Positions 1 to 64,000 of a stretch of DNA of 64,000 bases are shown piece by piece (within the stretch, counting starts at the first letter, position 1; the number at the start of each line of letters is the position of its first letter). The stretch is from Afipia sp. (lineage in GTDB: Bacteria > Pseudomonadota > Alphaproteobacteria > Rhizobiales > Xanthobacteraceae), in the NCBI GenBank assembly GCA_041905905.1, contig JAYRKE010000009.1, forward strand, positions 70,842 to 134,841, written 5' to 3'. Below the pieces are notes generated by a model that saw nothing but the letters and a program-made list of their open reading frames with translations, did not search any database and had not been told where the DNA came from. The position numbers were made by a program, and so were the translations under genes.

Positions 1-707
1 GCAGCGGCGGAATCCTCATCGAAAAAATCAGGAAGCGGTATGGCAGCGGCGATACCGCGGTCGACGCCCTGAAAGACATCAATATGCAGGTTGCACCCGG
101 CGAGGTGGTCGGCCTGATCGGCCCGTCGGGCTCGGGCAAGAGTACGTTGCTCAAAGCCCTGGGTGCGGTCATCGACCCGACTGGTGGGCGCATGACCCTC
201 GGCGACGAGACGATCTATAATGATAGCTGGAGCATCCCTGATCTTCGCGCGTTGCGACGCGACAAGATCGGCTTCGTCTTCCAGGCACCCTACCTCATCC
301 CCTTTCTGGACGTCACCGACAATATCGCGCTGCTACCCATGCTGGCCGGCGTCCCCAACAATGAATCCCGTCGACGCGCGCGGGAGCTTCTAAAGGCGCT
401 CGATGTCGAACATCGCGCTACTGCAATGCCCTCGCAACTTTCCGGTGGGGAGCAGCAGCGTGTGGCGATCGCGCGCGGTCTGGTCAATCGGCCGCCGGTT
501 ATTCTTGCTGATGAGCCTACGGCGCCGCTCGACAGCGTGCGAGCGCTGACCGTGATCCGCATTCTCAATGAAATGGCCGCTCAATTCGGAACGGCCATCA
601 TCGTCGTCACGCACGACGAGAAAATCATCCCGACCTTCAAGCGCATCTACCACATCAGAGATGGCGTAACTCTCGAAGAGGCTGGAGAGGGGCGCGGTTT
701 CGAATGA
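1..707 (+). CDS. ABC transporter ATP-binding protein (LolD/MacB-like), 5' end outside window
   Basis: Walker [11 protein letters not shown]-loop FVFQ, signature [14 protein letters not shown], Walker B ILADEPT, VTHD. The frame is open from base 3 ([28 protein letters not shown]...), so the true start lies upstream. Confidence 0.93.
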
Positions 708-1257
708 GCACAGCCTCTCGAACTATATCAACATTCCGTAAGTCGGGAGCGAGCTTGGAGGAGGTGAGAAGCCATGAGCAACATTGTCGAACTATGGCAG
801 ATAACAATACTCAGATGCTTCATTCAGCTCCCGCCTGGCGAGCACTCCTTGTCGTCCCTTTTCATCGAAACTCCAGCACGAAACACACTTCAATGCAGAT
901 GCAAGGTCGATCTTTTTCGACCGGACCTAGGGTGAATTTTCTGCGGAACACTTTCCTGAATTTTTGTGGATTTGCGTTTCTCGCGTTGTTGGGAGTCTTC
1001 CTTATTATGTTGCTTATAATATTCGCTGTGGTGGCGATCGGATTCTACGTAGCCGTTGGCTCTCATAATCTAAGCAGTCGGGCATTGCGGATAGGCTACG
1101 TCAGGGCTGCAAAAATTGGAAAGCTGCTTCGGTGCACCCTGTCAATGATCTCGATTCGGATAAAAAGATCGCTCCTGAAATTGCGATCGAGAACGAAGCG
1201 CTAGGAGCGCGGCCGCCTCATCGCTTGTCATCATGTCAAAATAAGGAGTTTGCACCC

Positions 1258-1668
1258 ATGAGCTTGAATTCATCGACTGCCCCGTCGCGTTTCGATACGA
1301 ACATCAAAACGCATCGTCACACGACATGGCTTATCGTCATGATTGCTGGCGTAGTAATGCAAATGACTAGGGCGCCGGCTCAGGTTTCTGACCCCAACGC
1401 ATCATTGGCGGCAAAGGTTGCCGATGGACGTCCGTGGAAAATGACGATGGAAGATGGTCGTCCCGGCACCCTTATTCTTTTTCAGAATGGGACAGGCAAG
1501 ATGACGGGCGGACTGATGGAGTTGACTCCAAAATGGCGATCGACGCCGGATGGTCTTTGTCTCAAGCCGGGAGCACTGCTTCCTGAGCGTTGTGTGCAAT
1601 TGATTCGCACTAGTAATGGATATGTCGGGCTCCGAGAGGGCAAACAGACCTTCAAATTGGAACGGTAG
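1258..1668 (+). CDS. Hypothetical exported protein
   Basis: AAGGAG RBS before ATG 1258; hydrophobic segment WLIVMIAGVVMQM followed by a soluble beta-rich region. No family recognised. Confidence 0.55.
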   Translation: MSLNSSTAPSRFDTNIKTHRHTTWLIVMIAGVVMQMTRAPAQVSDPNASLAAKVADGRPWKMTMEDGRPGTLILFQNGTGKMTGGLMELTPKWRSTPDGLCLKPGALLPERCVQLIRTSNGYVGLREGKQTFKLER

Positions 1669-1703
1669 TGCGCGCCTTCCGAAATGGATGAGGAGGAAAG
1701 GTC

Positions 1704-2144
1704 ATGGTGTCTGTCTGGACATCAAATCCGGTGATTAAAGTACTTTCTGGAATCGCGATCCTGTTCGGAATAGCTACGCTTGTTTCCGGAGGGCGTGCTC
1801 TTTTTGAGCTACATGGGACAGAAAATTCGGCGGCAAAAATTGTGCCTTTCGTATTGTATTTCAATTTTGCAGCCGGCTTTGCGTATATTATCAGCGGCGT
1901 TGGATTGATTCTGAAACGCAGGTGGGCGCCCGTATCTGCGGTGGCAATTACTATAGCGACCACCATAGTCTTTCTTGGTTTAGGTGGCTGGATATTGGCA
2001 GGCAACGCTTACGAAATGCAGACTGTCGTCGCGATGAGCCTGCGAACGGCATTTTGGTTTGGCGTAAGCGTCATTTCATCAATTAGATGCCGTGAATACT
2101 CGCTTTCGCCCGATGCACAAAACGATCCACCATCGAACCAATAA
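1704..2144 (+). CDS. Small integral membrane protein (about 4 TM), paralog of 11979-12356
   Basis: GAGGAGGA RBS; hydrophobic helices; motif SGGRALF...VPFVLYFNFAAGFAY shared with 11979-12356. Confidence 0.75.
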   Translation: MVSVWTSNPVIKVLSGIAILFGIATLVSGGRALFELHGTENSAAKIVPFVLYFNFAAGFAYIISGVGLILKRRWAPVSAVAITIATTIVFLGLGGWILAGNAYEMQTVVAMSLRTAFWFGVSVISSIRCREYSLSPDAQNDPPSNQ

Positions 2145-2309
2145 TAGTGCGCGGGAACTCCCGTAACAATGAGGAAGCGTTCGGCCACGCTTCCAATGAA
2201 GTCGTGCTCAACGGCGCTGCGATGTCGAGGGGATGGAGTAGGACCGTTCGACTTATACGCATAAGCGCTGGCGCGACTGTTCGAAGTCGAAATGCGAGAA
2301 CATAGCGGA

Positions 2310-2774
2310 TTAACCCTGTTTCAGCACAGTTCCATCCACCTCCTTCACGGTGACATTGAACGGAATGCCAGCGCGCACGCTCTGGGACACGGTGCAGAAA
2401 TCCTCAAACTGTTCCAGTGCACGATCGAGCCGCGGCAGGGTATCGGCCGCGACTCCCAGCGTGATCGCCACATTGACGCCGGTTACGCGCAGCCGGTTCT
2501 GTTCATTGCGGCTAACTTCCCAGGTTGCCGTAGTGACGAGGTGTCCAGGGTCGCCCTTGAACTTGCCGATCGCGAATACCAGGCTGGCTGACAGACAATT
2601 CGCCATCGCAGCTGCCAGCAGATGGGTTGGCGCTGGGCCTGTGCCGTCGCCGATCGGCGGGGTCTCGTCACCCATGATCTGTCCAAGTCCAGGTTCAAAA
2701 TCGATCAGAAACTTGAATTTGTCTTGGCGCGTAATGGTGACAGAGTGCGTTTCGTTCATGAAGCAAGACTCCAT
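2310..2774 (-). CDS. OsmC/Ohr family protein
   Basis: DETPPIGDGTGPAP...LLAAAMANCL and downstream FEDFCTVSQSV: the two conserved Cys of the OsmC fold. Confidence 0.85.
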   Translation of the reverse strand: MESCFMNETHSVTITRQDKFKFLIDFEPGLGQIMGDETPPIGDGTGPAPTHLLAAAMANCLSASLVFAIGKFKGDPGHLVTTATWEVSRNEQNRLRVTGVNVAITLGVAADTLPRLDRALEQFEDFCTVSQSVRAGIPFNVTVKEVDGTVLKQG

Positions 2775-3081
2775 TATCTGGATGGCAAGTGATTATGCAT
2801 GGCATGTCAGCAGATTTAACAGGATGTTCATGCACAGGCTGAGCACCTTCTCTGCTGCCTGACGGTCTGGCAAGGCAACCCTCAATCACGCTTCGCGCCA
2901 TGATCTCTCGACCTTTCGGCACTGAGAGGCACATTTTTATGCCTGACCATTCGGTCTTCAGGAGATTGGCTAAAGCTTCGACAACCGCAGCCTCTTCGTT
3001 CATGTTCGGATGGCCCCCCCCTGAAAGCTCACATCTAGCCCCGCGGTCGCTGCGTAAAAGAAGGGATACGGGTCTTCGGTT

Positions 3082-4200
3082 TCATTGGAGGCGTCCTCGG
3101 ACGAATACCGTCGCCATCGTTAGCGTGGCCAAGGCGATGATCGCCAGCGGCCACAGGCTAGCGAGAATGTCACCGGGCGGCATGGCTTTGAGAAAGCTGC
3201 CTTCGACAATGATGAGGAAGTGGGTCAGCGGAATGGCCTGGGCCAGCCATTGCAGGACCACTGGCATGTTTTCTACCGGTGTAGCAAAGCCGGACATCAG
3301 TACCGCCGGCACGCCAATGGCGAATGCACCCAGAATGGCCTGCTGCTGCGTCATGCTAACCGCGGAAATCATGAGGCCGATGCCGACCACCGACAGGATG
3401 AATAGCACCAGGCTCGCAAGCAGCAACCCGAACGAGCCGGTAAAGGGAATGCCGAACAAAAACACGCCTGCACTGATCATGAAAAGACCCAGCAGGGTGC
3501 CGATCGCTAGCGCCGGCAGTGACTTTGAAATGATGATTTCCGGCGTTGAGGTAGGCGACACCAGTAACTGGTCGAAGGTGCCCAACTCGCGTTCGCGCGC
3601 AATCGACAGCGAGGTGATGAGCAGCGCGCTGAACAGCGCCAGAATACCCGTAAGACCGGGTACGATGAACCAGCGGTAGACCAGGTTCGGATTGAACCAG
3701 TGACGCACGACCACAGGTGTTAGCGCTTGCGCGTCGGGCACGACTTCGGCGCTGACATCGGCCGCTATGGTGGACAGATAGGCGACAGTGATCTGACCGG
3801 AGTTGCTGCGCCGGCCATCGACCAGCACCTGTGTGCGGCCGCTGTCACCGGCAGCAATCGTGCGTGAAAAATCGACTGGGATGGCAAGCGCGGCGATCAC
3901 CTCGCCTCGGTCGATCAACTCGTGTAGATGCCGCTGGCTGTCCACGTGCCGGACTTGGGTGATGAAGCGGGCGCTATTCAGGCGCTGTACCAGTTCGTGC
4001 GACCAGCGGCCCGCATCCTGGTTATACACGGCGATGTCGACATTGCGCACTTCCAGCGTTGCGGCAAAAGCGAACACGAGCAGTTGCAGGATGGGCGGCA
4101 CAAACACCACCATGCGGCTGCGCGGATCGCGTAGGACGCTGAGAATCTCCTTGATGAACTGCGCCCGCAATCGGGTGAAGCTGAAGATGGAGCTGGGCAT
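3082..4200 (-). CDS. ybhR: ABC-2 type exporter permease (YbhR-like)
   Basis: WFNPNL, IARERELGTFDQLLVSP, MSGFATPVENMP motifs; start taken at ATG 4200 (MPSSIFS). Confidence 0.9.
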   Translation of the reverse strand: MPSSIFSFTRLRAQFIKEILSVLRDPRSRMVVFVPPILQLLVFAFAATLEVRNVDIAVYNQDAGRWSHELVQRLNSARFITQVRHVDSQRHLHELIDRGEVIAALAIPVDFSRTIAAGDSGRTQVLVDGRRSNSGQITVAYLSTIAADVSAEVVPDAQALTPVVVRHWFNPNLVYRWFIVPGLTGILALFSALLITSLSIARERELGTFDQLLVSPTSTPEIIISKSLPALAIGTLLGLFMISAGVFLFGIPFTGSFGLLLASLVLFILSVVGIGLMISAVSMTQQQAILGAFAIGVPAVLMSGFATPVENMPVVLQWLAQAIPLTHFLIIVEGSFLKAMPPGDILASLWPLAIIALATLTMATVFVRGRLQ

Positions 4201-4204
4201 GGGC

Positions 4205-5374
4205 CTACTCCAGGTTCTTGCGTGTGGCGCGCTGGGCAAGGATGAAAAACACGACACCGATGGCAGCCATCGCCAATAGATTGCGAGTGAATACCGTCCA
4301 GATATCTCCGGCCAGGAACACCGTCTTGAGCGATTCGACGAAGTAGCGCGCCGGAATCAGCCGGGTAATGGCGCGGATCGGTGCCGGCATGGCGTCAATC
4401 TCGTACAGGAAGCCCGAGAGCATGAAGGCTGGCAAAAAGCCAGTGAACAGCGCGATCTGCGCCGCCAGAAACTGGTTGCGCGCCAGCGATGAGATGAGCA
4501 GACCTTGACCCAGCGCCGGTGCCATGAACACCGCCGACAGCAGTAGCAGCGCTGCCAGCGAGCCGCGCAGCGGCACACCACACCCGAACACGGCCAGCGC
4601 TGCCGCACCCAACGTGGACAGCATGCCGAGCACGAAATACGGCAGTAGCTTGCCGATCAGGATTTCTACCACCGAGGCGGGCGTGGACAGCACGGCCTCC
4701 ATGGTGCCGCGTTCCCATTCGCGCGCCACCACCAGCGCGGTCAGCATGGTGCCGATGATGGTCATCACAATGGCGATGGCGCCGGGGATCAGCGCGCGGC
4801 GGCTCTCGAGTTCGGGGTTGAACCAGTAGCGCGGCTCCAGCACCACGGCCTGGGCGGGCGCTGCAACATCAAGCCCCGCGCGCCAGCTTTGGACCACACC
4901 CCGGGCATAGTTTTCGACGTAGTTGGCGGTGTTGGGATAGGAGCCATCGGTGATGATTTGCACCAGCGGTTCACTGCCCCGCTGGGCCAGACGTCGCTCG
5001 AAGTCCTGCGGGATCACCACGTAGCCACGCAACTCGCCGGAGACGAGCTTGTCGGCCACTTCGCGCCGGTCGTGGGCAAAGTGCGCATCCAGAAAGCGGG
5101 TACCGGAAAAAGCGGCAGCCAACTCTTGCGCGGCGGCGCCGGGTGATTCCAGCACTACGCCGACGCGGACATCCTTGGCATCCAGCGACACTGCATAGGC
5201 AAACAGCAGCAGCAAGACCACCGGCAACACGAACGCGATCAGCAGCGTCGACGGGTCGCGCAGCGCCTGCAGGCTTTCTTTGTAAACCAGTGCCGTGAGG
5301 CGCTGCAGGTTGAAGCGGCGCAGGCTGGCTCGCCTCGCACTATCTCCGTCCTTGGATCGTGGGGCGGCGTTCAT
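4205..5374 (-). CDS. ybhS: ABC-2 type exporter permease (YbhS-like)
   Basis: RDPSTLLIAF, WFNPELES, AREWERGTMEAVLSTP, LSGFLYEIDAMP. Confidence 0.9.
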   Translation of the reverse strand: MNAAPRSKDGDSARRASLRRFNLQRLTALVYKESLQALRDPSTLLIAFVLPVVLLLLFAYAVSLDAKDVRVGVVLESPGAAAQELAAAFSGTRFLDAHFAHDRREVADKLVSGELRGYVVIPQDFERRLAQRGSEPLVQIITDGSYPNTANYVENYARGVVQSWRAGLDVAAPAQAVVLEPRYWFNPELESRRALIPGAIAIVMTIIGTMLTALVVAREWERGTMEAVLSTPASVVEILIGKLLPYFVLGMLSTLGAAALAVFGCGVPLRGSLAALLLLSAVFMAPALGQGLLISSLARNQFLAAQIALFTGFLPAFMLSGFLYEIDAMPAPIRAITRLIPARYFVESLKTVFLAGDIWTVFTRNLLAMAAIGVVFFILAQRATRKNLE

Positions 5375-7152
5375 GCGGTCGCTTCCATTTCACGGTCTGC
5401 GGACTCCACCAGATGAATGAAGGCATCCTCCATGGTCGGATCCGGCCGCTCGGCATTGGCGGTGACACGCTTGAGCGCATCGGGGGTATCCAGCGCAATG
5501 AGTCGGGCACGCGAGAGCATGGCCACCCGGTCGCAGTATTCGGCCTCGTCCATGAAGTGGGTGGTAACCATGATGGTCACGCCCTTGCGCGCCAGGCCGT
5601 TGATGTGAGTCCAAAATTCACGTCGGGTGATGGGATCCACGCCCGAAGTGGGTTCGTCGAGGAACAGCACGGGAGGCCGATGCATGAGCGAGCATGCCAG
5701 TGCCAGGCGCTGCTTGTGCCCCAGCGGCAGGGAATCGGGCGTGGCGGACAACCAGTCGCCCAGATCGAAGGTTGCTATCATCTCCTCGATGCGTTCGCGT
5801 CGTGTATCCCCGTCCAATTGATACACCCCGGCCGAGAACTCCAGGTTTTGCCGCACCGAGAGCAGGCCATAGAGCGAAAACTTTTGCGCCATGTAGCCAA
5901 GTCGGCTCTTTGCCGCGCCGGTCGCTCGGCGCAAATCGTGCCCCACCACATGCGCCTCACCTGCGGTCGGCTTAAGCAGGCCGCACAGCATCTTGAAGGT
6001 GGTGGATTTGCCGGCGCCGTTGGGCCCGAGCAGGCCAAAGATTTCGCCCTTTTGGACCTCGAAGCTGACGTTGTCGGTGGCGGTGAATTCGCCGAAACGC
6101 TTGGTGAGATTCCGACAAGACACGGCAATATCGGAACCCAGTTCGACCGGTGGCAGGCGCTCGGCCAGGGCTGAGGTGCCACCGGGGCCGCCGCCGAGCA
6201 GATCGATGAAGGCGTCCTCGAAGCGAGCGGGTACCGGCGCCAGCCGCACTTGCGCCTGATCGGCCAGCGCCTGGATCTGCTTCGCTTGCGCGCCGTCGCG
6301 CAGCACTACGCGCACGCCAGCCCCCTGAATCACGCCATCGCTCACGCTGTCGAGATCGAGTGCTTCGGTCAGGACCGCCCGGCGCTCGGCGCCCACGTCT
6401 TCCAGACGGAAACTGCGACCTTCGAGCTGTGCAGTCAGTTCTTGCGGCGGGCCATCGAACAAGAGTTGGCCCTGGTTCAGCAACAGCACACTCTCGCAGC
6501 GCTCAGCCTCGTCAAGATAGGCGGTAGACCAGACCACCGCCATGCCTTCGTCGGTGAGTGCCTGTACCATGCGCCACAAATCCTGGCGGCTGACCGGATC
6601 GACTCCTACTCCGGGCTCATCCAGCAAGAGGACCTTGGGCCGCGCCATGAGCGCACAGGCCAAGCCCAGCTTCTGTTTCATACCACCGGAGAGCTTTCCA
6701 GCCAGACGCTTGGTAAAGGGGCCAAGCCGCGTGAAGTCGAGCAACTCAGCAAACAGATCGGCGTTGCGGTCCGCGTCCATGCCGCGCAACTGTGCATACA
6801 GGCGCATGTTCTCGATCACTGACAGGTCTTCATACAAACCGAAGCGCTGCGGCATGTAACCACTGGCGACGTGAATGGCGTCGTTGTCCCGCACCACGTC
6901 GTACCCGGCCAACGTGACGTGGCCGGCGTTGGGTGCCAGGAGGCCGGTCAGAATCCGCATCAGCGTCGTCTTGCCAGCGCCGTCCGGGCCAACCAGACCC
7001 GTCAATCGCCCGTAGTGGATGCGCGCACTCAAATTCCGCAAGGCCCGTACGTCGCCAAAATGCTTGTCCACACCTTCGATCACGACGGCTGCGGCATCTG
7101 CGTTTGCGTTCGAGCTGTTCGGCGCAGCTGCAATAACGGCGCTCGCTTGCAT
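5371..7152 (-). CDS. ybhF: Double-domain ABC ATP-binding protein (YbhF-like)
   Basis: Two Walker A motifs (GPDGAGKTT, GPNGAGKST), LSGGMKQKL, LLDEP/FLDEPT; 4-bp overlap with the permease. Confidence 0.93.
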   Translation of the reverse strand: MQASAVIAAAPNSSNANADAAAVVIEGVDKHFGDVRALRNLSARIHYGRLTGLVGPDGAGKTTLMRILTGLLAPNAGHVTLAGYDVVRDNDAIHVASGYMPQRFGLYEDLSVIENMRLYAQLRGMDADRNADLFAELLDFTRLGPFTKRLAGKLSGGMKQKLGLACALMARPKVLLLDEPGVGVDPVSRQDLWRMVQALTDEGMAVVWSTAYLDEAERCESVLLLNQGQLLFDGPPQELTAQLEGRSFRLEDVGAERRAVLTEALDLDSVSDGVIQGAGVRVVLRDGAQAKQIQALADQAQVRLAPVPARFEDAFIDLLGGGPGGTSALAERLPPVELGSDIAVSCRNLTKRFGEFTATDNVSFEVQKGEIFGLLGPNGAGKSTTFKMLCGLLKPTAGEAHVVGHDLRRATGAAKSRLGYMAQKFSLYGLLSVRQNLEFSAGVYQLDGDTRRERIEEMIATFDLGDWLSATPDSLPLGHKQRLALACSLMHRPPVLFLDEPTSGVDPITRREFWTHINGLARKGVTIMVTTHFMDEAEYCDRVAMLSRARLIALDTPDALKRVTANAERPDPTMEDAFIHLVESADREMEATA

Positions 7153-7153
7153 C

Positions 7154-8185
7154 TCAACGTTTCCCTATGGGACCGGGCTTAGCATCAACCTCGATCGTCA
7201 CCGGCATGCCCTGGCGCAAAGCGGTGTCATGATCGGCTTCGTCGATGACGATGCGCAGGCGATACACCAGGTCCGTGCGCAAATCCGTCGTCTCCACCGT
7301 CTTGGGTGTAAATTCGGCGCGCGGTGAGATAAAGCCGATCTGACCGCGATAAATCTTTCCCGCAGAATCGCTCTTAACACGCACCGCGGTGCCGGGCGCG
7401 ATCCGCCCCAAATCCGGCTCACCGATGTAAGCGCGCACGTACACAGGCTTGTCCAGACTCAGGCTGTAGACCGTGCTCTGGCTCGCAACCATACTGCCGG
7501 GTTCACGTACCCGCGCGATAACGGTTCCGTCACTGGGTGCCATCAATTCGGTATCCGCAAGAGAGATAGTGGCTTGCGCCTGTGCTGCTTGCGCGGCAGC
7601 GAGACGTCCGGCCGCAGCGGCGATGTCCTCCTCGCGAAAACCTTCGAATGCCTGCGACAGCGCAGCCTTGGCTGCCTCAACGCTAGCGGCTGCCTGGTCT
7701 CGAGCCGTGCGGGCGGCGTCGGCTGCGCGCTGGGTAGTGGACCCTGACGCAAGCAGACTGCTTTGACGCTGATAGTTGCGCTCAGCGTCAATGGCGACAA
7801 CCTGCGCCTGTTTGAGCGCCTCTCGCGCCTGGGTAATTTCCTGCGGACGCAAACCGCGGCGCAGTTTGGCGAGTTCTGCCTGCGCCACCTGCACCTGAGC
7901 CTGCGCTGCAGCAAGTGCAGCACGATAGGGCTGCGCATCAAGAGCGGCCAGGCGTGTGCCGGCGCTGACGGCATCGCCCTCATCGAAAGCCATTTGAGCC
8001 ACGCGCCCAGGCTGACGAAAGGCCAATTGCACCTCGCGGATGTCGACGTTGCCATAGAGGCGTAGCAGGTCAGTATTCTTGTTGGTGCGCTGTATCCATA
8101 AGAACGCAGCACCAAGACCCAGGACGAAAACCGCCCCGAAGACGATCGCCAGTTTCGCGGTGCGAGAGGAAGCAATTTTGATCAT
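7154..8185 (-). CDS. ybhG: HlyD family membrane-fusion protein (YbhG-like)
   Basis: N-terminal TM, LYGNVDIREV, coiled coil, FISPRAEFTPKTVETTDLRTDLVYR, LRQGMPVT. Confidence 0.92.
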   Translation of the reverse strand: MIKIASSRTAKLAIVFGAVFVLGLGAAFLWIQRTNKNTDLLRLYGNVDIREVQLAFRQPGRVAQMAFDEGDAVSAGTRLAALDAQPYRAALAAAQAQVQVAQAELAKLRRGLRPQEITQAREALKQAQVVAIDAERNYQRQSSLLASGSTTQRAADAARTARDQAAASVEAAKAALSQAFEGFREEDIAAAAGRLAAAQAAQAQATISLADTELMAPSDGTVIARVREPGSMVASQSTVYSLSLDKPVYVRAYIGEPDLGRIAPGTAVRVKSDSAGKIYRGQIGFISPRAEFTPKTVETTDLRTDLVYRLRIVIDEADHDTALRQGMPVTIEVDAKPGPIGKR

Positions 8186-8273
8186 CGCATGCGTCCCATC
8201 CGCTCAATTCCAACGAGCTTTATGGTGCGCTGGTTCGACGTTGGCTCGCCGAGAGCATGGACGTAGAGAGCTT

Positions 8274-8897
8274 TCATTGCGCCGCTTCAATGCCGCGGCG
8301 ATAGATGGCAAACACGGCTGGTGCCTCGCGACGAATCCGATTGACCTTGCCGGCCAACAATGACTGCATGACCAATCCTTGGATGGTACCAATGAACAGC
8401 ACGGCGGCAGCATCCACGTCCAGTTCCGCGTCCAACTCGCCATGCGCCTTGCCTTCTTCCATCAAGCGGCGCAGTCGCTGTTCGTATTGACGGATTAAGG
8501 TCTGCACCATGCGCTTCGCGAGCGTCTCGCCAGAGCGCTGTAGCTCCCCGAACAGCATGCGTGGCACGCCAGGATGTTTGGCCACGAAGTCGATATGCGT
8601 CATGAACATGGCTTCGAGCGCCGCAACAGGGGATGCGGCGCCTTCGGCCGCCTTGTCCACGCTGATCAGCAACCGTTCGCTGACCCAGGACATCGTTGCT
8701 TCCAGGATCGCGTCCTTGTTGGGGAAGTGACGAAATAGCGCACCCTGCGTCAAACCCATCCGATCAGCGATAGCCGCGGTCGTGATCTCGGCCGGATTTT
8801 GCTGGGCTGCCAGGTCGACCACGGCTTGCACTGTGGCGGCTCGGCGCTCGTCGGCGGGCAGGTATTGAGAGCGATCATTCACGATCTGGAACTCCAA
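8274..8897 (-). CDS. TetR/AcrR family transcriptional regulator
   Basis: HTH TTAAIADRMGLTQGALFRHFPNKDAI; first gene of the exporter operon. Confidence 0.92.
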   Translation of the reverse strand: MEFQIVNDRSQYLPADERRAATVQAVVDLAAQQNPAEITTAAIADRMGLTQGALFRHFPNKDAILEATMSWVSERLLISVDKAAEGAASPVAALEAMFMTHIDFVAKHPGVPRMLFGELQRSGETLAKRMVQTLIRQYEQRLRRLMEEGKAHGELDAELDVDAAAVLFIGTIQGLVMQSLLAGKVNRIRREAPAVFAIYRRGIEAAQ

Positions 8898-8903
8898 AAA
8901 GCA

Positions 8904-8923
8904 GGTGATTTGTTACTATCTTA
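8904..8923 (-). promoter_or_regulatory. Putative TetR operator upstream of tetR
   Basis: Minus strand TAAGATAGTAACAAATCACC is 17/20 identical to the site at 9158-9177 upstream of phaC. Confidence 0.6.
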
Positions 8924-9157
8924 GCACTCAAAATAACCTTTATGGAAGAAAGAGAATTTGGTTATTCGGCACGGGATTGAGTCTGGTTTTGATGTTCGGG
9001 AATGAGCGGTTTGGTTCGGAGTGGTTTGTGGCGTCGTTACGGCTCAAGCCGTATCGAAGAGCTCTTGTGCCGACGTCAGTCAGGAAGCGAGCCGTGCGCA
9101 CTGATGCCAGAAACGGTTATCTGATGAGATGTGGGTTGCATATCCTAGTATGATCTA

Positions 9158-9177
9158 TAAGATAGTAACAGATTACT
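9158..9177 (+). promoter_or_regulatory. Putative TetR operator upstream of phaC
   Basis: TAAGATAGTAACAGATTACT containing the dyad AGTAA-CAGA-TTACT, ending 22 bp before the phaC ATG. Confidence 0.6.
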
Positions 9178-9199
9178 CGCTAATTAAAAAGAGCTGGAG

Positions 9200-10960
9200 A
9201 TGAACACTGTTGACATGGTCAACGAGCTCGCACCGACTTCGTCTGAAAGTACGCCGCCCGATACCTTGGATGCGGTTGCGAACGCCTGGCGGGCGCGAGG
9301 CACCGGCGGGTTGTCGCCGGCGGCGGGCTTGTTGGCGTGGTACGATTGGGCTCTGCACCTGAGTCTTTCGCCGGGCAAGCAGCGCAACCTGCTGGAAAAG
9401 GGGCTGCACAAGCAGCAGCGACTTGCGCGTTATGCAGTGCGAGCGGCAAGCGCACGCGACTGCCCGACTTGCATTGAGCCGCTGGAGCAGGATCGGCGGT
9501 TCGCCGATCCTGCCTGGCAGCAATGGCCCTTCAACGTGATCCACCAGAGCTTCTTGCTGCAGCAGCAATGGTGGCATAACGCCACCACCGGCGTGCGCAG
9601 CGTGTCCAGCCATCACGAGAGATTGGTCACTTTCGCCGGGCGGCAGTGGCTCGACATGTGGTCGCCGGCCAATTTCATTTGGACCAACCCCGAGGTACTG
9701 CGCGCCATTACGGACAGCGGTGGCGTCAGTCTGTGGCGCGGTGCAATGAATTTCCTTGACGATGCGCGGCGTCTTGCGCTGGATGGTACGCCAGCAGGGG
9801 TCGAAAGGTTCGAGGTTGGCAAGGACGTGGCGGTCACGCCAGGAAAGGTGGTGTACCGCAACCACCTGATCGAGCTGATCCAATACACACCCACGACGCC
9901 CGATGTGCATGCCGAGCCGGTCCTGATCGTGCCGTCCTGGATCATGAAGTACTACATCCTCGACCTGTCGCCGCACAATTCGATGGTGAAGTATCTGGTC
10001 GGCCAAGGGCATACGGTTTTCATTATTTCATGGAGAAACCCGACCGCGGTCGATCGTGACCTCAGCCTGGACGACTACCGGCGGTTGGGGGTCATAGACG
10101 CATTGGATGCGGTTACGGCCATTGTCCCCGAGCGTAAGGTGCAAGCGGTCGGCTATTGCCTGGGCGGTACCTTGTTGGCGATCGCTGCTGCTGCGATGGC
10201 GCGCGATGGTGACGAACGTCTGCAAAGTTTGACGCTGCTGGCGTCTGAGACCGATTTTCGTGAATCTGGCGAGATCGCGCTTTTCATCGACGAGAGCCAA
10301 CTGGCGTGGCTCGAGGCCGGCATGTGGGACAAGGGTTATCTTGACGGCAGGCAGATGGCTGGCGCGTTCCAGATGCTCAATTCGCGTGACCTGATCTGGT
10401 CGCGACAGGTTCGCGAATACCTGTTGGGTGAGCGGCAAGTCTTCAACGATCTGATGGCCTGGAATGCCGACGTGACTCGCATGCCGTATCGCATGCACAG
10501 CGAGTACCTGCGGCAACTGTATCTGCGCAACGATCTGGCAGAGGGACGCTATCAGGTCGACGGGAGGCCGGTGGCGCTCGCCGACATCGACGTGTCCATG
10601 TTCATCGTCGGCACGGTGCGCGACCACGTCGCGCCCTGGCCCTCTGTGTACAAGATGCACCTGCTCAGTGATGCGGAGTTGACCTTCGTGCTCACCAGCG
10701 GCGGGCACAACGCCGGCGTGGTCAGCGAGCCGGGGCATCCCCGGCGCAGCTTCCAGATTGCCACCCGTGCCGCCGGCAAGCGCTACGTCGATCCGCAGAT
10801 GTGGCGCGCCGAGACTCCTTTGCACGAGGGTTCCTGGTGGCCGGCCTGGCAGCAGTGGTTGGCGCAGCGCTCGGCCGGGCGCGTAGCGCCACCTGCCATG
10901 GGCGGCAGCACGTACACACCACTTGGCGACGCGCCCGGGACATACGTGGCAATGACGTGA
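9200..10960 (+). CDS. phaC: Poly(3-hydroxyalkanoate) synthase, class I-like
   Basis: TPGKVVYRNHLIELIQY, KYYILDLSPHNS, lipase box GYCLGG, DHVAPW (Asp), SGGHNAG (His), GSWWPAW; catalytic triad intact. Confidence 0.93.
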   Translation: MNTVDMVNELAPTSSESTPPDTLDAVANAWRARGTGGLSPAAGLLAWYDWALHLSLSPGKQRNLLEKGLHKQQRLARYAVRAASARDCPTCIEPLEQDRRFADPAWQQWPFNVIHQSFLLQQQWWHNATTGVRSVSSHHERLVTFAGRQWLDMWSPANFIWTNPEVLRAITDSGGVSLWRGAMNFLDDARRLALDGTPAGVERFEVGKDVAVTPGKVVYRNHLIELIQYTPTTPDVHAEPVLIVPSWIMKYYILDLSPHNSMVKYLVGQGHTVFIISWRNPTAVDRDLSLDDYRRLGVIDALDAVTAIVPERKVQAVGYCLGGTLLAIAAAAMARDGDERLQSLTLLASETDFRESGEIALFIDESQLAWLEAGMWDKGYLDGRQMAGAFQMLNSRDLIWSRQVREYLLGERQVFNDLMAWNADVTRMPYRMHSEYLRQLYLRNDLAEGRYQVDGRPVALADIDVSMFIVGTVRDHVAPWPSVYKMHLLSDAELTFVLTSGGHNAGVVSEPGHPRRSFQIATRAAGKRYVDPQMWRAETPLHEGSWWPAWQQWLAQRSAGRVAPPAMGGSTYTPLGDAPGTYVAMT

Positions 10961-11069
10961 CATGGCCACCCGCGGCGGAGACAGAACTGCCGCGGTTTGA
11001 TCGGGCCACCTCGCAAGGAATGGCCCACACCTGCCCCCATGGGGCACAACGTGACCGTGGAGCACTGCA

Positions 11070-11513
11070 ATGAACAACGAACTGCCCATCCAACTCTACA
11101 AGGCCAATGCCGAGCTACAGCTACAGATCACCCGTTTGCTGCAAGAGAGCGGACATTGCTGGCTAGAAGCCATGCAACAGCTCAGCGCTGGTAGCGTAGA
11201 GGAGACCACCGCACGCATCCAGGGTCTCCAGCAGGCGGCAGACTGGCAGGCGCTCGCAACCTTGCCGTCCGAGGTGTTCCGGTGCCTGTATCAGGGCCGC
11301 GTTGGCGATGCCCAAGCAATCGCTCAAACGACCGCCAAGAGCCAGGCCGCCTTTGTCGATGGCCTGCGCCAGGCGCTCACGACTTGGCAGGGATCTGTAT
11401 CCGAGGCATTCGGTACCAGCGGTGACTCAGCTCCCTTTGTGCAGCTTTTTCAACCATGGGCACAGCCCTGGTCGGCGCCAGCCGCGACGCCCCAGAGCAA
11501 GGCCGAAAAGTGA
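11070..11513 (+). CDS. phaP: Phasin family protein
   Basis: 147-aa Ala/Gln-rich amphipathic helical protein (LYKANAELQLQITRLLQES) between phaC and phaB. Confidence 0.7.
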   Translation: MNNELPIQLYKANAELQLQITRLLQESGHCWLEAMQQLSAGSVEETTARIQGLQQAADWQALATLPSEVFRCLYQGRVGDAQAIAQTTAKSQAAFVDGLRQALTTWQGSVSEAFGTSGDSAPFVQLFQPWAQPWSAPAATPQSKAEK

Positions 11514-11523
11514 GGAGGTCACT

Positions 11524-11842
11524 ATGAGTACCTCTCGGCGAACGGCCCTGGTGACCGGAGGCAACCGGGGATTGGGCGCCGCTATCGCCCGTGCTCTGCA
11601 CGATGCCGGCCACCGCGTGATCGTCACGCATACGCCGGGCAACACCACGATTGACCAGTGGCAGCAAGCGCAAGCAGCACAGGGTTATATATTCGCCGCC
11701 TACGGGGTGGATGTGTCCGAATATGAATCGACGCAGGAACTGGCGCGGCGCATCCATGCCGATGGTCATCGGTTCGATATCCTGATGAAACAACGCCGGC
11801 ATTACCCGCAATGCCACGCTGCGCAAGCTCGACAAGGATTGA
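11524..11842 (+). pseudogene. phaB: Acetoacetyl-CoA reductase, frameshifted and truncated
   Basis: ALVTGGNRGLGAAIA start; an extra A at 11788-11790 shifts the NNAGITRNATLRKLDKD segment out of frame; TGA at 11840-11842; YxxxK region absent. Confidence 0.85.
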
Positions 11843-11978
11843 AGCCGCCGCCCAAGCCGCCGGTATTCGATCCCACGATCGCGAAGTTCTATGAAAGCCC
11901 GACCACAGCAAACTATGACACCCGCCATCATCAAGGCCGCTGCTGTCCGGTATAGCAGGGGCGAGGATCAACAGAGCC

Positions 11979-12356
11979 ATGACCGATAGACCGTTCCCGA
12001 TCACGATCGCCGCCATTGTTGCTGTGATCTTCGGTATCCTGACCATCATCTCGGGCGGGCGTGCATTGTTTGGCGGAGTGGACATGGGGGCAGTCGTGCC
12101 CTTCGTCCTGAAGTTCAATTTCGTCGCCGGCTTTGCCTATGTGCTGGCGGGCATCGGGCTGTGGCGCATGGCGAGGTGGGCGGGGGCGCTGTCCGTCGTG
12201 ATCGCGGTGGCGACTGCGGTGATGTTCGCCGCCTTCCTGTGGCATGTCTGGCATGGTGGCGCCTATGAGGTGCGCACCCTGGGCGCCATGTCGCTGCGCC
12301 TCGTCGTCTGGATCGTCATCGCGACTATCGCGATTAAACGCGGATTGCGCCGCTGA
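11979..12356 (+). CDS. Small integral membrane protein, paralog of 1704-2144
   Basis: SGGRALF...VPFVLKFNFVAGFAY...AYEVRTLGAMSLR; about 4 TM helices. Confidence 0.8.
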   Translation: MTDRPFPITIAAIVAVIFGILTIISGGRALFGGVDMGAVVPFVLKFNFVAGFAYVLAGIGLWRMARWAGALSVVIAVATAVMFAAFLWHVWHGGAYEVRTLGAMSLRLVVWIVIATIAIKRGLRR

Positions 12357-12394
12357 CCGGCGACGGCAGAAAAATCGTCGTGAAAAGCCCGAAG

Positions 12395-13099
12395 CTAGAC
12401 GGCCCGGCCAATAAGGGCGCCGATCACAGCGGTCGATGCCATGGCAACAGCGCCCCAGAACACGACCCGAAAAGTGGGTTTCCATATGCTGGCGCCGCCC
12501 GCTTGCGCGCCAATGGTCCCAAGGGCGGCAAGCCCGATGAGGCAGGCGATCGACACCGTCCAGACGGTTGTTCCTGCCGGTGAAAGCAGAGCGATAACCA
12601 ACGGCAACGCAGCGCCGGATGCGAATGTCGCCGCGGACGTGAAAGCTGCCTGAACCGGCCTGGCCATCATGTGGCTCGACAGTCCGAGCTCATCCCTCGC
12701 ATGCGCCGCGAACGCGTCTTTCGCCATCATCTGCTCGGCAACCTGCCGGGCCAGTTCGGGCGTCACGCCACGCTCCTCATAGATCTTTGCCAGTTCCTCC
12801 AGCTCTGCTTCAGGCTGCGTGGACAGTTCGTAACGCTCACGCGCCATGTCGGCTTCTTCCGTGTCAGCCTGGGAACTGACCGATACGTATTCACCCGCTG
12901 CCATCGACATCGCTCCGGCCACCAGCCCGGCGACACCGGCAACGAGGATATCATGAGACGTTGCTGTTGCAGCGGCGACGCCGACGATCAGGCTCGACGT
13001 CGAAATCAGACCGTCATTGGCTCCCAGCACCGCGGCACGAAGCCAGCCTATTCGTTCGATCAGATGGTTTTCTTTGTGAAGGGTGCGCATGGGCTGCAT
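12395..13099 (-). CDS. VIT1/CCC1 family Fe/Mn transporter
   Basis: WLRAAVLGANDGLISTSSL, SMAAGEYVSVSSQAD, HARDELG, SAATFASGA. Confidence 0.92.
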   Translation of the reverse strand: MQPMRTLHKENHLIERIGWLRAAVLGANDGLISTSSLIVGVAAATATSHDILVAGVAGLVAGAMSMAAGEYVSVSSQADTEEADMARERYELSTQPEAELEELAKIYEERGVTPELARQVAEQMMAKDAFAAHARDELGLSSHMMARPVQAAFTSAATFASGAALPLVIALLSPAGTTVWTVSIACLIGLAALGTIGAQAGGASIWKPTFRVVFWGAVAMASTAVIGALIGRAV

Positions 13100-13309
13100 T
13101 CCTGAATAGGCTTAAGGTTTCGGAGGAAATGGCGGACGCCCGCCAACAAGACCTTTTCGTTCCGTCGCAACGAACGCTGTCGTTCAAAAGTGTATAGACT
13201 TCGATTACGGGCATCCTGCGGATGCAAGTCAACGTGATTTCAGTTGCCCGATAGCAGGCGACAGTATCGTTGCCGCAATCGATGTGACCAAGACCCCACC
13301 CAGGATCCC

Positions 13310-14203
<894 letters not shown>

Positions 14204-14257
14204 GCGAACACGGATCACATCCACTCACGGATCATGGGTGTGTCGCAATCCAGTCGA

Positions 14258-14818
14258 TTACGCTGCGCGCGGCCCCGGATCATCATCATCGGGATTGATG
14301 GGCTCCTTGATCGACCGTTCCGGAATAATTTTACGTTGAAGCGCGAACGAGATAACGGGCACTTCTACGCCAGTCGTGGATTCTGCCTTCGGCAAGGTTT
14401 CTCGACGCAGTCGATTTTTTCGATCTTCGGCCTCCGGCTGATATAAAACGGCGTCGAGAGTAATTGTTTCGACCCTGTTACCCGAGCACTCGACAACAAT
14501 TGTCTCACCCCGCATTAATCCCAGCAGCGCGAGACCGCGAAGCGATGTAATCGAAAGACAGCGGTCGGGATATGCGTCCTCGCCACCATATGTGAGAATT
14601 TGGTTCTTTGATCGCTGGCCATTGGTCGTAAAGTCAATACGACTGTTGATGGTTGCTACTTGCGGATCGAGATCTTCGTGAAAGGCAACCATCACTGTCG
14701 ATAGCTTTTTACGTAGCAGACGCAAGAACAAGTCGTCTCGATTGGCGCTGCGGTCGAGCAGAGTCTCCAGGATCGTAAAATCCTTGGCCGTTAGAAAATA
14801 GTGCCCCGTCTTGGGCAT
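14258..14818 (-). CDS. Rnk/GreA-GreB C-terminal-domain-like protein
   Basis: LTAKDFTILE, VATINSRIDF, LSITSLRGLALLGL (Rnk-type ISILTPxGxALLGL); C-terminal DDDDPGPRAA. Confidence 0.7.
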   Translation of the reverse strand: MPKTGHYFLTAKDFTILETLLDRSANRDDLFLRLLRKKLSTVMVAFHEDLDPQVATINSRIDFTTNGQRSKNQILTYGGEDAYPDRCLSITSLRGLALLGLMRGETIVVECSGNRVETITLDAVLYQPEAEDRKNRLRRETLPKAESTTGVEVPVISFALQRKIIPERSIKEPINPDDDDPGPRAA

Positions 14819-15050
14819 GGCAGTTCTCCGCCTCACCGCGCCATGAAGCGCGGCGAATCGAGATAGAGCCGCTTATTGAAAGATCGCCCCCTGGCCCCGG
14901 CGTGCGTCTCGCTGACGCCGCGCCAGGGGCTAAGAGCCTGCGATCAGGCACCCCGTACGGACAATCACCCCGCCGCAAGTCATAAAACCGTGCATCTCAG
15001 ATCAGGCCCAATAGCTCCAGCCTAGCACGCGCGCAACCGGTTTGCGAGAT

Positions 15051-15470
15051 TCAGACGGTCGCGGGAGAGACAGGCTGCTCTACGTCCACCACCGTCAGCT
15101 CATGCTTTCGCCCATCGCGTGTCGTCCATGTGATCGACTGCCCGGTCGACAAACCAATGAGCGCGGTGCCGATTGGCGTCAGTATCGATATCCTGTTTGC
15201 AGAAATATCCGCCTCGGCGGGGAATACCAGCGCAACGCGCCTGTTCTGCCCCGCATCCCACCGGAATTCGACCATTGAGCCCATCTGAACGACGTTGGTC
15301 GGCACCGAGCCGGCATCCGTTACCTCAGCCCGATCCATTTCGGATTGAAGTTCTTCGGCGACGTCGGGAAACCTGTTGACCGCGCCGATAGCGAGGTCGG
15401 TAAGGCGCTTATGGTCGATATCGCTGACGATAATTCTGGGTTTGCTATCGCGATTTAGAGACTTTGCCAT
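15051..15470 (-). CDS. rnk: Nucleoside diphosphate kinase regulator Rnk
   Basis: LQSEMDRAEV, NVVQMGSMVEF, LVFPAEADISANRISILTPIGTALIGLSTGQSITW. Confidence 0.88.
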   Translation of the reverse strand: MAKSLNRDSKPRIIVSDIDHKRLTDLAIGAVNRFPDVAEELQSEMDRAEVTDAGSVPTNVVQMGSMVEFRWDAGQNRRVALVFPAEADISANRISILTPIGTALIGLSTGQSITWTTRDGRKHELTVVDVEQPVSPATV

Positions 15471-15538
15471 GGCGCAGGACACTCTTTCGCGGTGTATGCG
15501 GTTCACCAGTGCGGCATGCACCGATCGCTTGACTGCTA

Positions 15539-16045
15539 TCACGGATCGCCGAGAAAATCGCGCTTGCCGATCTCGACGCCGTTATGACGTAGGATATTGT
15601 AGGCGGTCGTAGTATGGAAATAGACGTTTGGCATCGAGTGTCCGAGCAGCAGCTGCAAGCCTTTGTAGTGGGTTTCCTTGCCAGAAACTGGAAGCACGAC
15701 GTTCTTGTCCTCGGTACCGTCGATCTGCTCCGGCGGCACGCTTTGAATAAACGCGATCGTCTTGGAAATACGCAATTTGAGTTCCGCCAAGGTCTTTTCG
15801 TCGTCCTTGTAGACCGGCACATTCATTCCCGCCAGGCGAGCCACCACACTCCTGCTCTTATCACAGGCGATCTGCACCTGCTTCGAGAACGGAAACATAT
15901 CGGGAAACAGACGCCACTCCATCAGTGCGGAAACGGCGATTCGCTTGGCGTCGATATGGGCCTGCGCCTTATCCAAAATGTTTGACAAATTGCCGAGAGT
16001 GTTGGCGAGCCGCGGCACGCTGGCCTGGTACATTGAGATTGTCAT
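15539..16045 (-). CDS. DUF1993 (DinB-like) protein
   Basis: ISMYQASVP, RLFPDMFPFSKQVQIACD, PNVYFHTTTAYNILRHNGVEIGKRDFLG. Confidence 0.88.
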   Translation of the reverse strand: MTISMYQASVPRLANTLGNLSNILDKAQAHIDAKRIAVSALMEWRLFPDMFPFSKQVQIACDKSRSVVARLAGMNVPVYKDDEKTLAELKLRISKTIAFIQSVPPEQIDGTEDKNVVLPVSGKETHYKGLQLLLGHSMPNVYFHTTTAYNILRHNGVEIGKRDFLGDP

Positions 16046-16137
16046 GTTGGAGCACTCATAAAACGGACGAGATAGCGAATGAGGAACTCTTACGCCGCCT
16101 TGGCTTCGATGTCGGGCAGCCGCAGTGTTGCGGTGAT

Positions 16138-16413
16138 CTAGCCTATGATAGACACCGCGATCTCGGCTGGCGACACCGCGCCGATGTCGAACCCGAGGTA
16201 ATGACGTCGAGCGCCTCGGAGACAACGGCACCGTCGACGCAACCGCCAGCGACCGAGCCGAGAAACGAGCCTTGGTCGTTGATGGCGAGGCTGGAGCCGG
16301 CCGGATGCGGAGCCGACCCACAGGGTCTCGACCACGATGGTAAGCGCGACGCCGCGACCGGCCTTGTGCCCATCTTCGGCGGCTTTGAGAATGTCCCGAT
16401 CGGTGTTGAGCAT
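16138..16413 (-). pseudogene. xdhC: XdhC/CoxI family remnant (frameshift plus large internal deletion)
   Basis: DRDILKAAE...VET, then in another frame GSAPHPAGS...GSVAGGCVDGAV, then a jump to the C-terminal GFDIGAVSPAEIAVSI. Confidence 0.75.
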
Positions 16414-16670
16414 GATATCCTCCTTAAGTGACGGCGGAGAGAGGTCAGGCTATGAACCGGAGCGCACTGTTCGGTGCAGATTATCCTGGGCTCGGTGAGA
16501 AAAAGAGATTTTGCCGGCGAGCCTCGTATTCGACAATTGTGGTCGATAGCACGATAAGATATATCTTGTATGTTTCTTTTTATGCGAAGGGAAGCCCTAT
16601 CAGCCCAGGATGGTCACCATGATTGTTGGGTGGATGGACACCGCCCTATCGCATGTCGGGGTTTGCCAAG

Positions 16671-18344
16671 ATGCCCTTCAACGAACGTTCCAAACACATC
16701 ACGCAAGGCGTCGCCCGCTCGCCGAATCGGGCGATGTATTACGCGCTGGGCTATGAGAAAAGCGATTTCGACAAGCCGATGATCGGTATCGCCAACGGCT
16801 ATTCCACTATCACGCCATGCAATGCCGGGCTGCAGCCGCTGGCTGACGCCGCCATTGCCGCGATCAAGGCCGCCGGGGCCAATCCGCAGGTTTTCGGCAC
16901 GCCGACGATTTCCGACGGCATGTCGATGGGGACCGAGGGCATGAAATACTCGCTGATCTCGCGCGAGGTGATTGCCGACTGCGTCGAGACCTGCGTGCAG
17001 GGCCAGTGGATGGACGGCGTGCTGGCGATCGGCGGCTGCGACAAGAACATGCCGGGCGGCATGATCGGCATTCTGCGCGCCAACGCCCCGGCGATCTATG
17101 TCTATGGCGGCACCATCAAGCCGGGCCAGTGGAAAGGGCAGGATCTGTCGATCGTCTCGGCGTTCGAGGCGGTCGGCGCGTTCATGGCCGGCAAGATGAG
17201 CGAGGAGGATTTTGAGGGGATCGAGCGGAATGCCTGCCCCTGTAACGGTTCGTGCGGCGGCATGTATACCGCCAACACGATGAGTTCCTCGTTCGAGGCG
17301 CTCGGCATGTCGCTGCTTTACTCCTCGACCATCGCCAATCCCAATCGCGAGAAGCTCGACAGCGCCGCCGAATCCGGCCGGGTGCTGGTCGAAGCGGTGA
17401 AGAAGAACATCCGCCCGCGCGATATCGTCACACGGCGATCGATCGAGAATGCGGTGGCGCTGATCATGGCGATCGGCGGCTCGACCAATGCCGTGCTGCA
17501 TTATCTGGCGATTGCGCACGCCGCCGAGGTGGAATGGACGCTGGACGATTTCGAGCGGGTGCGCCGCAAGGTGCCGGTGATCTGTGACTTAAAGCCGTCC
17601 GGCAAATATATGGCGGTCGATCTGCACCAGGCCGACGGCATTCCGCAGGTGATGAAGATTCTGCTCAACGCCGGGCTGCTGCACGGCGACTGCCTGACAA
17701 TCACCGGCCGTACGCTGGCCGAGGAACTGGCTGATGTCCCCGACGAGCCGCGCGCCGACCAGGACGTCATCATGCCGATTGCCAGGGCGCTCTACCGCGA
17801 GGGGCACCTGGCGATCTTGCGCGGAAACCTGGCCGAGGACGGCGCGGTCGCCAAGATCACCGGCCTGAAAAGCCCGGTCATCACCGGACCGGCGCGCGTC
17901 TTCGATGACGAGCAGTCGGCCATGGACGCGATCCTGGCGGATCGGATCAAGCCGGGCGACGTGGTCGTGCTGCGTTACCTCGGCCCGCGCGGCGGTCCGG
18001 GCATGCCCGAGATGCTGGCGCCGACCTCGGCGATCATCGGGCGCGGTCTTGGCGAGAGCGTCGGCTTGATCACCGACGGGCGGTTTTCGGGTGGTACCTG
18101 GGGCATGGTGGTGGGCCATGTTGCGCCGGAAGCCTATGACGGCGGCACCATTGCGCTGGTCAAGGAGGGTGACACAATCACCATCGACGCCTACAGGCTC
18201 TTGCTGCAGCTCAATGTCAGTGAGGTTGAGATCGCCCGCCGCCGCACCGCATGGACGCAGCCGACGCCGCGCTACCAGCGTGGGGTACTGGCCAAGTTTG
18301 CCGCACTCGTACGGCCCGCTAATGAGGGCGCCGTCACCGGATAG
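16671..18344 (+). CDS. ilvD: Dihydroxy-acid dehydratase
   Basis: [59 protein letters not shown]. Confidence 0.95.
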
Positions 18345-18369
18345 ATGCAAGGCGGCGTGCCGGGCGCGT

Positions 18370-18723
18370 TCAGCCGCTCTGTTTGCGGCTGTTGTCGATC
18401 TCCTCAAGGGTCGCCAGCGCCAGATTGGAATGGGCGAATGCGCCGCCGGCGCGCATTTCGGCTGCGACCCAGATCGCTTCCATGATTTCCTGTGGCGTCG
18501 CTCCGTCGCGGGTCGCCGCCTTGGTATGACCTTGAATGCAGTAGGGGCACTGCGTGACATGGGCGACGGCAACCGCAATCAGCTGTTTGGTTTTGCGCGG
18601 CAGCGCGCCATCCTTGAAGACGGCTTGGCTGAAAGCCAGAAATGCCGCTTCTACATCCGGCGCCAACTCGCGGCGTTTGTCTGCAAGGGCCTTGCTCGGC
18701 TTCGGATAGAGAGTGTCACTCAT
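18370..18723 (-). CDS. Carboxymuconolactone decarboxylase / AhpD family protein
   Basis: GALPRKTKQLIAVAVAHVTQCPYCIQGH, EIMEAIWVAAEMRAGG; GGAGG RBS. Confidence 0.88.
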   Translation of the reverse strand: MSDTLYPKPSKALADKRRELAPDVEAAFLAFSQAVFKDGALPRKTKQLIAVAVAHVTQCPYCIQGHTKAATRDGATPQEIMEAIWVAAEMRAGGAFAHSNLALATLEEIDNSRKQSG

Positions 18724-18774
18724 AGGTAACCTCCGTTTCTGATCGACTATCCGCTTGCGGCGGGGCGAGCCATA

Positions 18775-19173
18775 CGTTTCCGCCGCCGGCACAGCGATGC
18801 ACCTTGATGCAACTACTGTCGATGAACAGCCTGTCGGGCGCATCCGACGCGCCGGCCAGCGCGCCGAAAATACCTTCCCATATGTCGCGCTCGGGCCAGC
18901 GCACGAACCAGTTGTAGAGCGTCTTTTTCGACCCATAGACATCGGCGCAGTCCGCCCAGCGCCTTCAACAGCACAGTGCATGAACGATTCCACTCAGCAC
19001 ACGGCAGTCATCGACCCGCTTCTTGCCGTGCATATTGGTCGGCGATAGCGGTTCGATCCGAGCCGACTGCGTATCGGTAAACCAGAAAAATCAGACATTT
19101 CACCGCCTCCTCGCCGAGGCAATGAATTACGATCCGAACTCCGGGGAATCCCGCTATTGGGTCCGGACTCTAG
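18775..19173 (-). mobile_element. IS5-family insertion sequence remnant (left end plus degraded orfA)
   Basis: End CTAG|AGTCCGGACCC at about 19159-19173; ATG 19098 leads to frameshifted and stop-interrupted DDxRVLSGIVH...DVYGSKKTLYNWFVRW...FIDSSCIKVHRCAGGG; orfB and right end absent. Confidence 0.8.
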
Positions 19174-19207
19174 CTCCTCAGAGGAATGGTACCGGGAGCA
19201 ATTGGGG

Positions 19208-20509
19208 TTATCCCTGATACTCTTCCGGAAACACCATGTCCTGATCAACGAGGACATTGAATTTGTATCCTGGTCGGATTTCCAGCGTCGGCTGCACGTC
19301 CATGTTGCGTGAGATTATCCGCTCGGCCATGCGTCCGAACGTTTCCGCAAAGGTCCGGCGCGCCGAATACTCCGCGCTGTTCTCCATCCCGAATGAATTG
19401 CGATCGCGCGGGATGGCCATCTCGGTGCCGGCGCCGATCAGCGCGATCAGGATCGCTGAACCGAAGGTCTCGAGTAATTTGCGGTCGACCTTGTCGCTGA
19501 ACCCGCCATAGCCCTGCGCATCGGTCCCCGCCATGCCGCCGATCTGCAGCGTTGCGCCATTCGGCAAAATGATGTCGGTCCAGACAACGAGCACGCGCGA
19601 CTGACCGAAGGAGACCTTGCTGTCGTAACGCCCGAGCAGTCGCGTTCCCTGCGGAATGAGGAGCCGATGTCCGGTCGCGCTGTCATACACATTCTGCGAC
19701 ACCTGCGCCGTAATTCGTCCAGGGAGGTCGGAGTTGATCCCGGTGATCAGCGTGGCAGGAATAACGGAGCCGCGCTTGAGCTCGAACGGCGAACGCTGCG
19801 GCACTACGGAGTTTGGCAGATAGCCGAGCTTGCTGAGGTCGCTGTTGAAAAAGTTCTCCTTGGAGGTTTGGCCGTTGGGGTCGATGGGCTGGCCGGTCAG
19901 ACCGGCACGGAGCGCTGCGGCATAAAGATCGGCAGCGCCCCCATTGCCAAGTGGGCCCGCTGCGCCTGGCCGTTGCTGCTGTTGTGGTGCCCCGCCGGGT
20001 ACGGCTTTCTGCAGCTTGGCGAGGCTGACTCCCAACGGCGAGTCGTAGGCGGAATCGTTGGCCTGAAGACGCGCCATGCGCTGACGGTGTTGCTCGCGCA
20101 GAAACTGCTCACGCTGTTCCCGTTCGATGCGTGCCCGCCAGACTTCCTCGGATTCGATCCCCGACGGTTCGCGCAAAGGCGGTGGCGTTGGGTTGAACGG
20201 GTTCGCCGCCGGGCGTTCCGGTGCTCGCGCCGGCGCAGGCTGGAAGACTTGGGCCGGCGTCGGATCTTCGATGATGCCGTCGGGCACGTTGCGCTTCATC
20301 GCGTCGGCGTAGGTCGAGGCGGGATTCGACGCCGGACCGTCAGGACCACGATCGCCGCGAAAATACAAGCCGCGCGTCGTCAGCCCGTAAAGGATCACGC
20401 CGAAGAACAGGACGACGAACACGATCGCGGCGATCACCGGCAGCCGGTTCAGGCGACGGATCCTCGGCGCGGGTCGGCCGGTATTGAGATCAAGCGACTG
20501 CGCCATCAC
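19208..20509 (-). CDS. trbI: Conjugal transfer protein TrbI (VirB10)
   Basis: ELKRGSVIPATLITGINSDLPG, GTRLLGRYDS, DAQGYGG, PTLEIRPG. Confidence 0.93.
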   Translation of the reverse strand: MMAQSLDLNTGRPAPRIRRLNRLPVIAAIVFVVLFFGVILYGLTTRGLYFRGDRGPDGPASNPASTYADAMKRNVPDGIIEDPTPAQVFQPAPARAPERPAANPFNPTPPPLREPSGIESEEVWRARIEREQREQFLREQHRQRMARLQANDSAYDSPLGVSLAKLQKAVPGGAPQQQQRPGAAGPLGNGGAADLYAAALRAGLTGQPIDPNGQTSKENFFNSDLSKLGYLPNSVVPQRSPFELKRGSVIPATLITGINSDLPGRITAQVSQNVYDSATGHRLLIPQGTRLLGRYDSKVSFGQSRVLVVWTDIILPNGATLQIGGMAGTDAQGYGGFSDKVDRKLLETFGSAILIALIGAGTEMAIPRDRNSFGMENSAEYSARRTFAETFGRMAERIISRNMDVQPTLEIRPGYKFNVLVDQDMVFPEEYQG

Positions 20510-20518
20510 CAGCCTCCT

Positions 20519-20956
20519 CTATCCGCGCTGCATCACCGAGACGGGACTCGTCGCCTTCGCGCCAGAGGCTGTGACCGTATAAGCGCGGCCGAGATCGAGT
20601 TGCTGCGTTGACAACCGCGTCAGGATCGTGCCGTCGAGATTGTCGACCACATAAGCCAGCGGGATCGCCTTCTGGTCGGTTCGCTGATCGGTTGCGACCG
20701 CGTAGCCCCAGCTGCGCAACGCCGCCTCGAGCGCTTGGCCGAAGGGAGAGCCGTCCGACTTTAGGACGATCGTGCCGCTTGCCGGGCCGACATGCTCGGC
20801 GAGACGGCTGACCATGTCTCCTGCAATCGCGCTCGCGGCGGCGGGCGACAGCTCCACGCGTGACGAACTTGCAAGCAGCCCTGATCTTCCTACCGTACTG
20901 CACGCTCCGAGCAGCAGGGCAAGCAAACCGACGGGAACGACGCGGCGTGAGATCAT
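20519..20956 (-). CDS. trbH: Conjugal transfer lipoprotein TrbH
   Basis: Lipobox LGAC, FGQALEAALRSWGYAV, PTSPVSVM-like end; position in the trb operon. Confidence 0.85.
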   Translation of the reverse strand: MISRRVVPVGLLALLLGACSTVGRSGLLASSSRVELSPAAASAIAGDMVSRLAEHVGPASGTIVLKSDGSPFGQALEAALRSWGYAVATDQRTDQKAIPLAYVVDNLDGTILTRLSTQQLDLGRAYTVTASGAKATSPVSVMQRG

Positions 20957-20959
20957 CGT

Positions 20960-21796
20960 TTATCCTCCCCGCCGGATCGTGATCTTTTCCTGCGTCCACC
21001 ATCCGACGCCCGAGACGAGCACCGCTTCGTCGATGTGGTAGTCGACGATCATCAGCGACCCTTTCATCCGATAGTTGACGATGCGGTTCTCGCCGCCGGA
21101 GATAGCGAACAGCACGGGCGCGTCCACGCCCGCGAGCGATGACGGAAACTGGATGTAGGTCTTCTGTCCATCGGAATAGACGCGGGTTGGCCGCCAGCTC
21201 GCGTTGCCGCTGACGTAGTACTCAAAGTTGAGTTGTTCGGCCGAGACGTTTGCGCCGGGTATCGTGCTGGCCTCGAGGCGCGCATTGATGTCCGCCATCC
21301 GCGGGCCGACGTCTTCAGGGTATTCGAAAGCGACGCGCGCCATATATTGCGTCGCGTGCGATTTGAGCTGGAGGTGATAGGTGCGCCGCGACGTGGTGAC
21401 GATCATCGAGGTCACAAGCCGCGATTCGGCCGGCTTGACGATGAGGTGGATTGCCTGCCCGCCTGGCGCGCCCGACGTCGCCGGTTCCACTTTCCAGCGC
21501 ACTGTGTCGCCGACGAGAACGTCTCGCACCACCTCGCCCGGCTGAAGCTCGATATCGCAGACCTGCAGCGGCGAACACACGATTGAGGGCTGGATCTCGC
21601 CATAGAGAAAGATGATCTTGCCGTCCGGCCCGTGCGTCACCAGACCCGGCGCGGCGCGCCAGCGTCCCGACAGATGCGTGCCCTTCGCCTCGTTCCGGTT
21701 CAGACGCTGCGCGGCGGCCTGATCGACCAGAAGCGTCGTCAATGCGGCCGCAAATGCGATGGTAAAGATCGTCAGTCCGGATCGGCTCGATGTCAT
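20960..21796 (-). CDS. trbG: P-type conjugative transfer protein TrbG (VirB9)
   Basis: [46 protein letters not shown]. Confidence 0.93.
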
Positions 21797-21819
21797 GACT
21801 GTTTACTCCGCAGCCCTTT

Positions 21820-22482
21820 TCACAATTGCGCCGTCCAATCGAAGTCGCGCAGATAAAGACCGATGGGATTGAGACGGATGGTCTGCTCGTCCTGCGGCGG
21901 CGTCAGCACCACGGTCGCGACACCGCGAAAGCGGCGCGTCGAAAGTTCCTTGCCGCGACGATTGCGTTCGATCTCAGCCCAATCGATTTGATAGCTTTGG
22001 TTGGAGAGGGCGACGACGTTGCTGACCTCGATCGAGACGGTTGCCGTGCGGGCCTTGTCGAACGGTGAGTTCGCGCGAAACCAGGCGTTGACCTTCTCGG
22101 TCGCCGGGTCGGCGGTCCGCAGCATTGCATAGGTCCGGTCGATATATTGCTTCTGGACCGCGGTATCGGGCGAAACGGACCTGAAGTTGCTGACGAAGCC
22201 CGCCAGCGTCGCTCGCACGACGCGCGGATCGGCGTACTCGATCTGTTGCGGAAAGCCCGCCGTGACGGCGCTTCCGAGCTTGTCGACCTCAATAATGTAA
22301 GGGACGAGCTTGACCCGCGTGCTCTGATAGAGCGCGTAACTGGTGGTGACGACCGCGAGGACCATCCCGGTGATGCCGACGATGCGCCATGCAGCCGCCG
22401 CTTTCACATAGGAGCCGTAGCGCTCATTCCATTCCTGCCGCGCAGCAAGATACGGATTTTCCGGTGTCGTCTGCCTCGCCAT
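21820..22482 (-). CDS. trbF: Conjugal transfer protein TrbF (VirB8)
   Basis: [38 protein letters not shown]. Confidence 0.93.
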
Positions 22483-22500
22483 CCCCCACCCTCGCCGCCC

Positions 22501-23691
22501 CTACTGGCGCTCGTCGGCATTGTTGTTGCGTTGCCCCGATTGCGTTCTGTTTCTGCGCTCGTCGAGCTTCGCATTTGCGAGTCCGAGCGTTGAAGCGCCC
22601 CACGTGCCGGGAACGCCGATCGCTTTATCGCGCGCCGCGGACGACAGGGCGCCGCCAGCAGCTCCGATAGCGTCGCTCATCCCCCTGAGGGCTGCCGCGC
22701 CGAGCGACGCGCCGCCACTGCGCGCGCCCGCATAGCTCGACGCGCCCACGCGCGCTGCGCCCGCGCCGAGCGCAGCCGCTCCAGCGGCCATCGAGCCCGC
22801 GCCGGCGGCGAAGGCCGCCGTTTGGCTTCCCGCCCGCAGGGCCTCCATGCCACTCGAGACCGAAACGCCCTGCACCACACCTTGCATGATGCTGGGGACG
22901 TACATGGCTATCATGAATACAACGACCGAAATGCCGGCGATCGCGAGCGTCGACAAGAATTGGTCGCCGGTAGAGGGCGAGTTTGCGAGATTGACGAGAA
23001 CCTCGGAACCGATGCGCGCGATCATTACGAGCGCCATCAGCTTCATACCGACGCTGAAAGCATAGATGAGGTAGCGAACAGAGAAATCCTTCGTGAAGGA
23101 CGAGCCGCCAAGCCCGAGCATGATCATGCCGGCGAGAAGACCTACATACATTTCGACCATGACGGCGACAAAGATCGCGGCCACCAGCGCAAAGCAGACG
23201 ACAACGACAATCATCGCGAACACGGCCGCTATGGCGAGCGCGTTATCCTGAAACAGGCCAAACTGGGCTTTCGATGAAAGCGCGGAGGCCACTTTCAAGC
23301 CCGCGTTGAACACGTTCGCAGGCGACGCCGCGCCGCCGCCTGCGCCGATCTGGAAGAGGCTGTCGACGACAGCCTTGGCAAAGGCCGGACCGCGCTCAAG
23401 AATGAAGGCAAACAGGCCGATGAACAGAATGCGACGCACGAGCTCGGCGAACCAGCTATCGAGCGATGCCGCCTGTAGGGCAAGCCAAACCGCTGCGATG
23501 CCGATCTCGATCCCTGCAAGAATCCAGAACAGCGAACGCGCCGCTTGCAGGATTGTCGTTTCCCATCCCTTCGCCGCCGTGACCACCTCGTTTTCAAGAT
23601 TGGTCAACAGGCTGCCATCCTGGGCGAGCGCTGGTGAAGCAAGCAGAAGCAATGCCGACGCTATGGTCAGGAGGTGTGGCAATCTCGGCAT
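22501..23691 (-). CDS. trbL: P-type conjugative transfer protein TrbL (VirB6)
   Basis: Multi-TM; AARSLFWILAGIE, ELVRRILFIG, LGGSSFTKD, Gly/Ala-rich C-tail. Confidence 0.92.
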   Translation of the reverse strand: MPRLPHLLTIASALLLLASPALAQDGSLLTNLENEVVTAAKGWETTILQAARSLFWILAGIEIGIAAVWLALQAASLDSWFAELVRRILFIGLFAFILERGPAFAKAVVDSLFQIGAGGGAASPANVFNAGLKVASALSSKAQFGLFQDNALAIAAVFAMIVVVVCFALVAAIFVAVMVEMYVGLLAGMIMLGLGGSSFTKDFSVRYLIYAFSVGMKLMALVMIARIGSEVLVNLANSPSTGDQFLSTLAIAGISVVVFMIAMYVPSIMQGVVQGVSVSSGMEALRAGSQTAAFAAGAGSMAAGAAALGAGAARVGASSYAGARSGGASLGAAALRGMSDAIGAAGGALSSAARDKAIGVPGTWGASTLGLANAKLDERRNRTQSGQRNNNADERQ

Positions 23692-23699
23692 GATCGCAC

Positions 23700-23873
23700 C
23701 TACTCCTTCCATCGCGGGCGCATCTGCTGCCCGCCGCTCGTGTCGTAGTCCGACTTCGTGTCGAAAAATCCTGATGGCTTATGGTGCGGCGCGGGCGCAC
23801 GGCCAAACCACAGGCCTCCGCCGACGGCGAGCGCGACAATTGCGACAATAAGGAGGAGCGAGGCCGGCTTCAC
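23700..23873 (-). CDS. trbK: Entry-exclusion protein TrbK (57 aa, not in ORF track)
   Basis: Hand translation MKPASLLLIVAIVALAVGGGLWFGRAPAPHHKPSGFFDTKSDYDTSGGQQMRPRWKE; located between trbJ and trbL with GTGA overlap. Confidence 0.85.
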   Translation of the reverse strand: MKPASLLLIVAIVALAVGGGLWFGRAPAPHHKPSGFFDTKSDYDTSGGQQMRPRWKE

Positions 23874-24673
23874 CACCTCGGCTCCATCGTTTGGCCGCCG
23901 GTGGTCGACGGCGCCGTCGAGGTAAAGAACTGATCGCGGCGCGCCTGCGCGAGATCGTCCTTCGCCTGCTTCGATTGGAACCAGGTTCCCATCATCGCGA
24001 CCTGTTGCGCAAAGAGACCGCGCAGCTTTTGGGTTTGGGCCACCTGTTGCGCGGCGATCTGATGCCCGACCTGCAACGCCTTCATCTGGCCATCGGCCGA
24101 CTGCGACATGCTGCGGAGCTGCCCCATTGTCGCTTCTTCGGAGGTAAACTGATCGGAGGTCAGCCCCGCCGCCTTCAAGGTCGCACCGATCGTGTCGCGG
24201 TTCGTCGTCGACCAGTTCTGCCAGGTCGACGAGAAGGTCGAGCCGGTTGGCAGATTGGTCTTGAAGTCGGCGTAGCTCTTGAAGCGCTGCTTCAGGACAT
24301 CATCGGCATTGCCCATCGAGAAGGCGATGCCCTGCCCTTGCCCGACGATGTTGCGCAGCTGGTTGAGGTCTCTCTCGACCTGGCCCCAAACGTGCTGCGG
24401 CAGCCGGGCGGTGTTCTGCAACATATTTTCGTATATTCGCAGCTGGTTTTGGATCTGTTGGGAGAGCTGCGCGATTTGCGTAATTTGATTGTTGATCTGT
24501 TCGGTCGATTTGCCGACCATTGCGATCAGTTCAGAATTGTTCAACAGCTGGGTCCACTCGGTTGCGCCACCGGCGAGCGCGCCGCCCCCGCCGGCCGCCG
24601 CGGGCGTCGCCGCGAGGACACTGGACAGGACCGCAATAATTGCCGGGTTACGCTGATAACAACGTGTCGGCAT
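23870..24673 (-). CDS. trbJ: P-type conjugative transfer protein TrbJ (VirB5)
   Basis: GGATEWTQLLNN, QIQNQLRIYENMLQNT, GQMKALQVG, C-terminal GGQTMEPRW. Confidence 0.92.
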   Translation of the reverse strand: MPTRCYQRNPAIIAVLSSVLAATPAAAGGGGALAGGATEWTQLLNNSELIAMVGKSTEQINNQITQIAQLSQQIQNQLRIYENMLQNTARLPQHVWGQVERDLNQLRNIVGQGQGIAFSMGNADDVLKQRFKSYADFKTNLPTGSTFSSTWQNWSTTNRDTIGATLKAAGLTSDQFTSEEATMGQLRSMSQSADGQMKALQVGHQIAAQQVAQTQKLRGLFAQQVAMMGTWFQSKQAKDDLAQARRDQFFTSTAPSTTGGQTMEPRW

Positions 24674-27086
24674 CGACGACTCCTCTTGCATGCAGCCAGC
24701 GCGTCGGCCAGTCGGGTCCGTCCGTCTGACGAAGTTCAATGATCTTTGCGAGATCGTCTTTTCCGGTCGCGCCAACGAAAGCGAGCGTCACCGGCCCGAG
24801 CGCCATATCGAACAGCCGGCGGCCAATCGGCGACACAACGTAGTATTCCCGCTTTGGAATCGCAGTTGCGACAATCTCAATCTGGCGTTCGTTGAAACCG
24901 ATGCGCTCGTAAAACTCACGCGTGCCGGTCTCGCGCGCCGCGCCGTTCGGCAAGCAGATCTTCGTCGGACAGCTCTCTTTCAGGACGTCAATGATGCCGG
25001 AGCGTTCTGCGTCGGAGATTGACTGAGTGGCGAGCACGACCGCGCAATTTGCTTTGCGCAACACCTTAAGCCACTCGCGAATTTTGTCCCGGAATGTCGG
25101 ATGCCCGAGCATCAGCCACGCTTCGTCGATGATGATGAGGCTCGGCGCGCCGGAGAGACGCTTCTCGATGCGGCGAAAAAGGTAGAGCAGGATCGGCACG
25201 AGATTGCGCTCGCCCATGTTCATGAGCTCTTCGATCTCGAAGGTCTGGAACTCTGACATCAACAGACCGTCCTGCTCTGCGTCGAGCAGATAGCCCATCG
25301 GCCCGTCGACCGTATAACTATGCAATGCGTCCTTGATCTCGCGAAGTTGAACGCCGCTGACGAAATCCGACAGCGAACGTCCACGCGCGTTCGCCATCAG
25401 CGCGATCTGGCGCGCAATCGCGTTGCGATGGTCCGGCGTGACTTTCACGCCCTGCAACGTCACGAGCGTCTCGACCCATTCGGCTGCCCACGCGCGATCC
25501 GTATCGTCATCGAGCTCGGCGAGGGGACAGAACGATAGCCCCTCCCCTGCCCCGACGTCATAATGATCGCCGCCCGCTGCCACCGTCAGCGGAAACATCG
25601 AGCGCCCCTTGTCGAAGCAAAAAATTCGCGCCCCCGCATATCGCCGGAATTGCGCCGCGATCAGCGCGAGAAGGGTCGACTTGCCCGATCCTGTCGGGCC
25701 AAATACCAGCGTGTGGCCCACATCGTCGGTGTGCAGGTTCAGCCGGAACGGGGTGGAGCCGGAGGCGACCTGCATCAGAGGCGGCGCTCCCGGCGCATAG
25801 AACGGGCATGGCGCGGTTGGGCTGCCAGACCAAACGGCATTGAGCGGGATGAGGTCCGCCAGATTGCGCGTGCTGATGAGGGGCTCGCGGATGTTGGCGT
25901 ACCAGTTGCCCGGCAGCGAGCCGAGGAAGGCCTCTGTGGCGTTCAGGGTCTCGATACGTGCCCCGAATCCTTCCGCTTGAATCAAACGTCGCACCGCTTC
26001 GGCCTTTTCACGCAGACGCCGCTCGTCGGTGTCGAAGATGACAACGACCGGGGTGTAATAGCCGTAGGCGACGAGGCCGGACGACGCCTGACCGATGGCG
26101 TCTTCGGTTTCGGCGACCATCAGAACTGCGTCTTGGTCGATCGACCGAGAATTCGTCTGGAAGAGCTGGTCGAAAAAAGGCCGGACCTTCTGCTGCCACT
26201 TCTTGCGCGTGCGCTCGAGCCGCGCCCGCGCCTCCTGATCGTCGAGGAACATGAAGCGGCTCGACCAACGATAGGTCAGCGGCATGAGATCGAGGGCGTT
26301 GAGGATGCCAGGCCAACTCTCGGCCGGGAAGCCATCAATCCCAATGACCGCGAGATAACGATCGTCGATGACGGGCGACAATCCGTGATGAAACTCCGCC
26401 GTTACCACGAAATCGAGATACATCGGGATCTCGGGCAGACGGATCGGATGGTTCTCACCCGTAATACAAAAGCGTACGAACTGAAACAGTTCGTCATAGC
26501 GCGCGTGCCGCACGCTTCCCTCGTCATCGACCTCCTGCGTCTGCATCCGCCTGATCGAAAGGACGTTGCCGAGATATTGCTCGACCTCGCGGATTGAGGT
26601 CAGGAATGTCTCTAGGGTCTTGTCGGCAAAGGACGTCGAACGGCTCTCATCGTCGGAATAGACATAGCGTGACAAGCCGGACTTGCGCCGCTCGGGCGGC
26701 CGATAGGTCAGGATCAGCGCGTGCTCACTTTCGAAATGCCCGCTCTCGGCCTCGAATCGGCGGCGACGTTCGTTGTCGATCGCCCGCGTCACCGCGTCCG
26801 GAAAGTGACAGGCCTCGCGCTGAGGATAGGCATGCGCGGGCACGCGCACGGCTTCGACCTGAATCATCCATCCTGATCCGAGGCGGGCGAGCACGGCGTT
26901 GATCAGCCGCGAGACCTCGTTGCGCTCAACATCGGTCGAGCTTTCACTGTCAGGCCCGGCGTAATACCAGCCGGCCATCAGCGAGCCGTCCTTCAGCAGC
27001 AGGACGCCTGGTGCAACAAGACCGGCATAGGGCAAGAGGTCTGCGAAGGACGGTCCGCTGTGCCTGAAATCGCGCAACGCCACCAT
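24648..27086 (-). CDS. trbE: Conjugal transfer ATPase TrbE (VirB4)
   Basis: SFADLLPYAG, GHTLVFGPTGSGKST, FDKGRS, IIDEAW, LRKANCAVVLATQS. Confidence 0.95.
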   Translation of the reverse strand: MVALRDFRHSGPSFADLLPYAGLVAPGVLLLKDGSLMAGWYYAGPDSESSTDVERNEVSRLINAVLARLGSGWMIQVEAVRVPAHAYPQREACHFPDAVTRAIDNERRRRFEAESGHFESEHALILTYRPPERRKSGLSRYVYSDDESRSTSFADKTLETFLTSIREVEQYLGNVLSIRRMQTQEVDDEGSVRHARYDELFQFVRFCITGENHPIRLPEIPMYLDFVVTAEFHHGLSPVIDDRYLAVIGIDGFPAESWPGILNALDLMPLTYRWSSRFMFLDDQEARARLERTRKKWQQKVRPFFDQLFQTNSRSIDQDAVLMVAETEDAIGQASSGLVAYGYYTPVVVIFDTDERRLREKAEAVRRLIQAEGFGARIETLNATEAFLGSLPGNWYANIREPLISTRNLADLIPLNAVWSGSPTAPCPFYAPGAPPLMQVASGSTPFRLNLHTDDVGHTLVFGPTGSGKSTLLALIAAQFRRYAGARIFCFDKGRSMFPLTVAAGGDHYDVGAGEGLSFCPLAELDDDTDRAWAAEWVETLVTLQGVKVTPDHRNAIARQIALMANARGRSLSDFVSGVQLREIKDALHSYTVDGPMGYLLDAEQDGLLMSEFQTFEIEELMNMGERNLVPILLYLFRRIEKRLSGAPSLIIIDEAWLMLGHPTFRDKIREWLKVLRKANCAVVLATQSISDAERSGIIDVLKESCPTKICLPNGAARETGTREFYERIGFNERQIEIVATAIPKREYYVVSPIGRRLFDMALGPVTLAFVGATGKDDLAKIIELRQTDGPDWPTRWLHARGVVDADTLLSA

Positions 27087-27094
27087 CGCCGGCC

Positions 27095-27394
27095 TCAGTA
27101 TTTTCGCCAGGGCGTGGACGTCGGCCGATAGTGCGACCGGTAGCGGATATGCCGCAAATAGACATGCCGCATCATCGGATCGAGCTTCGCCATCATGCGC
27201 AGAACGCCGACGATGCCGCTCCACACCAAGAGTCCCAGCAGAACGGAGAACCAGGTCAGGACCACAAAGATTAGAATGACGGCGGCTAGCCCGGTCATCA
27301 GCACGAGTTCGCGGTCCGCACCCAGCAGTAGGTTCGGACGCGACAGCGCGCGATGGATCCGCGAGTGATGGAGATTGGAGAACGGCTCAGCCAT
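27095..27394 (-). CDS. trbD: Conjugal transfer protein TrbD (VirB3)
   Basis: [34 protein letters not shown]. Confidence 0.92.
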
Positions 27395-27746
27395 GCGGAA
27401 GGGCCCCCGGCTCGCTGGCCTCGACCGTACCGATCGATGCGCCAGACGCGCCGAACAGACCGACGATCTGCGTGGCGCCAAGCAAGATGCCGGCGACCAG
27501 GACGACGTACATTAGCCGCCGCGCGAAATCGTTGAGCTCGCCGCCGAAAATGAGCATGCCGCCGGCGACCGCGACCGCCGCCAGCGCGATGAAGCCGGCG
27601 ACAGGACCGGTGATCGATTGCTGAATCTGCTGGAGCGGACCTTCCCAAGGCAGGCCCCCTCCCCCGCCCGCCAATGCGGGTTGCACAGCGAGCGACAGCG
27701 CGACACATGTGAGGAGACCAAGTGCTAGGCGACGTTCAGGCGACAC
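27387..27746 (-). CDS. trbC: Pilin TrbC (VirB2)
   Basis: Signal peptide then [31 protein letters not shown]. Confidence 0.9.
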
Positions 27747-28698
27747 GTTGCTCCTCCTCGCGGCAAGATTGGATTCGATATTCACCGTGAGCGAAGCCCT
27801 CGACGTGAAGGATGTCGCGCACGATGCGGCCACGCGCGGTCTTCTCGATCGAGACAATCAGGTCCACGGCTTCGCCGATGACGGCTTGCATCTGCTGCTG
27901 ACTTGCTTCGGCTGTGAGCTGCTCAAGCCGTGTCAGCGCGGACATCGCCGAATTCGCATGAACTGTGGTGATGCCGCCGGGGTGGCCGGTGTTCCAACTT
28001 TTTAGCAGCGTCAGCGCAGCGCCGTCCCTGACCTCGCCAACAATGATGCGGTCGGGACGCAATCGCATCGTCGACTTCAACAGCCGGCCCATATCGATCG
28101 TATCGGTCGTATGAAGCGCTACGGCATTGTCGGCGACGCATTGCAACTCGGCCGTGTCCTCGAGGATCACGATGCGATGCTCCGGCGCGGAGGCGACCAT
28201 CTCTGCGATTACTGCGTTGGTGAGCGTGGTTTTGCCGGAGCCTGTGCCGCCCGAGATCACGATGTTCATCCGCGAGGTCACAGCGTTGCGGATCATGCGT
28301 GCCTGATGCTCTGTCATGATCCGATCGCGCACATAGGCGACGAGTGGGATCACCTGCGACGCGCGCCGACGAATAGCAAAGGTCGGTCCGGACACGACCG
28401 GCGGCAGCAGTCCTTCGAAACGATGTGCGCCGATCGGCAACTCACCGGAGACGATCGGACGTTCGTCGTCGACCTCGGAATTGAGCGCATGGGCGACGCT
28501 GCCGATGATGATCTCGGCCGCGGCGTTGCTCATCTGACCGACGCGGGCGATGCCCTGCCCGAGGCGCTCAACAAACAGATGCCCGTCGGGATTGCACATG
28601 ACCTCGACGACGCTCGGATCGTCGAGCGCCGTGCAGATCGTGTCGCCGAGCGCCTCTTGCAGCTTGCGGACGAGACGCGGATGAGAGCGCAGTTGCAC
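27736..28698 (-). CDS. trbB: P-type conjugative transfer ATPase TrbB (VirB11)
   Basis: [38 protein letters not shown]. Confidence 0.95.
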
Positions 28699-28713
28699 CG
28701 AACGCCTCCCGCC

Positions 28714-29340
28714 CTACGCCGCAGAGCGGCGCAGGCCGCCTAGGTCGGATCGGTAGCCCGGCGGCCGCACCGATGCGAAGCTGGCGTCATCGGCCGGAAG
28801 CGCGCCGGCAATGCTGAGCGTCTCGCCAATCATCCGCGGTTCGCCGAGCCGCCGCATCGGCCAATGGGCGCGGTTCAGTAGCCGCTCGAAGCGCACGTCC
28901 GTCGCTGTGACGATCTCGCGGTAGCCCTCCCCCATCGACCATTCGATGATGGCGGCGAACAGCGTCAACGTCGCGTGGTGCAGGCCGCGCGCCGCCACCG
29001 CCTCAGTCGCGCCAGTGTCGACACAGAAGCGAGAGCTCTCGATCATCCCCGGATGCGCGTCGAGGCGCCCGCCGGCCAAGAGCTGTGGGAAGGCATCGGC
29101 CAGCATGGTCGGGCCAGTCGCCGGCAGGAGCCGGGCACACCCCAGCACCGGCCCCCGCTCGGCGACCACGAGGATGTACACCGGGTTCAGCTCGTCGAAT
29201 CGGTCGGTCTCAACGCCGTCCGCGATCTCAACATCCCAACCCAACCGTCCGCCGAACACCCTCGCCCTCAGACGGTGCATTTCGGTGAGCAGCGCGCCGA
29301 ACGCGCCTTTGTCTTCCGGCCTGATCGCAATCGCCCGCAT
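28714..29340 (-). CDS. traI: Acyl-homoserine lactone synthase TraI (LuxI family)
   Basis: MHRLRARVFGGRLGW, ETDRFD, GCARLLPATGPTML, ESSRFCVD; first gene of the trb operon. Confidence 0.93.
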   Translation of the reverse strand: MRAIAIRPEDKGAFGALLTEMHRLRARVFGGRLGWDVEIADGVETDRFDELNPVYILVVAERGPVLGCARLLPATGPTMLADAFPQLLAGGRLDAHPGMIESSRFCVDTGATEAVAARGLHHATLTLFAAIIEWSMGEGYREIVTATDVRFERLLNRAHWPMRRLGEPRMIGETLSIAGALPADDASFASVRPPGYRSDLGGLRRSAA

Positions 29341-29408
29341 CGTGTTGCCCCCGCCATTCACTTCGATCTCAGGCGACAAGACGAACACGCGGGTTTCGGT
29401 CTGTCAGA

Positions 29409-29425
29409 CCGTCGAATCCGACAGG
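29409..29425. promoter_or_regulatory. Putative tra box (TraR site) 1
   Basis: CCGTCGAATCCGACAGG, dyad GTCG-AATC-CGAC, centred about 77 bp upstream of traI; exact repeat at 29505-29521. Confidence 0.7.
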
Positions 29426-29504
29426 TATGCTGCGCTGAGTCGCACGAGAGGACGCCGAGCGTTGACGGCGCGGCGCCGTCCAGCTGAAAGGTGACACCGC
29501 AAAC

Positions 29505-29521
29505 CCGTCGAATCCGACAGG
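29505..29521. promoter_or_regulatory. Putative tra box (TraR site) 2
   Basis: Identical 17-mer CCGTCGAATCCGACAGG, 96 bp from copy 1, in the traI-repA divergent intergenic region. Confidence 0.7.
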
Positions 29522-29741
29522 CCGCCTTGCGGCGAGGGAACACTCCGCACATACGCAGTAAGCGATTGAGATATAGGGCAGTCATGGAGACGCTCGGCTG
29601 GTCGACCGACGGCGTCACGCCGAGCGATTAAGGTTTCGTTAACCCTATTCTCCTTGCCACGCCGGGAGAATCGCACATACTGGCGCTAAATTGGGTTAGG
29701 TGCCGCATTCTGGCGCTATTTTATTCTCGGAGTCGATTAAA

Positions 29742-30944
29742 ATGGGTGCGCTTCCACCTTTCGAGTTTGACGAGAAGATCTTGGCCCAGGGCGCTGAGAT
29801 CTCCCGCCGTCTCGACCAGCTTCGGAACGAAAAATTCCCTCCCGACGCCAAGAAGACGCTTCGGCGTTTCCCAATGGCGGAGGTCGCTCACTATCTCGGA
29901 ATCAGCTCCAATAACCTGAAACGACTTCATTTGGAGGGCAAAGGACCAGAACCTCAGCAGGAAACCGGAGGACGACGGTTCTATACAGCCGAGCAAATGA
30001 CGGAACTTCGTCACTACCTCGATAAAAACGGACGGTCCGATGCCAAGCAATACGTCCCGTGGCGCAAGCCTGGCGAGAAGCTTCAAGTCATCGCGGTCGT
30101 TAACTTTAAGGGTGGCTCCGGAAAAACAACGACGGCCGCACATCTCGCTCAGCACCTTGCATTGACGGGCCATCGCGTGCTCGCGATTGATCTCGACCCG
30201 CAAGCATCGCTTTCGGCTCTTCACGGTTTCCAACCCGAGCTTGACGGCAACCCCTCTCTCTTTGACGCGATCCGATACGATGACCAGCGTCGGCCGATCG
30301 CCGACATCATCTCTCCCACGAATTTTCCGCTCTTGGAGATCATCCCAGCCAATCTCGAGCTGCAAGAATTCGAGTTTGAAACGCCTGTGGCGATGCAAGA
30401 TGAAAACCCGGAAATACAAATCCAGGGCAAACGATTCTACAACCGGCTAGGCCACTCGCTGTCGGAGATCGATGACCGTGTGGACGTTGTCGTGATCGAT
30501 TGTCCCCCTCAACTCGGATTTCTAACCCTCACCGCCCTCACCGCCTCGACATCTGTGCTCGTGACGGTTCATCCGCAGATGCTGGATTTGATGTCGATGA
30601 GCCAGTTCCTGCTCATGCTCGGCTCCTTCGTCAAAAACCTCAGAAAAAGCGGGGCGCCGGTCAAGATCGATTGGTTCCGATACCTGATCACTCGGTACGA
30701 GCCTACCGACGTGCCGCAAGCTCAGATGCTCGGCTTCATGCAGTCGATGCTGGTCGAGGAAATCTTGAAGAACCCGATGCTGAAGTCCACGGCGGTTTCG
30801 GACGCGGGTCTGACGAAGCAAACGCTGTACGAGGTTGAGAAAGCAAGCTTCAACCGCGAGACCTACGACCGCGCGATCGAAGCCCTCGACGCTGTCAATT
30901 TCGAGATTCAAGGCCTGATCCATCGTGCATGGGGGAGGCTATGA
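29742..30944 (+). CDS. repA: Plasmid partitioning ATPase RepA
   Basis: N-terminal HTH, deviant Walker A KGGSGKTT, AIDLDPQASLS, IDCPPQLG, PQMLD. Confidence 0.95.
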   Translation: MGALPPFEFDEKILAQGAEISRRLDQLRNEKFPPDAKKTLRRFPMAEVAHYLGISSNNLKRLHLEGKGPEPQQETGGRRFYTAEQMTELRHYLDKNGRSDAKQYVPWRKPGEKLQVIAVVNFKGGSGKTTTAAHLAQHLALTGHRVLAIDLDPQASLSALHGFQPELDGNPSLFDAIRYDDQRRPIADIISPTNFPLLEIIPANLELQEFEFETPVAMQDENPEIQIQGKRFYNRLGHSLSEIDDRVDVVVIDCPPQLGFLTLTALTASTSVLVTVHPQMLDLMSMSQFLLMLGSFVKNLRKSGAPVKIDWFRYLITRYEPTDVPQAQMLGFMQSMLVEEILKNPMLKSTAVSDAGLTKQTLYEVEKASFNRETYDRAIEALDAVNFEIQGLIHRAWGRL

Positions 30945-30945
30945 T

Positions 30946-30961
30946 GTTGACTGCCGTCAAA
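30946..30961. promoter_or_regulatory. parS: parS-like centromere site
   Basis: GTTGACTGCCGTCAAA (dyad TTGAC-N4-GTCAA) matches the repABC parS consensus GTTNNCNGCNGNNAAC except at the last base; lies in the repA-repB spacer. Confidence 0.65.
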
Positions 30962-31016
30962 ACCTGGAAAAAGAGAGGGATTTTCAACCTGATAGCCGAA
31001 TTCAGGAGATCTGCCG

Positions 31017-32012
31017 ATGGCTCGTAAGAACCCCTTCGCCAAACTCCTGGATGCTGATGCCCGGCCGGCGGATCACGCTGCTGTCGAGTATGCCGCCAAA
31101 GGCGCATCACGCACGATCCTGAGCACGCTAGACGAGATGGCAGCGCGCGCCGACCAACTGGCAGCCGGCGAGGCAATCGTCGAGATCGACCCAAACCTGG
31201 TCGACCCATCGTTCGTCCGCGATCGCAGAGCCGAGGACGAGAAGGAGTTCGAAGAGCTCCTAGAGGCAATCCGCGAGAACGGTCAGAACTCACCGATTCA
31301 GGTCCGCCCTCACCCAAGGTCGCCCGGGCGCTACATGGCTGTGTTTGGCCACCGCCGCATCCGTGTCGCAAAGACGCTTGGTCGCAAAGTGCGAGCCGTG
31401 GTGAAGGAGATCGCGGACCGCGAGCACATCATCACGCTGGGACAAGAGAACTCTGCGCGCGCTGACGTGCCGTTTATCGAACGTGCGCTGTTTGCCGCCG
31501 ACGTAGCGCGCCTTAAGCATGACGAGGACAACTCCATCGTTCTGAAGGCCCTATCCGTCGACCGGCAGACACTGTCCAAGATGCTGTCCGTGGCGAGTCT
31601 TCCTGCCGCCGTGCTGGAGGCTATCGGTGAGGCCAAGGGCGTCGGACGCGATCGCTGGTATGAGCTCAAACTGCTGATGGACAAGCCGTCCAATCACGAT
31701 CTTGCGGTCGATGTGATCGGTGAAGACGCTTTCCGGGATCTCTCCAGCGAAAGCCGTTTCGATTGGCTCGTCCAGCGTCTCAAAGCGGGTCGGCCGACGA
31801 AGCGAAAGCGATCTGCGACGGAGAAGCGCAAATGGGTGCCCGCCAATAGCTCGATGTCCGCTGAAATAATCGCGGACACGAGACGCTTCACCCTTGCAAT
31901 CAAAGCCAAGGGCGCAGAGGCGCGTGAGTTCGGCAACTACCTCTCAGAGCACCTGGACCGCCTTTACGAGGCGTTCCAGCAGGACTCGGCACACAGCAGA
32001 AAGGAACCGTAA
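31017..32012 (+). CDS. repB: Plasmid partitioning protein RepB (ParB family)
   Basis: IDPNLVDPSFVRDR, GQNSPIQVRPHP, FGHRR, GQENSARAD. Confidence 0.95.
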   Translation: MARKNPFAKLLDADARPADHAAVEYAAKGASRTILSTLDEMAARADQLAAGEAIVEIDPNLVDPSFVRDRRAEDEKEFEELLEAIRENGQNSPIQVRPHPRSPGRYMAVFGHRRIRVAKTLGRKVRAVVKEIADREHIITLGQENSARADVPFIERALFAADVARLKHDEDNSIVLKALSVDRQTLSKMLSVASLPAAVLEAIGEAKGVGRDRWYELKLLMDKPSNHDLAVDVIGEDAFRDLSSESRFDWLVQRLKAGRPTKRKRSATEKRKWVPANSSMSAEIIADTRRFTLAIKAKGAEAREFGNYLSEHLDRLYEAFQQDSAHSRKEP

Positions 32013-32016
32013 CCGC

Positions 32017-32068
32017 AAAAGAAAAAGGCCCCCGAAACAAATTCCGGAAGCCCTTCTCACAGATTGAC
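32017..32068 (-). ncRNA. repABC counter-transcribed RNA (ctRNA, incompatibility)
   Basis: Minus-strand promoter TTGACT (32103-32098)-17 bp-GATTCT (32080-32075); hairpin plus U-run terminator (plus strand AAAAGAAAAAGGCCCCC...GGAAGCCCTTCT); canonical repB-repC spacer. Confidence 0.75.
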
Positions 32069-32171
32069 ACCTAGAGAATCGCATTTCCGCGAATCGCAGT
32101 CAAGAGTCTCCAAGCGTCACGACGTCGTTTTCGGCGAGCTGATTTCTTTTGCCTAGCGATAGGTGAAGGAA

Positions 32172-32297
32172 ATGGACAGAAATTTTGTGACGCCGCCCTA
32201 CGGGTGGCGAACGACGTCGCTTGCCCAAACGTCCAATGCAGCGCTCGATCGACGAGTAATATCCGCTGTCGAAGCCAGCGGAGGCGGCCATGAATAA
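32172..32297 (+). other. 41-codon upstream ORF resembling a canonical RepC N-terminus
   Basis: AGGTGAAGGA RBS; MDRNFVTPPYGWRTTSLAQ... resembles the RepC start MxxxxVTTPFGRRxxTLA; its TAA (32295-32297) overlaps the repC ATG (32290). Confidence 0.55.
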
Positions 32298-33792
32298 ACA
32301 CGCCGCCGGCCTGCGCAAATCATCGTTGGAATCTCTCGGCGGCCAGCAGCTCGCCCGCGGCTTCCGCGAGGGCACCGACGCTTACGTGGTCTCTCGCACG
32401 GGAGCGCTGCGCGTGGCGAAGCGTGCTGCGGCGGCGATGGGCCTGAAGGCTGCGAAGATCGCGCTGATCGACCAGCTTTTCGCGGCCTCTAAGCCGGGAG
32501 ATTGGGGCGTTCCGGGCCAGGCACCGATCGTGTGGCCATCCAATGCCAGCTTGGCGCGCGGCCTTGGGGTATCCGTCTCAACGCTGAAGCACCACCTCAA
32601 GGGCCTCGTGCAGGCCCGCCTCATCACCTACAGCGACCATCCAACCTACCAGCGACGTGGCCGCCGCGACGCCGCCGGCAAGATCGTCGAGGCCTATGGC
32701 ATCGATCTGTCGCCGATCGCGGCACGCTTCGCAGAGCTGACCGACATGGCCGAGGCGGCCGAGTACCAGGCTCGTGAATGGAAGCGCCATTCCTACCGCC
32801 GCACGGTGCTCCGCAAGGAGATCCAGTCGCTGATCCTCAGCGCCACCCAGCACAAGCTGCCGGGCCCGTGGAGCCATCACCAAGCGCGCCTGGACGTTCT
32901 GAGGGAGCAGAGGCCGGCTGGTCTTGATGAGTTGGTCGCCCAGGTCGAGGGGCTCGAGGAGCTTCTGGAGGCTGTGGAGGAGGCCTACCAGACGGGATTT
33001 GAGGAACAAAATTTCAATACCGCGGTATCAAAATTTCGGCCCCTACAAACTACAGCCGAATCCCTTAACTCTGAAAAAAGTAATCAAAACCCTGAACAGC
33101 GTCGCGCTAACGCGCGACAAATTCTTTCCCCGGAGGCCTTCGGCCTTTCAGCCGAAAAAAAGTCTGACGCTGATTCTGCGCCCCGACAATCGACAAAACT
33201 GGCCTCTAGAGCCCTGGAAGAGGATGTTCAGTTCATTTCCTTGCCACTGATGCAGTCGGCCTGCCCGGCGGTTGAGCAATACGTCCCAGGCGCCTTCGCG
33301 GATTGGCGGACATTGCGCGAGGCGGGCCGGACGCTGTGCGTCTCGGTCGGCATCAACCCGCAGGTCTGGCAGGAGGCAGTCGGCATCCTGGGGCCTGATC
33401 TGGCGGTCGCCGCGGTCGCCGTCACCGTGCAAAAATCGGAGCTCGGCGCCGTGTCCAAGCCTGGGGCCTATCTGCGCACGCTGGCGCAGCGGGGCCGGGA
33501 CGGCAAATTGCACATCAGCCGGTCGCTATTTGCCTTGGCCAAGTCCGGTCAGGCGGCCGATATCGGCGACGATATGGGGTCGTTGGAAACGCCGGAGTTT
33601 CCGGCGATGGGCTCGATTGCCTACACACACTGGCGGGATGTGGTCCGCAATAACGCTCCAGCGCCGGCACCTGACTGCGACACCGTTGCCCGCGCGTTCC
33701 GCGGCTGGGCAAAGACCCGCGGCATCGACCTCACGGCGCCGAATATCGAGAAGGTGTTCGCCGGATTCTGCAAGAAGTGGAGGGTGAATTGA
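32290..33792 (+). CDS. repC: Plasmid replication initiator RepC with a C-terminal extension
   Basis: PIVWPSNASLARGLGVSVSTLKHHLKGLV, RRDAAGKIVEAYGIDLSP, VSKPGAYLRTL; internal AT-rich segment about 33000-33200. Confidence 0.88.
   Translation: MNKHAAGLRKSSLESLGGQQLARGFREGTDAYVVSRTGALRVAKRAAAAMGLKAAKIALIDQLFAASKPGDWGVPGQAPIVWPSNASLARGLGVSVSTLKHHLKGLVQARLITYSDHPTYQRRGRRDAAGKIVEAYGIDLSPIAARFAELTDMAEAAEYQAREWKRHSYRRTVLRKEIQSLILSATQHKLPGPWSHHQARLDVLREQRPAGLDELVAQVEGLEELLEAVEEAYQTGFEEQNFNTAVSKFRPLQTTAESLNSEKSNQNPEQRRANARQILSPEAFGLSAEKKSDADSAPRQSTKLASRALEEDVQFISLPLMQSACPAVEQYVPGAFADWRTLREAGRTLCVSVGINPQVWQEAVGILGPDLAVAAVAVTVQKSELGAVSKPGAYLRTLAQRGRDGKLHISRSLFALAKSGQAADIGDDMGSLETPEFPAMGSIAYTHWRDVVRNNAPAPAPDCDTVARAFRGWAKTRGIDLTAPNIEKVFAGFCKKWRVN
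33000..33200. other. Putative oriV inside repC
   Basis: Visibly AT-rich tract within repC with GANTC sites and a 28-bp dyad AAATTT-ca-ATACCGCGGTAT-ca-AAATTT (33009-33036). repABC origins are known to lie inside repC. Confidence 0.6.
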
Positions 33793-33800
33793 CGCCCGGC

Positions 33801-34862
33801 TCAGAGGCCGGCGGCCTTCGTCAAGTTGACGCGGAAACGGTCGCGGCGGCGCTGGTAGCCCCGGGTCTGCTCGGCGCTGGCATGGCCGAGCTGCTTCTGG
33901 ACGTAGCGCTCGTCGACCTCAGCCGAGGAGGCGAGGCCGGCGCGCAGGGAATGACCTGCGAATTTCCCCTTCCGGTCGCCTTCGGGCAGATCGGCCCGCA
34001 CGCCGGCGGCGAGGGCGGCGGCCTTGACCAAACGCGCCACCTGCTTGTCGGTCAGCCGGTCCGGCCCGACGTCCTTTCCGCCGCCGCGGACCCGGCGGAA
34101 CAGCGGTCCGTGCCCGATTCGGGCGAGCTTGAGCCAGGTCTGCAGGGCAACAACCGGGCAGGTGGCGTCAGACGAGCCGCGGCCGATCTCGACCTCGCGC
34201 CAGCCCGTTTTGCCGCGCAGGGTGACGACCATGCCGTCCTTGAGGATCTCGCCCCAGCCGCTGCCGTCCTCGGTCTGCTCCGGCCCGACATCGAGGCCGA
34301 CGATTTCGGAGCGCCGCAGCCCGCCGGCAAAGCCCAGCAACAGCATGGAGCGGTCGCGCAGGCCGCGCAGGCTGCCGCGATCGAGCGTCTCGAGCATGGC
34401 GATGATGTCCTCAGGCAGAACGGCGTCCTTCTTCACGGGCGGGCGGCCGTGGGTGCGCCGGATGCCGGCGAGCACGGTCGCGACGTGGCGGTCCTGGCGG
34501 TCGAAGGCGAGGCCGCGCTGGCGGAACTGCCAGCTCAGGGCGGACAGCCGCCGCTCGATCGTTGACACGGCATCGGGCTTCGCGCCTGCTTTCCCGGCGG
34601 CGCAGGCGGTGATGTAGAGCCCGATGGTCTGGACATCCGGGGGCAGGGGATCGAGGCTTTGCCGCCGGCACCAGACACTGTAGTGCCGCCAATCCGCCCC
34701 ATAGGCGCGGCGAGTGTTCTCGGCGCTGGACGCTTTGATGTAGTCGCGCGCCCGGTCGACGAGTGGCGCGAGATGAGCCGGCATGCGGGGAGGGGAGGTT
34801 TCCGTCACGTCCCGCACCTTGTCCGGAGAGTCATCGCCAGGGGAAGGTGATCGCGTGCTCAT
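33801..34862 (-). CDS. Tyrosine recombinase (plasmid multimer resolvase, RinQ-like)
   Basis: SAENTRRAYGADW, RDRSMLLLGFAGGLRRSE, TLRGKTG, GHSLRAG, QLGHAS...TRGY. Confidence 0.92.
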   Translation of the reverse strand: MSTRSPSPGDDSPDKVRDVTETSPPRMPAHLAPLVDRARDYIKASSAENTRRAYGADWRHYSVWCRRQSLDPLPPDVQTIGLYITACAAGKAGAKPDAVSTIERRLSALSWQFRQRGLAFDRQDRHVATVLAGIRRTHGRPPVKKDAVLPEDIIAMLETLDRGSLRGLRDRSMLLLGFAGGLRRSEIVGLDVGPEQTEDGSGWGEILKDGMVVTLRGKTGWREVEIGRGSSDATCPVVALQTWLKLARIGHGPLFRRVRGGGKDVGPDRLTDKQVARLVKAAALAAGVRADLPEGDRKGKFAGHSLRAGLASSAEVDERYVQKQLGHASAEQTRGYQRRRDRFRVNLTKAAGL

Positions 34863-34895
34863 GGTGTCCGTTGTACTTATCGAATATGTACAGGA

Positions 34896-34927
34896 TTGAC
34901 ATTGTGGATGATCTCATGTACGTACAT
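34896..34927 (+). promoter_or_regulatory. TA operon promoter/operator
   Basis: Perfect -35 TTGACA at 34896-34901; perfect palindrome ATGTACGTACAT at 34916-34927 over the -10 region; extra TGTAC half-sites upstream. Confidence 0.6.
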
Positions 34928-34955
34928 TGGCTGCATAGAGAACGAGTTTTGCGCC

Positions 34956-35234
34956 ATGTCCCGCGTCGCCCTTGATGACACCAACCGCATGAACCTGCGG
35001 ATCAAGCCTGAGGTGAAGGCACGGCTGCTGCGTGCGGCTGCGCTACGCCACACGGATCTGACCAGCTTCGTCACACAATCCGCCTTGCGTGAGGCTGATG
35101 CGATCATTGCGGAAGCGGACGTCGTGAAGACCACGGAACGCGACTTTACTCGCATTCTCGACCTCCTGGACAATCCGCCGAAGCCGAACGCCAAGCTCCG
35201 CGCGGCCGCTGCCGCATTGCCCAAATCGCTGTGA
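34956..35234 (+). CDS. DUF1778 RHH antitoxin (TacA/AtaR-like)
   Basis: RMNLRIKPEVKARLLRAAAL, LTSFV, FTRILDLLDNPPKPNAKL. Confidence 0.9.
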   Translation: MSRVALDDTNRMNLRIKPEVKARLLRAAALRHTDLTSFVTQSALREADAIIAEADVVKTTERDFTRILDLLDNPPKPNAKLRAAAAALPKSL

Positions 35235-35758
35235 CGGTTTCTGCCTGGCACGAGGAGGCAATCACAAAGGCCCATGACCGAAAGGCCTTCGACTGCGGCG
35301 ACGACGCTCTGAACACGTTCTTGCTGCGGTTCGCGCGCCAAGGGCACGAACAGAACGCCGTCAAGACGTTTTGCGCCATCGCCGATGATACGCCAAACAA
35401 GGTCCTCGGTTTCTACAGTATCACTCCGGCCTCGGTCGCCCATGACGCTGTGCCGCCGGCAATGACCAAAGGGCTCGCTCGCCATAGGATTCCGGGATTT
35501 CTGCTGGCCCGGCTCGCCGTAGATAAGACGGTCGCGGGCCGGGGGCTCGGCGGACAGCTTTTGCTGGCTGCGGCCTTGCGCTGTCTTCGGGTGACGGCGG
35601 AGGTCGGCGGTGTTCTGATGATCATCGAAGCCAAGAACGAGCGCGTGGCGCAGTGGTACGCAGGCTTCGGCGCCGAGCCGCTCGCCGACCAGTCGCTGAC
35701 GCTCGTCGCCCCACTCGCCACCTTTGCGGCCGCGCTCCAGACCTCCGGCCATCTCTGA
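35231..35758 (+). CDS. GNAT acetyltransferase toxin (TacT/AtaT-like)
   Basis: HDRKAFDCGDDALNTFL, VLGFYSI, LLARLAVD, GRGLGGQLL, AQWYAGFG; GTGA overlap with the antitoxin. Confidence 0.9.
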   Translation: MTVSAWHEEAITKAHDRKAFDCGDDALNTFLLRFARQGHEQNAVKTFCAIADDTPNKVLGFYSITPASVAHDAVPPAMTKGLARHRIPGFLLARLAVDKTVAGRGLGGQLLLAAALRCLRVTAEVGGVLMIIEAKNERVAQWYAGFGAEPLADQSLTLVAPLATFAAALQTSGHL

Positions 35759-35921
35759 TCTTGTCAGAAGAGGGGAGGAGAGGCTGCCGGCGAGCCCGTC
35801 TGGTGTTTCCTCGGTCGACGAACCGGCGCCCGGCGGCGGGCTCTCAGGCGGCGCAGGGCCGTCCTGGGCGTCGAATGCGGGCTCGCGCGGGGCGTCAGGG
35901 CTCATTTTGCTATATTAAGAG

Positions 35922-35958
35922 AAAAACGTCCGATAAGGCAACATTATCGGACGTTTTT
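35922..35958. repeat. 15-7-15 perfect inverted repeat, probable resolvase (res) site
   Basis: AAAAACGTCCGATAA-ggcaaca-TTATCGGACGTTTTT between the divergent resolvase-side and DUF1403 starts; typical tyrosine recombinase core geometry. Confidence 0.75.
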
Positions 35959-36029
35959 ATTTGCCGACAGGCGCGGCGGTTTGATGCGATAATCGTTGCC
36001 AAAAGCGCCGCGCTGAATCATGCTCCGGC

Positions 36030-36965
36030 ATGCCCTCGCGCGCGCGAATCCTTCCCGAACCCCCGCCGACCGTTGCCCCGATGCCGGACTGGGCGCGGGT
36101 CGAGCGGCACGAAAACCCCTTTGAAGGGCCGATATTTCTGGCCGGCGCGGCGCTCGCCGCGCTGCATCCGGCCGCGCGTCACGATCACCCGATTGGCGGG
36201 CTCTGGCGCCAGCGCCTGGCGCTGAAGGCGGCGGCGGCCGTCGCCGGCGTCGTCGGCCGCCGCGAAGACGAAAGCGGTCTGCGCGACGCGCATTATCTGA
36301 CCAAGGCCGGAGACGACCCGGGTCCGGCCGGCAAGCTGTTGCGCGTCTACCGGGCGATCGGCGATCCGCACCGTCTCGCCTCGGACGAATGGGCCGAGGA
36401 CGTGCTGGACCTCCTCGACCTTCGCGACAGCGCCGAGGCCGGACAATTGTTCAGGGAGATTGGTCGGGCGATGTCGCAAACCGCCGGACCTGTGCAGGCC
36501 GCGGCGCGCGCGGCGGCGGCCTGCCTCTCGCTTGGAGCGACCGGACGAATTCTTGCGCCCTGGGTGGCCGACATGCTGCTCGCGCAGCGGCTGCGCTGGC
36601 GTGCGCCAATCCCACTGCTCGCCATCGGCTTGCGCTCCGGCGACTGGCGTTCGGCGCGCGAGGGGCGGACGGATCTGTGGGAGGATTGCTGCGCGCTGGC
36701 CTACGCCCGCGCCGCCGCCACGGCCCTTGACCTACATGCCGACCTCGGCCGTCGCGCCATGCAGCTCCTCGAGGCAACCCCGAAACTGCGCGGCAAGGAG
36801 GCGAGCGCGATCGTGGAGCGGTTGCTCGCCGAAGACGCGCAATCCGCCTCGGCGGGTCGCATGACGAGCGATCGCTCGAGCCGCCGCCTGTTCGAGCGTC
36901 TCGTTGAGCTCGGCGTCGCGCGCGAGCTGACGGGGCGCCCCACCTTCCGACTGTACGGGCTCTGA
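36030..36965 (+). CDS. DUF1403 family protein
   Basis: WRQRLALKAAA, LRDAHYL...DPGPAG, DMLLAQRLRW, C-terminal wHTH SDRSSRRLFERLVELGVARELTGRPTFRLYGL. Confidence 0.85.
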   Translation: MPSRARILPEPPPTVAPMPDWARVERHENPFEGPIFLAGAALAALHPAARHDHPIGGLWRQRLALKAAAAVAGVVGRREDESGLRDAHYLTKAGDDPGPAGKLLRVYRAIGDPHRLASDEWAEDVLDLLDLRDSAEAGQLFREIGRAMSQTAGPVQAAARAAAACLSLGATGRILAPWVADMLLAQRLRWRAPIPLLAIGLRSGDWRSAREGRTDLWEDCCALAYARAAATALDLHADLGRRAMQLLEATPKLRGKEASAIVERLLAEDAQSASAGRMTSDRSSRRLFERLVELGVARELTGRPTFRLYGL

Positions 36966-36967
36966 CC

Positions 36968-37657
36968 ATGGGCCGGCGCGCACGCAAGACCGAAGCGCTC
37001 GACACCGAACTGGCGGACCTGCCGCCGGAGCTGCGCTGGCGCGAATGGATGGGGCGGGTCGAGGCCGTGATCTTCGCGTCGCCCGAGCCGGTGACGCGCG
37101 AGGCGCTGACCCGCGTCGTCGGCCGCGAATGCAATATCGATCTGATCATCGACGACATTCGCGAAGAGCTGCGCGGCCGTCCCTATGAGCTCGCATCCGT
37201 CGCCGGCGGATTTCAGCACCGCACCCGCAAGGCGTTCGCGCCGGCGATCCAGACTGCGACCGGCCTGGGCCACCAGGTGCGCCCGCTATCCCAGCAGGAG
37301 AGCCTGATCCTGATGTGCATCGCCTATTACCAGCCGATCACCCGTGGGGAGCTTGGCCAGTTCTTCGGCAAGGAAGTTAGTCGTGATCTGATTGCCCATC
37401 TGCGCGGTCTCGGTTTCATCGCATCCGGCCCACGCGCGCCCCAGCCTGGCGCGCCCTACACCTACGTCACTACCAACGGGTTCTTGTCCCACTTCGGCTT
37501 CAATACGCTGCGCGACCTGCCGAACATGGAGATGCTCGAGGACGCCGGGCTGCTCAGCAAGGAAAAATTGTTGGCAGGGGATTTTCCGTTGCTGCCTGCG
37601 GACGAGGCCGTCGACGTTGAGCAGAACCTCGACGACGATGACGATACGGCCGGCTGA
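36968..37657 (+). CDS. scpB: SMC-Scp subunit ScpB, plasmid-type
   Basis: RVEAVIFASPEPV, VAGGFQHRT, IAYYQPITRGEL, GAPYTYVTTNGFLSHFGFNTLRDLP; 2-bp gap after DUF1403. Confidence 0.9.
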   Translation: MGRRARKTEALDTELADLPPELRWREWMGRVEAVIFASPEPVTREALTRVVGRECNIDLIIDDIREELRGRPYELASVAGGFQHRTRKAFAPAIQTATGLGHQVRPLSQQESLILMCIAYYQPITRGELGQFFGKEVSRDLIAHLRGLGFIASGPRAPQPGAPYTYVTTNGFLSHFGFNTLRDLPNMEMLEDAGLLSKEKLLAGDFPLLPADEAVDVEQNLDDDDDTAG

Positions 37658-37936
37658 ACGGAGATGTTGCATCGAGCGCACGCTTTTGCCGCGGCGCGCG
37701 CTCCCGTTTTTCCTACCAGGGCGAGCGACAAGACAAGCCGGCGCGGCAAGTCGAACGCGCGGCGCCTCGCACCTGATCAGCAAGCGCGATTCGTGGCGCT
37801 CTGCAAGAGCTGATTTCTCCTAGCCCTAATCACGTCCCGGCTAGCTGCCCTGTGGGCGAAAGCGCTAATCTTACCGACGATACCGATTCTCGCGGGAGAC
37901 ATCCCAGACAACGGAACGCTCTGGACACGATTACCG

Positions 37937-39424
37937 ATGGCAGAGGCAGCGGCCAGGTTTGAAGCGTTGCGGACGTCGGTCACAGCGATGCCGCACAACA
38001 TCGAGGCCGAGCAGGCCCTGCTGGGCGCGATTTTCATCAACAACGACGCGTTCTATCGGGTATCGGACTTCTTGAAATCGGATCATTTCTTCGAGCCACT
38101 GCATCGCGCGATTTTCGACGTGATGGCCAGCTTGATCGAAGCGAACAAGATCGCGAGCCCTATCACGGTCAAGACCTTTCTTCCGGCCGACTTGAATATT
38201 GGCGTGCTGTCGATCTCGCAGTATCTCGCGCGGGTCGCGGCCGAGGCCACGACCGTGATCAACGCTGTAGATTATGGCCGCTCCATCTACGACCTCGCGA
38301 TCCGTCGTGAGCTGATCAACATCGCGGACGACATCCGCGATGCGGCGTTCAATTCAGCCGTTGACTCCGCGCCGCGCGAGCAAATCGAGCATGCAGAGCA
38401 GCGTCTCTACGAGGTCGCAGAAACAGGGCGGTTCGGCAGCGGTTTCGAGACATTTGATGCGGCCTTGACGCAAGCGATCGACAAAGCCGCTCTCGCCTAT
38501 CAAAGCGACGGGAATCTCTCGGGGCTGCCGACAGGTCTCAAAGACCTCGACACAATGATGGGAGGGCTCCAGCCGTCGGACCTCATCATCATCGCCGGCC
38601 GACCCGGCATGGGCAAGACGTCGCTCGCAACGAACATCGCCTACAACGTCGCAAGAGCTTACCAAGCGCCCGATGCGAGCACGCATTCTCCGCAAAACCA
38701 TTCCGGCGGCATTGTTGCCTTTTTCTCGCTTGAGATGTCATCCGAGCAGCTTGCGACGCGGGTCATTGCTGAGCAGTCGGAGATCTCGTCTTCAAGCATC
38801 CGGCGTGGCAAGATCTCCGAAGGCGATTTTGATACGCTTATTCGGCGCCGGCAGGACATTCGGCGCATACCATTGTTTATCGACCAGACGGGAGCGCTGA
38901 CGGTCGGCCAAGTGGCCGCACGCGCGCGGCGGCTGAAACGACAGCGCGGTCTCGACCTGATCGTCGTCGATTACATCCAGCTTATGCAGGGCGCGACTCA
39001 GCGGGCCGCACAGAATCGCGTGCTTGAGCTGACCGAGATCACGACCGGCCTGAAGGCTCTGGCCAAGGAACTCGACGTCCCGATCGTCGCGTTGTCGCAA
39101 TTGTCGCGAAACGTCGAGAACCGGGAAGAGAAGCGCCCGCAGTTGTCGGACCTGCGCGAATCCGGTTCGATCGAGCAAGACGCCGACGTCGTATTGTTTG
39201 TATTTCGCGAAGAATACTACCTCAAGAATCGAGAGCCGATGGCCGGTACCGAAGCTCACCTCAAATGGCAGGCGGAGCTTGAGGCATCGCGTGGAAAGGC
39301 TGAGATCATCATCGGCAAGCAGCGGCATGGCCCGACAGGGGCCGTGAACCTGTCGTTTCAGGGCGAGTTCACGCGATTTGCCGATCTCGCTGACGCGAAC
39401 CGGGTCCCAGTTCGGTCCCTGTGA
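37937..39424 (+). CDS. dnaB: Replicative DNA helicase DnaB (extra, plasmid-borne copy)
   Basis: PHNIEAEQALLG, IAGRPGMGKTS, FFSLEMS, VDYIQLM, LSQLSR, SDLRESGSIEQDAD, KQRHGPTG; full length at 495 aa. Confidence 0.95.
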   Translation: MAEAAARFEALRTSVTAMPHNIEAEQALLGAIFINNDAFYRVSDFLKSDHFFEPLHRAIFDVMASLIEANKIASPITVKTFLPADLNIGVLSISQYLARVAAEATTVINAVDYGRSIYDLAIRRELINIADDIRDAAFNSAVDSAPREQIEHAEQRLYEVAETGRFGSGFETFDAALTQAIDKAALAYQSDGNLSGLPTGLKDLDTMMGGLQPSDLIIIAGRPGMGKTSLATNIAYNVARAYQAPDASTHSPQNHSGGIVAFFSLEMSSEQLATRVIAEQSEISSSSIRRGKISEGDFDTLIRRRQDIRRIPLFIDQTGALTVGQVAARARRLKRQRGLDLIVVDYIQLMQGATQRAAQNRVLELTEITTGLKALAKELDVPIVALSQLSRNVENREEKRPQLSDLRESGSIEQDADVVLFVFREEYYLKNREPMAGTEAHLKWQAELEASRGKAEIIIGKQRHGPTGAVNLSFQGEFTRFADLADANRVPVRSL

Positions 39425-39447
39425 CGGCCGCGAGGGCCACGATCTCC

Positions 39448-39490
39448 GGACAGAATGCGGGACAAATGGGACAATCTGGACAAACGGACC
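39448..39490 (+). repeat. Five GGAC(A/C) direct repeats, mostly 9-bp period
   Basis: GGACAG 39448, GGACAAA 39460, GGACAAT 39469, GGACAAA 39478, GGACC 39486, upstream of the Xre/MbcA antitoxin. Confidence 0.65.
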
Positions 39491-39531
39491 ATCACGGGCT
39501 ATATTTCGGCATGACCCGAAGGAGCAACCCG

Positions 39532-40248
39532 ATGACGACCCGTCACACCGGCCAGGCCCGCCGATCCAATGTCGCAAGCCGCGTTGCGACGACGGTTCGC
39601 GATGCGCTGAAGAGCGAGCCGCGGCTGAAGCGGAGTGCCGTCGCGCTGTCGGCCCGGATCGCCGGCACGGCGGCCGCAGCCGTCGCGGACCTGCCCGAGG
39701 AAGCCCGCGCGACCTTGACGCGGCGCGAGCCGGAACTCATCACGCGCATCCGCGGCCTCGTCGAGGCCTTCGGTGAAACCGCCCGCCCTGCCCACATCGC
39801 GCTCGATTTTGGCCGCGAGGTCGAACCGCGCAAGGGTGCCGGCGTCGGCACGGTTGTCAGCGAGGCCGAGGGCGATGCGGCGCTCCACGAACTCGCGGTA
39901 GCGCGACGTCTTGAAGATTGGGCGGGCGAGGTTGCGGGCGCCAGCGCGTTACTGCGCGACTATGGGATCGCGCGTTCGAGCCTCCACCGCTGGCAACAGA
40001 ACGGCGATGTGATCGCCCTCCTGAAGGGCGCCAAGAAGCACGTCTTTCCGGTTGACCAGTTCATCGACAGCCGACCGGCCAAGGGGATTTCAGACGTGAT
40101 GGCGATCATCACCGATCCGCGCGTAGCCTGGCTCTGGCTCAGCCGCGCCAATCCCGTGCTTGGCGGCCGAAAGCCCATCGATCTGCTCAAGCGCGATCGT
40201 GTATCGGAGGTCGTCGAGGCCGCGCGTGACTATTTCACGCAACCATGA
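39532..40248 (+). CDS. Xre/MbcA/ParS-type antitoxin with HTH and long N-terminus
   Basis: GAAGGAG RBS; HTH-like RDYGIARSSLHRWQQNG; C-terminal PRVAWLWLSRANPVLGGRKPIDLL typical of MbcA/ParS toxin-binding domains. Confidence 0.8.
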   Translation: MTTRHTGQARRSNVASRVATTVRDALKSEPRLKRSAVALSARIAGTAAAAVADLPEEARATLTRREPELITRIRGLVEAFGETARPAHIALDFGREVEPRKGAGVGTVVSEAEGDAALHELAVARRLEDWAGEVAGASALLRDYGIARSSLHRWQQNGDVIALLKGAKKHVFPVDQFIDSRPAKGISDVMAIITDPRVAWLWLSRANPVLGGRKPIDLLKRDRVSEVVEAARDYFTQP

Positions 40249-40841
40249 GGCTCGACCAAGACGTTCTGCAGCGGCTGGCCGTGCGGATCGATGTCACGGA
40301 CTATGTTCGCGTCATCGATAACGCACACCGCGCGACACCGCTCGGCATGGGCGTCGGGCGCACGCGCTTCTCCAGCCCTGCCGACTCGTTCAAGCTGCTG
40401 TATCTCGCGCAGGACACTCGCACGGCCATCGCCGAGCGCATCGTGCGTGATCGTTTCCAAGGCAAAGCGCGGCGTGAACTGTTCGCGCAGGAGCTTCGCA
40501 GATTCTCTATCTTTGCAGTGAATAGTGTTGAGCCACTTTCGCTGATCGACTTGCGGCACGAGGGCGCAAGCCTCTTGGTCGCGCCGACCGATGCCGTCCG
40601 GGGCCGTGCCCATCAAGCCGGACGCGCCTTGAGCCAGCAGCTCTATGATCAGACGTCGGCCGATGGCGTTGTCTACATGTCGCGCATTACCAACCGTGAA
40701 TGCGTAGCCGTCTACGACCGCGCCGTCGTCGCGAAGCTCGCTGTCAAAGCTCCGGTGATGTCGCTTATTCGCTTGGCGTCACTGCCGGCGGACATACGGG
40801 CCTTGCATATTGCAGTCCTGGATGACAGCGATTACGGTTGA
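40245..40841 (+). CDS. RES domain toxin
   Basis: TRFSS, LYLAQDTRTAIAE, GVVYMSR, ECVAVYDR (R-E-S triad); ATGA coupling to the antitoxin. Confidence 0.88.
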   Translation: MRLDQDVLQRLAVRIDVTDYVRVIDNAHRATPLGMGVGRTRFSSPADSFKLLYLAQDTRTAIAERIVRDRFQGKARRELFAQELRRFSIFAVNSVEPLSLIDLRHEGASLLVAPTDAVRGRAHQAGRALSQQLYDQTSADGVVYMSRITNRECVAVYDRAVVAKLAVKAPVMSLIRLASLPADIRALHIAVLDDSDYG

Positions 40842-40853
40842 AGATCAGGCATC

Positions 40854-41306
40854 TCAAGCCGCGCGGCTTATCTGACGAAGCGCCTCTGCGTACCAATCGA
40901 TCTCGGCATGGCAGTGCGCCCAGTTCGCAGCCTTCTTCGGATGTGATGCAATCCACGACTTCAACGCCTCAAAGGCCGCAGATTTCAGAAGGTGTGGATA
41001 CGGAGGTGGTGCGTCTGGCCGCACCGGCAGACCAAAGCGACGAGAGAGGCGCTGCACATCGCCTCGTGAAAAGCCCGCGAGAGAAATCCTTTCCAATGGC
41101 GGCGCGCCTTCGCAAACCCACCATCCTTCAGACTCGAGCTCCGCGCGCTCTGATTGATAGAAAATCGCCGACGCGCCGAGTGGTGCGGTATGACGTTGCG
41201 GCTTTCCGATCGGCCGCGCGCTGATCAGCGGCCCCGCGCTCCCGAGTTCGCCCCGAAACACGATGTCGTTGATCACGATCTGGAAGAAGGTGAGGTCGCT
41301 CGCCAT
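40854..41306 (-). CDS. Hypothetical protein
   Basis: About 150-aa open frame with globular composition (GWWVCEG, WAHCH), convergent on RES; no family recognised. Confidence 0.45.
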   Translation of the reverse strand: MASDLTFFQIVINDIVFRGELGSAGPLISARPIGKPQRHTAPLGASAIFYQSERAELESEGWWVCEGAPPLERISLAGFSRGDVQRLSRRFGLPVRPDAPPPYPHLLKSAAFEALKSWIASHPKKAANWAHCHAEIDWYAEALRQISRAA

Positions 41307-41458
41307 CGCCAAGGGCCACAATCCGAATCAGATGAATCGTAACATGCAGAACCGGCGTCGCGGGTGGGGGCGCATGGTGTAGTGTTGCCGCAGATCAAGG
41401 TATTGCGGATCGCGACCATCGATCCTCAGACGCCGAATGATGAGGCGAGGGCAGATCA

Positions 41459-42010
41459 GTGACAGGGACTGAACAGCGTGCGGGACGGTTGCTCACCATT
41501 CTTGTGGTCGCGACCGCGTGGGCCGGATTTCTGATCGGCGTGTCGTTTCTTGCCACGCCCGTCAAGTTCATGGCGCCCAGCCTCATTCTGCCAGTGGCGC
41601 TCGATGTTGGCCGCCAGACCTTTCATGTCTTCAATCGCTGCGAAATTGCTCTTGCGGTCGCGATGTTGCTTCTCGTGATTTGGGGCCTGCGCTCGAGAAT
41701 CCCGATAGGGCTCGCGGCGATCCTCATGCTCCTCGTCGTGATGCAAACGCTCTGGATGCTGCCGGCGCTTGATGCGCGCGTGGAAGCGATCCTGAAAGGC
41801 GGGACACCCGCGCCATCACCGCTCCATACCGCCTACATCGCTGTCGAATGCGCGAAGCTCGCGTTGCTTGTCGCCATCGCAAGGCGTCACCGCGAGGAGA
41901 ATCTTGCGCCCCGGTGTTCGGTGAGACGGCAGGTTGCACCTCAAACCAGCAAACTGCCCTTACGAACGCAAGGTCCGCTTCTTCAGTTTCGAACCTTTCA
42001 AATTCTCTAG
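41459..42010 (+). CDS. DUF4149-like membrane protein
   Basis: WAGFLIGVSFLATPVKFMAPSL, LDVGRQTFHVFNRCE, LPALDAR, LHTAYIAVE. Confidence 0.75.
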   Translation: MTGTEQRAGRLLTILVVATAWAGFLIGVSFLATPVKFMAPSLILPVALDVGRQTFHVFNRCEIALAVAMLLLVIWGLRSRIPIGLAAILMLLVVMQTLWMLPALDARVEAILKGGTPAPSPLHTAYIAVECAKLALLVAIARRHREENLAPRCSVRRQVAPQTSKLPLRTQGPLLQFRTFQIL

Positions 42011-42147
42011 TAGATGCAACGCCTTGATGGGCGTTGCCTGGCGCGCTATCTGTTGTCATCGCTCCCGTCGATAGCTAGGCCGCGCATCGCATCAAACGCC
42101 GTCCAAGCCACACCCTGCTTGCGGATGAGCGAAGGATGCAGACAACC

Positions 42148-42453
42148 ATGTCGCACGAGCTTGACATCGAAGCCGCCCGTCTCGAATTGCATCGCGCCGT
42201 TATGACGGCGTTCTGCAACACGCTTCATGCCAGCCGACTTCCGCCAATGACTGTCATGGCTCTGACGGCGGCGGCCGTCGGGTCGATATATAGGGAGATC
42301 GCTGACGAACATCGTCGTGACGACCAATGCCCCTGCGGTTGGAAGCCAGCGACGAGCGCCGATGTCGAAGCGCTGCAGTCTGCACTCGCCACCACAGCCG
42401 ACGCCCGTCCGATCGCGGACCTCGGCGTCGTGCAAGTCGCAGGGCGAGCATGA
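42148..42453 (+). CDS. Conserved-looking hypothetical protein
   Basis: GAAGGA RBS; CPCGWKP motif; ATGA coupling to the downstream tonB. Confidence 0.6.
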   Translation: MSHELDIEAARLELHRAVMTAFCNTLHASRLPPMTVMALTAAAVGSIYREIADEHRRDDQCPCGWKPATSADVEALQSALATTADARPIADLGVVQVAGRA

Positions 42454-43253
42454 TGCAGAGTCCGACCGGCACAGCGATGAGCGGTTGGATACGACGCACC
42501 GTCGAGCGAGGCGTTCCGGCTGCGGCCGCTGTGACAGGGCATATCGCGATATTGCTAGCACTCGCCTTCGTCGGACCGGGCGATGTTATCATCAGTGAAC
42601 TGCCAGCGGCGATTGCGGTCGAGATTGTCCTCGCTCCGCCGAGCAATGCGGCAGCCAGTCTTGCGGTTCCCGAGACAGTGCTCGACGCCGTGGCCGTGAC
42701 TCCGTCGGAGGCACGCGAAGACGAGGTGGTCGATGATCCCGAGCAGCGTGAGCCGCATAGCGCGCCCGTCACAGCAGCCGCTCCCAACATCATTCCGCCG
42801 GCGCCGCCAAAGCGCACAGCCGCGAAAACGACCGCGGCGCGCAGTGCGCCGCCAGCAAAACGACCGGCCCTCCCGGTGGCCGCTCCGATCGTCGCATCGA
42901 CTGGCGCATCGGACGGTCCTGCGGGCGGATCGACGGGAAGTGTGGGAACGAGTGTGTCGCCCGCTGACGTGCCCTCGATCTGAAAGGCACGCCTTATGTC
43001 GCACCTCGAGCGCTTCAAGCGTTATCCGGATGCTGCGCGCGCAAGCCGCGCCCAGGGAACTGCATTGCTGAGCTTCGGCATGGATCGCAACGGCCAAGTG
43101 CTCGGATATGCCCTGGTGCGTTCGTCCGGGTATCCCGAACTTGATGAAGAGGTGCTCGCGATGATCGAACGTGCTTCGCCTCTGCCGCCTGCGCCACCCG
43201 AGCTTGGACCGGACGTCGTACAACTCGTCGTCCCTGTGCGCTTTCGGTTGTAG
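42450..43253 (+). pseudogene. tonB: TonB family energy transducer interrupted by a nonsense codon
   Basis: TM with His (GHIAILLAL), Pro-rich linker, in-frame TGA at 42981-42983 (PSI*KARLMSHLERFKRYP, expected W), then the TonB C-domain RSSGYPELDEE. Confidence 0.82.
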
Positions 43254-43329
43254 CAGCGGCGCGAGGGAGATCTATCTAAGAGGCAACGGCGATTTCCGCC
43301 ATCGTCCTCTCAAGATCCGGAGGTGAAGA

Positions 43330-43821
43330 ATGATCCGGAAGATTAGCATCACGGCCGCTCTTGCTGGCATCCTCCTCGTGCCTGCATCGAGCCTCGCCGG
43401 CGTCAATGTCCGATTCATCAATTCCGAGCGCTATTCCGATGCTGGCGCGCGTGACGGTACGCTGGCCGCACTGCGCTCGCACCTTCAGCGCCTCGGCGAG
43501 CGCTTTCTCGCGCCCGGCCAAACGCTCACTGTCGACATTCTGGATGTCGATCTCGCTGGTCAGTATGAACCCTGGCGCCGCAATCTCGCAGATGTGCGTA
43601 TCCTGCGCGATGTCACCCCGCCGCGTATCAAACTGCGCTACGTGCTCACCGAGAGAGGCAAGCGCAGCCGAAGCGGCGAAGACAATTTGACAGACATCAA
43701 CTATCAGATGAACCCGTCCGCCCGCTCCTCCAGCGACCGACTCGTCTACGAGAAGGCGCTTCTCGACGATTGGTTCAGACGAAACTTCGCCGATCGCGGC
43801 GTGTCCCGAGGCCCGTCTTGA
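43330..43821 (+). CDS. DUF3016 family exported protein
   Basis: Signal peptide; VRFINSERYSD, VDILDVDLAG, PPRIKLRY, LVYEKALLDDWF. Confidence 0.8.
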   Translation: MIRKISITAALAGILLVPASSLAGVNVRFINSERYSDAGARDGTLAALRSHLQRLGERFLAPGQTLTVDILDVDLAGQYEPWRRNLADVRILRDVTPPRIKLRYVLTERGKRSRSGEDNLTDINYQMNPSARSSSDRLVYEKALLDDWFRRNFADRGVSRGPS

Positions 43822-44787
43822 GCGCCGCCGGCGACGATACGATCGTAAGCGCCGCGGGGCTCGAAGCCTGCATCGGCAAGACGCCAGGCGCCATGAACCT
43901 GAAAGTCGTCGATCACCTCGACGCAGGCGCCCGGAAGTGGCTCGCTGCGTCGCCATTGATGTTCGCAGCGTTCGCGTCGCAGGACGACATCGTCATTCGC
44001 CTCGGCGGCGGCGTGCGGGATTTCGTCCATGTCGTGAGCGAAGGCCGCTTGCGGATTCCTACGATGATGATCGACGACCTCGTCTCCGTCCATGTTGGTG
44101 ATGGCTTCGGCTCGCTGTTCCTGATCCCGACGATCGGCGAGACGCTTCGCGTGAACGGGCGCGTCGCCGCCATCGACGGCGAAGCGGTCGAGATCGCAAT
44201 TGAGGAATGCTACATCCATTGCGCCAAGGCGCTGATCCGGTCGGAGTTCTGGAAAGCACAGCCCGGAGCTGATGTACCGCAGGATGTGACGACCTTCCTT
44301 GGCGCGTGCCGGTTCATCGCTCTAGCGACTGCCGATGCGCAGCAGCATGCCGACGTCAGCCCCAAGGGCGATCCTGCCGGCAGGCTTCTTCGCTGCGAAG
44401 ATAAAGCGGCCGTGTTCGCGGATCGTCCCGGCAATCGTCGCGTTAATCCCGGGCGCACACCGTGTCGCGTATTTTAGTGGCGACGCCAGCCTCTCAACAA
44501 ACGACCGCGTGCGCGAGAGCTTCACCGTGCAGGGGAAGATGCCGCTTCTCACCGCACGAATTGGGATGGATCGCATCGACATCGTGGACAGTCCCATTCT
44601 GGCGCGGGCGAGGCTCTGGCCGGCGGCGGCGCCCGGCGAGCCGATCGACCCGGCGGCAATTCTCGTCGGTCACGTCAAGCTCAGCAAGGAACGAGGGATT
44701 CAGGCGAGCCTCGTGCGCAGCGCGGTTTCCGTTCCCGGCATCATGCGCAAGGGATTGCAGCACGACTACAAGACCAATCTGTATTGA
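43818..44787 (+). pseudogene. Pyridoxamine 5'-phosphate oxidase-like FMN-binding protein, frameshifted
   Basis: FLIPTIGETLRVNG, EECYIHCAKALIRSEFW, DVSPKGDP, DRPGNRR; a break near 44442 continues in another frame to DYKTNLY. Confidence 0.75.
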
Positions 44788-44836
44788 CGGAGAGGTCGTC
44801 CGACCGCCCCATCTGAAGTGTTGTATGTCCGCGGGC

Positions 44837-45064
44837 CTACCCGGCGCCGGCGCCGACGCGGCGCAACAGAGCATCGACTTCCTGGAGGCCGAATTCGCTC
44901 TCTCCAGGCGACCGCCTTCCCTCATCGTCGGCGATTTCGGAGGCCACCTTCCAGGCTGCGGTTCGCTCACGGCGCAGCGCCTGAAGGCCTCTGATGAGCA
45001 ACCTTCGCTCAGTCGCTCCGACGAACGCCCTCAGATCAATCGTCGTATCGTCCATGTTCGCCAC
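44837..45064 (-). CDS. Small hypothetical protein
   Basis: GGAGGAG RBS; ERRLLIRGLQALRRER helical motif. Confidence 0.5.
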   Translation of the reverse strand: MANMDDTTIDLRAFVGATERRLLIRGLQALRRERTAAWKVASEIADDEGRRSPGESEFGLQEVDALLRRVGAGAG

Positions 45065-45102
45065 TCCTCCGCCGTCGGCGTTCTCCGCCCGTTTGCCGTT
45101 TC

Positions 45103-45390
45103 CTATTTTCTCTTTGCCGCGAAGAACTCGACATACATGCGCATCGGCGTACTTGCCGGCGCAACTTCGTGCAACTGCCCGGGCTGAACGACGCCTGGCT
45201 TTCCCGGCTCCAGCACTGTCTCGCTCGGCGGCTCGTAGATCCGATAGGTCAACTTGCCTTCGAGAACGTGGATCAGCGCCCAGGTTCCCGCCTTGGTGCT
45301 GTGTTGCTTTCGGAGCGCCGCCGGTAGCGTGTCCTGATTGAACTCCGGCGAGCGGCTGTAGGCCTCGACGTTCTCAGGAAGATCGTTCAT
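45103..45390 (-). CDS. DUF1971 cupin (TehB N-terminal-like)
   Basis: YSRSPEFNQDTLPAALRKQHSTKAGTWALIHVLEGKL, HEV, VEFF. Confidence 0.85.
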   Translation of the reverse strand: MNDLPENVEAYSRSPEFNQDTLPAALRKQHSTKAGTWALIHVLEGKLTYRIYEPPSETVLEPGKPGVVQPGQLHEVAPASTPMRMYVEFFAAKRK

Positions 45391-45408
45391 GCGTTCATTG
45401 TCCCGACG

Positions 45409-45945
45409 CTAGAATAAATACCGTTCGTCGGCCCAGCGCAGCAGCACCCAGGCGTCATTGTCGGGAAGGCGTACGCGGCCAGCACGTAGCCCCTCAGCAA
45501 TTGCGTCGCCGACTTCGGGCGAGACGCGGTTGCCATGCGTCATCAAAAAAAACCATCCGAACGGAAGGCGCACCTCCCGATCGATCGCCTCGATGCGATC
45601 CATGAGGATATGCACGGAAGCATCACCTGCTTCCAAACGCTCTTCCGGCAGATGCAGCGGTCGAGGAATGAACGCGAGCTCACGTTCGCCCTTGTGTTCG
45701 AAGTCGCGGATGTCGAGCGCCCAATGCTCGTAAACGCGACTCGCTCGCGCGCTTGACTCCTCCCAGTCCTGAAAGAACCGGACCTCGCGCCGGGTGAAAT
45801 CGAAGAAGTCCGGCTGCAAATCGAGAAATGGCGTCCGCGTGCCGTCGGAGCCGACCCAGGCGCTTCGTTCCAACTCCGGCCGTCGCGCCTCCCGCTTGTC
45901 GCGCTCGAGACGCGCGCATCGCGCGAGGAAGCTGCGGACATGCAC
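45409..45945 (-). CDS. Hypothetical protein, probably 5'-truncated
   Basis: [12 protein letters not shown]...HWALDI...FIPRP...[11 protein letters not shown]; begins exactly at the abiEii truncation junction. Confidence 0.55.
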
Positions 45946-45947
45946 GA

Positions 45948-46202
45948 CACCGTGACGTCGATGTCTTCGGAAAAGCGTTCGATCAGCCCATGCGCCTTCG
46001 ACAGAGACGTGCCGCCCTTGAACAGCAGACGCGGCCCTGCGGCTGGCCGCTCATGATAGAGGGCGTTGAGTGTCCAACAGACCCAGAAGTCCTTCTCGAC
46101 GTTTCCGATCGGCGTCCCGAGCCGGTTGGCCGTCGTTAGGAAGAGGTCGAGCCTCTCGTTCGCTGGCGCGAGGATGATCTCGTTATAGGCGACACTGCTC
46201 AT
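45948..46202 (-). pseudogene. abiEii: AbiEii nucleotidyltransferase toxin, truncated after about 85 aa
   Basis: [38 protein letters not shown], then homology is lost. Confidence 0.88.
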
Positions 46203-46870
46203 GCGTGAGTCTCTGGCACAGCGTCGGCGGGTCCGAGTAAAGGTCTGAGAAAATCCTGCATCCAAATCGGCATTGCCGACAGGCCTGCGCGAAGATCGTC
46301 GCAGATATCCTTTCCATGCTCGGGATTTTTGAACAGTCTGTTGAGGCCGTTCTTTATGGCCTCCCGATCGTTATCCCCCTCCATCATGTCTTGCATCCAA
46401 TAAAGCGCTTGAACGACCCGCATGCCCGGACGTCCAGCCCAATAGAGACGGCTCGGCGCGGCCGCCTTGAAATGGATGACCTGCTGTCCGAGCTTGATTG
46501 GTTTGAGGCGGGCGTCGACGAGAACTTCAATGCGCGCCGGCACGGCTGTGGTGAGGCCAAGATCGTTCGCGGCCGTCATTCCATCGACCACGATGCGAAC
46601 CTGGTCGCGACGCGCCACAGCTCTGATCACGGCGCGATAGTCGGGGACCCCCACCTTGCCCATGAGTTTGCTCATTCGCGGCCGGTCGTAGAGTCCACGA
46701 TCGATACGGCGTAACTCGCCAGCCGCGACCAAGCGCTGCAGCGTCTTGTCGACGGCCGCACGATTGCCGAGATCGGCGAAATCGCTCGGAGTCCATACCT
46801 CTCCTGGAGGTGCCCCGTTGATACGGGCGAGGAGTCGCGGCCGGAGGTCTGTGGTCGGCTTATCAAGCAT
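46199..46870 (-). CDS. abiEi: AbiEi-type (DUF6088-like) type IV antitoxin
   Basis: [50 protein letters not shown]; ATGA overlap with abiEii. Confidence 0.85.
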
Positions 46871-46938
46871 GTCCGAAATATGATGCAATTTTCGGACATT
46901 AGCAAGAGGTGTCCGAACGATACTGCATTTTTCGGACA
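46870..46938. promoter_or_regulatory. Two identical-arm operators TGTCCGAA-N13-TTCGGACA
   Basis: Copies at 46870-46898 and 46910-46938, 40 bp apart, directly at the abiEi start. AbiEi is known to autorepress through two inverted repeats. Confidence 0.75.
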
Positions 46939-47015
46939 TCATCTTTCCTTCCCGTTCTCTGATCGAACCCCGCAGAGCGATTCCGACGAGTCCGATTGAC
47001 TCTCGTGTGTGATGA

Positions 47016-47030
47016 GAACGAACATAGAAC
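47016..47030 (+). promoter_or_regulatory. Alphaproteobacterial LexA (SOS) box
   Basis: GAAC-GAACATA-GAAC (GAAC-N7-GAAC) about 30 bp upstream of imuA. Confidence 0.8.
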
Positions 47031-47059
47031 ATACTCAATGCGGAAATGTTGCAAAGGAC

Positions 47060-47445
47060 ATGAGTACGTCCGCCCCCGATCTGTCGTGTCCGAGCTCCGG
47101 GCACGCATCGCCCGGCTAGAGGGCAGGATCGCGCATCAGCGCACAGTCCTGCCCTTCGGCCTGGCGGTGATCGACCGGATTCTTCCGGAAGGAGGGTTGC
47201 TGCGCGGGGCGCTCCATGAGGTCGCCGGCGACGGCAACGGCGCCGAGGACGGCGCGGCCGCCGCTCTGTTCGCCGCCGGCATCGCGGCGCGCAGCGGCGG
47301 CAAGGTGCTGTGGTGCGTGACGCGGGCCGACCTGTTCGCGCCGGCCCTCGCCCAGGCCGGGCTCGCGCTCGGGCGCGTTGTCTATGTCGAGTGCGGCGAC
47401 GAGCAGGCCCTGCTCGCCTGCTTCGAGGAAGGATTGCGGCATCCG
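47060..47445 (+). pseudogene. imuA: ImuA remnant (frameshift near 47081, 3' deleted)
   Basis: ELRARIARLEG, LPFGLAVIDRILPEGGLLRGALHEV, DLFAPALAQAGL, EEGLRH. Confidence 0.85.
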
Positions 47446-47965
47446 GGATCGCGCAGCTCTGTGCTCCACCGTGACCCGCTACAGATCGAAAGGTGCGCTA
47501 AGGGACGTCGGCAAGGCTTTGGGCTTGACCGAAGACACGATCAAGATGCTGTCCGGCCAAGTGTGGGGTTGGTCCCGCACCGGCATCGAGGACAAGCACG
47601 CCGCCGATCTCAACGTGAATCTCGGCGACCGACGCCTGCGCCTCGCGCTCGAGCTGGCGCGCGCGCTGATCGGCACGCCGCGCCATCTCAGCCAGCATCC
47701 GGGTCGTTTCGTCTCGACTCGCGATAGGCTCGACGACCTCGTGCCGATCGAACCTGCGGCGATGAAGGACCGCCAGGTGATTGAATGGGACAAGGACGAC
47801 GTCGACGCATTGCGCATGATGAAGATGGATTGCCTCGCACTCGGCATGCTGTCCTGCATGAAGCGCGCCTTCGATCTTCTGTCGGAGCACAAAGGCGTCG
47901 CGCTCGACCTCGCGACCATTCCCGCCGAAGACCCGCGCACCTACGCGATGATCCGGCGCGCCGAT
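47444..47965 (+). pseudogene. dnaE2: Internal fragment of error-prone polymerase DnaE2
   Basis: RDRAALCSTVTRYRSKGALRDVGKALG, PRHLSQHPG, VIEWDKDD, YAMIRRAD. Confidence 0.88.
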
Positions 47966-48070
47966 AACGCCGAGTGCGTTTGCGGCGTGCCGGAAGTTCA
48001 GATATTCGGCGACGGCGAGCGTCTGAATGAGCGACACCATAGGTATGCGTGCATCAAGCATTCGCTGCAT
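47966..48070 (-). pseudogene. LysR regulator N-terminal fragment (35 codons)
   Basis: MQRMLDARIPMVSLIQTLAVAEYLNFRHAANALGV, truncated before the SQS-VS helix at the dnaE2 junction. Confidence 0.7.
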
Positions 48071-48239
48071 TTGCTCTGAGTGATCGCGACTGCCCGATCG
48101 CCGACGCATTCTCTACCCCCAATGGCCTGGAGAAGATTTCACCGCCGCAGACGACAAGAAAACCTCATCGCTCCCCCGCGTCCAAGCACAGGACGCGGGG
48201 CAAATCTTTCTTCCTTGAGCGCGCCGGCAGGCCATCGGC

Positions 48240-48731
48240 TCAGTTCGCATAGCGGATCATCCGCTGCATCACGTTGTTTTTCAGGATGAGGAGGTGGAAA
48301 GGCACGGCCAGCACATGCACCGCGACCAAGAGCAGAAGCACGACCTTCAGCAGATTGTGAGCCTGCGCCGCCGCTGTCACGCCGCCGAACCAGGCCAAGA
48401 GACCTGTCACAGAAAGCGCCGCGAGAACAAGATACATTGCCCAGTGTGCCATATGCGCCAGGCTCTTGAGCACAGTCGGTTCATTCTCCGGCGGTGGGGG
48501 TGCTCCACGTCGTAAACGCAAGACGAGGCGCCAGACGACGAAGGCGAGGATCAAGCCACCGCCAACAACATGAGCGAGGACCAGCGGATCGAAGGGAAGG
48601 GTCTGCCCCTTGCGAAATGCATCCCACGCGGCCGCGATGGAATCCTTGAAGATGTATTGGGCGGCAACAAGTGCAGCTACGGCCCAGTGTAAGACAATCT
48701 GTGTAGCGGAATAGTGCGTTGGGACGGTCAT
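48240..48731 (-). CDS. Cytochrome b561 / CybB-like membrane protein
   Basis: YSATQIVLHW, AHVVGG, RLVLRL, AHMAHWAMY, AHNLL, VHV, MQRM: heme-ligating His pattern. Confidence 0.85.
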   Translation of the reverse strand: MTVPTHYSATQIVLHWAVAALVAAQYIFKDSIAAAWDAFRKGQTLPFDPLVLAHVVGGGLILAFVVWRLVLRLRRGAPPPPENEPTVLKSLAHMAHWAMYLVLAALSVTGLLAWFGGVTAAAQAHNLLKVVLLLLVAVHVLAVPFHLLILKNNVMQRMIRYAN

Positions 48732-48848
48732 TGTCTTGTTCCTTTTCGACGGTGGGCCGGCGTCCGATTGGGGCGCCAGCCTCCGCCTATGTCCTTGCTG
48801 TTGGTGCCGACTTCTGTGCAGTCGATTGCCAGGATCGGAGGGGTTCTA

Positions 48849-49163
48849 TCATCTGCCCCAGAACGGCGAGCTCCCCTGCCAGGACTGCATGCGCCCCATC
48901 ATCTGCGCAGGAAAGCGCATCTCCTCAGCACTGATTTCCTTGTTGCCATCGGCATCAAGCATGGCGAAGGGCCGCTCGGCGAAGCCGCGCGTCACCTCGG
49001 CGAAGAGCGCCTTGAACTCATCTGCGGAAAGGCGACCGTTGCCGTCGGTATCGTACTTGGCGTGCAGCGCGGTAATGCCAGCCTCGGCTTCGCCAGTCGT
49101 CACCGTGCCATCGCGGTCAGCATCGAAGGATTTGTAAACGGGATTGTCGGCCATGGCACGCAT
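48849..49163 (-). CDS. EF-hand protein, probably 5'-truncated
   Basis: FDADRDGTVTTGE, YDTDGNGRLSADEF, LDADGNKEISAEE; no signal peptide; head-to-head junction near 49165. Confidence 0.7.
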   Translation of the reverse strand: MRAMADNPVYKSFDADRDGTVTTGEAEAGITALHAKYDTDGNGRLSADEFKALFAEVTRGFAERPFAMLDADGNKEISAEEMRFPAQMMGRMQSWQGSSPFWGR

Positions 49164-49165
49164 GC

Positions 49166-49835
49166 CCTGACGGCGACATTGTACGCTATCTGAAACGAAC
49201 AGGGCGCGGACGTCTGCACGAAGGCTGGGCCTGCTACCACACCGAGCTGCTGGCCTTCGATCTCGAAGGCATCGGACAGCTCGGAATCGTTGGCTGTGCC
49301 GTTGGTGCCTCCTTCGCCGTGCTTGTGGCGGAGCAGCTCTTTGCCTCCGGGCTGCGAACTGCTTGTCAGTGTCACCTCGGCCGGTCAGATCGCCGACAAT
49401 GGCCCGACGCCGTATTTTGTGCTGATCGATCGTGCTTTGCGCGACGAAGGCACCAGCTACCACTACTCGCCGCCCAGCACATTTGCGGATGCGCCGAACC
49501 CAGGCTTGCTCGCGCAGGTCGAGTGCGCATTGTCGGAACGCCGCGGCATTGTCGTTCATCGTGGTGCGAGTTGGACGACCGATGCGCCCTATCGGGAGAC
49601 GGAGATCGCGATCGAAACAGCACGCGCAAATGGTGTGCTCGCCGTCGAAATGGAGGCAGCCGCGCTCTATGCCTTCGCGACGGTGTCGCACCAATCGGTG
49701 ATCTGCTTTGCCCATGTTACCAACAGCATGGCGCAAACGGAGGGTGATTTCGAGAAAGGCGAGGCTGACGGCGTGACCGCAACTCTCGCGGTTATCGTGG
49801 CAACGGCTCAAACCTTTTTGAAGGATCGGCCATAG
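49166..49835 (+). pseudogene. Nucleoside phosphorylase (PNP/UDP) family, 5'-truncated and frameshifted
   Basis: PDGDIVRYL...WACYHTEL...GASFAVLVAEQLFASG; extra G at 49349-49351; then CELL...ALRDEGTSYHY, WTTDAPYRET, VEMEAAAL. Confidence 0.82.
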
Positions 49836-49844
49836 GCGTCAAGC

Positions 49845-50900
49845 TCAATGCGCATGCCCGTGCCCATGGCGATGATGCAGATCGGGATAGTGCGGATGAC
49901 GATGCACCAAAGGCGCGTGCCGATGCCAATGGCTATGTGGTTCGCCGACCGGATCGCCCGGACCATGCTCGTGCTGGTGATGCTCGTCGTGACTGTGCCG
50001 ATGTTCATGCTCCATCGCTTCATGAATGTGGTCATGATCGTGTCGCTCGGAGAGATGTAGCCATAGACCAAGGCCCATCAGTCCGCCGGCAATCAGGAGC
50101 GTCACCGAAATTGGCTCGCCCAGAATCAGGACGGCGAGCACCGCACCGACGAACGGGGCTAGGGAGAAATAGGCTCCAGTGCGCGCGGTCCCGAGGTGGC
50201 GGAGCGCGAGGATGAACAGGGCGAGGCTGACGCCATAGCCCAGCAGGCCGATCACGCCAGCAGCTACGATGATGCCTGCGGGCGGAAACGCGATGCCGTT
50301 GACAGCCGCAATGATGAGGTTGATCGAGCCAGCGACCAGCCCCTTGAACATGGCGATCTGCACGGGATCGGCTGACGATAGCTTACGGGTAAGGTTATTG
50401 TCGATCCCCCAGCAAAGACATGCGCCGGCAATCAGGATCGCACCCCAGTGCAGCGATGCCTGCCCCTGCCAGGACAGAACGACCGCACCCATGAGAATGG
50501 CAAAAGCACCCAGGAGCAGGCGCCGGTCGACATTCTCGCGGAACACGATCCAGGCAATGCCCATGGTCGCGAGACCTTCGAGATTGAGCAGAAGCGAGGC
50601 GGTGGCCGCATCCGTCCGGGCCAGCCCGAACATCAGTAACAGCGGTCCGAGCAGCCCTCCGGTCAGGATGACCAGGGCGAGCCACGGCATGTCGGCTCGC
50701 CGCAACGGCGCTTCGATGGCTGGCAGTTGCAGAACCGCCCGCAACATATGGATGACGGCAAGGCCGAGACCAGCGCCGAGATAGAGCAGTCCTGCCATCA
50801 TCCACGGATCGACCGACCCGAGCAGGAGCTTGGCGAACGGCGTGCTGGCCCCGAACAGGATGGCCGACAGGAGAGCCAGAACGATGCCGATACGGCTCAT
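49845..50900 (-). CDS. DMT/EamA transporter with a His-rich C-terminal tail
   Basis: SAILFGASTP, AGLLYLGAG, ASLLLNLE, WGIDNNLTR, FSLAPF; tail HDHDHIHEAMEHEHRHSHDEHHQHEH...HYPDLHHRH. Confidence 0.9.
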   Translation of the reverse strand: MSRIGIVLALLSAILFGASTPFAKLLLGSVDPWMMAGLLYLGAGLGLAVIHMLRAVLQLPAIEAPLRRADMPWLALVILTGGLLGPLLLMFGLARTDAATASLLLNLEGLATMGIAWIVFRENVDRRLLLGAFAILMGAVVLSWQGQASLHWGAILIAGACLCWGIDNNLTRKLSSADPVQIAMFKGLVAGSINLIIAAVNGIAFPPAGIIVAAGVIGLLGYGVSLALFILALRHLGTARTGAYFSLAPFVGAVLAVLILGEPISVTLLIAGGLMGLGLWLHLSERHDHDHIHEAMEHEHRHSHDEHHQHEHGPGDPVGEPHSHWHRHAPLVHRHPHYPDLHHRHGHGHAH

Positions 50901-52111
50901 CTCAGCACTCCACCGAAAACGAGACCCGCGACGGCGAGCAGCACGACCACGATCCACGGCGGCAACTTCCAGACCGTGAGGAGGAGAAAGCCGGCCAGCG
51001 CCAGAGCAAAATCGCGCGGGGAGAGCACGGCGCTTGTCCAGACTGGATTGTAGAGCGCCGCGCCGAGAATGCCGACGACCGCGGCGTTCGTGCCGCGCAT
51101 GGCCGCTTGCGCTGACGGGCGCAGTCGTAGTGCATCCCAATAAGGCAGCATTCCATAGACGAGCAGCAGACCGGGCAGAAAGATGCCGATGAGCGCGATG
51201 CTCGCTCCGGCGGTGCCGTTCGGCTCCGGCCCCATCACCGCGCCGAGATAGGCTGCGAAGGTGAAGAGCGGCCCCGGAACCGCCTGCGCCAGTCCGTAGC
51301 CGGCGAGGAAGGATTCATTGCTCACCCACCCAGGCGCAACCACTTCCGCTTGCAGCAGCGGCAGGACGACATGGCCGCCGCCGAAGACGAGCGCGCCCGA
51401 GCGATAGAAGGCGTCGAAGAGGGCCACAGCTTGGTGGCCGGTCGTGCTCACGAGAATCGGAGGGATCACGAACAGGGTGGCAAAAGCGACCAATGCGATC
51501 GTACCGCTTCGCCGTGAGACCGGGAAGCTCAGGTGGCCGGTGACGGTCGCACCATTGCCGCGACAGAGCCACAGGCCGAGGATCGCGCCGCCTGCGATGG
51601 CGGCGATCTGTCCAAGCGACCCTGCGATGAATACGACAGTGGCGACCGCAATCAGCGCGATCGCAGCGCGTGGTTTGTCCGGCGTCAGGCTCTTCGCCAT
51701 GCCCCAGATCGCCTGCGCGACGACGGCGACGGCCACCAGCTTCAGTCCATGTAGGAAGCCTTCGGCGAGAGGGCCGGTGAACGCGGCAGCGCCAAGTGCG
51801 AAAGCGAACAGAATGATCGCCGAGGGCAGAGTGAACGCAAGCGATGCGGCGAGACCGCCGACCAGACCGTTGCTACGCAGGACACCGAGCGAAAACGCAA
51901 CCTGACTTGATGCCGGCCCCGGCAGGAACTGGCAGAGGGCCACCAGGTCGGCATAACCGGCCTCGTCGATCCATTTGCGACGGACCACCAGTTCGTCCCG
52001 GTAATAGCCGAGATGTGCGATCGGACCTCCAAAGGAGGTCAGGCCGAGTTTAAGGAAGACACGGAAAACCTCCGAGACGCTTCCTTGCGGTTGATGCGTA
52101 CTATGATCCAT
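50897..52111 (-). CDS. chrA: Chromate efflux transporter
   Basis: FLKLGLTSFGGPIAH, LCQFLPGPASSQ, FGGGHVVLPLLQ, AQAVPGPLFTFAAYLG. Confidence 0.93.
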   Translation of the reverse strand: MDHSTHQPQGSVSEVFRVFLKLGLTSFGGPIAHLGYYRDELVVRRKWIDEAGYADLVALCQFLPGPASSQVAFSLGVLRSNGLVGGLAASLAFTLPSAIILFAFALGAAAFTGPLAEGFLHGLKLVAVAVVAQAIWGMAKSLTPDKPRAAIALIAVATVVFIAGSLGQIAAIAGGAILGLWLCRGNGATVTGHLSFPVSRRSGTIALVAFATLFVIPPILVSTTGHQAVALFDAFYRSGALVFGGGHVVLPLLQAEVVAPGWVSNESFLAGYGLAQAVPGPLFTFAAYLGAVMGPEPNGTAGASIALIGIFLPGLLLVYGMLPYWDALRLRPSAQAAMRGTNAAVVGILGAALYNPVWTSAVLSPRDFALALAGFLLLTVWKLPPWIVVVLLAVAGLVFGGVLR

Positions 52112-52176
52112 TCAGGAGACTCGTTGATTGATTATTCTCGTTACGGATGATGCATAATTGGCGTGGTCAGGAATAC

Positions 52177-52890
52177 TCAGGTCGCCGCCGACAAATTGAC
52201 CCGCTGTATCAATGCCTCCCCGCTCTCCTTGCGCTCGGAATAGCGGTCGGTCAGGTAGGGTGAGACATCGCGGATCAGCAGCGTGAACTTCACCAGTTCC
52301 TCCATCACGTCGACCACGCGGTCGTAAAAGGCCGACGGTTTCATCCGGCCTGCCTCGTTGAACTCCTGAAACGCTTTGGCGACGGAGGACTGGTTGGGGA
52401 TCGTCACCATGCGCATCCAGCGGCCGAGAACGCGCATCTGGTTAACGGCATTGAAGCTCTGCGAGCCGCCGGACACCTGCATGACGGCGAGCGTGCGGCC
52501 CTGCGTCGGCCGCACCGCGCCGACCGAGAGTGGAATCCAGTCGATCTGCGCCTTTATCACCGCGCTCATCGCGCCATGCCGCTCCGGGCTGGTCCAGACC
52601 TGACCTTCCGACCAGAGCGACAAATCCCGTAGCTCTTGCACCTTCGGATGGCCGACTTCGGCCCCATCCGGCAGCGGCAGATCCGTTGGATCAAAAATAC
52701 GTGTCTCCGCTCCGAAGTAGTTGAGCAGCCGTTCGGCCTCTTGGGTTAGAAAGCGGCTGTAGGAACGTTCGCGCAGCGAGCCATAGAGCAGCAGAATGCG
52801 AGGCGGATGGGTCGAAGGCGTCGCACACAGTCGCTCAATACTCGGCATATCGATGCAATCGCCGTCGACGTTGGGCAGGCTACGCAGCAT
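52177..52890 (-). CDS. arsH: Arsenical resistance flavoprotein ArsH
   Basis: [49 protein letters not shown]. Confidence 0.95.
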
Positions 52891-53945
52891 CAGCGATTTG
52901 CCTCCGCAACGGAGACCGACTTGTCGCCGCGTTCATACCAGCCCTTGGAACGGTTCACGATCCACACAACCGAAAGCATCACCGGCACTTCGATCAGCAC
53001 GCCGACGACGGCGGCGAGCGCCGCGCCCGAATGGAAACCGAATAGGCTGATGGCGGCGGCGACGGCGAGCTCGAAGAAGTTCGATGCCCCAATCAATGCC
53101 GATGGACCCGCGACACAATGCTGTTCGCCGCTCAGGCGGTTGAGGAGATAGGCGAGCCCCGAGTTGAAATAGACCTGGATCAGGATCGGCACGGCGAGCA
53201 GCGCGATCACCATCGGCTGCGCGATGATCTGTTCGCCCTGAAAGCCGAACAGCAGCACCAGCGTCGCCAGCAAGGAAACGAGCGAAACCGGGCCAAGCTT
53301 CGCAAGCAACCGGTCGAGCGCGGCTTGCCCGCCGCTCGCTAGCAGGCGGCGGCGCACGACCTGCGCGACGATTACAGGGATCACGATATAGAGCACGACA
53401 GACAGAAGCAGCGTACCCCATGGCACGGTGATCGCCGAGAGGCCGAGCAGCAGGCCGACGATCGGCGCGAAGGCCACCACCATGATCGCGTCGTTGAGCG
53501 CGACCTGGCTCAACGTGAAATGCGGCTCGCCCTTGGTCAGGTTCGACCAGACGAACACCATCGCCGTGCAGGGAGCCGCAGCAAGGATGATGAGGCCGGC
53601 GATATAGCTGTCGATCTGGTCGGCCGGCAGCAGCGGCCGGAACAGCCAACCGATGAACAGCCAGCCGAGCAGCGCCATGGAAAAGGGCTTTACCGCCCAA
53701 TTGACGAACAGCGTCACACCAATGCCGCGCCAGTGTCGGCCGACCTCGCCGAGCGCGGCGAAGTCGATCTTCAAGAGCATCGGAATGACCATCAGCCAGA
53801 TCAGCACTGCCACCGGCAGATTGACCTTGGCGATTTCCGCCACGCCGATTGCCTGAAACACGCCGGGCATGACATGGCCGAGCGCGATGCCGGCGACGAT
53901 GCAGAGTGCGACCCAAAGGGTCAGATAGCGCTCAAAGGTGGACAT
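52890..53945 (-). CDS. acr3: Acr3 arsenite efflux pump
   Basis: [47 protein letters not shown]. Confidence 0.95.
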
Positions 53946-53954
53946 GGATTTTCC

Positions 53955-54380
53955 TCACGCCGTCGCCACGCGGCGGCCGTGCTCGTTCACCACACGCTCG
54001 CCGTCTTCCTTGATGAACTCGCCCTGTTGAGGTGGCAGCAGGTCGAGAACGTCTTCCGAAGGGCGGCAGAGCCGAACGCCCTTTGGGCTGACGACGATGG
54101 GCCGGTTGATGAGGATCGGGTGCGCCATCATGGCGTCGAGAAGCTGGTCGTCGGTCAGCGCAGGATCGCCAAGCCCAAGCTCCGCATAGGGTGTGCCTTT
54201 CTCACGCAGCAGAGCACGAACGGAAATGCCCATGCGCTGGAGGAGTTGCGTCAGCATCGCCCGCGACAGCGGCGTCTTCAGATATTCGACCACATGCGGC
54301 TCGATGCCGGCATTGCGGATCATCGCCAGCGTATTGCGCGACGTGCCGCAATCGGGGTTGTGATAAATGATGACGTCCAT
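53955..54380 (-). CDS. arsC: Arsenate reductase (glutaredoxin type)
   Basis: IYHNPDCGTSRN, HPILINRPIV, RLCRPSE. Confidence 0.95.
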   Translation of the reverse strand: MDVIIYHNPDCGTSRNTLAMIRNAGIEPHVVEYLKTPLSRAMLTQLLQRMGISVRALLREKGTPYAELGLGDPALTDDQLLDAMMAHPILINRPIVVSPKGVRLCRPSEDVLDLLPPQQGEFIKEDGERVVNEHGRRVATA

Positions 54381-54387
54381 GAAGGTG

Positions 54388-54750
54388 TCAGCCACGGATG
54401 GAGCCTTTCGCGGGTTCGCAGCAGGAGGACAGCGCAGCCATCGCCGGATTGCAGATCTCGGGGTGGCCTTGGCAGCAGTCGCGCATGAGGAATTCGACAA
54501 GGCGCGAAAGCGTCTCAAGGGCCGCGCTGTAGATGATCGAGCGCCCTTTGCGGCGGGACTCGACAAGCCCGGCCTGTTCGAGATGGCTCAAGTGAAAGGA
54601 CATGCGCGAGGAGGACGCGCCGTCCATCGCTTCGCCAATGGCGCCGGCAGACATCCCCTCGGGGCCAGCCGCCACCAGAAGACGAACGATGCGTAGCCGG
54701 GTTTCCTGCGACAGTGCGGCGAAGGCATTGAGGGCTTGCTTTTCGTGCAT
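54388..54750 (-). CDS. arsR: ArsR/SmtB repressor with C-terminal Cys sites
   Basis: ALSQETRLRI, SFHLSHLEQAGLV, MRDCCQGHPEIC, SCC. Confidence 0.92.
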   Translation of the reverse strand: MHEKQALNAFAALSQETRLRIVRLLVAAGPEGMSAGAIGEAMDGASSSRMSFHLSHLEQAGLVESRRKGRSIIYSAALETLSRLVEFLMRDCCQGHPEICNPAMAALSSCCEPAKGSIRG

Positions 54751-54769
54751 GGTTATCTCAATAGCTCAA

Positions 54770-54794
54770 CATATATTAAGGTAACTAATATATG
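54770..54794. promoter_or_regulatory. Putative ArsR operator
   Basis: 9-7-9 dyad CATATATTA-aggtaac-TAATATATG, 20 bp upstream of arsR. Confidence 0.65.
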
Positions 54795-54970
54795 AAGAAC
54801 TTGCTCGGGGCAACTCGAGCCTTCTAACGAAACTTACGAAGCGGTTCGGCCCGGCCGGGCGGTGAGTCTTTGCCCGCTATCGCGGGGCCTGGGAGATCAA
54901 GAGCCAAACTTGATTCTCCACAACGTCGGGACCACCAGCTTTTGCCATAATTTGTGGTATCAATAGTCGC

Positions 54971-55387
54971 ATGCGCCTCGGACACGGACTGGCCTCACTG
55001 ATCTGGACAGCGATTCTCGTAATCGCTGTGCAGTTCGTTGTCGGTTCGGCCTTTGCGCATTCGCACCATCACCCGATGGTCTCGCAATCCTCGGTTGCTC
55101 ATCAAAACAACTCGATACCGAAGCCGCACGCCCTCCAAAAGGGCGATACGAACTTGTCAGCCACACAGTCAAACCGTGACGACCGGCGGCCTGTTCCCAC
55201 TCAATCCAGCGGATGCACCGGTGGATGCTGCGGCAATGGTATTGGCTGCTGTGGGGCGGTGATCGAGACTGTTTCCGGTTCGTTTCCTGACTTTCATGTG
55301 CGGACAGCGCCCATCTGGCTTGCCTTCCATCGCGGCTCTGGCGCCGATCCCGCTTCGCTAAGACGTCCTCCCAGAACCCTCGCTTGA
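54971..55387 (+). CDS. His/Cys-rich exported protein (CzcI/DUF2946-like)
   Basis: Signal peptide SAFAHSHHH, CTGGCCGNGIGCCG, C-terminal LRRPPR; first gene of the RND unit. Confidence 0.6.
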   Translation: MRLGHGLASLIWTAILVIAVQFVVGSAFAHSHHHPMVSQSSVAHQNNSIPKPHALQKGDTNLSATQSNRDDRRPVPTQSSGCTGGCCGNGIGCCGAVIETVSGSFPDFHVRTAPIWLAFHRGSGADPASLRRPPRTLA

Positions 55388-55460
55388 CGCTCGCTCGCGC
55401 TTTGGCGCGAGCCGCCGCCGGCATTCCGCCGGCGCTTCATGCGACTTTTGAGGTTCTGTC

Positions 55461-57137
55461 ATGCGATTCCGTTATTCACTGCTGCTGATTTCAGCACTCG
55501 TCATGCTTGTTGTGCCGAGCCAACGAACGCTCGCTCACGAGGGTCATGACCACGACGCGGCTGCAAAATCCGTCACGCTCCCGGCAGCGCCTCGGGCGGA
55601 AGCTTCCTCCGCGGCGTTCGAACTCGTTGCGGTTGCGAGATCAGGCGAGATCGTCGTCTATCTGGACGGGTTTCAGTCCAACGAGCCTATCCCGGATGCA
55701 AACGTCGAGATTGAAGCTCCACAGGGTAGCGTCCAGGCGAGCTCGGCCGGCGACGGCACATACCGCTTTCCGGCGCCCTGGATCGAGATCCCTGGCCGGT
55801 ACGATTTCATCGCAACCGTTACGAAGGGCGGCGATGCGGACATCCTGACGTTCACGATTGAGATTCCGCCGTCCGCGCAGGTAAATCCAGCTGCTGGATC
55901 GTCCGGGTCGGCGCTGGCGCTTGACTTGAAGGGTCGAATGTCCTCGCGGGGTTCACCGGAGCTCGTCGCTCTTCTGGGCGCCTTCCTGGCCGGTGGCTTT
56001 GCCGGTCTTTTCCTCGCACGCCGGCGCCGTGCCGCACAGGTTCTGATCGCTGCGGCCATCCTGCCGGTCCTTGCACTGAGTGCATTTGCGCACGAAGGCG
56101 AGGACCATAGTGCCCCGCAAAGCCCTCAGCCGGCCGGGACCAGAGACGTCGCTCAGATACTGGTAGACGGGTCTGTCTTTGTCCCGAAGAGTACCCAGCG
56201 CATCCTCGCGATCCGGACGATCGTTTCCGAGCCGTCGGTCAATCGGCGCACCGTCGAGCTTCCTGGCCGGATCATTCCCGATCCAAATGCCAGTGGATTT
56301 GTACAGACGGTCGTGGGAGGGCGAATCTCGCCTCCCGAAGGCGGATTTCCGCGTCTCGGTACGCGTGTGAAGAAAGGCGATGTGCTCGCATATGTAACGC
56401 CGCCTATGCAGGCGATCGATGTTTCCGATATGCGCCAGCGGCAGGGAGAACTCGATCAACAGATATCGATCGTCGAGCGGAGGCTGGCGCGTTATGAGGC
56501 GCTCGCGCCGAGCGGTGCAGTGGCGCGCTCACAACTTGAGGACACGCAGCTCGAACTACAGGGGCTCAAGGATCGTCGGACCGCTCTCGATAAGGTCAAG
56601 CGTGAGCCCGAGGCGCTGGTTGCGCCCGTGGATGGCATCGTCGCCGATGGTGCTCCGGTGGCAGGTCAAGTCGCCCAGACGAATGCCGTTATTTTCCAGA
56701 TCATCGACCCGACGCGGCTTTGGATCGAAGCATTGAGCTACGACTCGGTGCCGATCCTGCAGAACGCCACGGCCCGCATCGACGGCAGAGATTTGAGGCT
56801 TGTTTTTCGAGGTGCGGGCTTCGCCGACCGCAACCAATCGATTCCGATCCACTTCGCGATCGACGGCGATCTGTCAGATGTACGAGTGGGCCGGTTTGTG
56901 ACGGTTTTCGCCGACACGCCGGACGAGCAGCGGGGCATCGCCGTGCCACGGGCCAGCATCGTTCGTACAACGGCTGGCCAGGACGCGATTTACGAGCACG
57001 TCTCTGCGGAACGTTTTGAGCAGCGACCCGTCCGGATCGAGCCGCTCGACGGCCAACGTGTGTTGATCTCTCAAGGGCTATCACCAGGAAAGCGCGTCGT
57101 CGTGCAAGGCGCCGAACTCCTCGATCACATCCGGTGA
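55461..57137 (+). CDS. Heavy-metal RND periplasmic adaptor with N-terminal extra domain
   Basis: AHEGHDH after the signal peptide, internal TM plus AHEGEDH, then MFP core [29 protein letters not shown]. Confidence 0.88.
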
Positions 57138-57147
57138 GGGCGGCATT

Positions 57148-60100
57148 ATGTTCCGATTTCTTGTAACGCAATCGCTCCGTAACCGGCTGTTCGTGCTTGC
57201 CGCTGCTGTGGCCCTCGTCGTCTATGGATTGTTCACGGTCTCCAGATTACCGGTCGATGTCTTTCCCGACCTCAACAAGCCGACCGTCACGATCATGACC
57301 GAAGCCGAGGGCCTCGCGCCCCCGGAGGTCGAACAACTCGTCACGTTCCCAATCGAGACGCAAATGAATGGCTTGCCGGGCGTCACGCGGGTTCGCTCGA
57401 CCTCAGGCGTCGGTCTGTCGATCGTCTACGTCGAATTCGATTGGGGTACCGACATCTATCGCAACCGGCAGCAGATTGCAGAGCGGCTTGCGCTGATTCG
57501 CGATCAGCTGCCGCCCAACACGACGCCGCAGATGGGGCCGATCAGCTCCATCATGGGGCAAATTCTGCTTATCGCAGTGACAAGCTCCGAAGCAACGCCA
57601 ATGGAGGTCCGGGAAACTGCCGATTTTGTAATCCGGCCGCGTCTCCTCACTATTCCGGGCGTGGCTCAAGTCATCCCCATGGGTGGTGAAGTTCGGCAGT
57701 ATCGAGTCTCGCCGAACCCGCCGGCGTTGCGCGCCCTGAATATAACCTATGAGCAGGTGGAGAAAGCTCTGGCGCAGTTTGGGACGAATGCAGGCGGCGG
57801 TTTCACCGACCAGTATTCGCGCGAATATCTCATTCGAAATATCGGGCGCACCACCAGCCTGGAGGACTTGCGCAATATTGTGGTCGCGCGCCTGAACGGT
57901 GGTCCCATCTATCTGTGGCAGGTGGCCGCGGTCGAGTTTGCGCCGAAGGTCAAGCGCGGCGATTCCGGCTACATGGGCTCCTCCGCGGTGATCGTTTCAG
58001 TTGAGAAGCAACCGCATATCGACACCGTGCGATTGACGCGTGAGATCGAGCAGGCGCTCAAGGAGCTCACCAACACACTACCGAAAGGAATTAAGGCCGA
58101 TCAAATTCTGTTCCGTCAGGCCGACTTCATCGACACGTCTATCCGGAACGTCGAACGGGTGCTGCTGGAAGCGGGCCTGGTGGTTGCTGTCGTCCTATTT
58201 GCGTTTCTGCTGAACTGGCGCACAACGGCCATCAGCCTGACGGCCATTCCGGTCTCGATTCTCACCACGGCTGTGGTCTTTCACCTGTTCGGGCTTTCTA
58301 TCAACACAATGACATTGGGAGGGTTGGCGATCGCCATCGGCGAATTGGTCGATGATGCCGTCGTCGATGTCGAAAATATCTTCAGGCGCCTGCGCGAGAA
58401 CCGGGCGCTTGGAAATCCCCGGTCCGTTGCCGAGGTGGTCATCTCGGCATCGCAGGAGGTCCGATCGGGCATCGTCTACGCGACCATGATTGTGATCCTG
58501 GTGTTCGTACCTCTTTTTGCCCTGTCCGGCATCGAAGGCCGCCTCTTTGCGCCTCTGGGCGAGGCATACATCATCTCGATTCTCGCGAGCCTTCTCGTCT
58601 CGATCACTCTCACCCCGGTCATGGCCTATTATATGTTGCCGGGCCTGAAGCGGTTGCAGCATGGCGACAGCGCCCTTGTCCGCGTTTTGAAGAGGTGGAA
58701 TGCGGGCTTGCTGGGCTGGGGATTTCTCCACCGACGTCTGGTGTTTAGTTCTGTTGCGATTGCGATCGCGGCTGCAGCAGCGGGCGCATTGCTGCTGCCA
58801 CGGGCGTTCTTGCCTCCGTTCAATGAGGGCACGTTCACCATCAACATGCTGTTCAATCCAGGCATTTCACTGGCGGAGTCTCATCGGGTCGGATTGATCG
58901 CCGAGCGCCTCATCCTGGAGGTCCCCGAGGTGAAAGCCGTCGGTCGACGCACGGGGCGAGCCGAACTCGATGAACACGCCGAGGGTGTTCACTCCTCCGA
59001 GATCGAAGTTGATCTCAAACCCAGCCTTCGCCCGAAGGCGGAGATCGTTGACGATCTGCGCAGCCGCCTTGCGATTCTTCCCGTATCGACAAATATCGGT
59101 CAGCCGATCTCCCATCGGCTCGACCATATGTTGTCCGGCGTGCGCGCGCAGATCGCGTTGAAGATTTTCGGCGACGACCTGGACACGCTTCGAGCCATGG
59201 CCGAACGGCTTCGTCAGCGCCTGGCGGGTATTCCGGGCCTCGTTGACCTGCAGGTCGAGAAGCAGGTGCGGATTCCGCAACTGGAAATCCGCGTCGATTA
59301 CCGGCGCGCCGGGCTCTACGGCGTGCAACCTGCTTCAGTGATTGACCAGATCAGCCGGTTATCGAACGGTCGGGTTGTTTCCCGAGTCGTCGATGGGTAT
59401 CGCCGTTTCGACGTGACGATGCGTTTACCCGACCGGCTTCGCACCACGCAGAAGCTCGGCGACCTCCTCATCGAGACGCCGGTCGGCTGGATTCCGGCGC
59501 GGCAGATCGCCGATATCCGGGAGACGGATGGGCCCAATCAGATCCTGCGTGAGAACGGACGTCGCCGCGTCGTCGTGCTCGCAAACACCGATGGTCAGGC
59601 CGACATGGTCAAAGTGGTCAGTGCCATCCGTCAGGAGCTTGCGTCGACCAAGCTTCCGGAAGGCTTTTTCACTCAGCTCGAAGGCACCTTCCAGGCCCAG
59701 GAAGAGGCGACCCGCATGATCGGCGCTCTGGCCATGTTGTCCTTGGGAATGATCTTCGCCGTTCTCTACAGTCGCTATCGTTCTGCTGCGCTGGCGCTGA
59801 TCGTCATGGGCAACGTACCGCTGGCGCTGATCGGAGCCGTCGCTGCGCTCTGGATCGCCGGCCAGCCGCTGTCGGTGGCGTCGATGGTCGGGTTTATCAC
59901 GCTCGCTGGCATCTCGGCCCGCAATGGCATCCTCAAGATCAGTCATTACATCAATCTGGCACTGCACGAGGGAATGCCGTTCGGTCGAGATTTGATCGTC
60001 CGCGGCAGTCTCGATCGTCTCACCCCGGTTCTGATGACGGCATTGTCGGCGGGATTTGCGCTACTGCCGCTACTGATCGATCCGGCGTCTCCCGGAAAGG

Positions 60101-60282
60101 AAATTCTGCATCCGGTCGCCGTCACGATCTTCGGCGGCTTGATCAGCGCCACCCTGCTTGATGCGATCCTGACGCCACTGCTGTTTCAGCGGTTCGGTGA
60201 AAGACCCTTGCGGCGGCTGCTGGAGACGCACGGTGATCCCGAACCGGGCGTCGCCACCTCAACCACTCGTGAAGCTTTCTGA
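57148..60282 (+). CDS. Heavy-metal efflux RND permease (CusA/CzcA family)
   Basis: [63 protein letters not shown]; 1044 aa. Confidence 0.93.
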
Positions 60283-60302
60283 ACACAGCAAAAGGAGCAC
60301 CC

Positions 60303-60674
60303 ATGAAACTCGCATATATCGGAGCAGCGGCGCTGCTCATCGCTTCAGCTTCAATTGCATCGGCTCACGCCCCGAAGGTCGGAGCCAACGGTGGCGCACA
60401 AGCCGATGCAGGCAGCTTCCATGTTGAGATCGTTCCCGAACGTACGACCCTGCAGGTCTTCCTGCGAGATCATTCCGATAAAGCCGTCGTCACCAATGGC
60501 TTCAAGGGAACGGCCATCTTCGTGATCGACGGCAAGGCGCAGCGCATTCCACTGACGCCAGCCGGCGACAACAAGCTGACCGGCACATCCACCATCTCCA
60601 TTCCGAGCCAACCGAAGGGAGCGGTGCAGATCACCACCCCCTCGGGCAGCACGGTGCAGGCAAAATTCAACTGA
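60303..60674 (+). CDS. Small periplasmic putative metal chaperone
   Basis: AAGGAG RBS; signal peptide ASAH; GANGGAQADAGSFHVEIV; beta-sandwich-like; last gene of the RND operon. Confidence 0.75.
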   Translation: MKLAYIGAAALLIASASIASAHAPKVGANGGAQADAGSFHVEIVPERTTLQVFLRDHSDKAVVTNGFKGTAIFVIDGKAQRIPLTPAGDNKLTGTSTISIPSQPKGAVQITTPSGSTVQAKFN

Positions 60675-60802
60675 ACAGGAGCTTTCATGAGAGGGCAGGC
60701 GGCGTCCATACGTGGCGGCGGGGCCAGGGAGCAATCTTGCTCATCAGAAACCAATCCTCCAATATGCGATTGAGGCTGCGGGGGTTCAGAAGGAGATTTG
60801 AG

Positions 60803-61258
60803 ATGCGAACGCACGTTCTGGTTCTTACGACCTCTGCATTGATTCTGGTTGGTGCGGCTACGTCCGCAATTGCGCAGCAAGGGGCTGGTAGCCCGATGAT
60901 GCAGCAGCCGAGCCACGAGCAAATGCAGCAACAGGGCTCCGGTCAGGGAAGCATGGCTGGGCAACGAGGCATGATGGGTCCCGGCATGATGGGGCAAGGC
61001 AATATGATGGGCATGATGGGACAGCGGGAAATGGGAGGTGGTATGTCGGCGCCAATGGGTATGACGAGCCGCCCTTTCATGATGCGCATCATGTTCATTC
61101 TGATGGACACCGATGGTGACGGGACCGTCTCACTACAAGAATTCCAGGCGGCCCATGAGCGCGTCTTCAAGGCAATGGATTCCAACAAGGATGGCCGCCT
61201 CACCTCTGAGGAGATGCAGTCCTTCATGCAGGGCGCTGGACGATCCATGCCACAGTAG
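60803..61258 (+). CDS. Exported EF-hand protein with a Met/Gly-rich linker
   Basis: AAGGAG RBS, signal peptide, GMMGPGMMGQGNMMGMMG, EF-hands MDTDGDGTVSLQEF and MDSNKDGRLTSEE. Confidence 0.85.
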   Translation: MRTHVLVLTTSALILVGAATSAIAQQGAGSPMMQQPSHEQMQQQGSGQGSMAGQRGMMGPGMMGQGNMMGMMGQREMGGGMSAPMGMTSRPFMMRIMFILMDTDGDGTVSLQEFQAAHERVFKAMDSNKDGRLTSEEMQSFMQGAGRSMPQ

Positions 61259-61519
61259 TAGTGCGGCGGAACGCCAGGGCGTCAGACGGTACACGGGCAG
61301 TGCGGTCAAGACGCCTGGCGGCCGCAGTTCAGAGCTTAAAAGGTTCCGGGTGGGAGATAACAACGGCCAATACAACGCGACGAACTTTCCTCGCTGGTCG
61401 CGCCGCCATCGGCACGGCTGCGGCCGCTAGGTTTTATGGTTTGGCGTTACCGCATATCCGACCGCAGAATGGATCGCAAATCAGATCATGCAAGCGTGCG
61501 ACCGAAAGCAAGCCTCTCG

Positions 61520-61878
61520 CTGCCTGATCCGCGGCCGAAACAGGGCCTATGGCGAAGTCTATATTCGAAGTGTTCGATCCATGGGCATTCATGATCGATC
61601 GACGCCGCCACGTTCGCTGCGGCAAAACATATATACTGAATGTCTGATCGGTTTGGTCAGTTGGAGCGCCTTGACCATGTTGTTGCGCTAGGTGAGCCGC
61701 ATCTTCGTCACATACTGTTGTCTTACAAGAGCTACTATAATGAGATGCGCACGCCCTATCGATGGAGAAGGATGCGCCCCTATTGCGCACGGTTCAGAGA
61801 GCAGGGCGTATTCTTTACCTTCCGATCCTGAGCGGGCTGCATCACCAATATATTCGGATTTGATTTGCGACAGGCACA
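61520..61878 (+). mobile_element. Degraded integrase-core (IS3/IS481-like) transposase 3' end and right terminus
   Basis: Frameshifted YGEVYIRSVRSMGIHDR, LDHVVALGEPHLRHILLSYKSYYN, GLHHQYIRI; ends ...GATTTGCGACAGGCACA. Confidence 0.75.
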
Positions 61879-62081
61879 ACCATCGCTAACAGCCAGCTTG
61901 CAGATTGGCGCGCCGTCCGACTTGTCGGACTGCTTTCCGAGCTCGTTCAACCTTGGCTCCGCGCTGCAGCAACGCGATAGTGACCGCGGCCACCGGTTGA
62001 CGTGCATCAAACAACCAGCACAAAAGCGAATTATCTTGGGAAAATGGGAGCCTCCAGGCGGAGCTCCACAGGAGAAGACAG

Positions 62082-62297
62082 ATGATGGATGGCTGGATGT
62101 ATGGGTACGGCTTCGGCCCTATCCATTGGCTTTGGTTCATTGTGATGATCGCGGTGGTTATCTATCCCGTGGGCCGTATTCTCAGCCGAATCGGATTCTC
62201 GCCGCTCTGGTCGATCGTGATATTCATTCCGTTGGTTAATCTGATCGCGCTTTGGATTTTCGCCTTCACTGATTGGCCAGACGGGAGGGCAGAGTAG
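62082..62297 (+). CDS. Small membrane protein (71 aa)
   Basis: GGAGA RBS; two TM helices, GFSPLWSIVIFIPLVNLIALWIFAFTDWP. Confidence 0.7.
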   Translation: MMDGWMYGYGFGPIHWLWFIVMIAVVIYPVGRILSRIGFSPLWSIVIFIPLVNLIALWIFAFTDWPDGRAE

Positions 62298-62363
62298 GTC
62301 CGCAGAAATCATCATACGTAGCACCGTTGCGATGCAAGCTGGTGCTCATGGCCATTCTCCATT

Positions 62364-62567
62364 TTGGGCCTGTGCTGGTTTGCCAGTGATGATCCGTTGG
62401 CCAACGCTGGTCGTGATCGTCTCGGTAGTAGTTTACTTCCTCGGCCGGCTGTGATCGTGCGTGCGATCTATCCAATCGACAAAAGTGATCTCGACATTCT
62501 GCAGCTGCTGCATTTTCTGACGCTCGCGCTGCTGTCTGGGCGGTTGCTTCCGTCGACCTGCGCTTGA
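62364..62567 (+). pseudogene. OpgC-family fragment
   Basis: AIYPIDKSDLDILQLLHFLTLA resembles the OpgC motif YPIDKxxLDxLRxxHFLALA. Confidence 0.55.
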
Positions 62568-62794
62568 AATGTCAGCTTTTTGCAGAGCTGCCGGCTCTCG
62601 GTGAACTTCCTAACGAATCTTTCAAGAAGGTGCGGTTGGAATCGCACATGATTCCATTCGGCCAAACTACCAAGGTTGAGACTAATCACCTCAACGAGCT
62701 GTACTGGATGCACTAATTTACACCAGAATCCGTGGATCAAGGAGCAGCTTCTATCGTGTAGGCAGGCAGCCGCCGGCGTGCTTTCGTTCGTAGG

Positions 62795-62950
62795 GAATCG
62801 CGATGCTTCGATTAGAATTGCCAGATGTTTATCGATCCCCGGGCATGCCAGACGGGAAATCAGGTCACGGATGATGTTGAGACGTGCGGCCTTTTTGTCA
62901 TCGGCGTGGACCACGATCCAGGGAGACAATTTGCTGGAGGTCGCAACCAT
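62795..62950 (-). pseudogene. ppk2: Polyphosphate kinase 2 C-terminal fragment
   Basis: SPWIVVHADDKKAARLNIIRDLISRL. Confidence 0.65.
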
Positions 62951-63119
62951 ATCCGGCTGCTACCTGGAATGAACGGCAAACCGTGCCGAATTGGCTCGCC
63001 CCAGCCTAAAATTGAGCGCACACAGCCCATTATTCAATGGGCCTTAAAAGACTGTTTCTGCGCTAGCGAAAGAGTATGCTTCCAGCATTGACTTTTGCTT
63101 GGCAGGGGTTTCCTGAGTG

Positions 63120-64000
63120 ATGAGTATCGCAAAAGACGAAGCGCACGCAAAAGCGCTCGCTCACGAGCATGGAGCCCACGAGGTACGAAACCATACGGCG
63201 CGAAACCACGACGGGCACGCTGATCACGACAAGCACGCGGGCCATTCGGTCGCGATGTTTCGTGACAAGTTCTGGCTGTCCCTTGTTCTGACGGTCCCCA
63301 CCCTGATCTGGGGTCATATGCTGCCGAGCGCCCTTGGTTATGCGCCACCCGCTTTTCCCGGGTCGCGCTGGATTGCACCCGTGTTCGGCACCGCTGTGTT
63401 TCTCTACGGGGGGTGGCCCTTCGTGCAGGGTGCGATCCGCGAACTGCGCGACCGTCTTCCGGGCATGATGACGCTGATTGCGCTCGCAATCGGTGTCGCC
63501 TTTGTATTCAGCGTCGCGGTGACCTTGGGCTTTCCGGGTATGCCGCTCTGGGAAGAGCTCGCGACGCTCGTCACCATTATGCTTCTCGGTCATTGGATCG
63601 AGATGCGCTCGATCAATCAGGCGCAAGGCGCGCTCGCAGAACTCGCCAAGCTGCTACCGAGCAATGCCTTTCGTATTATTCGCGATGCGAGCGGTGCAGA
63701 GCGGATAGAGGAAGTGGCACTGACGGCGCTCACGGACGGCGATCTCGTGCTCGTCAAACCGGGCGCAGGCATTCCCGCTGACGGCGAAGTGCGCGAGGGT
63801 CACAGCAACGTCAACGAAGCGATGATTACAGGCGAGTCGCGGCCAATCGGCAAGAATGTCGGCGACCGCGTGATCGCCGGAACGGTCAATGGCGAAGGCT
63901 CGCTGCGCGTGCTGGTGACTGGCACTGGCGATCGGACCGCCCTTGCCGGGATCATGCGGCTTGTCGAACAGGCACAAACATCGCATTCGCGCGCACAGGT
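63120..64000 (+). CDS. P1B-type heavy-metal ATPase (CopB-like, His-rich N-terminus), runs off the window
   Basis: Hand translation: HEHGAH...HDGHADHDKHAGHSVAMFRDKFW, YGGWPF, PGMMTLIAL, LLGHWIEM, VKPGAGIPADG, VNEAMITGESRP, VIAGTVNG. Confidence 0.92.
   Translation, partial: MSIAKDEAHAKALAHEHGAHEVRNHTARNHDGHADHDKHAGHSVAMFRDKFWLSLVLTVPTLIWGHMLPSALGYAPPAFPGSRWIAPVFGTAVFLYGGWPFVQGAIRELRDRLPGMMTLIALAIGVAFVFSVAVTLGFPGMPLWEELATLVTIMLLGHWIEMRSINQAQGALAELAKLLPSNAFRIIRDASGAERIEEVALTALTDGDLVLVKPGAGIPADGEVREGHSNVNEAMITGESRPIGKNVGDRVIAGTVNGEGSLRVLVTGTGDRTALAGIMRLVEQAQTSHSRAQ

Follow-up and report, generated by a model that had tools for sequence, protein, structure and literature searches.

A divergent class I-like PHA synthase and a YbhGFSR-type exporter in a truncated plasmid-borne module with a candidate shared TetR operator

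PHA synthesis is usually described as being under PhaR/PhaD-type or global regulators. The classical class I operons are represented by phaCAB of Cupriavidus necator, with the phasin PhaP and the regulator PhaR. Pseudomonas putida PhaD is reportedly a TetR-family regulator of the pha cluster; it is an activator of the mcl-PHA genes and is not known to be tied to an efflux operon, and its likeness to the regulator considered here, as a TetR-family protein controlling PHA genes, is one of description only. On the efflux side, the E. coli cecR(ybiH)-ybhGFSR operon encodes a regulator, an adaptor, a double-NBD ATPase and two ABC-2 permeases, in the same order as the operon described below, and cecR faces the divergent rhlE. 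The substrates given for E. coli YbhGFSR in the available text of two reports are cefoperazone, chloramphenicol, tetracycline and Na+/Li+ (PMC12998191, PMC7190983), and these cannot be assumed for the exporter analyzed here.

The lxa locus of Burkholderia cenocepacia and the Bcc contains, in the available text of its descriptions, a class I-type PhaC, an acetoacetyl-CoA reductase, a phosphate acetyl/butyryl-transferase, an acetate kinase and universal stress proteins (USPs); ABC, adaptor (HlyD) and outer-membrane transporter genes lie a few genes from these, and the lxa genes are all induced at low oxygen (PMC3721108, PMC4981469). The same text places lxa on the chromosome as an island of 50 genes, with Anr/FNR-type control presumed to act through a TGA-N6-TCA motif; it mentions no TetR and describes no operator common with phaC, unlike the module analyzed here. 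The original prediction knew of no described link between PHA synthesis and this exporter type. This was nearly right, since that text does not discuss the pairing, although it does list PhbB-PhaC-Pta together with ABC/HlyD/OMP genes.

We analyzed a 64-kb stretch of DNA, referred to in its entirety as the window, in which tetR-ybhGFSR was predicted to face away from phaC and phaP. Coordinates, strands and domain searches confirmed this layout, with 302 nt between tetR and phaC (Table 1), and a thiolase gene (phaA), likewise predicted to be missing, was not found in the PHA/exporter locus.

Table 1. Features of the PHA/exporter locus and its surroundings in the window.
Feature	Coordinates	Strand	Basis or remarks
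Displaced small-gene pair	1258..2144	+	Putative secreted protein and second 4-TM paralog
Second 4-TM paralog	1704-2144	+	Homology to relatives
ybhR-like ABC-2 permease	3082..4257	-	Pfam ABC2_membrane_3, E 3.5e-41
ybhS-like ABC-2 permease	4205..5374	-	Pfam ABC2_membrane_3, E 6.3e-47
ybhF-like double-NBD ATPase, 593 aa	5371..7152	-	Two ABC_tran stretches, E 2.4e-62
ybhG-like periplasmic adaptor, HlyD family	7154..8185	-	NCBIfam NF002939
TetR-family regulator, first gene of exporter operon	8274..8897	-	TetR_N and TetR_C domains
Candidate operator copy A, adjoining tetR start	8901..8921	-	PWM 23.9 bits; conserved island
Inferred phaC promoter	9136..9163	+	TTGCAT 9136-9141, 16-nt spacer, TAAGAT 9158-9163
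Candidate operator copy B, upstream of phaC	9160..9180	+	PWM 25.5 bits; 9/10 core match
PHA synthase PhaC, 586 aa	9200..10960	+	PhaC_N, PHBC_N, alpha/beta hydrolase domain
Phasin, 147 aa	11070..11513	+	Pfam Phasin_2, 29.3 bits vs cutoff 24.9
PhaB-like SDR remnant (pseudogene)	11524..11837	+	tblastn of 248-aa L023 SDR
Small 4-TM membrane protein, 125 aa	11979..12356	+	Beyond breakpoint; family accompanies tetR/phaC in relatives

Sequence comparison identifies the exporter genes as orthologs of E. coli ybhGFSR. The adaptor scored 471.5 bits against the YbhG equivalog model NF002939 (cutoff 393) and is 50% identical to E. coli YbhG; the double-NBD ATPase is 57% identical to YbhF over 571 aa; the two permeases pair S-to-S (47% identity to YbhS vs 30% to YbhR) and R-to-R (41% to YbhR vs 28% to YbhS); and the gene order is that of a YbhGFSR-type system. 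A colinear DNA match to the ybhS-ybhF-hlyD locus was found in 5424/5426 E. coli genomes. The ybhR-like reading frame is listed from a GTG at 4257, and its true start is probably the ATG at 4200, giving ~372 aa as in relatives.

The regulator sets the window apart from the E. coli operon. The window TetR (PF00440, E 6.5e-11, plus several TetR_C models), for which a start at the GTG at 8882, with GGAG upstream and 202 aa as in relatives, is likelier, is not orthologous to CecR: a blastp comparison with the E. coli protein yielded no match at E 0.01 or better, and among the best 60 of its 76 matched solved structures no CecR-named chain was present and SlmA proteins ranked best (E 1e-14). It shares ~90% identity with the phaC-adjacent TetRs of two relatives (L003 and L023) and 75% with the regulator of a sphingomonad exporter operon that lacks phaC; the operon that the window TetR faces consists of phaC and the PHA genes. 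Relatives of the window locus further differ from the E. coli operon in having a dedicated outer-membrane factor gene, which follows ybhR, and small membrane proteins. The outer-membrane factor gene is absent from the window copy, where DNA homology to relatives stops at 3061-3082, just past the ybhR stop codon.

The PHA synthase has an N-terminal PhaC domain (PF07167, E 3.7e-58; PF12551, E 8.9e-17), an alpha/beta hydrolase core (PF00561, E 1.8e-11) and a putative Cys-Asp-His triad, as in the classical class I enzymes; alignment with the motifs of the solved PHA synthase 9knj (E 2e-103) places this triad at the lipase box GYC(320)LGG, Asp475 and His503. The class I model TIGR01838 gave 540.1 bits, which is below its cutoff of 622.65 and still far higher than the class II (352 bits) and class III (126 bits) models, so that the window PhaC is best described, on these profile scores, as belonging to a divergent class I-like clade. 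More distant relatives on Paracoccus, Halomonas, Bosea and Burkholderia plasmids carry only the PGAP label "alpha/beta fold hydrolase". As in the classical operons, the module places a phasin and a PhaB-type reductase with the synthase; it differs from them in having neither phaA nor PhaR, in sharing its putative TetR control with an efflux pump, and in that the operon of the relatives runs into pta/ack-type genes. The phasin, for which an NCBIfam search returned no match, has copies with 75-88% identity after phaC in nearly all relatives whose PhaC is >=82% identical, the exceptions being L019 (60% identical) and L018 (none found), and its presence in the operon points to intracellular granules. 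Protein identity exceeds DNA identity both for PhaC against L023 (95%, with ~89% for the surrounding DNA) and for YbhF against L003 (95% and ~84%), which is consistent with purifying selection on these two proteins.

The reductase gene, predicted to be a phaB, proved to be a stub. A tblastn search with the SDR of L023 returned two HSPs in different frames, covering residues 1-88 in frame and, after a +1 frameshift near 11789-11793, residues 89-104; thus 104 of ~248 codons remain, residues 105-248 are absent, and TIGR01829 matches at model positions 1-84 only. In SDR enzymes the catalytic residues lie beyond residue 104. Nucleotide homology to all relatives ends at ~11806-11837, mostly at 11835-11837, and the pta/ack and USP genes, which in relatives lie past this breakpoint, are absent from the window locus. 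Both junctions, at the end of ybhR and at 11837, are real: contigs that cross them come from four independent metagenome runs on wastewater, sludge and bioreactor samples, and no indels were reported there in the junction-spanning stretch. The stub phaB and the missing outer-membrane gene indicate that the copy in the window has been cut down from a larger mobile module; it is carried on the repABC/Trb-type plasmid backbone of a wastewater bacterium. The window locus is a piece of cargo, now eroded, on a conjugative plasmid, and annotations should not list its "reductase" as functional.

The 125-aa 4-TM protein beyond the breakpoint, for which no Pfam or NCBIfam family was found, has homologs with 40-57% identity in 24 clade loci, located either directly after phaC or in the interval from tetR to ybhG. 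The displaced pair at 1258-2144, whose putative secreted protein lies in a reading frame at 1132-1668 (with 1258 taken as the start for scanning), is homologous to the gene pair found after the phaC-side tetR in Kaistia and Rhodopseudomonas faecalis. Positions 1417-2069 share 69% nucleotide identity with three relatives (L001, L002 and L023), to whose counterparts the pair has 58-63% protein identity, and in these relatives an operator copy lies upstream of the pair.

We surveyed the neighborhoods of phaC, as the original prediction had proposed, by tblastn of 80 phaC loci and an NJ tree, counting an exporter when it lay within 10 kb. A YbhGFSR- or RbbA-type exporter accompanied 28/34 members of the window's PhaC clade and only 2/46 loci outside it. 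The pairing is therefore real and conserved, not chance, and the predicted co-inheritance holds, with the exporter kept near phaC in >=4 gene arrangements: divergent tetR-(membrane gene)-ybhGFSR-OEP, as in L003; an inverted exporter accompanied by a second TetR of its own (Kaistia, R. faecalis); a convergent exporter after pta-ack (Eoetvoesiella); and a downstream tetR-hlyD-fused RbbA-like ABC (Rhodobacterales). Most of the 21 close divergent relatives (PhaC >=82% identical) probably share their layout through recent horizontal transfer, and to that extent they are not independent observations. Each half also occurs alone. On sphingomonad plasmids, TetR-exporter operons without phaC adjoin ars/czc genes, with exporter genes 76-78% DNA-identical to those of the window and the same operator, while in L020, L022 and L025 a clade phaC has the operator and no exporter was found within 10 kb.

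The shared operator, also part of the original prediction, was borne out as a strong candidate by comparison with the relatives. It is a ~20-bp palindrome with the core TAGTA-N6-TACTA, present as two inverted copies in the spacer; copy A is one arm of a 24-nt inverted repeat, I1, with arms at 8900-8923 and 9158-9181. In a spacer alignment of 22 relatives the two palindromes are the sole conserved islands, and copy B overlaps the conserved phaC -10 hexamer and the expected transcription start. The operator upstream of phaC is kept even in clades with 66-78% PhaC identity. When 1.56 Mb were scanned on both strands with the operator PWM, sites of >=14 bits were almost exclusive to the promoters of this gene set, with one off-target: they lie upstream of phaC, beside tetR and upstream of the small membrane genes, and they also precede the second tetR-ybhGFSR operon (L002/L023) and a LysR gene (L003 group). 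Upstream of the TetR-exporter operon on the sphingomonad plasmids without phaC (L083, L084) the palindrome is perfect, and in L020, L022 and L025 an operator-like site precedes phaC, with no TetR found within 10 kb. The case for the operator rests on this comparison with relatives, as a window-only palindrome test gave 1 match at >=9/10 against 1.55 expected in 64 kb, which is not above chance. The window copies score lowest in the clade (~24-25 bits vs 32-38), which could reflect decay.

The TTGC and TA-GAT of the inferred phaC promoter are conserved in the alignment of the relatives. A sigma-70 scan found no phaC promoter; the inferred site matches 7/12 consensus positions, which is too weak for it. 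In activated-sludge cDNA, contigs cover tetR, phaC, the phasin gene and the 11837 junction; in this run there were no contigs in 8847-9182, and one contig begins at 9183, just downstream of the inferred phaC -10.

Taken together, we think it fairly probable that a single TetR regulon co-induces PHA synthesis and efflux in parallel, and that the window carries a truncated copy of this mobile module. The TetR, encoded by the first gene of the tetR-ybhGFSR operon, would bind the ~20-bp palindrome as a repressor, keeping both divergent operons off when no ligand is present. A small-molecule ligand, most likely a lipophilic pump substrate or an acyl metabolite, would free the repressor from the DNA and so turn on the YbhGFSR-type tripartite ABC-2 pump and the PHA synthase with its phasin together. 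In full-length relatives the PHA operon also includes a PhaB-type reductase and a phosphate acetyl/butyryl-transferase, to which some of them add an acetate kinase, a USP and a lipase-like hydrolase: L003 has USP and PTA genes, L021 has, at matching positions, ORFs whose sizes fit PTA and AckA (assigned by size and position, not by domains), and L023 has MaoC-PTA, AckA and a patatin. The two halves may form a survival package for stress or energy limitation, like the low-oxygen lxa locus of Burkholderia, with which the full-length relatives share a gene set (USP, PTA, AckA, OEP); the lxa transporters BCAM0302-0305, in the available text, are likened by description only. Unlike lxa, the window locus has no USP, pta or ack. 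An FNR-like box, TTGAT-N4-CTCAA with 1 mismatch, lies in the spacer of nine beta-type relatives, and no Anr/FNR-type box (TGA-N6-TCA) was found upstream in the window, where the best match has 3 mismatches. In the window, the dead phaB and the lost pta/ack imply that PhaC would depend on (R)-3-hydroxyacyl-CoA made by the host, and the loss of the outer-membrane factor that the pump would depend on a TolC-like channel of the host.

Parallel rather than serial working is suggested because either one, pump or synthase, is found elsewhere under this operator without the other. Under serial coupling, the idea suggested by the original prediction, a product of the PhaC pathway (a 3-hydroxyacyl compound, a 3-hydroxyacid oligomer or short PHB) would leave through the pump, and an intermediate such as 3-hydroxyacyl-CoA would be sensed by the TetR. 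The persistence of the pump near this PhaC clade through >=4 rearrangements would fit such a coupling, as would the uncharacterized small membrane and secreted proteins in the same operator set and the weak similarity of the TetR to acyl-CoA-binding FadR-type regulators and to the YsiA C-terminal domain. Yet the TetR-exporter-OEP operons beside ars/czc genes do without phaC, three clade phaC genes under the operator have no pump within 10 kb, and the operon phasin implies that the polymer stays in the cell as granules. Export of the PhaC product, oligo-3HB for example, is unsupported. To our knowledge, E. coli makes no PHA granules, and it has orthologs of the pump with 41-57% identity; moreover, no biosynthetic or tailoring enzymes specific to a secreted product were seen. 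We therefore regard serial coupling as quite improbable. Its more specific form, in which the PhaC pathway has an outlet in the pump together with the regulon's small membrane and secreted proteins, through which 3-hydroxyacid oligomers or a 3-hydroxyacyl-derived lipid leave when the TetR senses accumulating hydroxyacyl-CoA, is the least probable of the readings considered here and highly doubtful; if true, the module would make a secreted polyester-derived product or act as a redox overflow valve, and would not only form granules.

It could also be that the TetR controls its own pump operon only and that phaC is adjacent merely as cargo of the same ICEs and plasmids. The block travels horizontally as one unit, since close relatives with 82-95% PhaC identity are found across Alpha-, Beta- and Gammaproteobacteria; the L003 block adjoins a TraG coupling-protein gene, the window locus sits on a repABC/Trb backbone, and either half is found alone elsewhere. 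Mere co-transport would not explain, however, why the operator over the phaC -10 is conserved down to 66-78% PhaC identity while the remainder of the spacer is not, or why it is kept where tetR-exporter is not divergent from phaC (L021, L024, L028, L029, L031). In L002/L023, too, the exporter has moved and been inverted, and yet each of the two sides, phaC and exporter, retains an operator copy and a TetR paralog of its own. We thus consider simple hitch-hiking distinctly unlikely. That the window locus is a decaying remnant with no current role is suggested by its frameshifted and truncated phaB, its lost pta/ack and outer-membrane factor genes and its operator copies, the weakest in the clade, as well as by other gene fragments nearby, such as a CzcA C-terminal stub at 13310-13720. 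This is also unlikely: seven genes are intact, with 79-95% protein identity to relatives, four independent metagenomes contain this same truncated arrangement, and activated-sludge cDNA contigs match the locus, one of them across the 11837 junction.

From these comparisons, a distinct, horizontally spreading PhaC clade appears to be wired into the regulon of an efflux-pump repressor. Wastewater and sludge communities are used for industrial PHA production. If co-induction by one TetR is true, PHA genes of wastewater and sludge bacteria would be subject to a new kind of control logic, phaC would have a candidate natural switch that responds to an inducer, and the poorly understood YbhGFSR pumps would become easier to approach. 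Such co-induction may also offer a possible link between the two unexplained parts of the lxa locus, its PHA genes and its ABC transporter genes.

The five minus-strand genes at 3082-8897 are closely packed, and a spacer of 302 nt separates tetR from the divergent phaC operon on the plus strand. The original prediction had placed an exporter, a TetR-family regulator, PhaC, a phasin and a reductase here. The first four were found as described, whereas the reductase proved to be a mere pseudogene stub, in a module that is truncated.

Features of the module in the window, and small four-transmembrane (4-TM) protein genes in fetched loci of relatives (handles beginning with L)
Feature	Position	Strand	Remark
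Single-NBD ABC ATPase	84-707	plus	82% protein identity to L012 1024-1383 (minus)
Small protein, probably secreted or membrane-anchored	1132-1668	plus	Grouped with a 4-TM paralog; ybhR about 1 kb to the right
4-TM paralogs, window	1704-2144, 11979-12356	plus	Two diverged copies flanking the module
ABC-2 permease (YbhR-like)	3082-4257	minus	Probable start 4200
ABC-2 permease (YbhS-like)	4205-5374	minus	
ATPase with two nucleotide-binding domains (YbhF-like)	5371-7152	minus	
HlyD-type adaptor (YbhG-like)	7154-8185	minus	YbhG equivalog model 471 bits vs cutoff 393
TetR-family regulator	8274-8897	minus	GTG at 8882 after GGAG is the likelier start
PHA synthase PhaC, 586 aa	9200-10960	plus	PhaC_N, PHBC_N and hydrolase domains
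Phasin_2 protein, 147 aa	11070-11513	plus	
PhaB-like short-chain dehydrogenase	from 11524	plus	5' part only
4-TM gene, L003 (Diaphorobacter type)	8582-9073	minus	
4-TM gene, L023 (Kaistia adipata)	7726-8214	minus	
4-TM gene, L020	~11761-12114	plus	

Searched with the exporter DNA, 5424 of 5426 E. coli genomes gave the ybhS-ybhF-hlyD locus as the one best-matching place, and each protein had its own counterpart as the best E. coli match (YbhR 41%, YbhS 47%, YbhF 57% and YbhG 50% identity); by these comparisons the window exporter is a true YbhGFSR relative. The regulator was also considered as an ortholog of CecR, and this was rejected, as blastp against E. coli CecR gave no match; no CecR-named chain was present among the best 60 of its 76 solved-structure matches, in which SlmA proteins were nearest. 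PhaC aligns with a solved PHA synthase at Cys320 of the lipase box, Asp475 and His503, and it scores 540 bits against the class I model, under the cutoff of 622.65. Its more distant plasmid relatives are labelled merely "alpha/beta fold hydrolase".

Nucleotide homology to related loci ends on the left at about 3061-3082, just past the ybhR stop codon (alignment starts range up to 3342 where a relative's contig runs out), and on the right at about 11806-11837. Residues 1-88 of the dehydrogenase are in frame; near 11789-11793 the frame shifts by +1, and the next frame encodes residues 89-104. Since the sequence from 11837 is unrelated, the enzyme lacks residues 105-248, over half of its length. 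Beyond the reductase, Kaistia adipata encodes a MaoC::phosphate acetyl/butyryl-transferase fusion, an acetate kinase and a patatin-like lipase, while the matching end in Diaphorobacter encodes a universal stress protein (USP), a PTA/PTB enzyme and a 675-aa hydrolase, and both have an outer-membrane factor (OEP) gene past ybhR. The window locus is without the relatives' MaoC-PTA/PTA, acetate kinase, USP, lipase/hydrolase and outer-membrane factor genes. Both junctions are spanned by contigs of four independent wastewater, activated-sludge or bioreactor runs, with no indel reported in the stretch; the truncation is real and no artefact of assembly. Neither breakpoint showed a transposase or inverted-repeat ends among the flanking ORFs scanned (OsmC-like on the left; the 4-TM gene, VIT1 and the CzcA stub on the right).

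Around the module, the window is similar to conjugative plasmids of the repABC/Trb/TraI kind from Hyphomicrobiales (75-79% identity), with ars genes and other gene fragments. In the stretches ~23870-34800 and 52000-54400 the backbone is like that of repABC plasmids, having trbB/trbE/trbJ conjugation genes and a traI acyl-homoserine-lactone synthase (75-79% identity to plasmids of Ancylobacter, Bradyrhizobium and Afipia), and further along there is an ars cluster (arsB, arsC, arsH). An AbiEii/DUF6088 toxin-antitoxin-like pair at ~45950-47370 is 90% identical to an Ancylobacter plasmid. To the right of the module, an intact VIT1-family transporter gene (12395-13099, minus) adjoins a CzcA/AcrB-type RND pump stub (13310-13720, minus) that retains only the last ~115 residues, which again points to a patchwork of cargo fragments in this stretch of the plasmid.

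To survey the gene neighbourhood of this phaC clade, 80 loci of PhaC relatives (the best 80 of more than 592) were searched with the window proteins over 10-kb flanks. On a neighbour-joining tree of these synthases, 28/34 loci inside one clade are exporter-linked versus 2/46 outside it, which bears out the predicted pairing. The 23 closest relatives (82-95% PhaC identity), which are not independent counts, come from taxa as different as Kaistia, Rhodopseudomonas faecalis, Diaphorobacter, Comamonas, Thauera, Stutzerimonas, Dyella, Cupriavidus gilardii, Pseudoxanthomonas and Achromobacter, so the block must be horizontally mobile; its Diaphorobacter copy adjoins a TraG coupling-protein gene. The retention of the pairing through rearrangement is more telling than the counts of close relatives. 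In most beta- and gamma-type loci, phaC diverges from a tetR-(4-TM gene)-ybhGFSR-OEP unit. Kaistia and R. faecalis have an inverted exporter with a second TetR of its own, and the first TetR and two small genes still diverge from phaC; in Eoetvoesiella a convergent exporter follows PTA-/AckA-size ORFs 3' of the reductase; and in Rhodobacterales (66-69% PhaC identity) phaC-phasin and two small genes are followed by tetR-hlyD and an RbbA-like fused ABC-permease. By DNA identity the nearest match is the Kaistia type for the tetR-phaC side of the window (89%) and the beta type for its ybhGFSR side (84%); judged by these affinities, the window locus is itself a recombinant of Kaistia-type and beta-type parts. 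PLSDB held no near-identical plasmid, its best matches being 72-78% identical, each with one module half only, and the phaC relative on Paracoccus versutus pTAV3 has no exporter.

When the spacer was aligned across 22 relatives, the only conserved islands were two inverted copies of one ~21-bp motif, the putative TetR operator. In the window these lie at 8901-8921 and 9160-9180, as the core of a 24-nt inverted repeat; the most symmetric form is GTAAGTRATATATYACTTAC, with the core TAGTA/AAGTA-N6-TACTA/TACTT. Counted in the window by itself, the palindrome does not exceed chance (1 hit vs 1.55 expected), and the window copies have the weakest weight-matrix scores of the clade. When both strands of all the fetched DNA (1.56 Mb) were scanned with a weight matrix, sites scoring 14 bits or more were nearly confined to promoters of this gene set, with one off-target: they occur upstream of phaC (including the clades of 66-78% identity), beside tetR, upstream of the small membrane genes, 5' of the second tetR-ybhGFSR-OEP operon in Kaistia and R. 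faecalis, and 5' of the LysR gene closing the Diaphorobacter-type operon. This footprint supports one regulon, and the shared regulatory unit that had been predicted is thus backed by operator conservation across relatives. At the far end of the PHA operon in L003, the extra operator lies between the 675-aa hydrolase gene and the LysR-family gene, with matching sites at ~16730-16795 in L003, L004, L005 and L027, 16745 in L006, 11721 in L007 and ~17464 in L014 and L016; these copies suggest that the regulon may reach that regulator.

The phaC-side operator overlaps a conserved TA(A/T)GAT hexamer (9158-9163), and a conserved TTGCAT (9136-9141) lies 16 nt 5' of this hexamer. Together the hexamers match 7/12 consensus positions. 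Since a sigma-70 scan of the spacer and downstream region returned no site at threshold, the phaC promoter is placed solely by conservation and the start of a cDNA contig. An FNR/Anr-like TTGAT-N4-CTCAA box with one mismatch is present mid-spacer in nine betaproteobacterial relatives (L003-L007, L014-L016, L027; TTGATGCAACTCAA in L003), ~150-160 nt upstream of the phaC-side operator, and there is none in the window spacer or in alphaproteobacterial relatives. It hints at a further layer of low-oxygen control in the beta relatives.

The 4-TM proteins form a family of 125-163 aa found in 24 loci of this PhaC clade, where the genes are placed between tetR and ybhG or immediately 3' of phaC; an operator copy lies 5' of the 4-TM gene in L001, L002 and L023. 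The family had no Pfam or NCBIfam match, and Pfam at E values up to 10 gave nothing informative for the small membrane and secreted proteins. The small protein left of ybhR is 63% identical to a 129-aa ORF by the phaC-side tetR of Kaistia and R. faecalis (L023 8249-8638, minus), and it lies on the strand opposite to its L023 orientation; the left flank thus also derives from the same extended module, in rearranged form. The single-NBD ABC ATPase matches a gene beyond the exporter of L012 (Thauera aromatica LG356), in which a second 4-TM paralog lies at 6-362; the extended module may thus include a second ABC system, as in the lxa-like locus of B. contaminans.

Each half of the module also occurs by itself. 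Sphingopyxis and Sphingobium plasmids carry TetR-HlyD-YbhF-S-R-OEP operons with exporter genes 76-78% identical in DNA to those of the window and, in Sphingopyxis, a TetR 75% identical in protein; these operons have the perfect palindrome TAGATAGTAATCTATTACTATCTA upstream, ars and czc genes alongside and no phaC. Conversely, in L020, L022 and L025 phaC is preceded by an operator-like site, with no exporter or TetR within 10 kb. These two sets of loci, together with the E. coli orthologs and the phasin discussed below, speak for an autonomous TetR-pump unit whose regulon has probably taken in the PHA operon. In the phaC-less sphingomonad plasmids L083 and L084 the TetR-exporter-OEP operon lies between czc and ars clusters and ends with a class I SAM-dependent methyltransferase gene (6663-7523 and 6621-7481, respectively, both minus), a setting that is a possible clue to the pump substrate.

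The original prediction had also envisaged a serial arrangement, in which the pump exports a PhaC-derived compound. Product export is unsupported, nothing positive having been found for it, and is the less likely reading: the pump operon lies behind the palindrome on phaC-less plasmids, phaC stands behind an operator-like site in loci lacking the exporter, and to our knowledge E. coli makes no PHA granules, yet has orthologs of the pump. Moreover, the PHA operon encodes a phasin, a hallmark of intracellular granules. Given these observations, we argue that co-induction of the pump and the PHA operon is to be favoured over export of a product.

The nearest known gene set is the low-oxygen-activated (lxa) locus of Burkholderia cenocepacia, which partly matches the full module: both encode PhaC, PhaB, a phosphate acetyl/butyryl-transferase, an acetate kinase and a universal stress protein, as well as an ABC pump with adaptor and outer-membrane factor, although the lxa ABC genes were compared by description only. 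The lxa locus includes BCAM0296 (reductase), BCAM0297 (class I synthase, 224-fold), BCAM0298 (Pta) and BCAM0293 (Ack), induced by low oxygen, and BCAM0302-0305, two ABC proteins, a transport protein and an outer-membrane protein, rise up to 80-fold in low oxygen (PMC3721108); HlyD and ABC genes are also listed for the counterpart stretch in B. contaminans and B. multivorans (PMC4981469). The authors propose that PHA synthesis is an electron sink and that Pta-Ack yields residual ATP, and a later review suggests that the ABC genes may add to antibiotic resistance (PMC12071387). The available text of these sources does not discuss the PHA-ABC pairing or describe a TetR operator. An lxa-like island on B. 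thailandensis plasmid p1 encodes MaoC-PTA, PhaC, Ack and a thiolase but has no ABC-2 exporter in the ~68 kb checked. The PHA cluster of the published phn island contains an import-type ABC system and was set aside as unrelated. No relevant title or abstract was found for a divergent PHA synthase, ABC transporter, TetR and phasin. Both kinds of system, a YbhGFSR-type pump under TetR control and a PHA/fermentation module resembling lxa, are already known.

The window copy retains seven intact genes. Its PhaC has 95% protein identity to relatives versus ~89% in the surrounding DNA, and its YbhF 95% versus ~84% DNA identity, which is consistent with purifying selection. In an activated-sludge cDNA run, contigs at least 97% identical cover tetR, phaC, phasin and the 11837 junction, none falls within 8847-9182 and one begins at 9183, just 3' of the inferred -10, these contigs indicating presence only, as DNA may be included. 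The window copy of the module is probably expressed, and it must draw (R)-3-hydroxyacyl-CoA and an outer-membrane channel from its host.

Follow-up and report, generated by a model that had tools for sequence, protein, structure and literature searches.

The window, by which we mean the whole 64,000-nucleotide stretch of Afipia sp. DNA analyzed here, carries a plasmid replication locus in which repA, repB, and repC lie in the same orientation, with repAB just upstream of repC (Table 1). As in other members of the repABC family, an antisense ctRNA gene sits next to repB, and RepC contains both an RP-C and an RP-C_C domain. The locus departs from the family at one point: the S-element, which in repABC operons ends at the start of the initiator, ends here at an AUG (32172) that opens a 41-codon leader ORF, while RepC starts elsewhere, at 32290, and in another frame. 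We note that the true start of repA likely is the ATG at 29742 (residue M15), since this residue aligns to M1 of the RepA of Ancylobacter polymorphus pA.

Table 1. Genes and sequence features of the replication locus (positions are those of the window; MFE and covariation results are given in the text).
Feature	Position	Strand	Remarks
trbB	27736-28698	-	divergent from repA
traI	28714-29388	-	divergent from repA; Ti-plasmid-like arrangement
repA (ParA-type partition ATPase)	29700..30944	+	Pfam AAA_31, CbiA, MerR_1; longest ORF, from GTG 29700
repB (ParB-type partition protein)	31017..32012	+	Pfam RepB PF07506, ParB_N
ctRNA gene (antisense RNA)	32015..32068	-	RF00489 match 32057->32015, including terminator hairpin and U-tract
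Putative ctRNA promoter	32075..32103	-	-35 TTGACT 32103-32098, 17-nt spacer, -10 GATTCT 32080-32075; sigma-70-like
S-element	32108..32174	+	RF00490, 47.6 bits against a gathering score of 47; AUG at model end = ATG 32172
Leader ORF	32172..32297	+	41 codons and TAA (32295-97); encodes MDRNFVTPPYGWRTTSLAQTSNAALDRRVISAVEASGGGHE
Conserved RNA hairpin in leader head	32191..32209	+	arms 32191-98 / 32202-09; loop = Phe codon of TTPFGRR
Crossover zone	32200..32232		left pA-like, right L033/pHCG3-like; from informative sites and segment identities
repC Shine-Dalgarno GGAGG	32280..32284	+	inside leader codons 37-38, 5 nt before ATG 32290
Predicted repC hairpin	32280..32314	+	Shine-Dalgarno region 32280-89 pairs with repC codons 6-9 (32305-14)
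repC	32290..33792	+	500 aa, MNKHAAGLRKSSL...; long-subfamily initiator with its own complete N-terminus
A+T-rich dip in repC, candidate oriV	33000..33100		GC 0.40 against about 0.65 in the flanks (composition profile)

The ctRNA and the S-element of the window are of ordinary repABC types. The match to the Rfam model ctRNA_p42d (47.5 bits, E 1e-8) just misses the gathering score of 50. A consensus scan of 31900-32400 for promoters and terminators called nothing, the ctRNA promoter included; the boxes of this promoter were accordingly recognized by eye, and for the ctRNA terminator we rely on the Rfam match. The GTCAAG block at this putative promoter is kept in alignments of relatives, and the ctRNA 5′ end near 32068 was placed by means of the same by-eye reading. 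In both the minimum-free-energy and the centroid folds, the S-element forms a hairpin of 14 bp (5′ arm 32141-32155, 3′ arm 32160-32173) that is predicted to cover the leader ribosome-binding site AGGTGAAGGAA together with the first bases of ATG 32172. An initial annotation, made from the letters of the DNA alone, had described a ctRNA promoter, a terminator, and a strong ribosome-binding site ahead of ATG 32172. The latter two fall within the RF00489 and RF00490 matches, and sigma-70-like promoter boxes are present to the eye.

The same annotation had a frame opening at ATG 32172 close after 41 codons and overlap the RepC start, which is correct in every coordinate. The overlap measures 8 nt (cATGAATAA) and gives the junction ATGAATAA. 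Relative to that of the leader, the RepC frame is +1, and RepC starts 118 nt beyond the S-element AUG; the nearest upstream stop in the RepC frame is TAA 32257-59, which leaves this frame open for 10 codons before ATG 32290. Over its first ~20 codons, the leader shows homology to ordinary repC genes at their 5′ end, reading TPPYGWR where canonical genes read TTPFGRR, and judged by this homology the leader head is a vestigial head of canonical RepC. The likeness is visible solely at the DNA level and by eye. In a blastn search with 32000-32420, 1,555 plasmid records were matched, and the matches listed fall under annotated repB and repC genes and end at ~32226-32238, that is, 55-67 nt into the leader, so that the resemblance to standard RepC starts noted at the outset is upheld for the DNA. 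The 41-aa leader peptide gave no domain match in Pfam and NCBIfam.

RepC, for its part, has a separate N-terminus of its own, as had been claimed: Pfam RP-C (PF03428, E 1.5e-48) aligns from the first position of the model (1-172) to RepC residues 9-183, and positions 11-392 of the NCBIfam model RepABC_RepC (NF040974) align to residues 7-416. RP-C_C (PF11800, E 1.4e-27) covers residues 318-418, and the C-terminus carries an extra segment of about 80 aa. On NF040974, whose cut-off is 150 bits, RepC scores 242 bits vs 543 for the canonical RepC of Ancylobacter pA; by this measure it is a divergent member of RepABC_RepC. Residue G7 falls on model position 11, the Gly of canonical TTPFGRR, the head here reading AAGLRK. 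The locus therefore holds two copies of the RepC head, one of canonical type in the leader and the other in RepC itself. As to the origin, that of p42d is an A+T-rich stretch within repC, and the p42d RepC works in cis (PMC3155836); by analogy the origin of the window probably lies within repC as well, and the GC dip there, which is consistent with an origin of this type, is a candidate for it.

Comparison with other replicons reveals that the two sides of the leader have different nearest relatives. RepA and RepB are most similar to those of Ancylobacter polymorphus pA (86% and 71% identity), followed by the Xanthobacteraceae MAG L033 (53% and 37%) and pHCG3 (45% and 34%), whereas RepC is 90% identical to that of L033, 63% to that of pHCG3, and 30% to that of pA. 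In a three-way alignment of the DNA, the 3′ end of repB is 71% identical to pA, a canonical operon, and 43% to L033; the corresponding values are 92-98% and 73-85% for the ctRNA region, and 86% and 53% for the S-element. Informative sites are pA-like up to ~32222, with a few mixed ones after 32181, and L033-like from ~32224; the megablast match to pA ends at ~32229. The window is thus a recent chimera, in which a crossover within the leader connects a left module like that of pA with a right module of the L033/pHCG3 kind. The initial annotation had proposed a chimeric replicon and had named congruence of the RepC phylogeny with RepAB among the findings that would speak against it; in pairwise identities such congruence is absent, RepA and RepB being nearest to pA and RepC nearest to L033, and the sites switch at about 32200-32230.

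We also observe that an integrase encoded directly after repC (33801-34862) has 91% identity to its pHCG3 counterpart, vs 63% for RepC, and that TraI is 57% identical to pA TraI. By these identities, the mosaic is finer than one joint between two modules.

The leader is found well beyond the window. A scan of one genome per prokaryote species, using a pattern derived from the long-RepC alignment, gave 35 loci, and 600 nt around the RepC start were aligned for the 17 loci linked to repB (RepC 47-90% identical). Sixteen of these 17 relatives have a leader of 32-50 codons that runs from the S-element AUG to a stop that overlaps the RepC start, at a distance of 4, 8, about 11, or 14 nt beyond its ATG; the conservation in relatives that was to be checked is therefore seen. 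The carriers include pHCG3, a Pelagibacterium plasmid, a Hyphomicrobiales MAG, 11 further genome loci, and the Roseibium locus L023; an order-level search of 400 genomes gave only 2 more and was far less productive than the pattern scan. In pHCG3 (Afipia carboxidovorans), whose RepC is 63% identical to that of the window, a 37-codon leader, MLNAPMTTSSGRRAMMLALMKRQLPHLKATVRGGGHE, ends in the identical junction, GGAGGCGGCCATGAGTAG. The Pelagibacterium plasmid has a 35-codon leader with an ATGA overlap, the MAG, at 40% GC, a 44-codon leader with a 14-nt overlap, and Roseibium a 50-codon leader that keeps an 8-nt overlap without any RepC-like head sequence. In the seventeenth locus, that of Devosia elaeis, the head is fused in frame to a long RepC of 507 aa, and an out-of-frame leader is therefore not obligatory. 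By its distribution, the layout of leader plus long RepC is old and common to at least 16 replicons of several Hyphomicrobiales families.

Careful comparison of these loci reveals which parts of the layout are held constant. A GGAGG stands 5-7 nt upstream of the RepC ATG and is invariant in 14/14 aligned junctions, and the ATG itself always lies 6 codons ahead of a conserved G-L-R motif. When stops between the leader AUG and the RepC AUG were counted over 15 sequences, which are not phylogenetically independent and one of which has 40% GC, the leader frame had none in 15/15, vs 40 in the +1 frame and 14 in the +2 frame. The frame of RepC relative to that of the leader is +1 in 7 and +2 in 8, and differs even among close relatives. 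Because this relation varies, the selected feature is the overlap of stop and start, not a fusion. Sequence change is rapid in the 3′ half of the leader, where indels are also accepted: between the window and L033, whose leaders are both exactly 41 codons long, identity is 90-91% at the repC start but about 64-65% over the final 57 leader nucleotides, there with no indel. Most leaders also share the pattern T-T-x-x-G-R-R. On this comparative evidence, it is leader translation, rather than the peptide, that seems to be kept by selection. An open frame of 40 codons is, in itself, not unusual at 60% GC, where about 0.3 occur per sequence.

Two RNA hairpins are predicted around the leader. In the hairpin of the leader head, 88% of alignment cells are paired vs 25-52% in slid controls, and one pair covaries (CG, UA, UG, GC). 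Its arms are formed by the T-T-P/S and G-R-R codons, and its loop by the freely varying fourth codon. The single canonical repC in the alignment, that of Ancylobacter pA, encodes this hairpin as well.

In the second hairpin, at the repC start, the AUG and the leader stop sit in the loop, and the same pairing is predicted in most relatives. In the ungapped alignment, the hairpin has 76% of its cells paired (slid controls: 37-53%), and both partners change at 3 pairs. The mean unpaired probability of the repC Shine-Dalgarno is 0.10, vs 0.25 with shuffled flanks. A universal occlusion of this site held up only partly: it is clear in 5-7 of 12 sequences, and is not above shuffled controls in 3-5 of the 12, including pHCG3, Pelagibacterium, and the locus L015. 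From the folding predictions, occlusion of the repC Shine-Dalgarno by structure is thus suggestive. The GGAGG of RepC is strong and ideally spaced, and independent initiation from it is possible.

We propose, with a probability of roughly 0.7, that the window represents a conserved class of repABC replicons in which ctRNA would gate the translation of a leader, probably a leftover of the 5′ end of an old repC, and in which leader translation would be coupled to that of RepC by termination-reinitiation. We infer both the translation of the leader and its coupling from the comparison of relatives, in which the overlap of stop and start, the GGAGG 5-7 nt upstream, and the open leader frame in 15/15 favor the translational coupling that had been suggested for the window. 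This geometry of leader stop and repC start is classic for termination-reinitiation and for the unmasking of a downstream start. In plasmid R1, leader translation and not its product sets the synthesis of Rep, according to Blomberg 1992 as cited in PMC5304414.

In the canonical model, ctRNA pairs with the repB-repC leader RNA, which results in a terminator and a sequestering stem-loop, whereas the Shine-Dalgarno and the AUG are free when ctRNA is missing (PMC6090056). By homology to p42d and pTiR10, the ctRNA of the window would exert this control on the leader. With ctRNA scarce, the mRNA would be read through and the leader ribosome-binding site exposed; ribosomes translating the leader would open the structure in which the repC Shine-Dalgarno tends to be caught and, terminating 5 nt past the repC AUG, would either re-initiate there or see the site taken by a new ribosome. 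With ctRNA paired to the mRNA, transcription would terminate and/or the leader ribosome-binding site would be kept sequestered; the leader would then go untranslated, and we propose that little RepC would therefore be made. It would be the act of translating the leader that counts, not the encoded peptide. We note that ctRNA may also act chiefly through upstream transcription termination, and would then control RepC irrespective of leader translation.

The same anatomy can be read as that of a passive remnant, in which the leader is a non-functional scar left by a former replacement of repC, RepC is made from its own GGAGG, and ctRNA acts only via upstream transcription attenuation. A strong repC Shine-Dalgarno at 5-nt spacing agrees with this, as does a Shine-Dalgarno occlusion that is not above chance in 3-5/12 relatives; in the canonical model, moreover, the ribosome-binding site is preceded by a Rho-independent terminator (PMC6090056), and deletion of most of a comparable leader from a Pseudomonas replicon left replication unaffected (PMC5304414). 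A scar should decay, however, and yet the leader frame is free of stops in 15/15 sequences against 40 and 14 stops elsewhere, indels that alter the frame relation have never moved the stop out of an interval of 4-14 nt beyond the RepC ATG, and the overlap survives in Roseibium, where the RepC-like head is gone. We consider it unlikely that the leader is such a remnant.

The frame relations bear on the idea that leader and RepC constitute one two-headed protein of about 540 aa, either joined by programmed ribosomal frameshifting or split by an error of sequencing or assembly. A shift between 32260 and 32295 is formally possible in the window, the RepC frame being open for 10 codons upstream, and Devosia elaeis tolerates the head as an in-frame N-terminal extension. 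Across the relatives, however, RepC is +1 in 7 and +2 in 8, differing even between closely related replicons, and no slippery motif is common to them; its ATG keeps the same place, 6 codons before G-L-R, throughout; two ORFs are present in sixteen independent assemblies; and RepC fits the family models from its N-terminal end without the leader. Because the RepC frame differs among relatives, a conserved programmed frameshift and a recurrent sequencing error are both excluded, and with them a pseudogene and the sequencing frameshift joining both ORFs that the initial annotation had named as a refuting possibility. Fusion into a single protein is, on this evidence, extremely improbable.

A different function, that of a micro-peptide which, as a free copy of the RepC N-terminal motif TTxxGRR, acts in trans (e.g., on RepC or the origin), could account for the occurrence of the T-T-x-x-G-R-R pattern in most leaders. 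The pattern, however, is explained by the RNA hairpin, with its covarying pair and a loop made of the freely varying fourth codon. In addition, the C-terminal half of the leader peptide is not conserved, Roseibium has a leader without the motif, and the motif is degraded to TPPYGWR in the window, all of which makes a role of the peptide itself quite improbable.

Returning to the coupled leader as a leftover of repC, the RepC tree places the long RepCs in one well-supported group (99/99) apart from canonical RepC. The group includes solitary repC replicons, namely S. meliloti pMl1, Aminobacter p1, and several Phyllobacteriaceae and Rhizobiaceae loci; with its deep forks unresolved, the tree is compatible with one or with several origins of the leader-bearing replicons. 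The simplest history compatible with these sequences is replacement of the canonical repC body by a long-lineage repC, which would have taken its place behind the control region, with the old head remaining as an out-of-frame piece or, in Devosia, as an in-frame one. The initial annotation had likewise held that a different repC displaced the original while the control head was kept. The vestigial head and the complete RepC agree with this, but the displacement is older than the window plasmid.

The event particular to the window, as the alignments indicate, is a later swap of the repAB-ctRNA module in which the leader head served as a patch of homology. L033 and L014 differ by the same kind of swap, their upstream regions being 94% identical and their RepC starts 65%, and because of such swaps the vestigial head can be understood as the stretch of homology through which ordinary repABC operons recombine with replicons that have a long RepC. 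Modules for control and partition (repAB-ctRNA-S-element) and modules for initiation (repC and origin) would have been re-assorted repeatedly across the leader head.

The window shares most of its anatomy with canonical repABC replicons such as those of R. etli p42d, with its incα ctRNA, and A. tumefaciens pTiR10, with RepE: in both, repA, repB, and repC form an operon; a ctRNA gene, read from the other strand, lies directly past repB and shares its terminator hairpin (RF00489); a ribosome-binding site and its AUG are hidden in the hairpin of an S-element (RF00490); and repC contains an A+T-rich putative origin. Divergence of traI-trb from repA is shared with Ti-type plasmids. In contrast to the canonical arrangement, where the S-element AUG is the RepC start, the AUG in the window belongs to a 41-codon ORF in another frame; RepC, which has a Shine-Dalgarno to itself and repeats the N-terminal head, begins 118 nt downstream of that AUG. 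RepC also differs in kind, belonging to a divergent long subfamily (30% identity, 242 vs 543 bits).

The solitary repC family (pRmeGR4a type; S. meliloti pMl1, Aminobacter p1) has been described previously (PMC10194956). It shares with the window the RepC lineage (46-49% identity), the long C-terminal end of RepC, an upstream ctRNA-like gene, and an S-element-like hairpin. Unlike the window, where repAB is immediately upstream, these replicons have no repAB but a MarR-type gene upstream, and they possess neither a TTxxGRR head nor an overlapping leader; instead, their RepC starts at the S-element-like AUG with an in-frame extension of 13-15 aa.

In the enterobacterial IncFII (R1 CopA-tap-repA) and IncIα/IncB/IncL/M (repY-repZ) plasmids, an antisense RNA controls a short leader ORF that overlaps the rep start. 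The window resembles the IncFII/IncIα type in that the stop of a short leader ORF overlaps the start of the initiator gene, by 8 nt here and by 4-14 nt in the 16 relatives, and the dependence of Rep synthesis on leader translation that characterizes this relay is the logic we propose for the window, where the overlap suggests coupling. These plasmids have, however, another initiator family, another antisense RNA, and other hosts (Enterobacteria), with no kinship in sequence or fold. RepC matches only RepC and helix-turn-helix families, with no homology to the Rep proteins or antisense RNAs of IncFII/IncI, and in Rfam the RNA elements of the window match only the ctRNA_p42d and S-element models. 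Unlike the IncFII/IncI leaders, the leader of the window recognizably goes back to an initiator gene that was displaced, of which it keeps the 5′ end. By these comparisons, the window is an analogue, not a member, of the leader-coupled IncFII/IncIα replicons.

Modular exchange has a parallel in Pseudomonas plasmids, which have exchangeable control (REx-C) and replication (REx-R) modules with leader ORFs; control regions have also been exchanged between IncIα and IncFII (PMC5304414). As in those chimeras, a control module with antisense RNA, stem-loops, and leader ORF is re-assorted in the window with a different rep gene, and the joint lies near the boundary of leader and rep. The window differs in its replicon family, in a control module that also carries the whole partition system (repAB), and in a homology patch that is a vestigial piece of the initiator gene. 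Incongruent histories of RepA, RepB, and RepC, and in-situ gene displacement, were already known, the displacement of repC having so far been inferred only from the incongruence of trees (PMC2783167). We found no account in the literature of a leader ORF between S-element and repC, a result that is provisional since full-text coverage is incomplete; provisionally, then, the leader-ORF layout is a new departure within a known replicon family.

A broader reading, which we offer tentatively and rate at somewhat short of even odds, is that a relay in the style of IncFII/IncI evolved independently in this alphaproteobacterial class. Translation of the leader, the stump of a displaced repC, would then be obligatory, and the stump would be a universal recombination adaptor by which cassettes of initiator plus origin are swapped between backbones, giving new combinations of replicons.

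Replicons of the repABC type carry symbiosis, virulence, and catabolic functions on the megaplasmids and chromids of rhizobia, agrobacteria, and their relatives, and models of their copy-number control are built on two plasmids whose ctRNA/S-element switch operates on the repC start itself. The layout described here is a conserved alternative, in which the switch would act on a leader ORF and RepC would be reached via the overlap of stop and start. It also provides a picture, at the level of sequence, of the in-situ displacement of repC, with the crossover placed to within about 30 nt, inside the vestigial head. Genome annotation pipelines leave the leader ORF unmarked, as RefSeq does for pHCG3 and the Pelagibacterium plasmid, and the layout has a practical bearing on the building of repABC vectors, the prediction of incompatibility for mosaic plasmids, and the correct calling of repC starts. 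If the coupling is real, a translational relay would be added to repABC control, convergent with the enterobacterial IncF/IncI relay.

The vestigial canonical repC head occurs in relatives both fused to the long RepC and apart from it. In Devosia elaeis S37, this head (MALPETSVHGRRT...) is joined in frame to the long RepC, yielding a two-headed protein of 507 aa. The fusion constitutes a natural control, demonstrating that joining the head to RepC is tolerated. The Roseibium sp. leader, MLSRTFFSLYKRGV...YRGGAHG*, is without a RepC-like head and overlaps the RepC ATG by 8 nt; the terminator-like element after repB also differs in this locus. In Mesorhizobium sediminum, one-frame translation of the repC span contains six stops, and the gene is therefore frameshifted or a pseudogene, despite which the leader and the junction are intact.

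Location of the features discussed
Feature	Sequence	Position	Remarks
RNA hairpin in TTPFGRR codons	window	32191-32209	8 bp; loop at the Phe position of TTPFGRR
RNA hairpin in TTPFGRR codons	Ancylobacter pA (L002)	4976-4994	8 bp; loop is the Phe codon
Extra RepC C-terminal segment	window	33560-33792	~80 aa; residues ~424-500
Tyrosine integrase	window	33801-34862	minus strand; directly downstream of repC
RepC-like genes (two)	own genome, contig C7 (L009-L011)	81348-82397 and 84697-85722	
repC with fused head	Devosia elaeis S37, NZ_LVVY01000121.1 (L028/L013)	L013:1429-2952	
repC	Mesorhizobium sediminum KCTC 42205 (L036)	3501-4996	tblastn span
Leader	Roseibium sp., NZ_CANMNP010000059.1 (L023)	3167-3319	50 codons

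Sequence comparisons reveal further boundaries within and beyond repC. The RepC proteins of two long-RepC relatives, L015 and L039, are near-identical in the tree, but the first 100 nt of their repC genes share only 73% identity, their leaders 44-72% and their upstream control regions 62%, which implies another crossover further inside repC. Downstream, the integrase is 91% identical to its counterpart on the Afipia carboxidovorans plasmid pHCG3, whereas the neighboring RepC reaches only 63%, which places a second recombination boundary of the window close to the 3′ end of repC. As in the window, repC is followed by integrase, DUF1403 and ScpB genes on pHCG3, and by integrase and DUF1403 genes on a Pelagibacterium plasmid.

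The additional C-terminal segment of RepC is conserved throughout the long-RepC group, including solitary repC replicons. In a six-sequence alignment, its invariant residues include F437, P438, W448, R453, F470, R471, W473, F493 and C494, along with a P457-x-P459-x-P461 motif. This segment is a genuine domain of the long-RepC subfamily and not a local fusion. The two RepC-like genes lie on a different contig from the window, C7, are separated by ~3 kb and share 29-33% identity with the window RepC; the genome therefore holds additional repABC- or repC-type replicons. As for repA, its longest ORF takes GTG 29700 as the start; because its closest homologue, pA RepA, aligns only from residue M15, ATG 29742 is the likelier start.

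TTPFGRR is a conserved motif at the RepC N-terminus. Within the leaders, both arms of the hairpin in its codons are retained and one base pair covaries, whereas the codon in the loop is free to vary. In ordinary repABC operons as well, this hairpin, which is also present in the canonical operon of Ancylobacter polymorphus, may be an unrecognized component of the region where repC translation is initiated.

Follow-up and report, generated by a model that had tools for sequence, protein, structure and literature searches.

The intact dnaB gene and the RES/Xre toxin-antitoxin (TA) pair that follows it in the window (the whole stretch of 64,000 nucleotides of Afipia sp. DNA that was analysed) are probably two unrelated modules that came to lie side by side by chance in a single lineage of Hyphomicrobiales conjugative repABC plasmids. 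The initial annotation had suggested a guard/decoy defence module, with DnaB as bait and RES as the agent of abortive infection. Comparative data give no support to this suggestion, and as far as sequence comparison can tell the dnaB/TA pair is not a new defence system. The locus fits an ordinary plasmid architecture, in which an accessory helicase gene adjoins an addiction cassette, and it is a case where gene adjacency alone can mislead towards a defence-system interpretation.

Table 1. Positions of the genes and control elements in the window, counted from its first nucleotide
Feature	Position	Strand	Description
repABC operon	29700..33792	+	Replication and partition
repA	29700-30944	+	ORF with ParA/CbiA Pfam matches
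repB	31017-32012	+	TIGR03454
repC	32290-33792	+	NF040974
Tyrosine recombinase/integrase	33801..34862	-	XerD/XerC-like matches
TacA-like antitoxin and GNAT toxin pair	34896..35758	+	PF08681 TacA1 78 bits; GNAT match weak
DUF1403	36030-36965	+	PF07183 226 bits
ScpB-like	36968-37657	+	PF04079 109 bits
dnaB 5' region	37709..37936	+	Conserved GANTC at 37788 and 37885
dnaB	37937-39424	+	495 aa; intact replicative DNA helicase gene
dnaB-antitoxin spacer	39425-39531		107 bp
TA control region	39447..39531	+	Direct repeats, predicted promoter, ribosome-binding site
GGACA-type direct repeats	39447, 39459, 39468, 39477, 39485		Putative operator
Predicted -35	39477-39482		TGGACA
Predicted -10	39500-39505		TATATT
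Ribosome-binding site	39520-39524		AGGAG
Antitoxin	39532..40248	+	238 aa; Xre/MbcA/ParS family
RES toxin	40245..40841	+	198 aa; MbcT-like ART fold (model)
orf150	40854..41306	-	Hypothetical, ~150 aa; convergent with the RES gene

That the locus is plasmid-borne, as had been claimed, is supported by trbE and trbI, repA, repB and repC and an integrase gene, all of which lie within the window (Table 1). The plasmid is of the trb/repABC conjugative type: it has a repA-repB-repC operon, with RepB (304 bits) and RepC (242 bits; NCBIfam) both above cut-offs, and a mating-pair formation system, for which profile searches gave 1675 bits for TrbE and 696 bits for TrbI. The integrase gene downstream of repC occupies a conserved backbone position, being found at the same place in pHCG3 and Bradyrhizobium plasmids, and probably serves multimer resolution. 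Further downstream, the DUF1403 and ScpB genes form a pair that over 100 plasmids conserve after repABC-integrase, dnaB being required on none of them, and a literature search on DUF1403 found nothing specific. The TacA/GNAT pair is missing from L034, whose DnaB is identical to that of the window; this pair is a separate TA cassette, which is gained and lost and lies outside the dnaB/RES finding. On the other side of the locus, orf150 is 81-82% identical in L015, L043, L060 and L062 and is absent downstream of the dnaB-less cassette of L058/L059. It is outside the TA cassette, and family profiles gave no significant match to it. An AbiEi-like gene is also present in the window region.

The dnaB product had been described as an intact 495-aa DnaB of the alphaproteobacterial type, and the ORF, domains and motifs agree with this description. 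It scored 748 bits against the NCBIfam model NF006606 'replicative DNA helicase' (cut-off 540) and fell far below the SPI-7-type profile NF040583 (338 against a cut-off of 655 bits). The N-terminal domain (PF00772, 87 bits) and the C-terminal RecA-like domain (PF03796, 338 bits) are both present, and Walker A (GRPGMGKT at 221), Walker B (LIVVDYIQL at 341), H3 (SQLSR at 387) and H4/arginine finger (KQRHG at 461) motifs are intact. Comparisons with L043 and L015 gave a dN/dS of 0.08-0.09 for dnaB, indicating strong purifying selection, and all three genes (dnaB, antitoxin and RES) are under purifying selection. The canonical housekeeping context, rpsF-rpsR-rplI...dnaB-radA, is absent; because dnaB is instead located between ScpB and the TA on a repABC plasmid, we take it to be a plasmid paralogue and not the housekeeping copy. 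Upstream of dnaB there is a slot that is highly variable among related plasmids, past which the window is again homologous to L043 and L015 from 37709 on, while homology to L042 begins at 37788 and that to L060 ~135 bp 5' of dnaB. The region from 37709 to the gene contains conserved blocks common to the pHCG3 and L051 clades, accompanies dnaB from plasmid to plasmid, and is presumably dnaB's own promoter/regulatory region. Searches of the sequence 5' of dnaB for LexA (GTTCN7GTTC), DnaA-box and CtrA motifs found none, the two GANTC sites being the only ones seen.

The co-oriented Xre/MbcA antitoxin and RES toxin reported downstream of dnaB were likewise recovered as ORFs with the corresponding domains. 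They form a two-gene operon, antitoxin first, with its own predicted promoter: the RES start overlaps the antitoxin stop by 4 bp (ATGA), and the promoter and repeats travel with the pair. The toxin matched PF08808 with 63 bits (cut-off 23), and R41, E64 and S146 are invariant across 39 RES homologues. Structure models of both proteins were made from database homologues. For the AF2 model of RES (pLDDT 86.7), the best PDB match in Foldseek was MbcT (6FKG; E 1.6e-7, TM 0.61-0.65), followed by VPA0770, NatT, ParT and the P. putida RES; sequence and profile searches of the PDB gave no true match for the toxin, and the fold search alone succeeded. The antitoxin is predicted to begin with a helical domain and a disordered linker, followed by a winged-HTH-like middle domain, and to end in a toxin-binding domain. 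Its middle domain matched PF23125 with 82 bits, and the matches to PF09722 (24.4 bits, cut-off 24.5) and PF23124 (22.9 bits) were just under cut-off. The C-terminal half of its model (pLDDT 82) resembles Rv2175c and, weakly, RES antitoxins, and a sequence search of the PDB returned spurious matches only. Antitoxin homologues of ~240 aa are widespread. PADLOC assigned no defence family to the antitoxin, RES, orf150, DUF1403, ScpB or the TacAT-like pair, and gave weak P-loop-level matches alone for DnaB.

An alternative GTG start at 39421 had been noted. It does exist and overlaps the TGA of dnaB, but translation of the antitoxin probably starts elsewhere. L043, L060 and L062 do not conserve it as a dnaB-coupled start, and in the relatives dnaB ends with TAA and no GTG is present at the equivalent site. 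In homologous antitoxins the alignment to the long ORF begins only at its residue 42-45, and gene callers on 10 contigs choose the ATG at 39532, which gives the 238-aa protein.

The spacer between dnaB and the antitoxin has repeats of its own, as had been claimed, and the GGACA repeat run is, from its sequence, a putative operator. The sigma-70-like promoter predicted at the spacer was the only match in 37600-41500 (10 of 12 positions; 0.7 expected). L043, L060 and L062 conserve the control core (repeats, -35, -10 and ribosome-binding site), and so do the dnaB-less L058 and L059, in which the sequence 5' of ~39458 is unrelated to that of the window. Thus the caveat attached to the earlier proposal, that the TA may be independent, is well supported, because these elements accompany the TA where dnaB is absent. 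RNA contigs were also mapped to this region. The 5' half of the antitoxin gene is the best-covered part in 8 metatranscriptomes, and six contigs start at 39523-39567, just 3' of the predicted -10. Two contigs (39256-39481 and 39221-39485) extend from dnaB into the spacer, and a single metatranscriptome contig (39437-39831) crosses the spacer into the antitoxin gene, possibly owing to some read-through or to DNA carry-over. Hence, because no intrinsic terminator was predicted in the dnaB-antitoxin interval and a few RNA contigs extend into the spacer or through it, co-transcription of dnaB and the TA by read-through is possible.

Comparison with related loci separated the two modules in both directions. 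About 29 other homologous TA pairs (38-72% RES identity) have no dnaB nearby. No dnaB was found in the flanks of 20 of the 21 TA genome loci (up to 8 kb, with some contigs short), at four plasmid TA loci (a Ti plasmid and Rhizobium, Nitratireductor and Caulobacter plasmids) or beside the closest outside relatives (66-72% identity). The TA pairs of L058 and L059 (82%/81% identity) have no dnaB upstream; their homology begins ~75 bp before the ATG of the antitoxin and extends no further than the RES stop codon. In such contexts the antitoxin has the same full-length architecture. Most TA homologues lie on plasmids or ICE-like regions, adjoining maintenance and transfer genes. Long-antitoxin RES/Xre pairs lie near dnaB in two plasmid clades, and elsewhere near ssb, umuDC, dinB or imuB-dnaE2. 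In the other direction, none of the plasmid DnaB relatives at 71-85% identity has a TA next to it in the same orientation, and DnaB homologues without the TA include those of pHCG3, ISRA443, PSBB068, L042 (85%), L045 (81%) and Rhizobium and Phaeobacter plasmids. The adjacency is confined to one lineage, comprising the window, L043/L044 and L060-63, and has decayed in L015 and L062. In L015 (Terripilifer) DnaB is intact at 495 aa and the TA is damaged by a deletion of ~1 kb, which took the spacer, the antitoxin and RES codons 1-58. In L062 the TA is intact and DnaB codons 371-491 alone remain, three quarters of the gene being lost. Read from these sequences, dnaB and the TA were lost separately within one plasmid lineage, which is a natural double dissociation, and these natural 'knock-outs' of each part make the argument for independence unusually clean. 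Moreover, between L043 and L015 dnaB is 79-95% identical and the flanks are 97-100% identical (dS 0.55 vs 0.009), a mosaic pattern indicating exchange of dnaB alleles relative to those of the TA.

These observations bear on three readings in which the adjacency itself would matter. It is very unlikely that the plasmid DnaB baits phage helicase loaders or inhibitors, so that its perturbation frees RES and aborts infection. Such a decoy would suit three co-oriented, close genes with no predicted terminator between them, and a dnaB-TA-orf150 block that is intact in at least three diverged plasmids (82-93% nucleotide identity), one of which has adjoining Hachiman-like and AbiGi genes. It would also suit a second plasmid DnaB clade (71% identity), in which a distant long-antitoxin RES pair lies 1-2.6 kb upstream on the opposite strand, so that dnaB-RES proximity appears to recur there, though the arrangement differs; and in Legionella a RES-Xre pair is responsive to genotoxic stress (PMC12457610). 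Against it, the TA has its own predicted promoter and moves without dnaB, DnaB relatives lack an adjacent TA, each part is deleted alone in natural plasmids, dnaB alleles are swapped relative to TA alleles, and the antitoxin is unchanged where dnaB is absent. Occurrence of the TA in many contexts without dnaB, which had been named beforehand as refuting the decoy idea, is what was found at the ~29 loci. There was no PADLOC defence-family match, and the literature on phage defence gave no DnaB-decoy system. We consider it quite unlikely that the TA specifically addicts the dnaB region and guards this segment against deletion as a replication-autonomy unit. TA cassettes can stabilise DNA next to them, and dnaB and the TA are still adjacent in the window, L043 and L060, the last of which retains the block despite a different upstream context; however, L062 dropped dnaB and kept the TA, L015 dropped the TA and kept dnaB, and the slot 5' of dnaB is highly variable. 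As for the earlier alternative, in which a TA addicts a replication-autonomy module, each of its two halves is probably real, but no observation links the TA to dnaB in particular. A third reading, which we regard as very unlikely, makes the long-antitoxin RES/Xre pair a sensor of replication stress or DNA damage that was repeatedly recruited beside plasmid replication and damage-tolerance genes, the dnaB adjacency being functional; if so, RES would fire on replisome or DnaB perturbation, e.g. by a phage helicase loader or on failed establishment after conjugation.

Two further readings concern one module each. TA systems, some of them in defence islands, can abort phage infection, and the RES/Xre pair could serve mainly in abortive infection or stress, on its own and without DnaB, and not in plasmid addiction. 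This is unlikely: TA relatives adjoin AbiEii, PLD/AAA and Hachiman-like genes and the window region has its AbiEi-like gene, but the maintenance and transfer genes beside most homologues, the lack of a PADLOC match and the plasmid stabilisation by experimentally studied plasmid RES-Xre pairs (PMC10896132, PMC7301842) speak against it. The two roles are not mutually exclusive. As to the helicase, it is almost certainly wrong to see dnaB as a host chromosomal gene that was duplicated recently and does nothing specific for the plasmid. An alphaproteobacterial-type protein that scores above the cut-off of the chromosomal equivalog model NF006606 would fit this view, but dnaB is under strong purifying selection (dN/dS 0.08) and the plasmid copies form their own clade in an NJ tree, which spans Afipia, Bradyrhizobium, a Xanthobacteraceae MAG and Terripilifer (Roseiarcaceae). 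All DnaB relatives with >69% identity whose context was examined are in a plasmid or accessory setting, and the nearest DnaB in the canonical rpsF-rpsR-rplI...dnaB-radA-purF context (P0084) is 66% identical, in a tree whose chromosomal references are of the Phyllobacteriaceae type plus one record labelled Bradyrhizobium sp. Arg314 and include no confirmed Nitrobacteraceae chromosomal DnaB. Hence a recent chromosomal copy, the other finding that had been named as counting against the decoy, is not what was seen; this is an old plasmid-borne clade. The statement that repABC plasmids normally borrow the host DnaB holds as a generality, but a DnaB with at least 60% identity is present in 34 PLSDB records; several of these are multi-megabase replicons, probably main chromosomes or chromids. 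A literature search on plasmid DnaB of repABC replicons found nothing specific. A coherent plasmid DnaB clade on repABC plasmids in several Hyphomicrobiales families bears on how RepC-type initiators get their helicase in bacteria without DnaC.

With dnaB and the TA taken as two independent modules, the first would be a self-contained dnaB cassette, made up of the gene and the ~230 bp of 5' sequence that belong to it. Its product is predicted to be an accessory hexameric 5'-3' replicative helicase of a long-standing plasmid-borne clade. As we infer its precise role, DnaB would supply helicase for RepC-initiated replication, and it may aid complementary-strand synthesis and establishment after conjugative entry, where the host DnaB may be poorly recruited. 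Since dnaB is truncated or frameshifted on several related plasmids, DnaB appears to be useful yet dispensable. The second module would be an autonomous type II RES/Xre cassette of ~1.4 kb (39447-40841), for which we infer the biochemical activity, autoregulation and post-segregational killing. The C-terminal domain of the antitoxin would neutralise the toxin, and its HTH domain would act on the GGACA repeats overlapping the -35 to repress the promoter of the antitoxin gene itself. On plasmid loss the antitoxin would decay, and the freed MbcT-like toxin would then consume NAD+ and stop or kill plasmid-free segregants.

The toxin most resembles MbcT of the MbcT-MbcA pair of Mycobacterium tuberculosis (Rv1989c/Rv1990c), an NAD+ phosphorylase (PMC6436930). 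Both are RES toxins with conserved R, E and S, and 6FKG is the best structural match; both pairs have the antitoxin gene first and an overlapping operon, and the family's C-terminal toxin-binding domain is predicted, from a marginal match, in the window antitoxin. However, phmmer and profile searches found no sequence similarity to MbcT, identity in the structural alignment is ~15%, and the window antitoxin (238 aa) is twice as long as MbcA, with the extra N-terminal helical and winged-HTH-like middle domains. RES-Xre pairs are documented plasmid stabilisers, namely KnaAT on Klebsiella pLVPK-like plasmids (PMC10896132) and SlvTA on the Pseudomonas putida S12 megaplasmid (PMC7301842), and a P. 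putida Xre-RES complex was solved with promoter DNA (PDB 9R35; PMC12204516). The window pair shares with KnaAT and SlvTA the RES/Xre composition and the location on a large plasmid, and by analogy may share maintenance and promoter autoregulation. Unlike KnaAT, SlvTA and the P. putida Xre-RES, it belongs to a long-antitoxin subfamily of Hyphomicrobiales and Sphingomonadales, and its putative operator consists of direct GGACA repeats instead of palindromes. Exact boundaries, a predicted promoter and a putative operator are thereby defined for a widespread, unstudied RES subfamily. GndRX of Legionella pneumophila, a chromosomal RES-Xre pair with a non-canonical activity and a link to DNA stress (PMC12457610), involves no DnaB and is likened to the window pair at the family level alone; it bears on the very unlikely reading of such pairs as sensors of replication stress.

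The helicase in turn resembles other plasmid or island DnaB paralogues (pHCG3, Bradyrhizobium and Rhizobium megaplasmids, SPI-7-type), which are full-length, carried on mobile replicons and, like that of the window, located apart from the chromosomal rplI-dnaB-radA locus. It is 77-78% identical to the copies of pHCG3 (Afipia carboxidovorans) and ISRA443, and the neighbours differ: the window dnaB lies beside repABC-DUF1403-ScpB, and those of pHCG3 and ISRA443 lie beside ArdC-like, DUF736 and ParB genes. Unlike the window gene, dnaB of the P0018 clade adjoins traM and a Toprim primase gene.

The trb and repABC gene content identifies the window as a conjugative repABC plasmid, in which the trb genes are followed in order by repA, repB and repC, an integrase, a TacA-like/GNAT pair, DUF1403, ScpB, dnaB, an Xre/MbcA-type antitoxin and a RES toxin. 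An identical DnaB is encoded by 23 contigs of up to ∼143 kb, and wastewater, activated sludge, bioreactors and sediments are the main sources of the metagenomic DNA runs in which this region occurs. Taken together, the evidence favours two independent cassettes: the plasmid DnaB would be an accessory helicase and the RES/Xre pair an autonomous, MbcTA-like addiction module, and they would have become neighbours once, in this plasmid lineage. Overall the finding is an ordinary one, of known kinds of plasmid module. Experimentally studied plasmid-borne RES-Xre pairs stabilise their plasmids (PMC10896132, PMC7301842), and MbcT degrades NAD+ (PMC6436930).

Positions of the features discussed, in the window unless a comparison locus is named
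Feature	Position	Strand	Remark
Class I PHA synthase, dihydroxy-acid dehydratase, ACR3 arsenite efflux pump, CzcA-type heavy-metal RND pump	9200-10960, 16623-18344, 52890-53945, 57148-60282		plasmid cargo
trb genes	∼19.2 to 29.4 kb	minus	
TacA-like antitoxin and GNAT toxin	34896-35758		second TA pair, between integrase and DUF1403
DUF1403 and ScpB-like pair	36030-37657		also L001, L002
Cargo slot between ScpB and dnaB	37658-37936; L043 1822-3672; L060 1-7195		empty in the window
GANTC (CcrM-type methylation) sites	37788, 37885		within conserved blocks upstream of dnaB
dnaB	37937-39424		495 aa
GGACA-type direct repeats	39447, 39459, 39468, 39477, 39485		overlapping the -35
Sigma-70-like match, TGGACA-17-TATATT	39477-39505		
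Antitoxin gene	39532-40248		238 aa
RES toxin gene	40245-40841		198 aa
orf150 (hypothetical gene)	40854-41306	minus	150 aa
Degraded-looking features	45412-46942, 47378-48076		
DUF6088/AbiEi-like antitoxin gene	46202-46942	minus	
RES pair of the second DnaB clade	L051 1930-3215, L064 2475-3772, L005 2592-3886	opposite to dnaB	between traM and traI
RES gene of a 128.6-kb relative	L060 9714-10529, L063 9714-10523		called 269-271 aa

The three ORFs of the initial annotation (dnaB, antitoxin and RES) are present as described, and the GTG at 39421 does overlap the dnaB TGA as it had stated. As the start of the antitoxin, this GTG was ruled out, because the dnaB stop is TAA and the GTG is absent in L043, L060 and L062 of the same plasmid lineage, alignment of homologous antitoxins begins only at residue 42-45 of the long ORF, and gene callers chose the ATG at 39532 on 10 of 10 contigs. 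Thus the antitoxin gene begins at this ATG, and the 107-bp spacer, which had been described as having its own repeats, is real and contains GGACA-type repeats. The sigma-70-like match that they overlap fits at 10 of 12 positions and is the sole one in 37600-41500, with 0.7 matches expected by chance, and AGGAG lies 7 nt upstream of the ATG. Among relatives, conservation covers the repeats, the -35, the -10 and the ribosome-binding site but does not extend to the 5′ part of the spacer; judged from sequence, the spacer is the control region of the toxin-antitoxin (TA) pair. No intrinsic terminator was predicted between dnaB and the antitoxin gene. Eight metatranscriptome runs were compared with the region as Logan contigs, which lack strand information, give unreliable depth and may include carried-over DNA. 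Assembly was most consistent over the 5′ half of the antitoxin gene, with contig starts at 39523, 39529 (twice), 39542, 39558 and 39567; two contigs from dnaB stop at 39481 and 39485, and one (39437-39831) crosses the promoter. The contig ends agree with transcription beginning shortly downstream of the predicted -10, and the contigs are compatible with some read-through from dnaB into the TA.

The antitoxin ORF matches PF23125, the middle domain of Xre/MbcA/ParS antitoxins, at 82 bits, and its N-terminal PF23124 and C-terminal PF09722 matches are slightly below the cut-offs. In the predicted model (pLDDT 82), an N-terminal helical domain (residues 4-83) and a disordered linker (85-105) precede a C-terminal half with a resemblance to Rv2175c, a DNA-binding protein, and a weak one to RES antitoxins. 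The start of the toxin gene and the stop of the antitoxin gene overlap in ATGA, and with 63 bits the toxin clearly belongs to the RES-domain proteins. Sequence and profile searches gave no solved structure for it; a model built from 39 homologues, across which R41, E64 and S146 are invariant, reached pLDDT 86.7 and best matched MbcT (6FKG, TM 0.61-0.65), followed by VPA0770, NatT, ParT and P. putida RES. In the 128.6-kb relative the longer RES call seems to run on at its 3′ end, by extension or read-through, into the region of orf150. This convergent gene is conserved (81-82% identical in four relatives) and outlasts the TA deletion in L015, another member of the lineage; no protein family was found for it.

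It had been proposed that DnaB acts as bait in a guard/decoy defence with RES as the abortive-infection effector, with the caveat that the TA may be independent. The block of dnaB, TA and orf150 is common to the window, L043/L044 (DnaB 91%) and L060-63 (DnaB 90%), and dN/dS between the window and L043 (DnaB 0.08, antitoxin 0.12, RES 0.12) indicates purifying selection on all three genes. Two natural deletions split dnaB from the TA. L015 (Terripilifer ovatus, Roseiarcaceae) retains an intact DnaB of 495 aa and has lost the equivalent of 39414-40418, a deletion that takes away the spacer, the antitoxin gene and the first 58 codons of RES, among them that of the catalytic Arg, whereas L062 retains promoter, antitoxin and RES intact and of DnaB only codons 371-491. 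Moreover, in the dnaB-less pair L058/L059 (antitoxin 82%, RES 81% identity), nucleotide homology to the L043 version sets in ∼75 bp 5′ of the ATG, immediately ahead of the conserved repeats, and stops at the RES stop, with unrelated DNA without DnaB upstream and another gene downstream; therefore the TA and its promoter form a mobile unit of ∼1.4 kb. A wider survey of dnaB-Xre-RES synteny found DnaB at only one of 21 genome loci with RES relatives (38-83% identity), in flanking sequence of up to 8 kb as far as available. It was absent from L007 (Ti plasmid, beside a DEAD-box helicase gene), L008 (Rhizobium plasmid, sugar-utilisation genes), L009 (Nitratireductor plasmid, AAA/PLD genes and dinB), L010 (Caulobacter plasmid, rep, ssb and umuDC) and the metagenome contigs L050 (72%; SLT, DUF3363), L046 (70%; DUF736, a second RES pair) and L047-49 (66%; AbiEii, phenol hydroxylase). 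The full-length antitoxin architecture of ∼240 aa is the same across dnaB-less loci, and thus the extra N-terminal domain is not a dnaB-specific adaptation. Hence the guard/decoy proposal is not supported, since the TA occurs without dnaB and each has been lost alone, and the caveat is supported by the TA's own promoter and repeats and by the dnaB-less cassette.

A different RES pair, distant and with a long antitoxin, lies 1-2.6 kb upstream of dnaB in a second plasmid DnaB clade (P0018/P0023 and a B. betae plasmid; 71% identity). Its RES is 34% identical (hhalign probability 99.7%), and the C-terminal half of its antitoxin aligns at a probability of 77.5%. Long-antitoxin RES cassettes often adjoin dinB, SRAP, imuB-dnaE2, umuDC and ssb (L009, L010, L060). 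We prefer the explanation that DnaB and RES pairs share the maintenance/establishment regions of conjugative elements, which would account for their recurring proximity.

The DnaB itself is, as initially annotated, an intact alphaproteobacterial-type protein, with both DnaB Pfam domains in a profile search, a score of 748 bits against NF006606, the equivalog of alphaproteobacterial replicative helicases (cut-off 540), and intact Walker A, Walker B, SQLSR and KQRHG motifs. In PLSDB, 1308 plasmids have a DnaB match, 34 of them at ≥60% identity, some of these records being multi-megabase replicons. A recent copy of the chromosomal gene had been considered as another origin. Wherever context was examined, relatives above 69% identity have a plasmid or accessory setting, while the closest DnaB in the canonical rpsF-rpsR-rplI...dnaB-radA-purF context is 66% identical and those on multi-megabase chromosomal contigs of Phyllobacteriaceae are at 65-68%. 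Neighbour-joining places the plasmid copies in a clade apart from the chromosomal references, which are Phyllobacteriaceae-type sequences and one record labelled Bradyrhizobium sp. Arg314, with no confirmed Nitrobacteraceae chromosomal sequence among them. Thus the plasmid DnaB is not a recent chromosomal copy. Its probable role is that of helicase when RepC initiates replication, or when the plasmid establishes itself after transfer. This role fits the presence of the backbone in several families, the frequent loss of dnaB, and its position in other clades among establishment-type genes (ArdC, DUF736, Toprim primase): DnaB of pHCG3 and ISRA443 (77-78%) adjoins ArdC-like, DUF736 and ParB genes, and that of PSBB068 and the P0018/P0023 clade (71-74%) is flanked by traM and a DUF3991-Toprim gene. 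Cargo genes surround DnaB in L042 (85%) and L045 (81%). The TA is absent beside all of these copies and likewise from the examined context of Rhizobium and Phaeobacter plasmid copies; a Rhizobium plasmid DnaB is also near ligD. On several plasmids dnaB has decayed, being truncated (B. japonicum plasmids) or frameshifted (B. betae plasmid). A conserved 5′ region of its own moves together with the gene, and the GANTC sites upstream are common even to the distant pHCG3 and P0018 clades, a hint of cell-cycle or methylation-dependent control.

The cargo slot between ScpB and dnaB is variable: it holds a hypothetical gene and an ATP-dependent DNA ligase gene in L043/L044 and L015 (the L015 ligase gene looks frameshifted), and AbiGi, HamA, a DEAD/ResIII helicase and an M78 peptidase are encoded upstream of dnaB in L060-63. 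The histories of L043 and L015 are mosaic, with flanks 97-100% identical and dnaB 79-95%, and a dS of 0.55 for dnaB versus 0.009 for the RES remnant. The TacA-like/GNAT pair is missing in contig L034, which has an identical DnaB, and thus TA cassettes come and go on the backbone. The DUF1403 and ScpB-like pair follows repABC-integrase on >100 Nitrobacteraceae plasmids, with identities to relatives of 83-91% for ScpB and only ∼50% for DUF1403; we found no literature on DUF1403, which might be a plasmid partner, perhaps kleisin-like, of ScpB. Further downstream, the DUF6088/AbiEi-like antitoxin gene is without an intact AbiEii toxin, which pHCG3, L033 and L060 have, and an imuAB-dnaE2 cassette seems to have left behind 233 aa of a DnaE2-type DNA polymerase III alpha subunit.
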